41,831 nt of DNA from a virus (lineage: Duplodnaviria; Caudoviricetes), in IMG/VR virus record IMGVR_UViG_3300007764_000117, positions 1 through 41,831 of that record; one strand, given 5' to 3'. A program made the translations under genes and the position numbers. A model generated the notes under the pieces. It saw nothing but the letters and a program-made list of their open reading frames with translations. It did no database searches and was not told where the DNA came from. Shown piece by piece: positions 1 to 41,831 of this stretch (position 1 is the first letter of the stretch; the number at the start of each line of letters is the position of its first letter).

Positions 1-120
1 CTGGCGTATCACCTGGCCGCAGTCTGGCCGGATATCCGTACACCGGAGGTCCTGGCCCTGGCGAACGCCTTCCACCGGAGAACCTCGGGTAGTTTGCCTC
101 GGCTGGAGCCGAAGGAATGA
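1..120 (+). CDS. Partial (3' end) hypothetical protein
   Basis: Frame 1 is open from base 1 (LAYHLAAVWPDIRTPEVLALANAFHRR...) to TGA 118-120, in an ATGA overlap with the polymerase start. Confidence 0.6.
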   Translation: MAYHLAAVWPDIRTPEVLALANAFHRRTSGSLPRLEPKE

Positions 121-2177
121 CCGATCCGGTGGGAAACCCAGGGTCCCGGCACCGCACCTGGCAGGATGTTCTCCGTGCGATAGGGTGGCCGTGTACAGCG
201 GTGCTCCTCGATTGGGAGACCTATTTCGATAGCGTTTACACGCTTAGCAAGCTCTCAACCATCGAATTCATCATGGACGATAGGTTCGAGGAATTCGGCG
301 TAGCCTGTGTAGTACAGGACCAGCCATTCGGGGAACCGCAAGCTAAATTTTGGACGGACTGTGCCGGGCAACTGGCGTACCTTAGGGGCAGGTTCGGGGA
401 GAACCTGGAGCGTTGTGTTGTGATTGCCCACAACATTCGCTTCGACGGGTCCATTCTGGCATTCCGACATGGCATTATACCGCGGTATACTGTGGATACA
501 AAGGGGCTGGCTAAATACTTCTGGCCCAGGCAGTCTAGCTCGTTGAAGGACGTGGCCGTCAGACTTGGAATCGGCGTGAAGGGTGATACGATGCAGTTCG
601 CCGGCAGGCATATGCGACGGGTTCCCGTGCGGGCGGAGAAGCCCGGTCATCCGAGGCTTTCCCTTCCGCCGGTTATGGAACCGGGCATGTCGCGGGAGGA
701 ACGGACGGCCCTACGGGAGTACGCAAAGAACGATGCCATCCTTGAGTGGGGGCTGTTCAAGGAACTGCTGCCCCGTCTGTCCCGTCCGGATATGGAACTT
801 CCACTCGCCCATCATACGTTCTTGATGTTCGCAAGACCGATGCTACGGGTGAACGAACAAAAGGCCAAAGAACTCATAGGGTCTATGCAAGCAGAAATCG
901 CCGGCAAGCTGCGGGCCACGGGCGTAGAGGGCCTTACGGCGAAACAGGTTCGTAGTGAGAAGGGCTTCACGAGGCTGCTGCGTCAGACGATGCCAGCGGA
1001 GAAGCTTCCCCTCAAAGCCTCTAAGAAGGGCCTAATCCTGGCCCTTGCGAAGGCAGACCCGGAGCTGGACCTCCTGCTAAAACACCCGAACCCACGGGTG
1101 CGGGCCCTGATAGAGGCTAGGATAGCGTCCAAGTCCTGGCCGCTTCATGTGGGAAGGGTAAAAAGGATTCTCAAGCAGTTCGTAGCTACCGGCAGGCGTG
1201 CATTGCCCGTGCCGCTGGTCTACTACGGAGCCCACACGGGGAGATGGGCCGGGGATGAAAAAATCAACTTGCAGAACTTGGGTTCCAGGGATGTACACGA
1301 TCTGATAAAGGCTGTGCGAACGGTCCTGGAAGCTCCGGAGGGATGGTCCCTTTTGATAGCAGACGCCTCACAGGTGGAGGCCCGGGCGGTAAACTGGATT
1401 GCTGGTCAGCGAAACGTTCTCGGTCGGTTTACCAGCGGGGACCCGTATTGCGAATTCGCATCCGAGGTCCTCGGTCATAGGGTCCGAAAGCCCCGGCCGA
1501 GTGATCCTCCTGCCGTGGCTAAGATGATGGCCTACTGGAGAACCCTCGGGAAGGTCGGAGAGCTGGGCTGTGGGTACGGGATGGGGGCGGATCGGTGCTA
1601 CGACTACGCCGTAAATCAGTACAAGCTAGACATCACGAGGGAGATGGCAAAACGGGTGGTAGACTGCTACCGCGACACCCATAGAAAAGTATGCCGCTTC
1701 TGGACCGATCTTGAGGTGAGGTTCTCTCACGTGACGAGGTACCCGCAAGAGCGAATCAAACTTCACAGTCTGGAACTTTACGGGGGCGAGGGAAAGACAA
1801 TCATTCGGCTCCCGTCCGGTAGGGAGTTATTCTATGAGGAGGTTCGAGTCGTGAGGGATAGTCTGGGGAGGGACCAGATCAAGATGCCCGATCCCCGAAA
1901 GCCCGGGTCCTCCATCTATATGTGGGGCGGCTACCTGACCGAGAATGTAATCCAGGCGACGTGCCGCGACCTACTCGTCGAGCCGATCCTGGCGATGGAG
2001 CGGGCGAACAAGCCCGTATGCTTACTCGTACACGATGAAATTGTTGCCCTGTCACCCACTGATGCGGCAGAGCAATCCCTGGACCTCCTGGTGAGGCTGA
2101 TGTCCACTTCGCCCGCATGGGCGGCTGATCTTCCGCTGGCAGCGGAGGGTAAGATATCGGAAAGGTATGGTAAATGA
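117..2177 (+). CDS. polA: Phage family A DNA polymerase with 3'-5' exonuclease domain
   Basis: Exo motifs DWETY, HNIRFD, YAKND; polymerase motif A ADASQVEAR, motif B RTLGKVGELGCGYGMG, motif C LLVHDEIV; also HTGRW and NLQN. Confidence 0.95.
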   Translation: MTDPVGNPGSRHRTWQDVLRAIGWPCTAVLLDWETYFDSVYTLSKLSTIEFIMDDRFEEFGVACVVQDQPFGEPQAKFWTDCAGQLAYLRGRFGENLERCVVIAHNIRFDGSILAFRHGIIPRYTVDTKGLAKYFWPRQSSSLKDVAVRLGIGVKGDTMQFAGRHMRRVPVRAEKPGHPRLSLPPVMEPGMSREERTALREYAKNDAILEWGLFKELLPRLSRPDMELPLAHHTFLMFARPMLRVNEQKAKELIGSMQAEIAGKLRATGVEGLTAKQVRSEKGFTRLLRQTMPAEKLPLKASKKGLILALAKADPELDLLLKHPNPRVRALIEARIASKSWPLHVGRVKRILKQFVATGRRALPVPLVYYGAHTGRWAGDEKINLQNLGSRDVHDLIKAVRTVLEAPEGWSLLIADASQVEARAVNWIAGQRNVLGRFTSGDPYCEFASEVLGHRVRKPRPSDPPAVAKMMAYWRTLGKVGELGCGYGMGADRCYDYAVNQYKLDITREMAKRVVDCYRDTHRKVCRFWTDLEVRFSHVTRYPQERIKLHSLELYGGEGKTIIRLPSGRELFYEEVRVVRDSLGRDQIKMPDPRKPGSSIYMWGGYLTENVIQATCRDLLVEPILAMERANKPVCLLVHDEIVALSPTDAAEQSLDLLVRLMSTSPAWAADLPLAAEGKISERYGK

Positions 2178-2467
2178 CGATGCTGTCCGCGATGGAATCC
2201 AACAGGTTCTTTCCCCAGGTCCGGGAACAGTTCCCGGATAAGGCCGCAGACTGGGCCTCGGGCTATGTCCATGGTGTGTCTGATTCCACCAGCCGAAGGC
2301 AGCCCAGGGCCGTTATGGTGAAGGACGCGGCTGGGGGGGACGAGTACGCCCTAGGCTATCTGGCCGGCTTCTTTGACCATGCCGGCCTGGACGTGGTGGA
2401 GGAGAGCTGGGTGATGCGTCACGGCCTCACCTGTCATTTCCGATGGTGGGAGGCCCAGGAGGAATGA
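2174..2467 (+). CDS. Hypothetical protein
   Basis: Translationally coupled to both neighbours (4-nt overlaps) in the + operon. Confidence 0.7.
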   Translation: MTMLSAMESNRFFPQVREQFPDKAADWASGYVHGVSDSTSRRQPRAVMVKDAAGGDEYALGYLAGFFDHAGLDVVEESWVMRHGLTCHFRWWEAQEE

Positions 2468-2826
2468 ATCTCTACCCGTACGAATGGGCCCAGGTTCGAG
2501 CAGCCCTCCGGCTCTGGTGCTCTGTTGCGGAGTCGTCCGAGGTACATCCGGTAGAAGTTCGAGGGGTCCGAGACGCTCTGGGACCTCACGAGCCCATGGC
2601 TCTCGAAGAAATTGAATCACTCATCGCACTGGATGGCTCCGAAATCCCCGATCTGGAGAACATCACGCAAGCGTGCGAACGGCTGGCGTGGCTTCGACCG
2701 GGGCGGCTGCGTCGGGCCGTCGATGAGTTGGGGATTCTGCCCTATGTCGGTACGAGTGGACTCAAGACAGCCTGGTATCGACAGGCCGATCTACAAAAAG
2801 CTATCCGATACCTGGGGAACAGATGA
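2464..2826 (+). CDS. Hypothetical protein, possible C-terminal HTH/MerR-like segment
   Basis: ATG 2464 overlaps the upstream TGA and follows AGGAGG; C-terminal ITQACERL...LRRAVDELGI...WYRQADL resembles a winged helix. Confidence 0.65.
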   Translation: MNLYPYEWAQVRAALRLWCSVAESSEVHPVEVRGVRDALGPHEPMALEEIESLIALDGSEIPDLENITQACERLAWLRPGRLRRAVDELGILPYVGTSGLKTAWYRQADLQKAIRYLGNR

Positions 2827-3323
2827 TGGCATGCAAGGATTCTTGGGCGGAGCACGAACAAAGAGCGATAGAGCGTCGAGAGGCGATTCGTAACGCCCTA
2901 GTCAGGTTCGGCAAGGAACAAGCACCCCATATGAGCCCGCCCCCAGGCCGAAAGCGTAAGCGATCCAGTTCGGCGACTCCAGCCCGGGACAAAGAAGCGT
3001 CCGTGCTCCGGGAATGCCTTCGTATGCTCGAATCACTCCCCTACGTTTCCTACACAGAGAGACGTAGCGTAGGCGTGATGCGTACGCCAGCGGGGCAATA
3101 CATGAAGTTCGGCAGGACCGGGGCGGCCGATCTATGGTGCCTGGTGCAGGACTGTGCGGGGCATGTTCGACACGTCGAAGTCGAGTGCAAGAGACGGGAC
3201 GGCAAGGGAAGGCTGAGCCGGAGTCAAGAGGCATTCCAAGCCCGCATGAAATCGGCCGGAGTGGCATATCTGATAGTGCGGTCTGCCGATGAACTCAAGA
3301 CCGCTCTCGAAAAGCTGCTGTAG
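2823..3323 (+). CDS. VRR-NUC domain nuclease (Holliday-junction resolvase-like)
   Basis: EASVLREC, GAADL, VEVECK, GRLSRSQ..F and YLIVRS match the VRR-NUC PD-(D/E)XK pattern. Confidence 0.85.
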   Translation: MMACKDSWAEHEQRAIERREAIRNALVRFGKEQAPHMSPPPGRKRKRSSSATPARDKEASVLRECLRMLESLPYVSYTERRSVGVMRTPAGQYMKFGRTGAADLWCLVQDCAGHVRHVEVECKRRDGKGRLSRSQEAFQARMKSAGVAYLIVRSADELKTALEKLL

Positions 3324-3334
3324 GAGAGAACGTT

Positions 3335-4096
3335 ATGAACTTTATAATCTTGCGGGACGGGACTAAGCTCAGCTTCCAGTATGACGGAAGGAGGTACCGG
3401 ACTGTCGGACACGATTCCGGGTGCCTGGCGGGGAACATGGCGGCAAGTCTGTCCCGGATTCCGAGGTTCACAGGCCATACGAGGGTTGGAATCAGCGTGG
3501 CCGAGCACTCTATCGGCGTAGCGAGACTGCTTCAGCTCCACGGGTCCGACGTAGAGACACAGTTCCTCGGATTGATCCACGAGGCGGGAGAGATGGTAAC
3601 GGGTGACATCCCCACGCCGGTGAAAAACATTAACCCGGGGATACGAGAATTCGAGAGGGACATCTACATCGACCTGGAGCGGGAGCTGTGTCCGTTCGGA
3701 CATTTTCGGCCGGCGAGCCGCGAGCTGGTGAAGCAGGCAGACCTACTGGCCCTTCACGCCGAAGCCCAGAGATTTATGGCTGGCTTCAGCCTGGATGCGT
3801 ACGGCGGGGAGCCGAGCTTCCTGTCCGAGTGGGGGTTGCAGGAGGACTATCTGAGGAAGCTGGAAATCCTCTACCACGGCAAGGACGGGGGCGAGATGCA
3901 CCATCCCGGGCACACGGACTGGTCGGAGGCCCAGAGGTTTTTGAACTGGTACGGTGTGCTTATGGGAAGGCTCCTGCTGGAAGCCAGGGAGCGGGGGGCG
4001 TGCAGCCGTAACCTCGTTACGGCCGACTGGGCGGCGAGAAATACTGGCGTGGTTTGGGCCTTGACAAGTTTTACAAAGCGTGGTAAGCTGGCGTGA
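3335..4096 (+). CDS. HD-superfamily (YfbR/YfdR-like) deoxynucleotide phosphohydrolase
   Basis: RFTGHT, SVAEHS, LIHEAGE..TGDIPTPVK, VKQADLLAL; the HD dyad reads HE. RBS AGGAG. Confidence 0.85.
   Translation: MNFIILRDGTKLSFQYDGRRYRTVGHDSGCLAGNMAASLSRIPRFTGHTRVGISVAEHSIGVARLLQLHGSDVETQFLGLIHEAGEMVTGDIPTPVKNINPGIREFERDIYIDLERELCPFGHFRPASRELVKQADLLALHAEAQRFMAGFSLDAYGGEPSFLSEWGLQEDYLRKLEILYHGKDGGEMHHPGHTDWSEAQRFLNWYGVLMGRLLLEARERGACSRNLVTADWAARNTGVVWALTSFTKRGKLA
4061..4089 (+). promoter_or_regulatory. Sigma70-type promoter for the recombination genes
   Basis: TTGACA (4061-4066), 17-nt spacer, TGn-extended TAAGCT (4084-4089). Confidence 0.75.
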
Positions 4097-4113
4097 TGAT
4101 TGGAGGCCCGACC

Positions 4114-5208
4114 ATGAAGAAGCGAAACGGCCGCAGCCTATCGGCCAGTAGCATAGGTTCGTTCAAAGCATGTCCGCAGAGATTCCGATATGCCTATGTC
4201 GAGGGTCTCAGGCCGCTGGAGGACAGCGAGAGTCAGCGGGTGGGGACAAACTGGCACTCCTGCCTGGAGATGCTGCTTAACGGGGGGAGCATCGAGGATG
4301 TTAGCGATTTCCTTGATGGGCTGTATGAGAACGTTTCGCCGGCGGCGGAGGAGAAGGCGTCCATTGAACGCACGATCCTCCTCTATTCGATCTGCGGGTG
4401 GCTCCATCGGTGGGAAGACGAACCCCTGGAGACCGTGGCAACGGAGCTGAAGTTCGAGCTGCCGCTTACGGAGCCCCGGACCGGGATACCGGTTATAGGG
4501 GCGAAGGTAGTAGGTAAGATCGACCGAGTGAGCCGACGCGGGAACGCGGTGCTCATCACTGAGCACAAGTCAACGTCGAAGTCCATCGCGAGCGATTCCA
4601 CCTACTGGGATGGGTTGCGTATGGACGTTCAGATCAGCACTTACTTCGACGCCATCGGACGATTGCTGCCCCAGGAGCCGGTTAACGGTGTGCTCTACGA
4701 TGTGTGGCATAAGCCAACGATCAGGCCGAAGAAGTTGACCCAGGCAGACAGCAAGGCGTTCGTGGAGACGGGCGACTACATGGGCGGAGAGTTCCACGTT
4801 ACGGGCCGGCCCATGTCGGACGAGGACCCGCTGGAGGTCGATGGGGAGAGGGCCGAGATTGAGCCCGGCAAGAAGGACGGAACCTACGCTGTACGGGAGA
4901 CCCTCCGGATGTTCGGGTGGAGGCTACTGGTGGATATGCAGGAGCGACCGGACTTCTACTTTGCCCGCAGGGAAGTGGGTCGCAGCACGGCCGATATGGT
5001 CCGACACCGCTGGGAGCTTCTCCACATATGGAGGGCCATGAAATGGATGGAGGAGAGCGGGGCCTGGTGGTGCAATGGAAGCCAGTGCGAAGCTACCTTC
5101 AAGTGCCCCTATATGGGTCTGTGCTACCGGAGCTACGAACTTCGGGAAGGGGAGACTCCCGAGGGGTTTAAACGGATTTACTCCGATGCGAGTACGGAAG
5201 AAGACTGA
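4114..5208 (+). CDS. Cas4/AddB-like PD-(D/E)XK exonuclease with probable Fe-S cluster
   Basis: LSASS...CPQRF, GTNWH, GKIDRV, TEHKST, QISTY and C-terminal C-x5-CPY-x3-C. Start placed at ATG 4114 after GGAGG (the ORF track starts at 4093). Confidence 0.85.
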   Translation: MKKRNGRSLSASSIGSFKACPQRFRYAYVEGLRPLEDSESQRVGTNWHSCLEMLLNGGSIEDVSDFLDGLYENVSPAAEEKASIERTILLYSICGWLHRWEDEPLETVATELKFELPLTEPRTGIPVIGAKVVGKIDRVSRRGNAVLITEHKSTSKSIASDSTYWDGLRMDVQISTYFDAIGRLLPQEPVNGVLYDVWHKPTIRPKKLTQADSKAFVETGDYMGGEFHVTGRPMSDEDPLEVDGERAEIEPGKKDGTYAVRETLRMFGWRLLVDMQERPDFYFARREVGRSTADMVRHRWELLHIWRAMKWMEESGAWWCNGSQCEATFKCPYMGLCYRSYELREGETPEGFKRIYSDASTEED

Positions 5209-5286
5209 CAGAAGTAGGCGTAACACGTAGCCGAATAGCGTATATCGGCCGTGATCGTCAACTCACAAACCAATAGGGAGACCCAG

Positions 5287-6180
5287 ATGAAAACTCCGCC
5301 AGTGCCACCCAGAAGCAGGACCAGGAGCCCAAAGACGGCCCCGAAGCCCCCGCCGGAGAGTGGGGGCAGTCGGCCGGCGAAAGAGTTCAGTACCGCACCG
5401 TGGACCGGTGGCGGGGAAGGGCAGAAGATCGTCGGCTACGGACCCTCCGGCGTCGGCAAAACCACGCTCTTCTCCATGATGCCCGGTGCGAGGTTCATCG
5501 GCCTGGACGATGGGGGGCGTTGCATCCGCAATCCCTTGACGGACAAGCCCATCGAGCATGTCATCGGCCTGGAGTGCTTCAACGACGTGCGGGATGCTCT
5601 GCATCAAACGGGACTCTGGCCGAAGGGATCGAGTTGCGTCATTGACACTCTGACCATGCTGGAAACCTGGGCCGAGCCGCACATCTTCAATACCATCCCG
5701 CACGAGAAGGGGGGACGGGTTTCCAGCCTGGAGGGCTACGGCTACGGCAAGGGCTACGTCCACCTGTACGAAACGATGCGTCTGGTCTTTCAGGACCTGG
5801 ACGCCCTGGTGAAGCGGGGGGTGAACATCGGCCTGATCTGCCAGAGCATGGCGACCAGGAAGGCTAACCCCGGCGGGACAGACTTCCTCCAGGACGGACC
5901 AAAGCTCAGCCATACCTTCATGGAAAAGTCCTCGGTTCGCCTCTACGCATGTGAGTGGGCGGACCATGTGTTCCGGATTGGCTACAACGACTTCCACGTC
6001 GAAGCGTCCCGCGGGGCGGCGGTAGGTAAGGCCGGAGGTTCCATGACCCGGGTGGTAGCCGTGTTGCCGGAGCCCCACTACATGGCGAAGAGCCGCACCC
6101 TGAAGGATCAATTCGTCACGTTCGACGAGGCAGGTGACAACAGCATCTGGCAATTCGTTTTCCCCGGAGAAGGAGAGTAA
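5287..6180 (+). CDS. AAA ATPase, Sak4-like recombinase (AAA_24 type)
   Basis: Walker A YGPSGVGKT, Walker B VIDTL, GYGKGY, EWADHV, AKSR; lies between an exonuclease and an SSB-like gene. Confidence 0.85.
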   Translation: MKTPPVPPRSRTRSPKTAPKPPPESGGSRPAKEFSTAPWTGGGEGQKIVGYGPSGVGKTTLFSMMPGARFIGLDDGGRCIRNPLTDKPIEHVIGLECFNDVRDALHQTGLWPKGSSCVIDTLTMLETWAEPHIFNTIPHEKGGRVSSLEGYGYGKGYVHLYETMRLVFQDLDALVKRGVNIGLICQSMATRKANPGGTDFLQDGPKLSHTFMEKSSVRLYACEWADHVFRIGYNDFHVEASRGAAVGKAGGSMTRVVAVLPEPHYMAKSRTLKDQFVTFDEAGDNSIWQFVFPGEGE

Positions 6181-6181
6181 G

Positions 6182-6538
6182 GTGATTCAGCCGAGAGGTG
6201 ACTTTGTGCTTGTCCGCAGACTGCCGGAACCCAAGGTTACGGTGGGCGGTCTGCAACTGCCCGAGCATGTCAAAAGGTATTTCTTCCGGGCAGAGGTGAT
6301 TGCAGCCGGCCCCGGGGTTGAACGAAACGGAAGCGGGGATAACATCCCGCTCGACCTCGAACCCGGCGATACGGTCCTCTGCAAGGCGGACCCACCGTCC
6401 GACCCCAGGATGGGCGGAGTCCAGCACAAGAACTGGGTGGAACTCAGTGCGAATGGAGAGAACTACCTGCTGGGTAGCGAGAGGATCATCCTGGCGATTC
6501 TGACCGAACCGAGTGTTCGTGTCGAGGCCCTGGCCTAA
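6182..6538 (+). CDS. groES: Co-chaperonin GroES (cpn10) homolog
   Basis: IQPRGDFVLVRR, mobile loop TVGGLQLPE, AEVIAAGPG, LEPGDTVL, NGENYLL..E..ILAIL; GTG start 6182 after AGGAG. Confidence 0.9.
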   Translation: MIQPRGDFVLVRRLPEPKVTVGGLQLPEHVKRYFFRAEVIAAGPGVERNGSGDNIPLDLEPGDTVLCKADPPSDPRMGGVQHKNWVELSANGENYLLGSERIILAILTEPSVRVEALA

Positions 6539-6561
6539 CGGCCAACAGACGAGGAACCAAC

Positions 6562-7449
6562 ATGATTCTTGACAGAGACGGAACCTTCCGTGGGCGGTTC
6601 GTGGAATCGGCCGTCAACCAAACGAAGAACGGATTCCCGCAGTTCGTCGGGCGGCTGCTTCTTACGGAGTGGTACGACGAAGAGGCGGGAGAGTGGGTGC
6701 CGTGGGAAGAGTACAGCATGGAGACCGTGGCCTATCTGGTCCTGGCCTCGAACAAGGGTCCGTGCCTCAACTACGATCAGCTCCAGGCGGCCCTCGGGTG
6801 GGACGGGGAATCGTTCGCCGATCTGGACAGCAAGGACTGGAGTTCGGTGACGGTGCAGGTCCGCGTGGCCGAGAATGACTGGGAGCAGGGGGCGAGGTAC
6901 AGGGTCGAGTGGATTGACACGTGCGAGGCCGATCCGCTCGGGGGCCGTGGTATCAAGCGGCTCGACAAGAACGAGGTCAAGAGCCTTGACCGATGGTTGA
7001 AGGGGGTGAAGAGACCCCAGGCCCGGAAGGCCACATCCTCGGCCGAGCCGCCGGCCACGCCCCCCAGGACCCAGACACGGCCCGGGCCCAAGCCTCCGGC
7101 TGAGCCCAAGCCCGAGCCCCCGGCTGAGCCCAAGCCCGAGCCCCCGGCTGAGCCCAAGCCCGAGCCCCCGGCTGAGCCCAAGCCCGAGCCCCCGGCCCGA
7201 AAGGGTGCGAAGAAGGATACTTCGGCCGAACTGGCAACCGGACTGCCGGCCGAGTGCTCCAAGGAGGATGCCTGGGCGAAGGTAATCGAGCTGCGGACCG
7301 ATGAAGCCAGCGATGAGATGGTCGCGGAAGCCTGGGTCGAAGCGTGCGACAAGGTTGCCCCGGACAAGGACGAGAGCGACTTCACCGCGGAGGAGTGGGC
7401 CCAAGTCCGGGACATCACCCTGGATTCGATTCCCAGTCTGCCGTTCTAA
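6562..7449 (+). CDS. Putative single-stranded DNA-binding protein with Pro-rich repeat linker
   Basis: Beta-rich, aromatic N-terminal domain (DUF669-like); acidic C-terminus ending in LPF, an SSB-type tail; synteny with the Sak4-like gene. Confidence 0.6.
   Translation: MILDRDGTFRGRFVESAVNQTKNGFPQFVGRLLLTEWYDEEAGEWVPWEEYSMETVAYLVLASNKGPCLNYDQLQAALGWDGESFADLDSKDWSSVTVQVRVAENDWEQGARYRVEWIDTCEADPLGGRGIKRLDKNEVKSLDRWLKGVKRPQARKATSSAEPPATPPRTQTRPGPKPPAEPKPEPPAEPKPEPPAEPKPEPPAEPKPEPPARKGAKKDTSAELATGLPAECSKEDAWAKVIELRTDEASDEMVAEAWVEACDKVAPDKDESDFTAEEWAQVRDITLDSIPSLPF
7096..7191 (+). repeat. Four perfect 24-bp tandem repeats (PAEPKPEP)
   Basis: ccggctgagcccaagcccgagccc x4, read directly. Confidence 0.95.
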
Positions 7450-7471
7450 CACCAGTTCCTCGGTATCCACG

Positions 7472-7507
7472 GGGCAGCGGGTCGGACTAGGTACCGGCCC
7501 GCTGCCC
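7472..7507 (+). terminator. GC-rich hairpin, possible terminator or processing site
   Basis: gggcagcgggtcgg / ccggcccgctgccc 14-bp stem with one G-U pair, intergenic; U-tract weak. Confidence 0.5.
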
Positions 7508-7529
7508 AGTCCTTCCATAGAGGGAAGAA

Positions 7530-9794
7530 ATGAGTGAAATCGAGGAAAAATATCTGGTGTACCGGGGGAACATATTCCCGGCCATGCTGGAGGTACTGGC
7601 CTCGCAGCTAGGGGTAAGTGCCAGGTCCCTTGATCGGCTGGGAGTAGGGTGGAAGATATGCGATTCCTGTTGGGTATTCCCCGAGAGAGATGCCGCCGGT
7701 AAGGTTATTGGACTTGTAAGGCGGTTCTGGGATGGGAAGAAGCGGTCTGAGCTTGGGGCGAGTCGCGGTCTTACTTTTTGTCCCTCCGACTCCAGCGGAT
7801 ATAACCCCTCAAGGCAGCACTGGAGGCGAGTATCCGAAGCAAGCCCTTGTCCGATATGTGGCAAGCCCGACTGGTGCGGGGTCGATGACCGAGAGCCGCC
7901 CCGGTTCGTGCGGTGTATGCGGGAAGCTGAGGGTGCCCGCTATACAGGGCGGGACGGGGGCCACATACATGAACTCATCCCAGGCACCTTTATCGAGAAA
8001 GGGACCGGGGCCCTGCTGGGGCCGTCAGACCATCCTGTTATAGTCGTAGAGGGGCAGACGGACGTTGCGGCGGCAATGGACCTGGGCTTTGTGGCGGTAG
8101 GAAGGCCATCCGCAACCGGGGGGCTGAAGGGCCTGGCCGACTTGCTCCGCGGCAGGGATGTGGCCATATTTGGGGAGAACGACCGCAAGGCCGACGGAAA
8201 GTGGCCCGGACGAGACGGGGTAGAGCGAGCGTTCCAGGCCCTACGAGGCTCCGCATCCTCCTGCAAGAAGTGCTTTCCACCAGAGGACTGTAAGGACCTG
8301 CGGGACTGGGTTCAGAAGTACGCCCCCGACCAACAGGAGGTACTGGCCGCTATAGAGGGCGGCGAGGACACATCGGACAGCGATGTCCTGGAGGACTGTT
8401 CTCCCCTGGCCCTGGCGGAACTGTGGTTGCAGAGGGAACACTACCTGGACGGAGTGCCGACGCTGAGGAGGTACAGGGGGGTATGGTACCGGTTTGACGG
8501 CAAGTGTTATCGAGAGATCGAGGCAGACGCAGAAATCCGAGGGCGTTTATACGCTTTCCTGGAGGGAAAGAAACGGAAGAAGTTTGGGCGGGGCGGCGAA
8601 CCCGTACTTGAACCCTACGAAGCCACCCGCTCCAGGGTGAGCGACATAGTAGATGCCCTCAATCGGAGCTGTCCGGTGGATGAGGACCCTCCTTGTTGGC
8701 TCGATGGCCGCAAGAGCCCGCCCACGGACAGCCTCATATGTTTCCGTAACGGCGTTCTGGACGTGGACTCTTACCTCGCGGGCCAAACCATACTAGCTCC
8801 CCCGTCACCAGTTTTGTTCTCCCTTACCGCGGTACCGTACGAATTCAACCCCGGGGCAATATGTCCCCGATGGCTGAAATTTCTGGGTGAGATATTCCAG
8901 CACGACCAGGAGCGGGTCAACCTGTTGCAGGAATGGTTCGGCTACAACCTAGTGGTGGATACCAGCCTGGAAAAGTTCCTCCTTATGGTGGGGCGTCCAG
9001 GGAGCGGCAAGTCTACTACGCTAGAGGTACTCCAGGCCGTGCTGGGTGCGGAACAATGTGCCACCAGTTCTTTCAAGCACTTGTGCGATGACTTCGGACT
9101 CGAACCTTTAATGGGGAAAACATCGGTGATTCTTCCCGATGCTCACATCCCGAGGCGGGTGGATTCGACCCAGGCCCTGGAGGTCATTAAGTCCATTGTA
9201 GGTCGGGATACTGTTACCATAAACAGAAAGCACATTCGACAGTTAGCAGGGTGCCGACTTCACTGCCGCTTCACAGTGGCCGTGAACGAACTTCCGGAAC
9301 TGCCCGATCATGCCCGGGCTCTGGAGCGAAGATTGTGCCTGCTGCATTTCCCCCAGAGCTTTGAGGGGAAGGAAGATCGGTCCCTGAAAGATAAGCTGCC
9401 AAAAGAATCCCCGGGTATCGCCCTCTGGGCCCTTGAGGGATTGAAAAGACTGAGGTATAATGGAGCCTTCACGCAACCGTCTTCCTCGGTTCCGGTGATA
9501 GACGAGTTCCGCCGATTCATAACACCTATAGCCGAGTTCTTACAGGATTGTTGCGACATAGAGGGCACAGCTTGGGCCGCGAAGAATCAGATGTTCGATG
9601 CGTGGGTGCAGTGGGCCCACGAACACGGGCTTCCGCCCGGAGCCCGCTCCCGCTTTGGGCAGCGACTTCTCGCCCAGGTTCCTACCTGCGTGACGGCTCG
9701 GCGATGTGCGGGAGGTAGACAGTTCCGGGTCTATCAGGGTGTTGGCCTGAAGCCAAGTGCCGTTGACCGCTACCTAGTAAACAGAAGGAGGTAG
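7530..9794 (+). CDS. Primase-helicase (TOPRIM primase, Zn finger, D5/P4-type SF3 helicase)
   Basis: TOPRIM VVEGQTD, FGEND, KDLRDW; Zn motif CPICGKPDWC; D5_N-like FRNGVLD...CPRWLKFL; Walker A GRPGSGKST; NELP and ERRL. Confidence 0.9.
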   Translation: MSEIEEKYLVYRGNIFPAMLEVLASQLGVSARSLDRLGVGWKICDSCWVFPERDAAGKVIGLVRRFWDGKKRSELGASRGLTFCPSDSSGYNPSRQHWRRVSEASPCPICGKPDWCGVDDREPPRFVRCMREAEGARYTGRDGGHIHELIPGTFIEKGTGALLGPSDHPVIVVEGQTDVAAAMDLGFVAVGRPSATGGLKGLADLLRGRDVAIFGENDRKADGKWPGRDGVERAFQALRGSASSCKKCFPPEDCKDLRDWVQKYAPDQQEVLAAIEGGEDTSDSDVLEDCSPLALAELWLQREHYLDGVPTLRRYRGVWYRFDGKCYREIEADAEIRGRLYAFLEGKKRKKFGRGGEPVLEPYEATRSRVSDIVDALNRSCPVDEDPPCWLDGRKSPPTDSLICFRNGVLDVDSYLAGQTILAPPSPVLFSLTAVPYEFNPGAICPRWLKFLGEIFQHDQERVNLLQEWFGYNLVVDTSLEKFLLMVGRPGSGKSTTLEVLQAVLGAEQCATSSFKHLCDDFGLEPLMGKTSVILPDAHIPRRVDSTQALEVIKSIVGRDTVTINRKHIRQLAGCRLHCRFTVAVNELPELPDHARALERRLCLLHFPQSFEGKEDRSLKDKLPKESPGIALWALEGLKRLRYNGAFTQPSSSVPVIDEFRRFITPIAEFLQDCCDIEGTAWAAKNQMFDAWVQWAHEHGLPPGARSRFGQRLLAQVPTCVTARRCAGGRQFRVYQGVGLKPSAVDRYLVNRRR

Positions 9795-9797
9795 TTT

Positions 9798-10235
9798 ATG
9801 GATGCAAGCGACGAAATCCGAGAATTCTCGACCGGGGCCATAAGGGACGCGGCCGATAAGAAACCCATGCTCCAGCTTATTTCGCCCTTCGCACTCATGC
9901 GGCTGGGGGAGTGGATGCGGTTTGCCTGCAAAGACCGCAAACCGGAACCCTATCCAGCGAGGAACTGGGAGAAGGGAATGCCCTTCAGTGAGGTCATAGG
10001 CTCTCTGGAGCGGCACGTCCAGAAGTGGAAAATGGGGGACAGAAGCGAAGATCATCTCGCGGCTGTTATGTTCAATACCATGGCCCTCATTCATCTCCAG
10101 GAGATGATTGACCGCGGCGTGCTCCCCCGGGAACTCGACGATATGCCCTCATACGGGCCGTCTCGACTGTGGGTGGAACGAAAGCCCGAGGACGGCTGCT
10201 ACCTGAGCGTTGCCACCCCCGCAAAGGAACTATAA
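9798..10235 (+). CDS. dATP/dGTP diphosphohydrolase-like protein (DUF5664-type)
   Basis: REFSTGAIRD..KP..L, RNWEKGMP, SLERH, EDHLAAVMFN are characteristic of this phage family. Confidence 0.8.
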   Translation: MDASDEIREFSTGAIRDAADKKPMLQLISPFALMRLGEWMRFACKDRKPEPYPARNWEKGMPFSEVIGSLERHVQKWKMGDRSEDHLAAVMFNTMALIHLQEMIDRGVLPRELDDMPSYGPSRLWVERKPEDGCYLSVATPAKEL

Positions 10236-10236
10236 G

Positions 10237-11007
10237 ATGGCCGCTGTGCATACCCTGACTCGATTCTGGCTCGGGTTTGACCGGCATGTCCCGGATGTGG
10301 ACCCGGTAGTGGACCATATCGTCCGGGATTTCCTGCGGGATTTTAAGCCCAGCATCCGGGTGGCCGGTGGTGATTGGCAGTCGGTGGATCAGGTGTCCGC
10401 CTTCGACAATGAACAGGACATCGACCTCAAGGACGAGTTCGAGCAGAATGAGCGGGCCATTGATGAGTTCGGCATTACCCACTACCTGGAGGGCAATCAC
10501 GAAGAGCGACTTCGCCGCGTTGGGACGAGGCTTGATCGCCGACTGCGGAGCATGGTTGATCTTTCCGGGAATCTTCATCTGGAGGATCGCGGCATTAAGC
10601 TCTTGCCCTATCACCCTCGTCTGGGCATTCTGAGGCTCGGTCACCTGAAGGTCCTCCACGGATTCTTTGCTACTGAGTATCTGGCGAAGAAGACAGCCGG
10701 CACGTACGGCACCTGTGCTTTTGGGCACGCCCATCGCTTCCAGGTGTTCCAGTCCAAAGAGGCGTTCGAGACCCACGTAGGATTCTCTATCGGCATGCTC
10801 GGCAGCCTGGAGCAGGCATACGTGGGCAATCGCCCCCCGATGGGCTGGAGTCAGGGCTTTGCCTTCGGGTATATTCGCCGGGATGGCTCGTTTGACCTGT
10901 ACCCGGTGCGTATCGTGGGGGGACAGGCGGTCATAAACAACATTCACTACCCTCGGCCTGTGCGTAGCAGGCGGAGAACAACCGGAAAGTCGAAGGAGAA
11001 GAAATGA
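10237..11007 (+). CDS. Calcineurin-like metallophosphoesterase
   Basis: Ordered motifs DxH (FDRHVP), GD (GGDWQSVD), GNHE, LHG, GHAH. Confidence 0.9.
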   Translation: MAAVHTLTRFWLGFDRHVPDVDPVVDHIVRDFLRDFKPSIRVAGGDWQSVDQVSAFDNEQDIDLKDEFEQNERAIDEFGITHYLEGNHEERLRRVGTRLDRRLRSMVDLSGNLHLEDRGIKLLPYHPRLGILRLGHLKVLHGFFATEYLAKKTAGTYGTCAFGHAHRFQVFQSKEAFETHVGFSIGMLGSLEQAYVGNRPPMGWSQGFAFGYIRRDGSFDLYPVRIVGGQAVINNIHYPRPVRSRRRTTGKSKEKK

Positions 11008-11510
11008 GTACCACAAAGAAATGCCTTATCGTGTTGAGCATCGTGGCCTTCCTGGGCATGGCCCTCCTCGGAGGATGTGCCAGTCCCACGATTGATTCCT
11101 GGGCCGAACGGGGCGTTCAGGGCCTGACTGCCAGTCACGACCACATCGCCCAACTGGCCGACCGGCTCCAGAAGGATGTCGAGCAGCAGCAGAGCCGAGA
11201 CGTGGACGAGGCGTTCGACGAGATTCTGGACGCGGCCCAGGGCAAGATCGAGGGCGTGACCCTGGACAAGACGTGGCTCAAGGAGCACCAGGCCGGGCTC
11301 ATGCTCCTCCTCAAGCTCAACGACAAGGAGAAACAGGACATCCAGACGGCCGAGAACACGGCCTACGAGAACCTGGAGCAGATCAAGGAGTGCTTCAGCC
11401 AGATCAAACGATTGCGACGGTCCTGGGGGAAGATGGACGAACTTTCCTCCAGGGTAGAATATCTGGCCGGGCTGGTGTCCAGCCTGGTCGCCAACTCGAA
11501 GACGAAGTAG
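11004..11510 (+). CDS. Lipoprotein with coiled coil (possibly spanin-like or superinfection exclusion)
   Basis: KK, hydrophobic stretch and lipobox LGGC; helical mature part. Confidence 0.7.
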   Translation: MSTTKKCLIVLSIVAFLGMALLGGCASPTIDSWAERGVQGLTASHDHIAQLADRLQKDVEQQQSRDVDEAFDEILDAAQGKIEGVTLDKTWLKEHQAGLMLLLKLNDKEKQDIQTAENTAYENLEQIKECFSQIKRLRRSWGKMDELSSRVEYLAGLVSSLVANSKTK

Positions 11511-11522
11511 GAGACACGCACA

Positions 11523-11891
11523 ATGGTTGAGTTTCCGACCGATTCCGATGCGGATGAACCCCAGCCCCAGGCCGAGCCCGAAGGCCCCAACGAGTCCGAC
11601 GAACCCGACACCCAACCCGAACCCCTGGACCCCAGCACCGTCGATGTCATCGAACGCGAACTGGGTCTGGTCGCGGAGGAGTTCCACCGGCGGCATCCCC
11701 GGCTGGCCTTCGCCATCCAGAAGCGGGTGGAGCAGCCCCTGCTGGAGCTTCTCAAGGGCCTGACCGCGGATGATCCGGAGTTCGTGGCCCTCGTCCAACA
11801 GACGAACGAGGAGCTGGACACGGCCAAGCTCATCAGCACCGTTGCCCAGGTCGCCCTCAACGTGGCGATCCGGGTGGCGGGCCTCCTGTAG
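11523..11891 (+). CDS. Hypothetical protein with acidic Pro-rich N-terminus and hydrophobic C-terminus
   Basis: RBS AGGAG, in operon. Confidence 0.7.
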   Translation: MVEFPTDSDADEPQPQAEPEGPNESDEPDTQPEPLDPSTVDVIERELGLVAEEFHRRHPRLAFAIQKRVEQPLLELLKGLTADDPEFVALVQQTNEELDTAKLISTVAQVALNVAIRVAGLL

Positions 11892-11902
11892 GAGCCCACA
11901 TC

Positions 11903-12115
11903 ATGATCGACGATCTTCCGGCTATCGCAAGTATTCGTGAGTTCTTGTCTGGCAAGAAGACCTACCTCGCAGCCGCCGTTGCGGTCATCGGGGCAGTGAT
12001 CGCCTGGAGTCAGGGTGAGCTGGATGTGTTCGGCCTGTTGGCCTCCATCTGGGCCGCCCTTCAGACCGTCTTCATCCGTCTCGGTGTCTCCAAGCAGTCC
12101 GCCGGCAAGGAGTAG
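11903..12115 (+). CDS. Small two-TM membrane protein, holin-like
   Basis: LSGKKTYL followed by two hydrophobic helices and a basic tail; RBS AGGAG. Confidence 0.6.
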   Translation: MIDDLPAIASIREFLSGKKTYLAAAVAVIGAVIAWSQGELDVFGLLASIWAALQTVFIRLGVSKQSAGKE

Positions 12116-12120
12116 AACAG

Positions 12121-12486
12121 ATGTCTCGCTTGCGGGCGAACAACCGGTCCGAATTGATTCGGCTGGCCATGTCGGGCGTGGAGTCCCGGGCCTGCGAGCG
12201 ATCTTTTATCACCGGCGAGGTTGTAGTGCTCGGGGGGTTCTCGAAAATCCCCCCGAGCACACAACCGGGGTGGATCATCTTAGTGAAGTCGGTCAATAAG
12301 ACCGTCTGGGTGGTCGCCGTTTCAGTGGATGAAGCCCAGCACCGCTACCGTGTTGGGCTCCTCGACCGTATTCCTTGGGAACACTGGATCGGCGACCGGG
12401 CAGATGGAACAATTTACCGGGGGGACATACCCAGGCTCGCGGTTACCGCCAGAGACCGAGCCAAAAGGAGCACTACCGATGAATAG
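12121..12486 (+). CDS. Hypothetical protein
   Basis: RBS AAGGAG; fills the operon. Confidence 0.6.
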   Translation: MSRLRANNRSELIRLAMSGVESRACERSFITGEVVVLGGFSKIPPSTQPGWIILVKSVNKTVWVVAVSVDEAQHRYRVGLLDRIPWEHWIGDRADGTIYRGDIPRLAVTARDRAKRSTTDE

Positions 12487-12685
12487 GGAACCCTGGATTC
12501 TTCTTTCGGATGTCCCGGATATTGTCTACCGGGAGATCGGACACAGGCCCACGCGGCAGACGGTTTATAATTGGGTTCGTCGGGGATGGCTGAAGGTAGA
12601 GAACCACCGCCCCATGCGTACAACCATGACCTGGATCATGTCTTTCCTCGATAAGAACCGGGGGACCACCCTGGATGTCGGCTGA
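12479..12685 (+). CDS. Small HTH DNA-binding protein (excisionase/AlpA-like)
   Basis: ATG 12479 after AAGGAG; IGHRPTRQTVYNWVRRGWLK is an HTH_17-like recognition helix. Confidence 0.7.
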   Translation: MNREPWILLSDVPDIVYREIGHRPTRQTVYNWVRRGWLKVENHRPMRTTMTWIMSFLDKNRGTTLDVG

Positions 12686-12956
12686 AGTACAGACCACGGT
12701 TACCGGGGAGAAGGTTGTCCTCATACGGTGGGAAGAGGACCGACTTTCCGTGGAATCGCCTGAGGTGACCCTTGCTATGAGGGAGGGGTGCCGTATAGTC
12801 TGGTCCCGTCAGGGTCACGGGCCTGCCCGAGAGATCGACAGGGACCTGGTATCTACGTTGCTGGAGCGGTTGAATAGGTATAGAGAAGCCTACCGCAACA
12901 GTGACAGTGCAGCGGTAGGCTTCACCCGATTCCTCGACTGGACCATGCTACCATAG
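12675..12956 (+). CDS. Hypothetical protein
   Basis: Last + gene; overlaps the convergent - gene by 9 nt. Confidence 0.55.
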   Translation: MSAEVQTTVTGEKVVLIRWEEDRLSVESPEVTLAMREGCRIVWSRQGHGPAREIDRDLVSTLLERLNRYREAYRNSDSAAVGFTRFLDWTMLP

Positions 12957-13199
12957 CTGGGGCAGGAACCTCGCTACCAGCCCTCCGCCGGCGGTCCCCC
13001 CGAACGCCGCAACCGCGATTAAAATGATCCACAGCCGCTGTCGCTCCACACGTTGACGAATTCCGTTGTGGGCCGTGAGATCACGATTGTGGGACTCCAT
13101 CTGTTGGGGGAGGATGTGTTCCAGGTAGTGGTCGAAGTAGCGTCTGACTACGAGTTCCGCGGCCTGGTCTACCTCTCTTCGCTGTTCGTTATCGAGCAT
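12948..13199 (-). CDS. Small single-TM membrane protein (possible holin or antiholin)
   Basis: C-terminal LWIILIAVAAFGG; RBS AGGAG; last gene of the late operon. Confidence 0.65.
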   Translation of the reverse strand: MLDNEQRREVDQAAELVVRRYFDHYLEHILPQQMESHNRDLTAHNGIRQRVERQRLWIILIAVAAFGGTAGGGLVARFLPQLW

Positions 13200-16100
13200 T
13201 GTACCAATCTCCTGTCAGACGCGAAACTGGCTTCGGCATGTTGGCTCGCCTGGGCCGCACAGGACGGCCGATGGGGTGGGTGATGCTGTCTGTGATCTTC
13301 TGATAGTTCTCCTCAGCGGTCTTTGCCATGATCCTGTTGGCTGGCGAGAGACCGCCAAGAAACTCCGCCTGGTTCTTCCGAGGCACTGATATGGGGCTAC
13401 GTGACTCCAGGGAGGCCCGGAGACGCAACCTAGCTTCCTCGGCCGAAAGACCCTCGGACTTAGCCCAGCTCTTGTAGGCATCCAAGCGTTCCAGGAGGGC
13501 CGGTTTGTCCGAGTCCCTGACGGCCTCGAAGATCACGAGGTAGTGGAAGTTCTTCGGCCCCATGCCGGGCTCCGGCTTTCTGCCCAACTTCTCGTTGAAG
13601 ACCCTGGACAGTTTGCGGGTCTGGTAGTAATCCTCCCGCGTCGGGTACGTGGCCCTCGCCCACCACCCTCTCGCAGCCTTCCAGACGGGAGTGTATCGCA
13701 CGCCAAGGGATTCCAGGCGGCGAGAGAACGGTGTGCCGTCGTACTGGTTCAGCCCCAGCAAAGCCATGCCCACCTCAGTCGTAACGGCGAGGGGGAAGAT
13801 GAGGTTAGCGGGGACCCGGTACAGATCGCCACGAGAATATCGTGCTGCCTCGAACATACGATAGAACGGACCGAAGATTCCGCCCTCAGCCATGGACTCG
13901 GCCAGAAGGCCCGTCCAGCTCTCGGGATCGTCCGGGTCGATCAGGGGCCGTCCCGAAGCAGCTCGGCGAGCGTACCGCTGCAAGAACCCGGAGCCTGCTA
14001 CCGAGGCCACAAAGGCCAGAAGCCTCCAGCCGGAATTCGCCAGACGCTCGGCCGCGGCAACCCGGGCCTCCCGGGTTCGAGCATGCGTCATACTGCGAAC
14101 ATCCTCGGCCACGTCCCCCGTGTGCCGCACGGCACCCCGGGCCACGGAGTTAGTGACCGACAGGAACCGGAAGAGGAATTTTCCTACGGGGTGATTCTGT
14201 ACGGCTCCCTTGCGATGGCGGGCCTCCGGAAGACCTGATATGGTATTGACGCTGTTCTGGAGCACTTTGGCCCGGGTAGCCTCCGTCATAGACCCGCTCG
14301 CGATCTCATACACCTGGCTATCCGTCAGCCTGAGATGTCTCTTCAGGAAACGAGCGTCGGCCGGTGTCATCCGCCTATTCTGATTGAGCTTCTGTACCCA
14401 CAGATCGTACGTTCTGGCCACTATGAACTGGGACCTGCGTTCAGAGAACGCCCCAAGAGTCATAAGGGCTTGTGGGATATCTTTCACGAATACATCATGG
14501 AACCAGGTATCCCGGTGGATGGTCCAGTCCCTATGGGAGTCGATAACGGCTCCCAGGGCTTCATACTCTGCCGAAAACTTTCTTGGGTTGGTGAGAATCG
14601 TCACGAGCGAATTGCCATAGCCCCGCAGGAAACCGCGAAACCCGACAGCCGGGGCCGTACGGATGGGGTTGAAGATATCCCAGATCGGAGCAAGGCTGAG
14701 GACACCGGCGGTGACGGACCGGTCAATAGCTGTTGCCAGTTCGGCAAGACGGCTATCGCCCAGGTCCACCAGGTAATTCTCCATCACTCCCCCCAGGTTC
14801 ACACGCTGGTAGTTCGACAGCATGCGGTTGAACAGCCGCTCGTCCCTACCCGGGCGGGTAGAGCCGCGAGCTACGTCGCTGCGTAGATTGTCGATCAGGC
14901 CGTCCACGTCATTCACGCCCGGCGGAGTGCGGGGCGTGCGGTACACGATTTCGCCGCTGTCCTCGTCGAACGTGCCATACCGCGGCAGGAGCATCCGTTG
15001 GGCCGTATCCCACAGGGCTATTCTCCTGGACTGGGATTCCAAGGCCAACATAAAGTGGGCCCTGGGGTCCCGTGTAAGGAGGTTCACCCAGCGATCACCC
15101 ACACGAAGGGAGACGGGAAGATCATCGAACACCCGGACGTACTCCAGAGAACCGGCCTTCTTCGTGGCACCCGATCTACGCAGGCCAGAAAGCTGCCGTC
15201 GCAGCTCGATTGCATCGGTAGAAAGACCCGGGTTTCGATCAGGGTGCTCGATCAGCCATGCGATGAGGGCGTCCCATACCGGGCCCCGTTGGTAGCGAAG
15301 GGCCTCCTGCCCATCCCTGGTGTAGGACCGGAAGTACTTCCCACTTTGGGCCCGTTTAAACCTTCTGGCGGCGAAGCTGGTACTGCCATCTTCATTCCGC
15401 TTGCGTGCCAACTGCGGGAGTCCAGCATCCTCGGCCGCTTTGCCTGTCACCTCTTGCATGTTGAGATATGCCGCGGCGACGGGCTGTATCTCGGGCGGTA
15501 CCGACGCCCTATCAAGCCTCTCCGGATGTTCCAGGAGGGTCTTCCAGTTCGTATCACCGTCGTCCTGAAGACTGTTCATCCAGGCCAGGACTTTGTGCCG
15601 GGTGGCGGTGTTCATGTCAGCCAACGCATCATCAAACTGCTGGAGCAACCTGCCCCTCATAAGCCGATGTCGAGCTTCGGCCTCGTCGATGAGGGATACT
15701 GCGAACTCTCCCGTTTTTGTCCTCTGGAGCGGCCCGCTCTCATCCAGGATGAGGGCCTGAACGCCTCCGGAAAGAACTGCACCCTCCTCGGCCGCCCCCT
15801 GGAGGCCGCCCGTTATGACCCGGCCGAAGCCGTCTACGTCCAGGGCCCCGCTCTCGTCCGATAGCAGGGATTTCACGCCGCCCCACAAAATCCCCTGCTT
15901 CTCCGCGTCCACGACGATCTCGTTACTGGGGGGTAGATTTCCCAGGGCCGGCTTATCCAACAGCTCTTGGCCCACAGCATAGATGTCCTGGGCGAACGCC
16001 CGATGTACTTCTGGCTTCTCGTGGAACGACTTCTCGACGCGGTTCTCGTCGATGTCCGTTTCCAGTTTGGCCTGGGTAACATCGGCCAGTTCCGTCCCGC

Positions 16101-19100
16101 TGTATACGGCCAGGTTGTAGACATTCACGTGCGATATCACATCAGCATTACGCCGGAGATAGGTAAGCGTACGTCCGTAGCTCTCGGGTGTTTCCTGGGG
16201 CAGCCCGATGATGACATTCGGAATGAGGGAGATGCCAGATTCCCTGAGCTTCTCAGTGGCCGAGTCGATGATGGCCGTTGTGGCCGGCTTATGCTGCTTC
16301 TTCAAGATGTCGTCGTTGTAGGACTCGACGCCCAGTTCCACGAACCGGACACCGGCTTGCTTCAAGAAGTCCGCGTCCAGTTTCTTCATCTGTGCGGCCG
16401 TGGTCTGGATAATAAAGCCGCTGAAATTCGGGTTTTGTGCCTTGAGAACGTCGTACGCCTTGGCCAGGTCTGTGTAGTTGGATGCCTGGCCGAAGGTTTT
16501 ATCGTTCACATACACCAGCGTATAGTCGAGATCGGAGAACGACTTGAGCTGTCGCTTTACGTCGGCCGGAGGAAGGATACACAGATTCTTCGGGACGACG
16601 CAGAAAGCACACTTGTGGAGACATCCCTCCGACAGTGTGAGCCGGGGTTGAACGGCCGTTCCCGCGAAGTGCCGATAGTCGGTCCCCTTCGCAAACTTCC
16701 TTCCGGACTGATCCTTCACAAACTCCGCGAGGGTATCGTACGCCACGACGTTCGGAAGGCCCGCGAACTCCGTATTGAAGTCCACATACCCGCCAACGGA
16801 TATCGGCCCGGCATACCCCTCCGCGACTCTACGCACCAGGCTCTTGTTCACGTCGAGGACGCTAAATGCTACCTGCCCATAGCCGGCCTCGTTCATAAAT
16901 CGTACAGCTTCATCCACGTCTCGTACCACGTACAAGTCCGTGTTGGGGAGGTTGTAGGCGGCCTGGCCGATCCACTGGGGCAGTTCCCAGAAATCATCGG
17001 CTCGCACGTAGCCGCGTCTTTTCGCGTACAGGGCATCCGAATACTGGTCCTGGGCGGACCCCCTACTCTCCGTCTGGAGGAGATCGAACGACCACTGCAC
17101 CAGCAGCACCCGTTTCGAGTTGGACTTGTCTCGGGTCTGGCGGACCCACACATTGCGATTCGGCCGGTCCAGAGTCTTAGAGCCCTCCTCATATGTAGCG
17201 AAGGGGGCTGTGGTCGCCGATCCCGGGGCGTCCTTGGCGACACGAGAAGCTCGCTTGGATGCTTCCTGTGCGGCCCTCTTTGACAGAGTGGTGGTTGTCT
17301 GAAGGGATGTTGCAAGTTTCGTGGGTGACACGGCCTTCTCGGTGGGCACCTGCTCGGCAGGAACCGTATCCGCAGGTGCCGCATCCTCTACTGTAACCGG
17401 AGTAGGGTCCCCGCTCCGCATGGTGGCCGCCTGGAAGGTCGGAGGGCGTTCAAGGCCCTCTCGGGAAAGAGTCGGCACCGCCTCTGCCGTAGCCTCGTCC
17501 ATGGAGGACTCGGCCGACTGCAAGAGTCTGTCGAATGATTCTTCCGTCCCAGCCAGCTTCGTAGAGGCACCCCAGACCAGGCCCGGGAGGATCGACCCAC
17601 TCGGCCCCTCTACCGGCTCCAGACCAGCATCACGGAGACCAGCCTGAAAGTCCGACTTGATCCGGGCTACGACATCGGCCGAGTCTCCTTCGGTCCTCCC
17701 TGCGAGGAGTACAAGGGCCTGATCGCCCTCGACCGATGACTGGTCCAGGTTCCACTTAAACCGCCTGGCCGTACTGCGGCGGACGTTGGACTCGACGGCC
17801 TTCTGGAAGATTCCCCGGACCCTACCTGCCACCTCGCGGCCAGCGGGACTATGCTCGGCGAAGGGTTCCAGATCGGCAACAGCCAGGCGGACCACGGCCA
17901 CGGGCCTCCCGGTTCGTTCACTCGATCTGAACATCCGCTTTGTGTCTACATCCGAGAATACTGGTCGCTCAGCGGCCGTCTGAGCCCTCTTCCCCGCTTT
18001 GGCGGGTTCTGACCCCCTTTCGGTCTGTTCGTTTAGTCCTGAGCGACCCTGGGCCTCGTCCATCCGTCTCTGGGCGTACTCCAACTGGGCCCGTATCTGG
18101 CTCGGGGTGGCGTTGGCTGGCAGGTCCTCCAGTATCAGGCCGAGTTCAGCCTCAGATATACGCTCCTTCGCCCGGATGAACTCGCTCGGACTCATATCCG
18201 CCGGCAGGGACTGTGCCTGCTCCTGGAGCCGGCGGCGTACATCCTCTGGGCGGGTTCCCCGGGTGAGGACATCCGCTTGATCGAGGAGGTCTGTCGCCCG
18301 CCCGTTCAGAGCGGGGTCCAGCGTATGTCCCGGCCCGGCCAACTGCGGGGGCGTATTGGTCTCTCCGGGCTCGAACGTGGCGGCCCCGGCCAGACCGCCC
18401 ACAACGGCACCGGCCAAGCCTTCCATGATCGCCCCTTTGATAGCCTCCCAGTCGATGTCGTGAAGGTCAAGGCCCTGTGCAATAGCCGCCTGAGTCATGG
18501 CCTGGCTGAACTCGGTCCCACCCTCGGTGAGGGAGGTAATCGCGGCCTTTGCCAGGCGTCCGAAGGTATCGGGCGAATTCTTGGAGAGGAGTTCAAACGG
18601 ACCCACCCGCTCCAGAACACCGGATACGACGCCGTACGTAATGGCTCCCCCGGCGGCAACCTGGCTCGCGTCTCTCGGGTCCATGCCCTGTTTGGAAGCG
18701 AACTCCATGTACTGATCGTACGCTTGCGGGGTCTCCACCGCGAACATGTTGGCCGCTACGGCCGTAGACCCCAGGAACCGGCTCACCAGGCCCTGACGTA
18801 CGGCAGAGCCGGCTCCAGCGGTGACCGCGAACTGGGGGACTTGCTCGCCTATGATAGAGTAGATATTGAATCCCTCGGGCAGATACGGGATGTTCTCCTT
18901 CTTGTTGAAGCCGGCGAAGATATCCTGCACCTGCTCGGACCGCAACAGCTCCGCTTGTCGCTTTGCTCGGTAGGGGTTGCTGGTGGAGACTTCAGCCCCA
19001 AGGTCTGACCCATGGATGGCATCGTGAACGGCTTCGCCGATCATGGTTCCGATACGCTTCGGTCCGGTCTGGATGCGGTAGGTCCCGGTAGCCAGACCGC

Positions 19101-19713
19101 CGGCCAGGGACTTCAGTTCCGTCCACACCGGTACGTACTGGTTTTCCCACTTACCGTCCTTGAAAACCAGCGGCGGCAGTCGGCCCGCCCCCGGGGGCTG
19201 GAAGCCGTGGGCGGCGAGCACCCGATGCATGGCACCCATAGCTTCCTGGGTAGACGCATCGGGATATAGTTCTCGGTGCTGTTGCCATACCGCGTTTGCT
19301 ATCTCGGTCCGCCTTCTAAGATACTCACCCACTGCCCGATTGGGGGCCTCTGTAGTCTCCCACTCACTGAGCTTACGCCGCCGCACAGCTTCTCTGGTGG
19401 CGAAGTCCGTATCCTTCAGTAGGGTAGCCGTGGCCACCTCCAGCGGCATGTTACGCAGCTCGGGACGTTGGGAGCGATACGCCTTGGCGAGATCATCCCA
19501 GTAGGATACGAGGAAACGGGAAGAAGCCTCCGAGTCCTTACGAAGCTCCTCGGTACGTTTTGCCAACGAGTCCATCCGTCGAACGAAGGCCGCCTGCCGG
19601 GTATCCTCGCTATCGAGGACAAAACCCGACGGAAGATCGGGCGGGTCCTCCAGACGGAATCCCGGGGGCAATCCTGGTATGCTCTGGGGTGCTTGGCTCA
19701 CAGGGGCTCCCAC
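13189..19713 (-). CDS. Giant ejection/internal virion polyvalent protein with degenerate GGDEF-like and cobalamin-binding-like radical SAM domains
   Basis: Third of three genes after the tail fibre; N-terminal LPPGFRLE/LPSGFVLD; CLHKCAFC (CxxxCxxC, 16600-16623), VELGVESY, IIGLPQET, YSGT; GGDEF-fold-like segment ~17490-17940. Confidence 0.85.
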   Translation of the reverse strand: MGAPVSQAPQSIPGLPPGFRLEDPPDLPSGFVLDSEDTRQAAFVRRMDSLAKRTEELRKDSEASSRFLVSYWDDLAKAYRSQRPELRNMPLEVATATLLKDTDFATREAVRRRKLSEWETTEAPNRAVGEYLRRRTEIANAVWQQHRELYPDASTQEAMGAMHRVLAAHGFQPPGAGRLPPLVFKDGKWENQYVPVWTELKSLAGGLATGTYRIQTGPKRIGTMIGEAVHDAIHGSDLGAEVSTSNPYRAKRQAELLRSEQVQDIFAGFNKKENIPYLPEGFNIYSIIGEQVPQFAVTAGAGSAVRQGLVSRFLGSTAVAANMFAVETPQAYDQYMEFASKQGMDPRDASQVAAGGAITYGVVSGVLERVGPFELLSKNSPDTFGRLAKAAITSLTEGGTEFSQAMTQAAIAQGLDLHDIDWEAIKGAIMEGLAGAVVGGLAGAATFEPGETNTPPQLAGPGHTLDPALNGRATDLLDQADVLTRGTRPEDVRRRLQEQAQSLPADMSPSEFIRAKERISEAELGLILEDLPANATPSQIRAQLEYAQRRMDEAQGRSGLNEQTERGSEPAKAGKRAQTAAERPVFSDVDTKRMFRSSERTGRPVAVVRLAVADLEPFAEHSPAGREVAGRVRGIFQKAVESNVRRSTARRFKWNLDQSSVEGDQALVLLAGRTEGDSADVVARIKSDFQAGLRDAGLEPVEGPSGSILPGLVWGASTKLAGTEESFDRLLQSAESSMDEATAEAVPTLSREGLERPPTFQAATMRSGDPTPVTVEDAAPADTVPAEQVPTEKAVSPTKLATSLQTTTTLSKRAAQEASKRASRVAKDAPGSATTAPFATYEEGSKTLDRPNRNVWVRQTRDKSNSKRVLLVQWSFDLLQTESRGSAQDQYSDALYAKRRGYVRADDFWELPQWIGQAAYNLPNTDLYVVRDVDEAVRFMNEAGYGQVAFSVLDVNKSLVRRVAEGYAGPISVGGYVDFNTEFAGLPNVVAYDTLAEFVKDQSGRKFAKGTDYRHFAGTAVQPRLTLSEGCLHKCAFCVVPKNLCILPPADVKRQLKSFSDLDYTLVYVNDKTFGQASNYTDLAKAYDVLKAQNPNFSGFIIQTTAAQMKKLDADFLKQAGVRFVELGVESYNDDILKKQHKPATTAIIDSATEKLRESGISLIPNVIIGLPQETPESYGRTLTYLRRNADVISHVNVYNLAVYSGTELADVTQAKLETDIDENRVEKSFHEKPEVHRAFAQDIYAVGQELLDKPALGNLPPSNEIVVDAEKQGILWGGVKSLLSDESGALDVDGFGRVITGGLQGAAEEGAVLSGGVQALILDESGPLQRTKTGEFAVSLIDEAEARHRLMRGRLLQQFDDALADMNTATRHKVLAWMNSLQDDGDTNWKTLLEHPERLDRASVPPEIQPVAAAYLNMQEVTGKAAEDAGLPQLARKRNEDGSTSFAARRFKRAQSGKYFRSYTRDGQEALRYQRGPVWDALIAWLIEHPDRNPGLSTDAIELRRQLSGLRRSGATKKAGSLEYVRVFDDLPVSLRVGDRWVNLLTRDPRAHFMLALESQSRRIALWDTAQRMLLPRYGTFDEDSGEIVYRTPRTPPGVNDVDGLIDNLRSDVARGSTRPGRDERLFNRMLSNYQRVNLGGVMENYLVDLGDSRLAELATAIDRSVTAGVLSLAPIWDIFNPIRTAPAVGFRGFLRGYGNSLVTILTNPRKFSAEYEALGAVIDSHRDWTIHRDTWFHDVFVKDIPQALMTLGAFSERRSQFIVARTYDLWVQKLNQNRRMTPADARFLKRHLRLTDSQVYEIASGSMTEATRAKVLQNSVNTISGLPEARHRKGAVQNHPVGKFLFRFLSVTNSVARGAVRHTGDVAEDVRSMTHARTREARVAAAERLANSGWRLLAFVASVAGSGFLQRYARRAASGRPLIDPDDPESWTGLLAESMAEGGIFGPFYRMFEAARYSRGDLYRVPANLIFPLAVTTEVGMALLGLNQYDGTPFSRRLESLGVRYTPVWKAARGWWARATYPTREDYYQTRKLSRVFNEKLGRKPEPGMGPKNFHYLVIFEAVRDSDKPALLERLDAYKSWAKSEGLSAEEARLRLRASLESRSPISVPRKNQAEFLGGLSPANRIMAKTAEENYQKITDSITHPIGRPVRPRRANMPKPVSRLTGDWYNAR

Positions 19714-20492
19714 TTTCCGTTGCGGCGAATGAGCCGCTGACCTTGCGGCCCAACCGCCACCTTGCCCTCATACGGATCGGACGAGGGTGCGGCCGAGCCA
19801 TCAGCGAATGGGTCAATCGTGCCGGCCTTGTACCCGGCTACGATAGTCTTTTCCTTCTCGTTGAGCTGTTGCAGCCCGCTCGTTACCTCATCCAGTCTTG
19901 CTCGGAACTGTTCCTCGGAACCGAATCGCTCGGACAGATTCGGGGCCCCCCGCCACTTCTCCAGCTCGTCGAGTTGCTCCTGGAGTTGTCTGCGTTTGTC
20001 CTGGATCGGCCGGCGAAGAAGGTTCAATTCCTGGGCCGGAGTGACCCTCCGGGGCTCGTTGGTACGCGGCATGATTGCTTCCCGCACCAACGTATCATTC
20101 CCGCTAAGAAGCCCCAGACGGGCCTTCTCGTACGCAGCCGGGTCGATCTCACCCGAGGCCAGGAGGCGATCCAGATGTTCCTGTTGCTGTTGAAGGCCCT
20201 GCTGTTGCAGAGCATTCTGGCTCAGGAGTCTCTGCATGGCCGGAGACATCGCCGGCTGTCCGGATATCCCTCGCGAGGACGTAGCAGAGGCCCTCCTGGA
20301 GGCCAGAGCATTCTGGAGCCGGAAGGCACGCTCCTCGGCCTCCCTGGCTGCCTGCTGGGCCCTGTCTCCCTGGATAAGACCGAGGAGCTGCTGCACACGT
20401 TGCTCCTTCGTGAGCGTACCTTGGGCCAAGCCGGCAACGCGGGCCAGCTCCAATCCAGCAGTTATCGGGCTATATCGTAGCTCTATCGGCAT
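19698..20492 (-). CDS. Putative ejection (internal virion) protein
   Basis: Gln/Ala-rich coiled coil; C-terminal KVAVGPQGQRLIRRNGKWEPL; synteny. Confidence 0.65.
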   Translation of the reverse strand: MPIELRYSPITAGLELARVAGLAQGTLTKEQRVQQLLGLIQGDRAQQAAREAEERAFRLQNALASRRASATSSRGISGQPAMSPAMQRLLSQNALQQQGLQQQQEHLDRLLASGEIDPAAYEKARLGLLSGNDTLVREAIMPRTNEPRRVTPAQELNLLRRPIQDKRRQLQEQLDELEKWRGAPNLSERFGSEEQFRARLDEVTSGLQQLNEKEKTIVAGYKAGTIDPFADGSAAPSSDPYEGKVAVGPQGQRLIRRNGKWEPL

Positions 20493-20502
20493 GGTTCCAT
20501 CC

Positions 20503-21594
20503 CTACTCGATCCCGAGGTTGGATCGGAGCTGATTATACATCCCCTGCGACACGGCTCCGCCCCTCGGCAGACTTTTGTTGCCGTTCTTCTTCATCCACG
20601 CGACGTACTCTTCATACGGCAGCGTGAGCGGATTGAACGCGGCGGCACTCCCCCCTCCAGCCATCTGCTTCGCCATACTGAGAATGTTGGCCTCCGACTC
20701 CGAGGGCTGCCCCTCGCCACCATACCCGATCTTCGAGGCCGCGGCGGTGTCGAGGAGCTGTGACATCTCGGGAGAAGAAGTGGCCTCGGGTACCGAAATG
20801 GGCTCGGTTGCGGCTGGTCCCGCGGAGACGGTGCCGTGCTCCCCGAGGAAGACGGTGCCGCCACCCTGCATAAAGGAAGCCGGACTGGGGCTCGACGGTA
20901 CAGCCCCGCTGCCATGGGCCACGGCTCCCGGGCCGGTAACACCGGCCAAAAGCCCGGAAAAATCGGGCGTGGCAACGCCACCCAGGGACTCTCCCTGCGA
21001 GGGGGGAAGACCGGCAGACGCCTCGGATTCGGCCTGCCAGCGGCTGAGGACACCGCCGCCCGGCATTGTAGAGGGAAGTCGAACGGTAGACTTCTCCGCG
21101 GCCTTTTCAGACGCCGCCGCGGACTGGATCAGGGCGGCGAATTGTCCGAGGTCGGGGCCGGTGTCCCGCCGGCTGCTAAGGATACCGGCCTTCATCTGTC
21201 CTAGTGCAAGCTGGATGTTCGCGAGGTTTCCCAGGGCCGAAGCCTTCTGAGCTGCCAGGCCCTCTTCGGCCGATTGCAGGGCCTTCTCTTCCTCGGCGGC
21301 TATTCCGCGTCTGGTGGTCTCGCGTATGGTGGTGTTCCCGAGGCCCCTGCTCGTCAGGTCCTGTTCGGAAGACGCCCTGGCCCGAGCGGCCTGTTCCCCG
21401 ATCCGAGCACGGGCCGTCTCTCCCAGTTTGTCCAAGTGCGACATGATCTGTCCGTAGGTCCCCGCCATGCCCACCTGCTTCCGTAGCTTGCCCACCGTTT
21501 CCAGCAGCTTCTGATAACGCTTGGCGTTGGCTGCGTTGGCCTTCGCCTGCTCGGCGGCGATCTGCTTCTGTATGGCGGCGTAGTCAACCGGCAT
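20503..21594 (-). CDS. Putative ejection (DNA pilot-like) protein
   Basis: Ala/Gln/Gly-rich helices, QDLTSRGLGNTT motif, low-complexity C-terminal half; synteny. Confidence 0.65.
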   Translation of the reverse strand: MPVDYAAIQKQIAAEQAKANAANAKRYQKLLETVGKLRKQVGMAGTYGQIMSHLDKLGETARARIGEQAARARASSEQDLTSRGLGNTTIRETTRRGIAAEEEKALQSAEEGLAAQKASALGNLANIQLALGQMKAGILSSRRDTGPDLGQFAALIQSAAASEKAAEKSTVRLPSTMPGGGVLSRWQAESEASAGLPPSQGESLGGVATPDFSGLLAGVTGPGAVAHGSGAVPSSPSPASFMQGGGTVFLGEHGTVSAGPAATEPISVPEATSSPEMSQLLDTAAASKIGYGGEGQPSESEANILSMAKQMAGGGSAAAFNPLTLPYEEYVAWMKKNGNKSLPRGGAVSQGMYNQLRSNLGIE

Positions 21595-21868
21595 GGAGAA
21601 TCTCCTTCAGGGCCAACGGGTCGAGGGTAGAACCATTCACCGATATCACAGTGGGGTCCTCCGCGATCTGCACCCCGGCCATGGCAACTTTAGTCTCATG
21701 GCGAGCCACTTGGCGTATAACCCACAGCCGGATACACTCTTTTGCCCAGTCTCCGCTGGATACAAGCGGCGTCCCGTTCATGTTCGTCGGACGGGGATAG
21801 AGGCCCTCCAGAGCCGCAACTACCCGGCCCACCGCCGCGTCTGGAACTGTAAACGTAACCTCCATCAC
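21584..21868 (-). CDS. Hypothetical protein (possible fibre chaperone)
   Basis: Directly downstream of the fibre gene; RBS AGGAG. Confidence 0.6.
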   Translation of the reverse strand: MMEVTFTVPDAAVGRVVAALEGLYPRPTNMNGTPLVSSGDWAKECIRLWVIRQVARHETKVAMAGVQIAEDPTVISVNGSTLDPLALKEILHAG

Positions 21869-21875
21869 CCATCTC

Positions 21876-23822
21876 CTAGTTGAAATGAAGAATGCAGCGA
21901 GCTAGCACATGGGTACCGGCTCCACCGGCCGATACCGTTTCCGTGCAGTGGCCTATTTCGTCAAAGTGGCTGTCATGCTCTGGGATTCCGCCTCCCGGCG
22001 GAGCGGAAAGAGTAGCATCCGCGTACCCGGCTTCCGTCGTAGACGTACGTACCCAGTTACCGTGGGTGGAGCCCGTATTCGTCTCCAGAGCCACATCCGC
22101 TATGCCCGCTATGACCACCCAGGCTTCGCTTCCGTTACTCACCCCGGTATCTAGGAATACCCCGATGCAATCATCCCCATCCGCCGCTGTATAATCCACA
22201 GCGTCGTCGTACGAGGTGGACGTACGAACGAGTCTTCCTGCCACACTTGAACCGCCAGTACGGTTCGTGAGCTTCACGGCGTATCCGCCTATCGGGGTCA
22301 TTCTGCATTTCCCGCCGCCGCCCGTCACAGTACCAGTAGTAGTGAGGTCCCCCGCATTAAAATCGAACCCGCCCACGGCATATAGGTCCAGATTGGACCC
22401 GGTATACTGAATGTAGCTGTCCGTGGCCCCAGCCGCCCCCCAAAAGACTTTCGCGTTGTCCAGAGCCGCCCCCCGGTCCCCGTTCCCATACACGACGAAC
22501 TTTTCGTTCGAGTAGCCGTTGTGAACCCCAAGCACTTTGGCCGTAGCCGCCAGAGTCGTACGATTATTGCTCCCGTTGTGGCGGTAGCCAACCAGTACGA
22601 TACAGGGGGTAGTCGGGCTAGTGCCGCCGTGGTAGCCAAGTAGGCCGATGGGGATACCATTGTTCACCCCGCTCTCAGTGAAGCCAGAGAGCTGCATTCC
22701 GCCGGTCACCCCAGACCACGGACCCCATCGGGCCAGTTCATGTGCCCCCAGGGTTGGGCTAAACCCTGTGGCTGAGTAGTTTGGAGTGCTCATATCCGGA
22801 TCGCTGATGCGGAACAGCGGGTTTGTGCCCGGGGCGGTAGTCTGGGATTGAATCTCTTCGCCCACTATCGTCTGTATCGTAGCGGTGGATGTCGGCCCCG
22901 CTAGGTCGCCGGACAGGAAAACGTCGTTAGCAAAGGCAACGGTTCCTACCACCGGATCGCCTATGGACCCGCTGCTGAGGGCCAGGGTACCGGCGTAAAC
23001 TATAGGCCCTGATACTGAAGTGGAGGCCGACACCGTACCAAACGATCCACCACCAGTGGTATCAAGATCGTGTGATCCAAGGTCCACATCGCCCGTAGCC
23101 CCGTCATAGGGCACAAACAGATCGTTGAAATAAGAGCCATCCACAGCAAGCTCTCTATCGCCCGTGTCCAGAGCCAGTCCTTCTCCGATGGTACACCACT
23201 GCATGGAGCCCTCCGACGTATCGTAGTACAGAAGCGACTCTTCTGACGGACTGTCGGTAAGCTCCTCCAGGTCATGCCAAGACCACGTTAGGCTTCCTTC
23301 GGATATACTAAGGGTGGCTGTGTCCACAGACAGCCAGTCCGTGTACTCGGAATCATTGTTCCAGTACATGATCCTGTCGTCGCCCGGGTCTGTTAGAGAC
23401 TCCAGGCCGAGGAGAGACCACGTAAGCCCGGAACCGCCCGCATAAAGAGGGGCGTTAGCATCCACGTACAGACCGTCGGAGTCCAGACCAAGCCCTCCAG
23501 CCGCCCCCAGTTTGATCCGGAGATAATAGGTCCCCACGGACAGGAAGGTCTCCAGCCCGGACGTGGAAGTGAGCGATACGGCCAGCCCATCGGCCGTTCT
23601 TACTATGCCGCCGTCGGCATCTACCTTAGCCTGTAGGGCCCCACCGTCGAATTCCAGAGCAGGGACAGTAGAAAGACTTATAGTGATCTGCCCGTCAACG
23701 AGCGTCAGGCCATCGGACAGAAGTTTCTCCCACTGGGAGCCCCGCATCTTGGCCATGGCTCGCCGGGTGCGTTGATCCGCCTGCGGCAGTCGGTTGATAT
23801 CGTGGAACCCGGCGTTGGGCAT
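21876..23822 (-). CDS. Tail fibre / receptor-binding protein
   Basis: Gly/Thr/Ser-rich with beta repeats and VPYDGATGDVDLG; start at 23822 via TGATG overlap. Confidence 0.7.
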   Translation of the reverse strand: MPNAGFHDINRLPQADQRTRRAMAKMRGSQWEKLLSDGLTLVDGQITISLSTVPALEFDGGALQAKVDADGGIVRTADGLAVSLTSTSGLETFLSVGTYYLRIKLGAAGGLGLDSDGLYVDANAPLYAGGSGLTWSLLGLESLTDPGDDRIMYWNNDSEYTDWLSVDTATLSISEGSLTWSWHDLEELTDSPSEESLLYYDTSEGSMQWCTIGEGLALDTGDRELAVDGSYFNDLFVPYDGATGDVDLGSHDLDTTGGGSFGTVSASTSVSGPIVYAGTLALSSGSIGDPVVGTVAFANDVFLSGDLAGPTSTATIQTIVGEEIQSQTTAPGTNPLFRISDPDMSTPNYSATGFSPTLGAHELARWGPWSGVTGGMQLSGFTESGVNNGIPIGLLGYHGGTSPTTPCIVLVGYRHNGSNNRTTLAATAKVLGVHNGYSNEKFVVYGNGDRGAALDNAKVFWGAAGATDSYIQYTGSNLDLYAVGGFDFNAGDLTTTGTVTGGGGKCRMTPIGGYAVKLTNRTGGSSVAGRLVRTSTSYDDAVDYTAADGDDCIGVFLDTGVSNGSEAWVVIAGIADVALETNTGSTHGNWVRTSTTEAGYADATLSAPPGGGIPEHDSHFDEIGHCTETVSAGGAGTHVLARCILHFN

Positions 23823-26014
23823 CAGAGCCTCCCGTGACGAGTCTTTCCGCTGGCCTCCAGGATGGCGGCCATAGACTCCATTGACCACGTTCCAGAGGTC
23901 GTTCCGTCCCGCTCCAGACGCACGCGGAAAGCATTACCGTTTACACGCTGTCTAACCGACGTGTTTCTCCCGGCCGTAATGGTCTTTTTGAAGCTGGGAG
24001 TAGAACTCTCCACGACTGATTGGGGCGTGGACGCCGCGAAGACGGAGAGGGCGACTGGCCCCGAGTCCTGCCCGAATATGGGTACGATCTCGATGAGCCT
24101 GGAGTTTGCCAGCGGCCCATGAGGCGTGAGGGTAGTGAAGTCCACGTAGCTCTGAATGGGGGTGCCATCATCGTCCGACGAATCGCCGCTGAACTTTCGG
24201 ATATAGGAGTCGAACCCACCGAGCAACACTGCACGGTCCGTGGGCGAGGCACTATCCCACACGGAAACGCATACCGGCCCAATCGTCGCCGGGAACTCAT
24301 CCTTCCAGAAACTGTCTGTACGCCTATCCCATACGTAGTGCTCTGGCTGGGAGCCGCTATCGGGCTCCGTGAGGGGGCACACAAAAATGTGGCAAGCCTG
24401 GCGGTCCCGGTCCCACAGCAGGCGGACTACCTTATCCGTCGGGTCAATGGAAGCCAGGGTGGAATCCAACCGCCCGTTGCTGATGGGCTCTGGTTGACCC
24501 CCGGGGATCATCCGCCAGAATTTCCCCACCCCAAAGAAATACAGAACCCCGGTTTCATCCCAGGTGAAGGCATCGGGGCCCAGGATTCCAGTCTGGTAGC
24601 TTATGTTGTCCATGACCCCGCCAGCCGCGGGATCGCCGCGGAGCATCCACAGGGTGTGATCCCCGCCAAAAACGCACAGATCGTCACTGTATGGGATGAT
24701 CGCGGTAATAACGTCCCCGAGTTCGCCGGCGTCAGAATTGTTCCCGGCCACTGCCTGGGTGTCGGTGACCGTATCGGGTGAGTAATTCCAGTCATTGGGG
24801 TTGCCGACGGCGGACATGTACCAGTTGTAGGGGCTCTCCACAAGTCCAGCGAGGACAATACGCCCGCGGTACCGGGCAATGATGCGACAGGCCGCGGTGG
24901 CGTCGGACGATCCAACCGGAAGGCCGTCGCCCTCGTCGTCCTCCCAGGTTTCCACACTGCTGTCTGACGAGTCATAGACGAGATACCCGGAAGAGTGCCC
25001 ATTGCAGAAGTACGTCTTACCGAAGGCCGATACCATACGGACTGTACGGCCGGGGGGGAGGACATCCTCCCCGTCAGTAGCCAGAGACAGTCCATCGCTA
25101 TCGCCATGATAGATGTCCCCGCCGCATACGGCAATCAGCTCCCGGGAGGCCAGCCTCCCGGTGTATATCTGCTGGCTGACCTGGAAGGAATATACCCTCA
25201 CTACGCTGTAGTTGCGGACGAGGAAGCCCACATACTGATTGGTCCCGAGTTCGGACGATGTTACGGTGAACTGATGAACGTCATCCAGATACACCGCGAT
25301 AGTAGCTCCATCATCCACGACTTTCAGATCGTGTATCATCCCATCGGGAACCCAGGCGGCTTGAGTGTCGCCCCCGGGAAGCCGGCAGACCAGCCGGCTG
25401 TTGCTCGGATCGAGGTACACGGCCCCAAAATCCCCCGATGAAATCGTACCCGAAGCGGCAGAGGCCCGGATAACAACGCCGGAGAAATCCTGATTGGGGG
25501 GAGTGCTGACACCGGCCAGAACACGAGCTTCTATCACTATCTGGGAACCATCCCGTACCACCGGGCCCTTCCAGAGGATGGCGTTATCATTCAGAGCCCC
25601 CGTCTCCCCGGGATCGGGTGCGTAGTACCCTCCGGTCACTGCGTAGTAGTCATGCTCGTTCATCGAAGCAGACATCAGATCGGTGTTGTTGAAGTAGTAT
25701 GACTGAAACGAACTTGGGTCCAGGTCGTCCTCCAGGTCCTCGTACAGTAGCAAGGCCGCGGATACAACCTCGCCCGCATCTGCCGGGATGGACACATCCC
25801 CCAGGGCCTGTACCGCATTCCCCGTGTTGACAGCATCGTCCAGCCACTTGTCCAGACCTGGACGCTGCCCTCCCCGCAGACGCTTGTAAACATCGAATGG
25901 GCGTACGTTAAGGGCATCGGGCGACGTACCCGGAGGTTGTCGCCCGAATGCCCATCCCTCGTCCAATCCCTTGAGAGGGAAAGGAAGATCGACCGAAGTT
26001 CTCGCACCGGCCAT
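23822..26014 (-). CDS. Tail nozzle/stabilisation protein (T7 gp12 / P22 gp10-like beta-propeller) with inserted beta-sandwich
   Basis: YRGRIVLAG, WYMSAVGNPNDW, GDVITAI, LWMLRG; C-terminal FRVRLE..W.MES; position after the adaptor. Confidence 0.7.
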   Translation of the reverse strand: MAGARTSVDLPFPLKGLDEGWAFGRQPPGTSPDALNVRPFDVYKRLRGGQRPGLDKWLDDAVNTGNAVQALGDVSIPADAGEVVSAALLLYEDLEDDLDPSSFQSYYFNNTDLMSASMNEHDYYAVTGGYYAPDPGETGALNDNAILWKGPVVRDGSQIVIEARVLAGVSTPPNQDFSGVVIRASAASGTISSGDFGAVYLDPSNSRLVCRLPGGDTQAAWVPDGMIHDLKVVDDGATIAVYLDDVHQFTVTSSELGTNQYVGFLVRNYSVVRVYSFQVSQQIYTGRLASRELIAVCGGDIYHGDSDGLSLATDGEDVLPPGRTVRMVSAFGKTYFCNGHSSGYLVYDSSDSSVETWEDDEGDGLPVGSSDATAACRIIARYRGRIVLAGLVESPYNWYMSAVGNPNDWNYSPDTVTDTQAVAGNNSDAGELGDVITAIIPYSDDLCVFGGDHTLWMLRGDPAAGGVMDNISYQTGILGPDAFTWDETGVLYFFGVGKFWRMIPGGQPEPISNGRLDSTLASIDPTDKVVRLLWDRDRQACHIFVCPLTEPDSGSQPEHYVWDRRTDSFWKDEFPATIGPVCVSVWDSASPTDRAVLLGGFDSYIRKFSGDSSDDDGTPIQSYVDFTTLTPHGPLANSRLIEIVPIFGQDSGPVALSVFAASTPQSVVESSTPSFKKTITAGRNTSVRQRVNGNAFRVRLERDGTTSGTWSMESMAAILEASGKTRHGRL

Positions 26015-26024
26015 GCTGGCCACC

Positions 26025-26594
26025 CTAGTCGTTCGTGACTTGGAACGTCACACTGCTGCGTTCGTCCTCGTTGAAGGAGGCGAGGTCCGAGTTGTACCGG
26101 AGGCTCACGCCGTAAACCTTGGCGACACCGGAGCCGTCTCTCTGGGCGTCGATGCCGATGTGCAGAACGTCGCCGACCTTGAGCCCGAGGCCAGACAGAT
26201 CGAAGACGTACTGCTCCACCGTAGCGGCGACACCCTGGGCATCGCTCGTAACGCTGGACGAGATGTCCTCCGGAGCCGCGGCTCCGGGGCGGATCAGGTA
26301 CACGTCATCAAGGTTGAGCGTGATGGCGTTGGTGCTGCCGTCGCCCGTAGTCAGTTCTGCCGTCACGACGATGGACAGCCCGTCCTTCGACTCGTCGTAG
26401 TCCGACGGCACCTGAAACGGCGTGGTAAGGCTCTCGTTGTTCGCGTCGAGCTGGATCGAAATAACGCCGCTGGACAGGGCTGCGGCACTGGCCCCATCGG
26501 CAACGACGGACGAAAGGGGGATGACCTTCTCCCTGACAAAGCCATCTCCCGTCTTCAGGGAGGAAACTCGCTTGAGGAAATTCACTTCGTTCAT
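26025..26594 (-). CDS. Hypothetical virion protein (beta-rich)
   Basis: Acidic, beta-strand pattern, inside the structural operon. Confidence 0.65.
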   Translation of the reverse strand: MNEVNFLKRVSSLKTGDGFVREKVIPLSSVVADGASAAALSSGVISIQLDANNESLTTPFQVPSDYDESKDGLSIVVTAELTTGDGSTNAITLNLDDVYLIRPGAAAPEDISSSVTSDAQGVAATVEQYVFDLSGLGLKVGDVLHIGIDAQRDGSGVAKVYGVSLRYNSDLASFNEDERSSVTFQVTND

Positions 26595-26605
26595 GGTACT
26601 CTCCG

Positions 26606-27622
26606 TTAAGGGGTGTCGTAGGTCACAGTCGGCCTACGCTGGTACGTTCGGAAATTCCACGGCGTCAGGTTAACACGCCCGCTGCCGCCCAGACTCCCAA
26701 TCTTTCGTGGTGCCGAACCGCTGTCATTACGGTAGCAGTTCGGGAGGGCCTTCTTCTGGTAATACTCGGTAAGGCCCGCCACCAGGTCCTCGCCATCCCG
26801 CTCGGCCACAGCCTTACAAGCGGCTATCACCCCCTCATCGTGGATGAATCCGAAGGGGTGAAGATCGTCGAGGTCTTCGAGAACGTCGAATCTGGCCTCG
26901 TAGGGGAACTCCACCTGCTCGACACTGTTCGGCGGGGGGTAAACCATTAGCTCCCATCTCCGGCTATTGCCGGATACTCTGCGGACGGCGGCCTCACACG
27001 GATCGCCAGAGTCAGACAGGACGACGGACCGGAGCCTGCGTATGTGCGTCGGAGACGCCCACTCCATGGTAACGCCGTTGTTTGAGCCGCCCACATAGGT
27101 AATGGTCCCCATGGGGCTTCCGGAGAAGTAGAGCGGAATGGTATAGTTGCCGTTTGCCTCGATTGAGAATGTGGAACTCCCGGACCAGGCCACGTTGCCT
27201 CGCAACCGAAGGACTGTCGCCGAGTCCACGCGATAGATGGGGAAGTCATCGGCCGAAGTGACGGACAGGGTTTTGCCCTCCATGGAAGCATAGAAGGCGT
27301 CTTCGCTGCTGGTCACGGACGTGGTGTTCGACGCCGGATCGTAGCTCGACGTTGCCGTAACGTCGGAATCAACCGCCACGGATGGCCACAGGTCGATAGT
27401 AGCCATGACCCGGGCCGTCCGCCATCCGCCGGAGGGGGCGTCATGCTGGAACATACGCATGCCGTCCTCGACGATCCGCTTGCAGCGGTCCAGGTCATAC
27501 GTATCAACGGGCACCTGAGCAGCCTCGTCACCATCGGCACCGTAGTACGATACTCCGAGCTGTTCAGCCACCCGTATGAGGATGTCCCGGTAGGTCAGGA
27601 CCGATGTGGGCTCATCTGTCAC
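26606..27622 (-). CDS. Head-tail adaptor (gp11/gp4-like)
   Basis: LTYRDILIRVAEQLG N-terminal helix, LMVYPPP, HPF..HD.VIAA; synteny. Confidence 0.65.
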   Translation of the reverse strand: MTDEPTSVLTYRDILIRVAEQLGVSYYGADGDEAAQVPVDTYDLDRCKRIVEDGMRMFQHDAPSGGWRTARVMATIDLWPSVAVDSDVTATSSYDPASNTTSVTSSEDAFYASMEGKTLSVTSADDFPIYRVDSATVLRLRGNVAWSGSSTFSIEANGNYTIPLYFSGSPMGTITYVGGSNNGVTMEWASPTHIRRLRSVVLSDSGDPCEAAVRRVSGNSRRWELMVYPPPNSVEQVEFPYEARFDVLEDLDDLHPFGFIHDEGVIAACKAVAERDGEDLVAGLTEYYQKKALPNCYRNDSGSAPRKIGSLGGSGRVNLTPWNFRTYQRRPTVTYDTP

Positions 27623-27807
27623 TTTCCGCCCTTTCGGAACGCTTTCTTCAGTCCGCGTCGAACTCGCCGATGGAGGGGGCTATGCCCCTCGACGCCCTTA
27701 ATCTTCCCCGCATGCTTGCTGGCGTAGAAGACTTGCTCGCCCTTCTTGTCGCCGTACTCCTTCTTCATGGCGGCGAGAATGCGTTTGCCTTTTGCTGTGA
27801 GCGGCAT
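27619..27807 (-). CDS. Small basic conserved phage protein
   Basis: MPLTAKGKRILAAMKKEYGDKKGEQVFYAS..AGKIKGVE, a recurrent small phage family; RBS GAGGTG. Confidence 0.75.
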   Translation of the reverse strand: MPLTAKGKRILAAMKKEYGDKKGEQVFYASKHAGKIKGVEGHSPLHRRVRRGLKKAFRKGGK

Positions 27808-27823
27808 CGTTCACCTCGGACAA

Positions 27824-27868
27824 ACAGCACAGCAGGGAGGCCGATAACGGCTCTCCCGGCTGTGCTGT
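27824..27868 (-). terminator. Long hairpin downstream of the capsid/decoration genes
   Basis: acagcacagc-gggag-gccg / cggc-ctccc-gctgtgctgt, ~19 bp with a 4-nt loop; short U run on the - strand. Confidence 0.65.
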
Positions 27869-27889
27869 AGATCGTACTCTGTCCTGCGG

Positions 27890-28732
27890 TCAGGGGGAAA
27901 TCATCAGCATGACGAACGGGGGCCCGCCAGAGCCCGCAGTATCCTTCTGCATGATGTACCCCGCCACCTGGAAACCGGTCTCCAGCGTGACGCCGGTGGC
28001 CCCCGGTCCGTTGATTGAGCCGTCGCCGACGAAGACGACGAGACGCTCGTTTGCCACTCCCTGGCTCGTCCAGGCACCGCCGGGCGTCAGCCAGATGGGA
28101 CCCCAGGTCTGGCCCCAGAAGTAGGTACTGGCCGCGGCCACGTTGGTAATCGGCACACAGACATTCATCGCCAGTCCTGCGGTGTTCCCCTGCTTGAGGT
28201 GGCCGTAGGGGTTCAGCAGAACCTCGATGTACGTGGTGGCCGCCGTGATCGCGGTGGTGATACCGCCGTCCAGCGTGAGGTACGTGGACCCGCCACCCGA
28301 GGCGACAGCGGTGTTGCCCACGATGTAGCGGGTCTGAGCGGTCCCAGACCCCTCGTGCCCGAACACGACGTACGCACCCCGGAGTTCATCCTCGGCGATG
28401 GCCCCGTCCTCGGCGTACCCGTCGCCCGAGGCAATCGTCACCTTCAGAATGTTGCTCCCGACGGCACCGGTAGCGGGGCTGGTCTGAACCGGGGCCGAAC
28501 CGGCGATGTTCACCACCGCGTCGTTGTAGGCCCCCAGGCCGGCGGGGAGAGCCCCGGCCGACTTGCAGTATCGGAAGACTCGGCCGTCGGGGAGGACCAC
28601 GCGGTCTCCGATGGCCCACTTCCGGTCCTTAACGAGCGAGGTCTTGTAGATGAAGTCCCAGTTTGGCGTGTCGCCGAAGCGAACCTGGCCAGATCGGGGG
28701 AAATACTCAGCAGTCGTAACGCCCTTTGCCAT
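27890..28732 (-). CDS. Capsid decoration/cement-like protein
   Basis: Follows the major capsid gene; DGRVFRYCK and YFWGQTWG; Gly/Ala/Thr-rich. Confidence 0.65.
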   Translation of the reverse strand: MAKGVTTAEYFPRSGQVRFGDTPNWDFIYKTSLVKDRKWAIGDRVVLPDGRVFRYCKSAGALPAGLGAYNDAVVNIAGSAPVQTSPATGAVGSNILKVTIASGDGYAEDGAIAEDELRGAYVVFGHEGSGTAQTRYIVGNTAVASGGGSTYLTLDGGITTAITAATTYIEVLLNPYGHLKQGNTAGLAMNVCVPITNVAAASTYFWGQTWGPIWLTPGGAWTSQGVANERLVVFVGDGSINGPGATGVTLETGFQVAGYIMQKDTAGSGGPPFVMLMISP

Positions 28733-28752
28733 GATTGATTCTCCAGTCTACG

Positions 28753-29835
28753 TTAGCTGGTGATCGCCTTGTGGATCACGAAGCCGGCGGTTCGCCGATT
28801 GACGCAGAGGTTGTTGTGGGAGCCGTCGAGGTAGACCGTAACGGTCGTGTGCTGCGACCGGTCGATCATCGGCTTGGACTCCTCCATCCAGTACCCCTCC
28901 TGGACGAACGGAACGATCTTGCTCCAGTCCACGGTGTAGATCGGATCGTAGTCCGCATCATCCAGTTGCGGGATGTAGACGACGGGGCGACGATTGAAGA
29001 AGGTGGTGCCCTCAACGTCGATCAGAGCCTTCCCGGCCAGGTCCTTCGGCGTGCTGCTGTCATCCCGCTTGTCAGACATGTCCATAAGCTCGACGGCAAC
29101 GTCCGAGTTCACGTAGATGCGAACGTTACCGCGACCGTCGTTGCCAGGCGACTTGATGAAGGCCGGGGGCCGGAACCTGGTGAGGAGGAACGCCTTGCGA
29201 AGCGTGCGGAGCAGCTTGTTGTCCACCGCTGTGTAGATGTCGGCGTAGTTCCGCCACTTGCTCTCGTCGTTCGCGTCGATGCCGGCACAGGCCGTGCCCG
29301 TGGTCCCGTCCTCGTAGCGGATCGTCTTTCCGACAAACCCGCCGGTCGTGGAATCGGTATCGACCATGTTGAGGTAGTACGGAATCCCGTACGGATAGAG
29401 CTTGTCAGTGGCCGACGTGGGGGTCTTCCAGCCCCGGTCCTCCAGGAGGTTCGCCCAGCCCCAGAGCCGCTCCATGCGGCGGGTCTCCAGCAGGTCGATG
29501 AAACCCTTCGTGGAGTTGCGGTTCCGCATGATCTCCAGAACATCCCACGAATAGTTCGTGCCGAGCTGGCACCACGGCACCGAGATGTCGTGGATGACGT
29601 TCTGCACCGTCGGGCTGTCCGTATCGAACAGACGGCGATACTGGGCGGCACCCGTCTCGTCCAGGACGACGCGGCGGTCAATGGAAGTCCCGCCATCCAC
29701 GCGGCGACGGTCCCGCTGGTAGATGCGGCAGAACTCGTAGTCCACGTGGTCCCACATCACCTCGAACTGCCCATCGGGCAGATCGGGGAGCGTGGTCTGA
29801 ATCAGGTCAAGAAGTGCGTCATAGTCAACGCCCAT
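28753..29835 (-). CDS. Major capsid protein
   Basis: 360 aa directly after the scaffold; GG.SI, PYGI.Y, GIDA...WRN; strong GC3 codon bias. Confidence 0.8.
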   Translation of the reverse strand: MGVDYDALLDLIQTTLPDLPDGQFEVMWDHVDYEFCRIYQRDRRRVDGGTSIDRRVVLDETGAAQYRRLFDTDSPTVQNVIHDISVPWCQLGTNYSWDVLEIMRNRNSTKGFIDLLETRRMERLWGWANLLEDRGWKTPTSATDKLYPYGIPYYLNMVDTDSTTGGFVGKTIRYEDGTTGTACAGIDANDESKWRNYADIYTAVDNKLLRTLRKAFLLTRFRPPAFIKSPGNDGRGNVRIYVNSDVAVELMDMSDKRDDSSTPKDLAGKALIDVEGTTFFNRRPVVYIPQLDDADYDPIYTVDWSKIVPFVQEGYWMEESKPMIDRSQHTTVTVYLDGSHNNLCVNRRTAGFVIHKAITS

Positions 29836-29853
29836 GGTTCATTCTCCATAGAG

Positions 29854-30987
29854 TTATTGGAACAGCCTTTTGAGGCCATCGCTGACCCGCTGCTCCAGTT
29901 CATGTCTGGTGTCAGAAGAGGACTTCCCATTCTTGCCGGTATGCGTGGGGCGGAGGGAAACACCGGAAGCCCGCTTCTTCGCGGAGGCCCGAACTTCCTT
30001 CCTCGCCGCCTGCATATTGAACTCCCCGGCCACGACATCGTGACCGGCCCGGAGGGCCTCCTCCACTGAGATAAGTTCCACGGCCGGGTTCTGGCCGTGT
30101 TGGGCCTGGTTGCCAGTCAAGAGTGCGTCGGCCAGCTCAAGGACCTTGTTGCGAGTGGCGACTTGCTCTTCCGTTGGGCTATCCGTCCCATAGAACTCGG
30201 CGTAGCCCGACATCTCGGACGAGCCGAAAAACCCGTCGATCTGACGGACCAGTGCCTCCCGTTCCGACTTCTCCGCCGCCCGCATGCCCGACTCCACAGC
30301 CGGCATGACATCATTCAGCCGGCCGATGACTGCGTTGATGGGCTCGATCAGCTTGGAGATGACTTCCGAGTTCCCGAACTCCTCCACGAGGTCCTCGGGG
30401 TCGATAAGCTCCATGTGGGAGAAGGGGGACGCCGGTGACTTTCCCTCAGACTCCTTCTGGGGGCTGTCAGACTTCTTCCCCACCTCGGCCTTGATCTTCC
30501 GACCGAGATCGGCGAAACGAGAGATTTCAGCCACCCGATCCTGATGAAGACGGGCGGCGATCTGGAGAAAGGCATCCGGACTCCGACGGTAATGCCCGTC
30601 GATCTCATCGTCCGTCCACCCCTTCGACTTCAGTGACCGCCGATAGGCCGCGGGAAGGGTAGGCGGCTCGTCGCCGGCTGCTTCCTCGCCCTCGCCGTCC
30701 ACAGGGTCTGCGGACTTGTTCTCGGGTTCGCCGGAGTCATCATCCGCGGGTTCCCCGGGATCATCGTCCACAGGGTCCACGGACTTGTTCTCAGGCTCCC
30801 CGGGATCATCGTCCACGGGTTCCCCGGGATCGTCGTCCACGGGTTCGCCGGGGTCACCCCCGTCGTACTCCAGGTTGAACTTACGGAGACGCTCTTCGGT
30901 AGAAGCTTCGAGCTTCTCCCTACCGGTTTCGACCGATTCGTCGTCCGCGTGGTCCTCATCGAGGGACACATTCTCTTGGAGGGTCAT
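29854..30987 (-). CDS. Capsid scaffolding protein
   Basis: Acidic repeat-rich N-terminus, helical body, basic C-terminus; start 30987 after AAGGA; precedes the capsid gene. Confidence 0.75.
   Translation of the reverse strand: MTLQENVSLDEDHADDESVETGREKLEASTEERLRKFNLEYDGGDPGEPVDDDPGEPVDDDPGEPENKSVDPVDDDPGEPADDDSGEPENKSADPVDGEGEEAAGDEPPTLPAAYRRSLKSKGWTDDEIDGHYRRSPDAFLQIAARLHQDRVAEISRFADLGRKIKAEVGKKSDSPQKESEGKSPASPFSHMELIDPEDLVEEFGNSEVISKLIEPINAVIGRLNDVMPAVESGMRAAEKSEREALVRQIDGFFGSSEMSGYAEFYGTDSPTEEQVATRNKVLELADALLTGNQAQHGQNPAVELISVEEALRAGHDVVAGEFNMQAARKEVRASAKKRASGVSLRPTHTGKNGKSSSDTRHELEQRVSDGLKRLFQ
30697..30855 (-). repeat. Nested coding repeats in the scaffold (DDDPGEPV units; 21-aa duplication)
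   Basis: PGEPVDDD repeated; PGEPVDDDPGEPENKSVDPVD versus PGEPADDDSGEPENKSADPVD. Confidence 0.85.
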
Positions 30988-31042
30988 ACTCTTTCCTTTC
31001 TCGGCAAACTGCCCGCGAGAGCGGGGGTAGGATGCCATTCTC

Positions 31043-31071
31043 AGTATACCACACTACGAGGGATTGGACAA
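31043..31071 (-). promoter_or_regulatory. Sigma70-type promoter for scaffold/capsid
   Basis: On the - strand TTGTCC, 17 nt, TG-extended TATACT. Confidence 0.7.
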
Positions 31072-31077
31072 GGGGAT

Positions 31078-31407
31078 TCAGTTACGCTCCTCAAAGCCAA
31101 CCGCTTTGAGGATCGCCAGTTTCTCCTGGCGATTGTGGGCGATGGGGACGAGATCGGACGTAAACTCCAAGTCGGGGAGTTTCTCCCGCATATCCCGCAA
31201 CTGGTCAGGGCTCTCGGGGGCCACGGAAAACATCTCGATTGGCTGATGGAATGCCTGGTCCACAGTCGGCATCTTCCCATACCGCCGGAAAGTTTCGCTT
31301 GAGCCACACCGTTCGCACGCCTGCCCCTCTCGGGGGCGTTCGTGAACCTGGCACAGCGTCTCGGCCAGATGGCCACAAGTGTCGCACTGGATGACGTATC
31401 TGGGCAT
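31078..31407 (-). CDS. FmdB-like zinc-ribbon protein
   Basis: MPRY..CDTCGH...CERCGS; typical location between portal and scaffold. Confidence 0.8.
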   Translation of the reverse strand: MPRYVIQCDTCGHLAETLCQVHERPREGQACERCGSSETFRRYGKMPTVDQAFHQPIEMFSVAPESPDQLRDMREKLPDLEFTSDLVPIAHNRQEKLAILKAVGFEERN

Positions 31408-31410
31408 GAA

Positions 31411-31791
31411 TCAGGACTCCTTGGATGGCTTGGAGGTAGGGCTCTTCTTGGACGCCTTCTCCTCCGCCGCCCGCCTCTCCTTGAGCTGTTTCATGTATTC
31501 CTCCGCCGCCTGCTTGTAGGTGTCCGCGGCCTTCTTGTTCCCAGAGGCCGCCGCCTTCTTCGACAGTAACCGGAGATCGGCGACCTTCAGCTCCAACTGA
31601 CGAAGGGAATAGGTCGTCCGAAGAGCCCGGCTCAGCTTGGGCTGTACTTTGGCCTCCAGGGCCCGCCTCTCGTCCTCCTTGGCTTTTCGTTCCCTCTTGG
31701 TCTTGTCGCTCATGGATTCCAGATCACGCTGAAGAGACGGACGCCCACGGGTCCCTTCGTACCCGCTGGCTTTGTACTGGGGATATGGCAT
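31411..31791 (-). CDS. Hypothetical basic coiled-coil protein
   Basis: RBS GGAGGTG; in operon. Confidence 0.65.
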   Translation of the reverse strand: MPYPQYKASGYEGTRGRPSLQRDLESMSDKTKRERKAKEDERRALEAKVQPKLSRALRTTYSLRQLELKVADLRLLSKKAAASGNKKAADTYKQAAEEYMKQLKERRAAEEKASKKSPTSKPSKES

Positions 31792-31801
31792 GATTCACCT
31801 C

Positions 31802-33667
31802 CTACATCATCTGTCGGATGGGGAGAGCGGCCTGGCCTTCGGCCGATCCCTCCTGCTGGGAGCTGTTTATTTCCTGTGTTGGGGTTCGGACCGCTGGGAT
31901 GTTCGAGGGCTGCCCGTTCTGTCTGATGGAGCCCATGTTCCCCGCCCCCGCGGCGACAAGACCCTTCGAGGAATCGAACGCCGGCATGCGATTCATCATA
32001 GAAATCATGTGCATCTGGAACTCGGGGTCGTACAGAACCTCATCCATCCAGTCGATATCAAGCTCCTTGGCGATACGCTGGATGAACTTCGGGAACGAGA
32101 AGGGTACGCCCATCTGCATGAGCGTAACGGCCGCTGTAGCCGCCGCGGGGACGAACTTCACGGAGAACTCCATGATCTTATTCGCCCGCAGATGCGGGTC
32201 CATACGTGACATGGACTTGGGCTGAATCTCGAACATGAATGACAGGAAGTCTCCCCGACGGGCCTCGGGCGTAAGGATGACCTGCTCGTCCGTGTAGCCC
32301 GCCGGCCGAAGGAGGGCTATGCGACCGTCGGGCTGAATGGCCGTTTGCATCGGCTGATACTTACGCCGTATCAGGGGAATCTCGATCAGTGGGTCCGTGT
32401 GGAGGTACCACGCCCGCTTTGCAGCCTCCTCCGCCACCGCGGCATAGAGCTGGTCCTTATCGTCGTTGACCTGCACGGCCTGGTTGGCCTGAAGGATCGA
32501 CGCTTGGGTTGCGGTCGCGGAATCCTCCCGTATCCCCCCGAGGGCCTCCACGTTCCCGCTCATCGTGTTGAACCACAGCATGAGCTGTTGCAGATGAGCC
32601 TCGTTGGAGGCCCGCTGGCCCCCGAAGGAAAACATCTTAACGGAGTCCGGATGGCTCATACGCACGGCGTCGAGATTGGCAGCGTCCACGATCTCCTGGG
32701 CATCATCCGCTGCCGCCGGCGAGTAGCCCAGAACATCTTTCTGGGCGACCGCCTGATCTACGATCTTCTTCGCCATCTGATCGGCCAGAACCGCGAGATC
32801 GTGCCAGATTCCCACCGTGGAGACGGGAATGGGGTTGTTCGGTACGGGGGGAGAGAACGACAGGTATGTGTAGGGACCGGTATCCGGGCCGTAGAAATCA
32901 ACCACCCGGAGCCAATCCTTCACCTTCGTGCCGTCCGCCGGCAGCGTGACGAGGGCCTTAGCGGAGGGAATCCAGAGTTCCAGCAGCTCGATCTTGTCCT
33001 CCAGTCCATCCTTGTCGTCCTGTGGGACACTACTACGCGAGAGGTCCCGCGTGCTGCCTTCCTGCCTACGGTCGCTGGGCCTCCCCATCTTTTCGATCAC
33101 ATCGTTTGGGAAGAGTCCGGAGTCCAGGGCCATAGAGCGACTGACACACACCTTGTTCCCAACGAATGTCGGGCCGTCGAGACTCCTCGTCTCGGAGTCG
33201 ATCACCCAGTCCTCGAAATCCACGGGCTCCGTGTAGATTTCTCCAAGGTCGAGCGAGCCGTTCGGGCCGAGAGAGACGTTCGAGGACGATGTGCAGATGC
33301 CCGTCTTAACAATGCCCAAGCAGAACAGGGCGTCAACGATCCACCTACGGTATACCGTAGTGAGCTTATTGATCTTAGCCTGCTTATCAAGGGCGAGCCC
33401 GAGCAACTCACCATATGGACGATACGCCGCGTAGTCCGACTTCACGATGTGCTTCGGCCACGTCATAACCATCGTCGGAACGAGAACTCGAATGGCGTTG
33501 AATATCAGATTGAGGGGGTGAATTCCCACTTCGCCGTGGGACTTGTCATAATACTGGCCCACAAAGGTCTTGATGAACATAAGACGGGCACTGCGAAAGT
33601 TCCGGAGTCGCTTGAATCCGGCCTCCACCTGCCGTTGCACGGACTGAATCGTGATCTCACTCGGCAT
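31802..33667 (-). CDS. Portal protein
   Basis: ~620 aa immediately after TerL; NLIFNAI, GIVKTG, TATQASI, Q/P-rich tail. Confidence 0.8.
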   Translation of the reverse strand: MPSEITIQSVQRQVEAGFKRLRNFRSARLMFIKTFVGQYYDKSHGEVGIHPLNLIFNAIRVLVPTMVMTWPKHIVKSDYAAYRPYGELLGLALDKQAKINKLTTVYRRWIVDALFCLGIVKTGICTSSSNVSLGPNGSLDLGEIYTEPVDFEDWVIDSETRSLDGPTFVGNKVCVSRSMALDSGLFPNDVIEKMGRPSDRRQEGSTRDLSRSSVPQDDKDGLEDKIELLELWIPSAKALVTLPADGTKVKDWLRVVDFYGPDTGPYTYLSFSPPVPNNPIPVSTVGIWHDLAVLADQMAKKIVDQAVAQKDVLGYSPAAADDAQEIVDAANLDAVRMSHPDSVKMFSFGGQRASNEAHLQQLMLWFNTMSGNVEALGGIREDSATATQASILQANQAVQVNDDKDQLYAAVAEEAAKRAWYLHTDPLIEIPLIRRKYQPMQTAIQPDGRIALLRPAGYTDEQVILTPEARRGDFLSFMFEIQPKSMSRMDPHLRANKIMEFSVKFVPAAATAAVTLMQMGVPFSFPKFIQRIAKELDIDWMDEVLYDPEFQMHMISMMNRMPAFDSSKGLVAAGAGNMGSIRQNGQPSNIPAVRTPTQEINSSQQEGSAEGQAALPIRQMM

Positions 33668-35624
33668 AGCTATTCTCCCACCGGAAGTCAAACTTCATCT
33701 TTCCCCGCCTGGATTTCCTCTCTCGTGTCCTTTTCAGGGCCTGTCTCTTCCTCCACCCCACCGAACCGGGTGGATATGCCTCTTCGCGAGACTTCGAGGT
33801 GCGGCCCGCTCGGCTGTTTGACAGCACCAGTGCCCCAAGACCATCTGATATGACTCGATCTCCGTGGGTCTTCTGGGCTTGCTCGCTCTCTTCCTGCAAA
33901 CTAGCGGGCCCGATCCCGCCCCCGTCGTAATACACGTACTCCAGAGCCTCGTCCAGGGCCATGTCAGAATGGTTGACTACGTGGCCGTGGGCATAGGCTC
34001 GACGGAGTATACCCAGCATTTCTTCCTTCTTGTCTCTGGTGGAGTGCCAACCGTACCGCTTACTCACCTTCTCCGTCACTGATCCGGACTGTACGTCCCG
34101 GTAGAAGTTGGGGTAGAGATAGGTCTTGACCACAATCCGTCCAAAGTCCCATCCCGGGCCGTTCGCTTCCCAGATCATAAGAGGGAGGTTTCCGTTGCGG
34201 GCCCCACCGACCCACAGGGCCGACGCCACCATCACTTTCGCGAACTCATACGGCGGCACAGTGGCATCAGCATATTCCCCCACCTTCTCCCGGGTATCCT
34301 CGCAGAAGAGGGAACAGGTAGAATTCGAGGCCCCCTGCCCCTTGCTGATATCCATGGCCATGACGTAACTTTTCGTCTGGTCGAGTCGCCCACCCACCAG
34401 GGGACACCATATCTTCCAGGAGCCGTTTCTCTTCCTGCACGCCGAAACTTTTTCTCGGTTCTTCCGCCCAACCGCTTTTCGGATTGAGTCGTCCGACACC
34501 CCGGGACCGAAGGTTATGTCGTACCGGTACCGCTCCGGCTTCGCAAACAGCCGCCGGTGCAGTTCCACGACTTGCGGCTCGAAGAACAGCTCGCCAGAGC
34601 CGATATGGTCCATGTCAATCTCTATGGCCATCTCCCGCGGCGACCGTACTTTCTCCTGGGCGTCGTACCACGGAGATCGAATCTTGGATTGACCCGTAGA
34701 GTCGTCCTTGTCGAGGTATCGGCCGCACCCCTTCTCCGGATGCTCCCACCATGGCAAGACGAATACCCGTACCTGCCCGGACTTCCTCCACTTGCTGAAG
34801 CTTGTTCCCGCCCCATTCGGGGTCGAGCATGCGAATCGGGTGGCGGTCACATCCTTCGTAGACCGCTTAATGGATTCCCCCTCGCTCATCTTGGCCATCT
34901 CGTCCAGCAGGATAGCCGTCCTACGGTCAGACGAGCCAGCCGATGCGTTAGAACTCTCCCCGTCAATTCTGGATCGGGTGAGGAGGTTTGTCATGTGCAT
35001 CCGTTTACGATCAATGGCCCCCGGGTGAATCATCCACCGTGGGAGCCACCTGTTGATGTAGTCGTGCTTTCCAAAGAGAGTGCCCGGGTCCGATCCCGCC
35101 TCTCCGGCCCGGCCCAGGGTGTCCACGCAGTCTTCCTTCCTGCTGATCTCCAGGAAAGACCTATCGTCGAGGAACAGCCACTCGTGGTGGAACACAACGA
35201 TGTGGTCCCACGTAGCCCCCATATCTCGGGACTTATCCGTGAGGAGGTCCTCCCCCTGCTCAATAGACCCCTTCAGATCGAGTATGTGCTTGTCTTGAAT
35301 CTCCCAGGTGATAAAGGGCACATGGGATTCTTCAGACCGGCACTGTCGAACTTTCCCGTTGTCATCTACCCGAAACAAACGATAGGTGAATACAAACGCA
35401 TTCACCCAGAACAGAATGGACTGGCTACAGGCAGTGTAGAGAGCCCGCTGGACCCACTGGTTTTCCTCGGCCGACGCGAGAAGCTTAGCCCTCCAGGCAA
35501 GATTCTCAGTCGTCGTCTTCGGGACCTTCAGGCCCGTTATCGGGCATGTCCACACCCTCCGATTGCTCGGAAAGGGAGAGGGCAGAGTCGGCAAGTTTGT
35601 TGAGGCGGGCTCGGGCAAGGTCAC
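33657..35624 (-). CDS. terL: Terminase large subunit
   Basis: Walker A KSRDMGATW, Walker B ILLDEMA, motif III STPNG, nuclease MAMDISKG, WEANGPG, HGDRVISD. Confidence 0.92.
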   Translation of the reverse strand: MTLPEPASTNLPTLPSPFPSNRRVWTCPITGLKVPKTTTENLAWRAKLLASAEENQWVQRALYTACSQSILFWVNAFVFTYRLFRVDDNGKVRQCRSEESHVPFITWEIQDKHILDLKGSIEQGEDLLTDKSRDMGATWDHIVVFHHEWLFLDDRSFLEISRKEDCVDTLGRAGEAGSDPGTLFGKHDYINRWLPRWMIHPGAIDRKRMHMTNLLTRSRIDGESSNASAGSSDRRTAILLDEMAKMSEGESIKRSTKDVTATRFACSTPNGAGTSFSKWRKSGQVRVFVLPWWEHPEKGCGRYLDKDDSTGQSKIRSPWYDAQEKVRSPREMAIEIDMDHIGSGELFFEPQVVELHRRLFAKPERYRYDITFGPGVSDDSIRKAVGRKNREKVSACRKRNGSWKIWCPLVGGRLDQTKSYVMAMDISKGQGASNSTCSLFCEDTREKVGEYADATVPPYEFAKVMVASALWVGGARNGNLPLMIWEANGPGWDFGRIVVKTYLYPNFYRDVQSGSVTEKVSKRYGWHSTRDKKEEMLGILRRAYAHGHVVNHSDMALDEALEYVYYDGGGIGPASLQEESEQAQKTHGDRVISDGLGALVLSNSRAGRTSKSREEAYPPGSVGWRKRQALKRTRERKSRRGKMKFDFRWENSYAE

Positions 35625-35931
35625 TTACCTTCTCCGCAGCGGTGGCGGTTTCAGCCTCATCGGGCTTCGCCATCGGGCTCTTGCCCTCTCGGCGTTCCAC
35701 AATGAACATCATCATCTGCTTGTCAGGCTTGTGCTTGACGAGTCGGTCCGGGTTGTCCGGGTCCTTTTCTTCCCACCCTAGGGCCATACGGAACATCATC
35801 CGGGCGAGCTGCTCGTCCTTCGTGATAATCTCGCCTTCCTCGTCGATGGTGAACGCTTCTGCCCCGATATCATGGAGCCAATCGACGAGCTTACGAGTAG
35901 CCCGGCTGATTTTCCGCTGGCGTTTCTTCAC
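35506..35931 (-). CDS. Putative terminase small subunit
   Basis: Helical 141 aa directly upstream of and overlapping TerL; ERREGK motif. Confidence 0.55.
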   Translation of the reverse strand: MKKRQRKISRATRKLVDWLHDIGAEAFTIDEEGEIITKDEQLARMMFRMALGWEEKDPDNPDRLVKHKPDKQMMMFIVERREGKSPMAKPDEAETATAAEKVSDLARARLNKLADSALSLSEQSEGVDMPDNGPEGPEDDD

Positions 35932-35938
35932 GTCTCAC

Positions 35939-36295
35939 TCACGACTTGACGATGAATCCCTGTATGATGCACGAGTTCTTGTCCGACCCACCGCCGGCGA
36001 ACTTGGGAACAACACCGAGCGGACACCGGTAGGGCGAACTGAACGACATCACCACAGTGTCCTTCGCGTCCAGATTCCCGGCGAAAATGTACTTCCCCGC
36101 GGCGGCGGCATCGGCCACCAGGAAGATGTCTCCCCCGCTCTCCGAGGTAATCATCACGTCGGTGACATAGATGGCCTCGTCGTCCGCGAGCGTCCTGGTG
36201 TCCGTCTCTCCGTCATCGAAGATGGACAGGGCAGTGAGGGTGGAGGCATCGCCATCGACGATCCTCTCCCCATGGATGGGGTCACCTCGAAGCAT
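35939..36295 (-). CDS. Hypothetical (probable virion beta-sandwich) protein
   Basis: RBS GGAGG; beta-rich, acidic. Confidence 0.65.
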   Translation of the reverse strand: MLRGDPIHGERIVDGDASTLTALSIFDDGETDTRTLADDEAIYVTDVMITSESGGDIFLVADAAAAGKYIFAGNLDAKDTVVMSFSSPYRCPLGVVPKFAGGGSDKNSCIIQGFIVKS

Positions 36296-36947
36296 TGCGA
36301 ACCTCCTTTTCCAGGAGGGCGGCGAGCCTGTCCCCGGGCTCCAAGAGGCCCGAGGAGGGCACGGGAACCGGCCCCCACCCCCGGAACCCCACGAGGACGC
36401 CGACGACGGCCCCGTACTGGTCGGTCACCGGACCTCCGGACATGCCAGGAAAAGTCCCGCCATTGTATTCGACATAGCCGTTGATATTCAGGCAGGAAAT
36501 CCAGCCGTGCATCTCCGCCAGGTATCTCTTACTACCCGTTTGCCCGGGGAACCCCCAAGCGGTGACGCTCTGTCCCCGGTATACATCTCCGATTCGCAGA
36601 AGCCTCACCTTGTACTTCGCCCGGTGCCGCAGCAGGGCGAGGTCGTGGTCGCCCGAGATGGCCACCACTTCCGACAGCGTATCGTTCACGAGGGGCTGGC
36701 TCAGCACCATTTCGGCGACGTGCCTGGCGGTGGCAACATACGCCCAGTCGTCCTTCTGAGCGACGTAGAAACCGGTTCCGAGGTAGGGGCTATTGACCGT
36801 GCCGACGGAGACCACACAGTCATCCGGGTGCCTGGCCGTGTAGGCCGCCCTTCCCCGATCCATGTTGGGGAGCCCCACGCTGCAAACCAACAGTCCGAAG
36901 ATCGCCACGATAGACATCACAACCATCAAAACGGCGGATCGAGTCAT
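36282..36947 (-). CDS. Trypsin-like serine protease with N-terminal signal/TM segment
   Basis: GTGFYV, catalytic His TARHV, Asp DLALL, Ser PGMSGGPV. Confidence 0.9.
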   Translation of the reverse strand: MTRSAVLMVVMSIVAIFGLLVCSVGLPNMDRGRAAYTARHPDDCVVSVGTVNSPYLGTGFYVAQKDDWAYVATARHVAEMVLSQPLVNDTLSEVVAISGDHDLALLRHRAKYKVRLLRIGDVYRGQSVTAWGFPGQTGSKRYLAEMHGWISCLNINGYVEYNGGTFPGMSGGPVTDQYGAVVGVLVGFRGWGPVPVPSSGLLEPGDRLAALLEKEVRNASR

Positions 36948-36963
36948 CTCATTTCTCCCTGGA

Positions 36964-37422
36964 TCAGGACAGCAGGATCAATCGGATCGTCGCGTCGCCC
37001 TGGCCATCGGCCTCGTCTCGGAGGGCCGTAATCTGAACCACTGCATCGTAGTCGGTACCGTCCACGAGGGCGGAGCCGTCGATTCGGCTGGCCGTGTCGT
37101 GGCCCGCCATGTCATCGTGCGTGAGAAGGTGCCATATCCCGCCCTGAATCTTCATCAGGACGTATTCATCGGCGTCCGTCAGAAACTCCAGGAACACGTC
37201 GGCGTCCGAGTACACCAGGGCCGCTTCGTACGTGTCGGTCCCCCCATCCTGGGCCCACAGAACCTCAGACCCATAATCATCCTCCACGATGGCCGTCACG
37301 TCGTACTTCAGGCCATTCGTGATGGAGACTTCCTTTGGAGTGCTGATATCCCCCAGGTAGAGCGTCTCTCCAGCAGCACCGTTGAAAATGATACGCTGGA
37401 TGAACTGGAGCGTGTAGCTCAT
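36964..37422 (-). CDS. Hypothetical acidic protein
   Basis: Coupled to the GNAT stop (ATGA); in operon. Confidence 0.65.
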   Translation of the reverse strand: MSYTLQFIQRIIFNGAAGETLYLGDISTPKEVSITNGLKYDVTAIVEDDYGSEVLWAQDGGTDTYEAALVYSDADVFLEFLTDADEYVLMKIQGGIWHLLTHDDMAGHDTASRIDGSALVDGTDYDAVVQITALRDEADGQGDATIRLILLS

Positions 37423-37844
37423 TTCTTCGCCTCGTTCAGAAGGTTAACCCACTTCGAGGAGCGGGACTGTTTCGTTGCACGGAATCCGCTGTTCAGAAAC
37501 ATCCGAACCGAGGGCATGTTGTCCGCCGCCGCGTATGTCCGCACTCGCTTCCGCAGGCCGTTTACACGACGAAACGCCCGCACCAGAGATCGGACCATTC
37601 TGGCCCCGAGCCCCCGGCCGCGGTAGTTCTCATCCACTGCCACCCGCTCGATGAATCCATTTCGTTCGATGATGTTGGCGAACCCGATCAACCTGAAGTC
37701 CACGCCATCTCCATCGAGTGCCAGGATCATTCGTCCGCTCAGCGTGCCGGGCTCATCGTCCGGGAAGCACTTCGCCTCCAGGGCCCGAATCTCCGGCATC
37801 ATGCTTCGTCTGTCGGTTTCCTTCATCTGGCGAACGTAGATCAC
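37419..37844 (-). CDS. GNAT-family N-acetyltransferase (RimI-like)
   Basis: VAVDENYRGRGLG acetyl-CoA motif and N..S.RMFLNSGF; probable GTG start 37844. Confidence 0.85.
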   Translation of the reverse strand: MIYVRQMKETDRRSMMPEIRALEAKCFPDDEPGTLSGRMILALDGDGVDFRLIGFANIIERNGFIERVAVDENYRGRGLGARMVRSLVRAFRRVNGLRKRVRTYAAADNMPSVRMFLNSGFRATKQSRSSKWVNLLNEAKK

Positions 37845-37932
37845 CGAAGGCCCGCTCCCAGTTCCTGTCAAACGTATCTCGCGTGCAGTACCGACCGTCT
37901 CTTGGCCGCCTCTTGTCGCCCTTTCCGGCCAT
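37753..37932 (-). CDS. Small conserved phage protein (59 aa, absent from the ORF track)
   Basis: MAGKGDKRRPRDGRYCTRDTFDRNWERAFG..., a recurrent phage GKG..RP...NW..IF-type peptide; RBS AGGTGA. Confidence 0.6.
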   Translation of the reverse strand: MAGKGDKRRPRDGRYCTRDTFDRNWERAFGDLRSPDEGNRQTKHDAGDSGPGGEVLPGR

Positions 37933-37950
37933 GGATCACCTATGGGCAGA

Positions 37951-38027
37951 TGCCCGCGGGCTTCGGAAGAACTCGCCGGCCGGAGGCCCAAGTCGTAGCC
38001 AGTCCGTTCTTCCGAAGCCCGCGGGCA
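37951..38027. repeat. Perfect 22-bp inverted repeat with 33-nt spacer
   Basis: tgcccgcgggcttcggaagaac (37951-37972) / gttcttccgaagcccgcgggca (38006-38027). Confidence 0.95.
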
Positions 38028-38034
38028 AGTCTCT

Positions 38035-38063
38035 ATTGTACCCTGAATCGGGCGGGATGTCCA
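38035..38063 (-). promoter_or_regulatory. Sigma70-type late-operon promoter
   Basis: On the - strand TGGACA, 17 nt, TACAAT. Confidence 0.7.
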
Positions 38064-38069
38064 CCCGTT

Positions 38070-38204
38070 TCACATCGTCAGGGCCAAGTTCGCCACAGCC
38101 ACGGCGGTCCAGATGACCGCCCGCCTCCAATCGCCAGAGACGGCATACACGATGCCGGCCGCGGCCTGGAGGACGACGACCGTGACGGGGAAAATCCGGG
38201 CCAT
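38070..38204 (-). CDS. 44-aa two-TM membrane protein (absent from the ORF track)
   Basis: MARIFPVTVVVLQAAAGIVYAVSGDWRRAVIWTAVAVANLALTM; starts 3 nt after the upstream stop. Confidence 0.7.
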   Translation of the reverse strand: MARIFPVTVVVLQAAAGIVYAVSGDWRRAVIWTAVAVANLALTM

Positions 38205-38207
38205 GGG

Positions 38208-38411
38208 CTACTTGAGACCCGCGATCTGCTCCCGGGTGGGACGGCCCCGACCGCGGATGGCGACCTCGTTGGCCGCGAGGACCCGTCGAATCACCCCGGC
38301 GGACACGTTGTAGGCCACCGCGATGTCCTGAAGGCCGTAGCCGGCCCCGTACTTCTGGCAGATGTCCTTGATTACCGGCACACTGAACTCGATCTTGTTG
38401 GCTGACGACAT
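38208..38411 (-). CDS. Small HTH DNA-binding protein
   Basis: Y.AGYGLQDIAVAYNVSAGVIRRVL HTH plus RGRGRP AT-hook-like tail; RBS AAGGA. Confidence 0.8.
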   Translation of the reverse strand: MSSANKIEFSVPVIKDICQKYGAGYGLQDIAVAYNVSAGVIRRVLAANEVAIRGRGRPTREQIAGLK

Positions 38412-38463
38412 GTTGTGGTCCTTTCCTGTTGGAATCCAGCCTGTTTTTAACGCTACGATAAAG

Positions 38464-38492
38464 ATTTTACCACAAATTCGCCCACCTGTAAA
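38464..38492 (-). promoter_or_regulatory. Leftward sigma70-type promoter
   Basis: On the - strand TTTACA, 17 nt, TG-extended TAAAAT. Confidence 0.7.
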
Positions 38493-38741
38493 GCATTTTC
38501 TTGTGGAATGGACGATTTTATTAGCCCGAATGGCATTAAAAGTTGTAAAAGGGCCAAAATCCGCATATATTATGGGGGTTCTAATATGAATCCTGGAAAT
38601 TGGGGCCCCAAGGGCAGAGGGTCATACCCCCGGGGGCGGGAATCCGCTGGATAAGAACGCAAACACCTCGCGGAATCTGCGGGCATTCCTATCCGATTGA
38701 ACCCCGGGCCCGCTCCCCATACGATCATTTTCTTTGGGCCC

Positions 38742-38770
38742 TTGCACCTAAGCCCATTGTATTGTAAACT
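38742..38770 (+). promoter_or_regulatory. Possible rightward promoter
   Basis: TTGCAC, 17 nt, TAAACT. Confidence 0.5.
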
Positions 38771-38836
38771 TCAGGTATGCTAGGTGCAATTGTTCTATCA
38801 CGTGGAACCCCGATTCCCTGTCCGGAGGTGAACCCC

Positions 38837-39145
38837 ATGAAAACCCGCACCATGTTTTCCCTGTACGTGCCAAGGGAGCATCAGGATTCGCCCTTGGCTA
38901 GGCAAGCTGTTGTGCAATGTCTTCTACAGCGATTTGGTGGCTATACTGTAGCCAACGTGGATGGTGGCTACACAATGGCCGATGGTTCTGTTGCAATCGA
39001 ATCGGTCTGGCGTTTCGATATTGTCTGTGCTGGAACCCCAGAAGACCGAGAGTACATGCGTGTTTTGGCAAGGTCTGTCAGGTATCTCCTTCGGCAAGAA
39101 TCGGTTCTCCTGACGGCGAGAAAGCTTGAAGCTTCTTTCGTCTAA
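38837..39145 (+). CDS. Hypothetical early protein (ferredoxin-like, DUF3574-like)
   Basis: RBS GGAGGTG; FGGYT...GGY...DG...E and RQESVL pattern. Confidence 0.7.
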   Translation: MKTRTMFSLYVPREHQDSPLARQAVVQCLLQRFGGYTVANVDGGYTMADGSVAIESVWRFDIVCAGTPEDREYMRVLARSVRYLLRQESVLLTARKLEASFV

Positions 39146-39151
39146 CCCCTC

Positions 39152-39627
39152 GGGCCCTGTTTGTGAACCGATAGGCAAGCAAACAGGGCCCATTCTCTAT
39201 CCTTCCCGTTCAATATCCTCTGGAGCACAGGGCCCTTGTATTAACCTGTGCTCCAGAGTCTAGGCACCCATTGTCTAATCTGTAAAACGGCATGCCTATC
39301 GGTTCACAGTCAAGCCCAAAGCCTATCCTCTGGGGCTTAGGGCCCTTATGATACCCTGTGAACCGATAGTCAGTCATAGACAGGCAAAGAAGCTTGTTCG
39401 GCAACAACCCATACTCCCTGTTAATATGGGCAATATAGGTAAGTACTCAATAGTAAGGTAATCACTAGGTAAAGCTGCAATAGCAAAATGCCTGTCTGTC
39501 TTGACTATCGGTTCACACCCGCAAGAAATCAGTTAATATATGTTCCCAGTATTTCAGTATTTATAAATCCGGCCTAGGCGTGAACCGACAGACACCCACG
39601 CACCCCCAGCATGCCTATCGGTTCACA
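39152..39627. repeat. Array of six GTGAACCGAYAG motifs in alternating orientation with nested hairpins
   Basis: + at 39162, 39357, 39580; - ending 39308, 39517, 39627. Confidence 0.9.
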
Positions 39628-39708
39628 ACAGAACCCTAACAGTTATGGGATACTTTTACGTTTGTATACTCGTCTTAATACTCAACACTTAAACCAATCC
39701 GAATATGT

Positions 39709-39737
39709 TTGACAATCTGTACAGCATATCATAGGCT
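39709..39737 (+). promoter_or_regulatory. Sigma70-type promoter
   Basis: TTGACA, 17 nt, TAGGCT, 20 nt before ATG 39757. Confidence 0.6.
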
Positions 39738-39756
39738 CTCATAGAAGAGCCAAAGC

Positions 39757-40395
39757 ATGAAGCCAGAAGAGCACGTTCGCTATTGGTTGGATTCCTGCCC
39801 TGCCGCTGCATGGGCAGAAGGAATCACGTGGTACGATGAGGCGGCCGAATTCATCCATCGGCTATCGACCGAAACGGGCGTTCCCGACGTTGCGATTGCT
39901 GGCGTGGTTGCCGCTCTATCGCCCTCGGTCTATTGGGGGTTAAACAAGCGACAGGCCGAAGCCATGGTGCGGCAGTATGCGGATTCCGGCATGGAGCACA
40001 TCGACCTTGTGCCGACGAGCACGTACGGCGGGCAGGTAAAGAAAGCCCATCGGATTCTCGCCCTGGATTGCCCGGCGACGAATGACGTAGAGCGTATCCT
40101 CGGCCGACGTGCGTTCAAGACAAGGGCATTCTTCCGCAATCTACTCCGCCTGGCTTCGCCCGATGTGTGCGTTGATACGCACATCGTGCGGGCCCTGGGG
40201 TGGGAAGATCGGTTCACGCAATCGGCACGATGGTGCTATGATCGTCTAGCGGCAGCAATCGCTACGGTTGCGGTCGAACGTGGGATGAAGCCCTGCACGG
40301 TGCAAGCAATCGTGTGGTGCTCATACAAGCATCAGACAGAAGCATACAACGCACAAGAGCGATACGACCGCAAGCACGATATCGCCCCGTTCTGA
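39757..40395 (+). CDS. HhH-GPD DNA glycosylase-like phage protein
   Basis: WY, VAALSP...W..N, FKTRAFF..N, VCVDTHIVR (compare endonuclease III AVDTH), VQAIVW. Confidence 0.6.
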   Translation: MKPEEHVRYWLDSCPAAAWAEGITWYDEAAEFIHRLSTETGVPDVAIAGVVAALSPSVYWGLNKRQAEAMVRQYADSGMEHIDLVPTSTYGGQVKKAHRILALDCPATNDVERILGRRAFKTRAFFRNLLRLASPDVCVDTHIVRALGWEDRFTQSARWCYDRLAAAIATVAVERGMKPCTVQAIVWCSYKHQTEAYNAQERYDRKHDIAPF

Positions 40396-40410
40396 CTTGG
40401 AGGATTGAGT

Positions 40411-40599
40411 ATGACCGCTTATGGACGTTGCATCGTGGATGACCCCCGGAAGCAAGCGTATGGCTACATGGCACACCTGAAGCGGTGCGGGAATCGCCCG
40501 TCTCTCGTCATTTCGGGCGATTGCTACACCGTCGCCGCCCCGGGGACGATGACGATTACGTTTCGGCCGATGACTTCATGGGAAAAACCCCTTGCGTGA
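40411..40599 (+). CDS. Hypothetical small protein
   Basis: RBS GGAGG; ATG 40411. Confidence 0.55.
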   Translation: MTAYGRCIVDDPRKQAYGYMAHLKRCGNRPSLVISGDCYTVAAPGTMTITFRPMTSWEKPLA

Positions 40600-40636
40600 A
40601 CCGACAGGGTATCGTATACTACCCTGTGAACCGACA
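40592..40636 (+). promoter_or_regulatory. Promoter overlapped by two GTGAACCGAC motifs (putative operators)
   Basis: TTGCGT, 17 nt, TATACT; motif at 40596 and 40626; inverted repeat acagggta/taccctgt flanks the -10. Confidence 0.7.
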
Positions 40637-40660
40637 ACAGACGGACCGGAGAATCAAGCT

Positions 40661-40861
40661 ATGGCGAACTATCTGACCTCCACGACCGGGCAGGACCGCC
40701 GCAGGGCCCTGGGAACCATCGGGACCGTTCCCGAGCTGGCGTGCGATGCGTGCGGGGCGAAGTACTTCAGCTCCAGGAACATCACCTGCCCGGCGTGCGG
40801 GCGGGGTGTGCTCGCCCTGAAGACCGGGCACAAGAATATCCTGCCGTTGAAGCAATCCTGA
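40661..40861 (+). CDS. Small zinc-ribbon protein
   Basis: RBS GGAG; CDAC...CPAC. Confidence 0.7.
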   Translation: MANYLTSTTGQDRRRALGTIGTVPELACDACGAKYFSSRNITCPACGRGVLALKTGHKNILPLKQS

Positions 40862-40865
40862 GGAC

Positions 40866-40911
40866 GGCGGGGGGCGGAACCGGACCGACCTTCCCCGGTG
40901 CCGCCCCCGCC
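40866..40911 (+). other. GC-rich intergenic hairpin
   Basis: ggcggggggcgg-accgg / ccggt-ccgcccccgcc; no U-tract. Confidence 0.55.
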
Positions 40912-40931
40912 TGGAGCAAAGGAACACTACC

Positions 40932-41477
40932 ATGAACCCCATGAACCTCGTCAGACCATCGGACCTGAAACCCGGAGGGTGCTATGTCGATGCGAACCTC
41001 CGGGGGGCATACTTCCGGGGGGCGAACCTCTGCGGTGCGAACTTCTGCGGTGCGGACCTCTGGTATGCGAACCTCCAGGATGCGAACCTCCAGAACGCGA
41101 ACCTCCAGGATGCGAACCTCCGGTGGACGAACCTCCGGTGGACGAACCTCTGGGGGGCGAACCTCCGGGGGGCATACCTCCGGGGGGCGAACCTCTGCGG
41201 TGCGAACCTCCAGAACGCGGACCTCCACGGGGCGAACCTCTACGGTGTGGACCTCCGGCATGCGAACCTCCAGAACGCGAACCTCCTGGGGGCGAACCTC
41301 CGGGAGGCGAACCTCTGCGGTGCGAACCTCCAGAACGCGGACCTCCACGGGGCGAACCTCTACGGTGTGGACCTCCAGAACGCGAACCTCCTGGGGGCAA
41401 ACCTCCAGCATGCGAACCTCTGGGGGGCGAACCTCCAGGGGGCGAAGCTTCCGTCAAACTTGAATCCCGGTGTTTAA
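40932..41477 (+). CDS. Pentapeptide repeat protein
   Basis: About 30 A(N/D)Lxx repeats. Confidence 0.92.
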   Translation: MNPMNLVRPSDLKPGGCYVDANLRGAYFRGANLCGANFCGADLWYANLQDANLQNANLQDANLRWTNLRWTNLWGANLRGAYLRGANLCGANLQNADLHGANLYGVDLRHANLQNANLLGANLREANLCGANLQNADLHGANLYGVDLQNANLLGANLQHANLWGANLQGAKLPSNLNPGV

Positions 41478-41501
41478 ACACATCGGCAAAGGAACATTAC
41501 C

Positions 41502-41831
41502 ATGAACCCCATCAAACCATCGGACCTGACACCCGGAGGGTGCTATGTCGATGCGAACCTCCAGGATGCGAACCTCCGGAACGCGGACCTCCGGGAGACG
41601 AACCTCCTGGGGGCGAAGCTCCGGTATGCGAACCTCTGCGGTGCGAACCTCTGCGGTGCGAACCTCCAGGATGCGAACCTCCAGAACGTGGACCTCCTGG
41701 GGGCGAACCTCCAGAACGCGGACCTTCAGAACGCGAACCTCCAGGATGCGGACCTTCAGAACGCGGACCTCCGGGGGGCATACCTCTGCGGTGCGAACCT
41801 CCGGCATGCGAACCTCCTGGAGGCGAACCTC
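41502..41831 (+). CDS. Second pentapeptide repeat protein (truncated by window end)
   Basis: MNPIKPSDLTPGGCYVDANLQDANLRNADL...; leader and N-terminus paralogous to the 40932 gene. Confidence 0.9.
   Translation, partial: MNPIKPSDLTPGGCYVDANLQDANLRNADLRETNLLGAKLRYANLCGANLCGANLQDANLQNVDLLGANLQNADLQNANLQDADLQNADLRGAYLCGANLRHANLLEANL

Follow-up and report, generated by a model that had tools for sequence, protein, structure and literature searches.

Phage polyvalent proteins are large, multidomain chains that combine disparate enzymes (Iyer et al. 2017, PMC5512222); the main text of that paper contains none of the words ‘radical’, ‘cobalamin’, ‘B12’, ‘Fe-S’ and ‘glycosylase’. The ejection proteins N4 gp50 and T7 gp16, as well as that of PhiM1, are encoded by the largest gene of a three-gene cassette and share a layout of N-terminal domain, linker, enzyme and helical C-terminal domain. 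According to the available part of PMC13434306, which describes this cassette layout for N4, the N4 giant ejection protein is thought to cross the 30–45 Å tail unfolded or as loose subdomains.

The window, the whole stretch of 41,831 nucleotides analysed here (record IMGVR_UViG_3300007764_000117, Caudoviricetes), encodes a giant protein that resembles both groups (Table 1). Like polyvalent proteins, it has homologues with ART-PolyVal, LPD22/23/38, InPase and GNAT domains and itself contains a GGDEF-like domain; unlike the known members, its payload would need a metal cluster. Its gene is likewise the largest of a three-gene cassette and the layout is that of N4 gp50 and T7 gp16, with weak sequence and fold matches, but a radical SAM module takes the central place that the RNA polymerase has in N4 gp50, and the giant protein is a putative virion component.

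The giant protein and its gene context

The giant gene follows two smaller ones and is the last of the virion block, a feature of the T7 gp16 and N4 gp50 type, and has the same position in the syntenic phages L006, L014 and L015. Neither smaller gene had a match in family searches; both have homologues in L014, that of the nearer gene at the equivalent place. The N-terminal scaffold is common to eight other proteins, with or without the radical SAM module. P0004 is 46% identical to the giant protein over this scaffold, and P0004 (E 1.7e-3) and P0011 (E 3.9e-6) weakly match phrog_2206, which corresponds to the N-terminal region of the N4-type virion RNA polymerase. For the C-terminal scaffold, the top PDB matches are the PhiM1 ejectosome 8vb2 (E 5.6e-4) and T7 core 9jyy_I; ejection or core proteins take ranks 1, 2, 4, 6 and 10, with a TM of only 0.2, and BFVD matches include internal virion or core proteins and LPD proteins (TM 0.2–0.46). 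Gene position and, weakly, the C-terminal fold point, as originally predicted, to an ejection-type protein housing the enzyme.

The degenerate GGDEF-like domain was recognised in the ESM Atlas (features 0.96), where GGDEF clusters made up 26 of the 30 matches. Its GGDEF signature is not intact, a Pfam search gave no match and no homologue was found among the proteins compared in the analysis. With this domain and the radical SAM module, the giant protein combines unrelated enzyme domains in one chain, as polyvalent proteins do. Elsewhere, the window encodes an HD phosphatase, a dGTP diphosphohydrolase and a family A polymerase. A Z-genome or 7-deazaguanine pathway was rejected, as 0 of the 38 ORFs scanned match PurZ or Que/Dpd families. 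A promoter and terminator scan gave signals at chance level only, and a nozzle-based locus search found no loci. Separate translation of the module from an internal start was also discarded, there being no excess of starts before the module (10/78 vs 0.14).

Table 1. Features of the giant gene and its surroundings in the window (aa numbering of the giant protein)
Feature	Position (nt)	Strand	Remarks
Giant polyvalent ejection-type protein (putative)	13189..19713	(-)	2174 aa; ends the virion block, of which it is the largest gene
C-terminal helical scaffold, aa 1272–2174	13189..15900	(-)	T7 gp16/internal-virion-protein-like; model pLDDT 74.6
Whole mobile module, aa ~852–1254	15952..17160	(-)	B12-binding-type Rossmann domain, radical SAM barrel and C-terminal helices
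Radical SAM partial TIM barrel, aa ~1023–1210	16084..16647	(-)	Pfam PF04055, fold matches
CxxxCxxC cluster motif, C1031/C1035/C1038	16600..16623	(-)	CLHKCAFC, aa 1031–1038
Rossmann domain, aa 866–1010	16684..17118	(-)	Long aromatic insert ending in W-E-x-P-x-W motif
W-E-x-P-x-W motif	16972..16995	(-)	End of aromatic insert
Degenerate GGDEF-like domain, aa ~590–760	17434..17946	(-)	Second payload; ESM Atlas
N-terminal scaffold, aa ~40–490	18244..19596	(-)	Three Gly/Ala-rich, mildly hydrophobic segments
Small gene directly upstream of giant gene	19698..20492	(-)	Likely smaller ejection protein, from position
Second small upstream gene	20503..21594	(-)	Likely smaller ejection protein, from position
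Small DUF3574/SAM-lyase-like ORF	38837..39145	(+)	DUF3574 E 0.017
DUF7178	39757..40395	(+)	OGG2-like HhH DNA glycosylase/lyase

The radical SAM module and the cobalamin question

The radical SAM motifs first read in the giant frame are all present, in order and where they had been placed. Apart from the cysteine motif, the barrel contains YVNDKTF (aa 1068–1074), FVELGVES... (aa 1124–1142), NVIIGLPQETPES (aa 1166–1178) and LAVYSGTEL (aa 1201–1209); GQVAFSVLDVN (aa 946–956) and ISVGG (aa 971–975) lie in the Rossmann domain, with Ser951 on strand 3 and Gly974–Gly975 on strand 4. Pfam Radical_SAM covers aa 1027–1184 (E 6.7e-13; 49.6 bits, cut-off 29.5). In the AlphaFold model (mean pLDDT 94.7), a five-strand Rossmann domain is followed by a partial TIM barrel and the module closes in helices; stand-alone homologues begin at Rossmann strand 1 and end at the same point as the module. 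The segment is an intact Rossmann–radical SAM module, the conserved unit being slightly larger than the embedded domain initially delimited. Its best folds are AprD4, MgmA and CysS.

The proposal that a Rossmann segment of B12-binding type precedes the barrel agrees with the model, fold matches and profile alignment; B12 binding itself is weakened by the contrary features given below, the AprD4 match among them. The profile–profile match to cellular B12-binding radical SAM enzymes reaches a probability of 99.7% and runs from helix 1 to strand 4. Across the family, the equivalents of Ser951 (240/241), Gly974 (240/241) and Gly975 (238/241) are nearly invariant; the serine of strand 3 and the Gly-Gly of strand 4 are presumably the nucleotide-tail pocket of the B12 motif. 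Absent from the family alignment is the GEGE motif that commonly follows strand 5 in the cellular B12 radical SAM set. The window domain has no match to Pfam B12-binding (PF02310), and the weak matches in five members (best E 3.5e-5, 24.1 bits) stay below the cut-off of 32.1, which no family member reaches. Searched against the PDB, a profile of the Rossmann domain only returned no solved B12 domain, just a response regulator (E 0.25).

In the part of PMC12931638 available, class I cobalamin-dependent radical SAM enzymes are defined by a Rossmann domain that precedes the barrel at the N-terminus and is built of five strands and five helices, and a hydrophobic lower face marks radical methylases. 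The modelled module has this class I layout. The positions equal to TsrM Arg69/OxsB Asn186 are Leu or Met in 229 of 241 members and that of CysS Trp75 is mostly Val; the window residues, Leu953 and Val955, were assigned by a two-step sequence alignment, not by superposition. MgmA/QCMT (9ccb), CysS (9n1d), TokK, TsrM and OxsB share with the module the five-strand Rossmann domain and barrel (321–356 residues aligned, Z 14.6–22.4), the strand 3 Ser, the strand 4 Gly-Gly and the lack of a His-on motif. The module differs from them in its low identity (14–17%), small size (only ~370–400 aa), missing GEGE, short linker, long aromatic insert and near confinement to phages. It would work like a class I enzyme and is not assigned as a member.

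The fold of AprD4, a radical diol dehydratase (6fd2), is the top Foldseek match and ties for best with MgmA in the VIA structure comparison (Z 22.6 vs 22.4; 357 residues aligned, rmsd 3.5, 16% identity to AprD4). According to the same part of PMC12931638, AprD4 binds no cobalamin, whereas the module family keeps the B12-pocket residues; the B12 radical SAM profile aligns to the family but not to AprD4 residues 70–164, and the AprD4 family NF033070 gives the module 20–23.5 bits (cut-off 500). The best sequence match of the wide profile is MgmA (E 7.4e-9), followed by RimO and MiaB. Taken together, the sequence features make cobalamin binding rather likely, and, given B12, radical methylation would be likely. 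A MiaB/RimO-type tRNA or protein methylthiotransferase, as database labels (‘MiaB’) have it, was rejected: no N-domain column of the family alignment has Cys in >30% of members for a second cluster, and the C-terminal TRAM domain is absent, the module ending in helices. The module scores far below all NCBIfam cut-offs and, on these scores, falls in no named family. The cultured Streptomyces phage SF3 (NC_028952) has an annotated B12-binding radical SAM gene (phrog_21079-like), next to a thymidylate kinase and a NUDIX gene; its stand-alone product is 25% identical to the module over 45%, in the barrel only, and belongs to another family.

Distribution and neighbours of the module family

A total of 250 distinct module copies were found, 199 of them in proteins of at least 1000 aa. 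CxxxCxxC is intact in 250/250; Arg1024, Lys1072, Lys1142 and polar barrel residues are invariant in 241/241, and the window carries the invariant residues of the family. The dN/dS values of the three of five pairs that were not saturated (0.036, 0.07 and 0.044) indicate that the module is under purifying selection. Compared with the three syntenic phages, the module (50–53% identity) is better conserved than the primase (42–48%) or the nozzle (31–35%), and identity is about 40–65% between loci of 34–66% GC. That so much is retained among such dissimilar phages suggests that the substrate is universal.

P0003, P0004 and P0005 have the N- and C-terminal scaffold of the giant protein with the module at the same place. 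Four orthologues lack the module, and other enzymes apparently fill the slot, so the database comparison yielded relatives of both kinds. ART-PolyVal, LPD22/23/38, InPase, GNAT and NUDIX domains accompany the module in many giant proteins; histidine phosphatase is also among the co-domains. The C-terminal match to T7 gp16-type proteins, itself weak, and the orthologues without the module make this very probably a polyvalent ejection protein whose payload can be exchanged. The independent scaffold–module proteins and the many module copies establish that the fusion is real. An assembly chimera, a chance motif or a dead relic, already largely refuted, has a negligible probability: a decayed copy is known in G056 and the sole read support is a contig from run X1, possibly the source of the same DNA, which spans 13000–20000 with no joint and no difference, but the shared architecture, the selection and the retained invariant residues argue against such an origin. 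Run X1 carries the label ‘soil metagenome’. In the G056 relic, a single case, the barrel is lost and the Gly-Gly and W-E motif are gone too.

Several stand-alone copies have DUF7178 beside them and lie outside virion blocks, surrounded by small genes that look early. The copies in L093, L209, L210 and P0140 have an N-terminal leader common to neighbouring genes; among 14384 ORFs the pattern is present in 19, of which 12 fall in four loci, and such leaders of some large-phage copies are capsid-targeting-like. Some family members are bacterial, with a kinase and phosphatase, an aldolase and dehydrogenase, an agmatinase and kinase or a nucleoside phosphorylase as neighbours; in L023 a cobalamin adenosyltransferase is three genes away. 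The labels of records with members include Neptuniibacter, Polyangiaceae, Aliirhizobium and Mesorhizobium, which are aerobes. The anaerobic host once expected does not therefore follow. The family is absent from cultured-phage records, and a literature search found no paper on it.

In other phages DUF7178 is repeatedly found beside the module or fused to it: 65 of the 199 giant proteins contain both, and at 11 of 32 stand-alone loci it lies within 3 kb. It possibly belongs to a separate system. At genome level it is no commoner in near-complete module-bearing records (9/21) than in capsid relatives (3/7), counted with different models; with rates so alike, the counts do not support an obligate partnership. 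All 28 cultured-phage records with DUF7178 are without the module family, and a reverse test of the partnership found one case, among proteins of up to 2000 aa only. A Dam methylase is directly upstream of the module in L126 and L130. Small SAM-lyase-like ORFs lie near 8 of the 32 stand-alone copies, five of these eight having built the profile. The L110 look-alike of the window ORF matches PF23780 SAM lyase below the cut-off (E 0.003), and PDB searches with these ORFs gave no match, leaving a lyase identity as a lead only. Defence-system membership was rejected, with only a weak barrel match (PDC-M51A).

Proposed delivery and substrate, and alternative functions

What the analysis shows directly is the module with its fold and conservation, the domains that accompany it, and its movement into and out of a single scaffold. 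Judging from the gene context, the giant protein is very probably packaged and ejected, and delivery of an active radical SAM enzyme by the virion is predicted with almost as much confidence. A T7-gp16/N4-gp50-type ejection protein would bring the module, probably in unfolded form, to the cytoplasm of the host, where the module would acquire a [4Fe-4S] cluster and likely cobalamin. The enzyme would then methylate an unactivated carbon, its most likely target being phage DNA or a nucleotide, and so blunt host defence. This chain of steps as a whole, the favoured reading, is tentative, and for DNA or a nucleotide as substrate the balance appears even. DUF7178, in the chain or nearby, and the Dam methylase of L126 and L130 speak for a link to DNA; the small-molecule clusters of the bacterial members point away from polymeric DNA. 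Packaging of a loaded Fe-S/B12 holo-enzyme, part of the original prediction, is doubtful because the N4 protein is thought, in the available part of its description, to pass the tail unfolded. With a chain ejected in this state, cofactors would load after entry, which would take time and limit how early the enzyme acts.

The same delivery could serve a radical enzyme that either does without B12, like AprD4, or does not methylate, like OxsB, and whose reaction is the dehydration or rearrangement of a small phosphorylated molecule, for example a nucleotide or a defence signal. The leading AprD4 matches, the absent GEGE and the short linker fit such an enzyme, the invariant Arg, Lys and polar barrel residues could bind phosphate, and the kinases, phosphatase and nucleoside phosphorylase near bacterial members, like the NUDIX, histidine phosphatase and InPase co-domains, are consistent with it. 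It is rather unlikely nonetheless, given the near-invariant pocket, its decay in the barrel-less relic, the profile alignment that AprD4 lacks and a lower face that is hydrophobic by sequence mapping, which that of OxsB is not. Host takeover by a B12 radical methylase that targets a conserved protein or RNA of the host, in the manner of MgmA or RimO and parallel to co-injected ART and GNAT domains, is improbable; MgmA is the best wide-profile match and a tied best fold, RimO and MiaB come next and ART and GNAT co-domains are common, but TRAM and auxiliary cysteines are missing, and the identity kept across loci of such different GC content exceeds expectation for an enzyme tracking host proteins.

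Slightly less probable again is action late in the virion-producing cell, where the targets would be virion proteins or the DNA during its packaging, the core-protein fusion merely putting the enzyme in the prohead. In favour of this, a late-expressed chain folds where Fe-S and B12 are supplied, and ejection, from the partial N4 account, likely unfolds it; against it, other payloads fill the same slot and several stand-alone copies sit among the apparently early genes. The least probable function considered is draining or poisoning of SAM, or holding of cobamides, disabling SAM-dependent restriction in parallel to SAM lyases. The lyase-like ORFs near stand-alone copies and in the window would suit it, but their assignment is below cut-off and finds no PDB support. 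Radical SAM turnover is also slow and needs reductant, and a second substrate is suggested by the large number of invariant positions that are not part of the SAM motifs.

We know of no injected phage enzyme, among ADP-ribosyltransferases, RNA polymerases and DNA methylases, that needs a complex metal cofactor. A delivered Fe-S, possibly B12, enzyme would bring radical chemistry to the ejected toolkit and tie infection to the cluster and cobamide supply of the host; a universal substrate could mean a DNA modification of a new kind or a novel means of disarming a defence signal. Since the module is compact, has natural stand-alone versions and belongs to no named family, its chemistry is testable at once, with no need for the phage. 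In a broader version, which is unlikely as a whole, the radical enzyme would be injected in apo form by many unrelated uncultured phages and armed with Fe-S and B12 by the host; at the start of infection it would install a new carbon methylation on DNA or a defence nucleotide, and the OGG2-like glycosylase partner would tell marked from unmarked DNA. The phage types concerned are podovirus-like, giant-protein and large T4-like.

Fold and cofactor of the radical SAM module

The central module of the giant protein, a Rossmann domain followed by a radical SAM barrel, represents a real, undescribed enzyme family placed in a known delivery system. Each motif quoted in the original prediction is found at its position in the giant ORF, on which the Pfam Radical_SAM profile scores 49.6 bits (cut-off 29.5). 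The anticipated fold is borne out by an AlphaFold model (62-row alignment, pLDDT 94.7) with a five-strand Rossmann domain and then a partial TIM barrel. Structure comparison of this model covers both domains and indicates similarity to AprD4 (Z 22.6), MgmA (22.4) and CysS (21.1), with further matches to RimO (20.3), MiaB (20.0), OxsB (19.6) and TsrM (18.5). Among NCBIfam models, the best-scoring belong to B12-type radical SAM families (PhpK, HpnJ, ladderane), and each falls well short of its cut-off. Some modules contain long insertions, possibly inteins or extra domains.

Judging from its sequence, the module probably binds B12. A profile–profile match to 13 cellular B12-radical SAM-type enzymes (probability 99.7%) extends from helix 1 through strand 4; Ser951 and Gly974 are each conserved in 240 of 241 modules and Gly975 in 238. 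Weak PF02310 matches in five family members, and a cobalamin adenosyltransferase gene lying three genes from the Aliirhizobium member, also favour binding. Evidence on the other side is that none of these matches reaches the Pfam B12-binding cut-off, that the GEGE motif is absent from the family, and that an N-domain profile search against solved structures gave no B12 domain. According to the available part of PMC12931638, AprD4, similar in fold, binds no B12. In the alignment, Leu953 would correspond to TsrM Arg69 and OxsB Asn186; Val955 would correspond to CysS Trp75. The latter residue is presumably equivalent to TokK Trp76. Radical methylases are marked by a hydrophobic lower face (PMC12931638, in part).

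No paper on the family was found in a literature coverage that excludes most subscription papers. The words 'radical', 'cobalamin' and 'glycosylase' are absent from the available main text of Iyer 2017 (PMC5512222), whose supplements and domain list may bear on the claim, and 'radical SAM' is absent from the accessible portion of PMC9503650. Mentions of radical SAM in the accessible passages of PMC10853773 and PMC13434306 are unrelated to the family; PMC13128918, as far as its available text goes, concerns a host defence system employing radical SAM enzymes.

Distribution and mobility of the module family

Sequence comparisons indicate that the module is widespread, under selection and mobile. 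Matches occur in 168 of 3325 candidate proteins of 1195–3805 aa; among the best 120 of these 168, the window itself accounts for one, and the others are 46–65% identical across nearly the entire module. The full scan gives 313 module representatives at E 1e-30 or better. Pooled proteins and loci yield 250 distinct modules (199 within chains of at least 1000 aa, 22 in 480–999 aa, 29 in <480 aa), all with CxxxCxxC, a count in which the locus scans used the motif as search pattern and the two protein searches did not. The dN/dS values are 0.036, 0.07 and 0.044 in three of five pairs, the other two being saturated.

In three syntenic phages (L006, L014, L015), the module is the sole giant-protein part aligned by BLAST; identity to the window is 50–53% for the module, 42–48% for primase and 31–35% for the nozzle. 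Carriers with and without the module both occur: one C-terminal scaffold is common to 14 proteins, 10 with the module (the window's included) and four without. The central slot of these four looks ART-like or ParB-like by eye; Pfam gave nothing for the two scanned. Among seven near-complete records of capsid relatives (28 of 37 loci searched), one has a full module and one a relic. When 241 modules are placed in a tree with four cellular enzymes as root, most stand-alone copies are basal; the derived part holds the fused copies and some stand-alone forms that are secondary. Support for the deep branches is modest.

Almost all of the family is viral. Its members make up six of 61 GTDB loci, and matches in 50,697 cultured-phage records are distant and barrel-only. 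Among the taxa named on the records are Neptuniibacter, Polyangiaceae, Aliirhizobium, Mesorhizobium, Saccharimonadales and Dehalococcoidia, labels behind which the MAG contigs may be mis-binned phages. The anaerobic host originally proposed is not implied, because aerobes also use radical SAM enzymes.

Carrier protein and delivery

The window is a phage genome whose minus strand carries terminase-like genes (assigned from sequence and position, with family match absent), portal, likely capsid, nozzle and fibre genes; family A polymerase and primase are on the plus strand. The giant-protein gene is the largest and ends the virion block behind two small genes, a layout shared by the N4 cassette gp50-gp51-gp52 (PMC13434306, in part). 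In a PDB search with the model of aa 1272–2174 (pLDDT 74.6), only the PhiM1 ejectosome matches at E <0.001; ranks 2, 4, 6 and 10 go to core proteins of T7 and E1004, with a TM of just 0.2. Internal virion proteins and LPD proteins are among the matches in a viral structure library. Two related proteins, P0004 and P0011, weakly resemble N4-type virion polymerase in its N-terminal part. Homologues share the domain vocabulary of polyvalent proteins (ART-PolyVal, LPD22/23/38, InPase, GNAT, NUDIX, histidine phosphatase), and aa 590–760 resemble a degenerate GGDEF domain, whose role could be to bind cyclic dinucleotides instead of making them.

Module copies in L093, L209, L210 and P0140 start with a leader common to neighbouring genes, which suggests a second delivery route. 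The leader appears to resemble the 10-residue T4 capsid-targeting sequence. Passages on that sequence are found in PMC9026906 and PMC3012670. Internal starts upstream of the module are not enriched. Given the ejection-type position, fold matches, polyvalent co-domains, leaders and unenriched internal starts, the predicted packaging of the giant protein in the virion is well supported by context. The window's trypsin-like protease could process it. Since N4 gp50 probably crosses the 30–45 Å tail in an unfolded or loose state (PMC13434306, in part), we infer by analogy that the module's cofactors would load after entry into the host.

Features of the window and related loci
Feature	Location	Strand	Remarks
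Giant ORF	window 13189–19713	−	2174 aa
Module	window 15952–17160	−	aa ~852–1254
GGDEF-like region	window 17434–17946	−	
Scaffold-like protein	window 29854–31038	−	acidic repeats (EPVDDDPG type); precedes capsid gene
Trypsin-like protease, GNAT acetyltransferase	window 36282–37991	−	just upstream of terminase genes
HD phosphohydrolase, dATP/dGTP diphosphohydrolase, metallophosphoesterase	window 3335–4096 and 9798–11007	+	near family A polymerase
DUF3574/SAM-lyase-like ORF	window 38837–39145	+	small; likely early region
DUF7178	window 39757–40395	+	separate gene from giant protein
Pentapeptide-repeat ORFs	window 40782–41831		two in tandem (40932–41477 and following frame)
Modules with long insertions	L113:10001–11632, L254:6001–7719, P0010, P0034, P0088		
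Module relic	L257 (G056:C1:20517–23711)		Rossmann start kept; barrel deleted; Gly-Gly and W-E motif lost
Aliirhizobium member	L023:9941–14869		aldolase II, aldehyde dehydrogenase, cobalamin adenosyltransferase (three genes away), phosphorylase
Saccharimonadales member	L022/L024:8953–12133		APH kinase, inositol monophosphatase
Mesorhizobium member	L255:8428–11722		more distant; agmatinase, phosphotransferase
Phage loci with shared short N-terminal leader	L093, L209, L210, L243		several genes each; three on this radical SAM enzyme
Streptomyces phage SF3	L256:4341–6915		cultured; different B12/radical SAM gene adjoining thymidylate kinase and NUDIX gene

Reaction and substrate

Fused copies are ~40–65% identical across loci of 34–66% GC, which suggests a universal target. 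The module is tentatively predicted to be a radical methylase of DNA or a nucleotide; a Dam methylase precedes its gene in two loci (L126, L130). The main rival, a reaction without methylation that acts on a small phosphorylated compound, is somewhat less likely; in its favour, bacterial family members are located in small-molecule gene clusters. DUF7178 (best PDB match E 0.0055), a HhH glycosylase/lyase of OGG2-like type whose Lys and Asp are conserved, is often joined to giant phage proteins at their far end; it is fused in the same chain in 65 of 199 giant proteins and lies within 3 kb of the module in 11 of 32 stand-alone loci. As it is equally common in capsid relatives (3/7) and module-bearing records (9/21, from a search of 50 of 65 entries) and is present in 28 cultured-phage records that lack the family, its link to the module may stem from both being part of the early or injected cargo.

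The phosphohydrolase genes near the family A polymerase make a modified-nucleotide pathway in the window possible, although PurZ was not found there; the SF3 genes are a possible nucleotide-modification cluster. The pentapeptide-repeat ORFs are possibly DNA mimics. The SAM-lyase-like ORF is an odd companion for an enzyme that uses SAM, unless their times of action differ.
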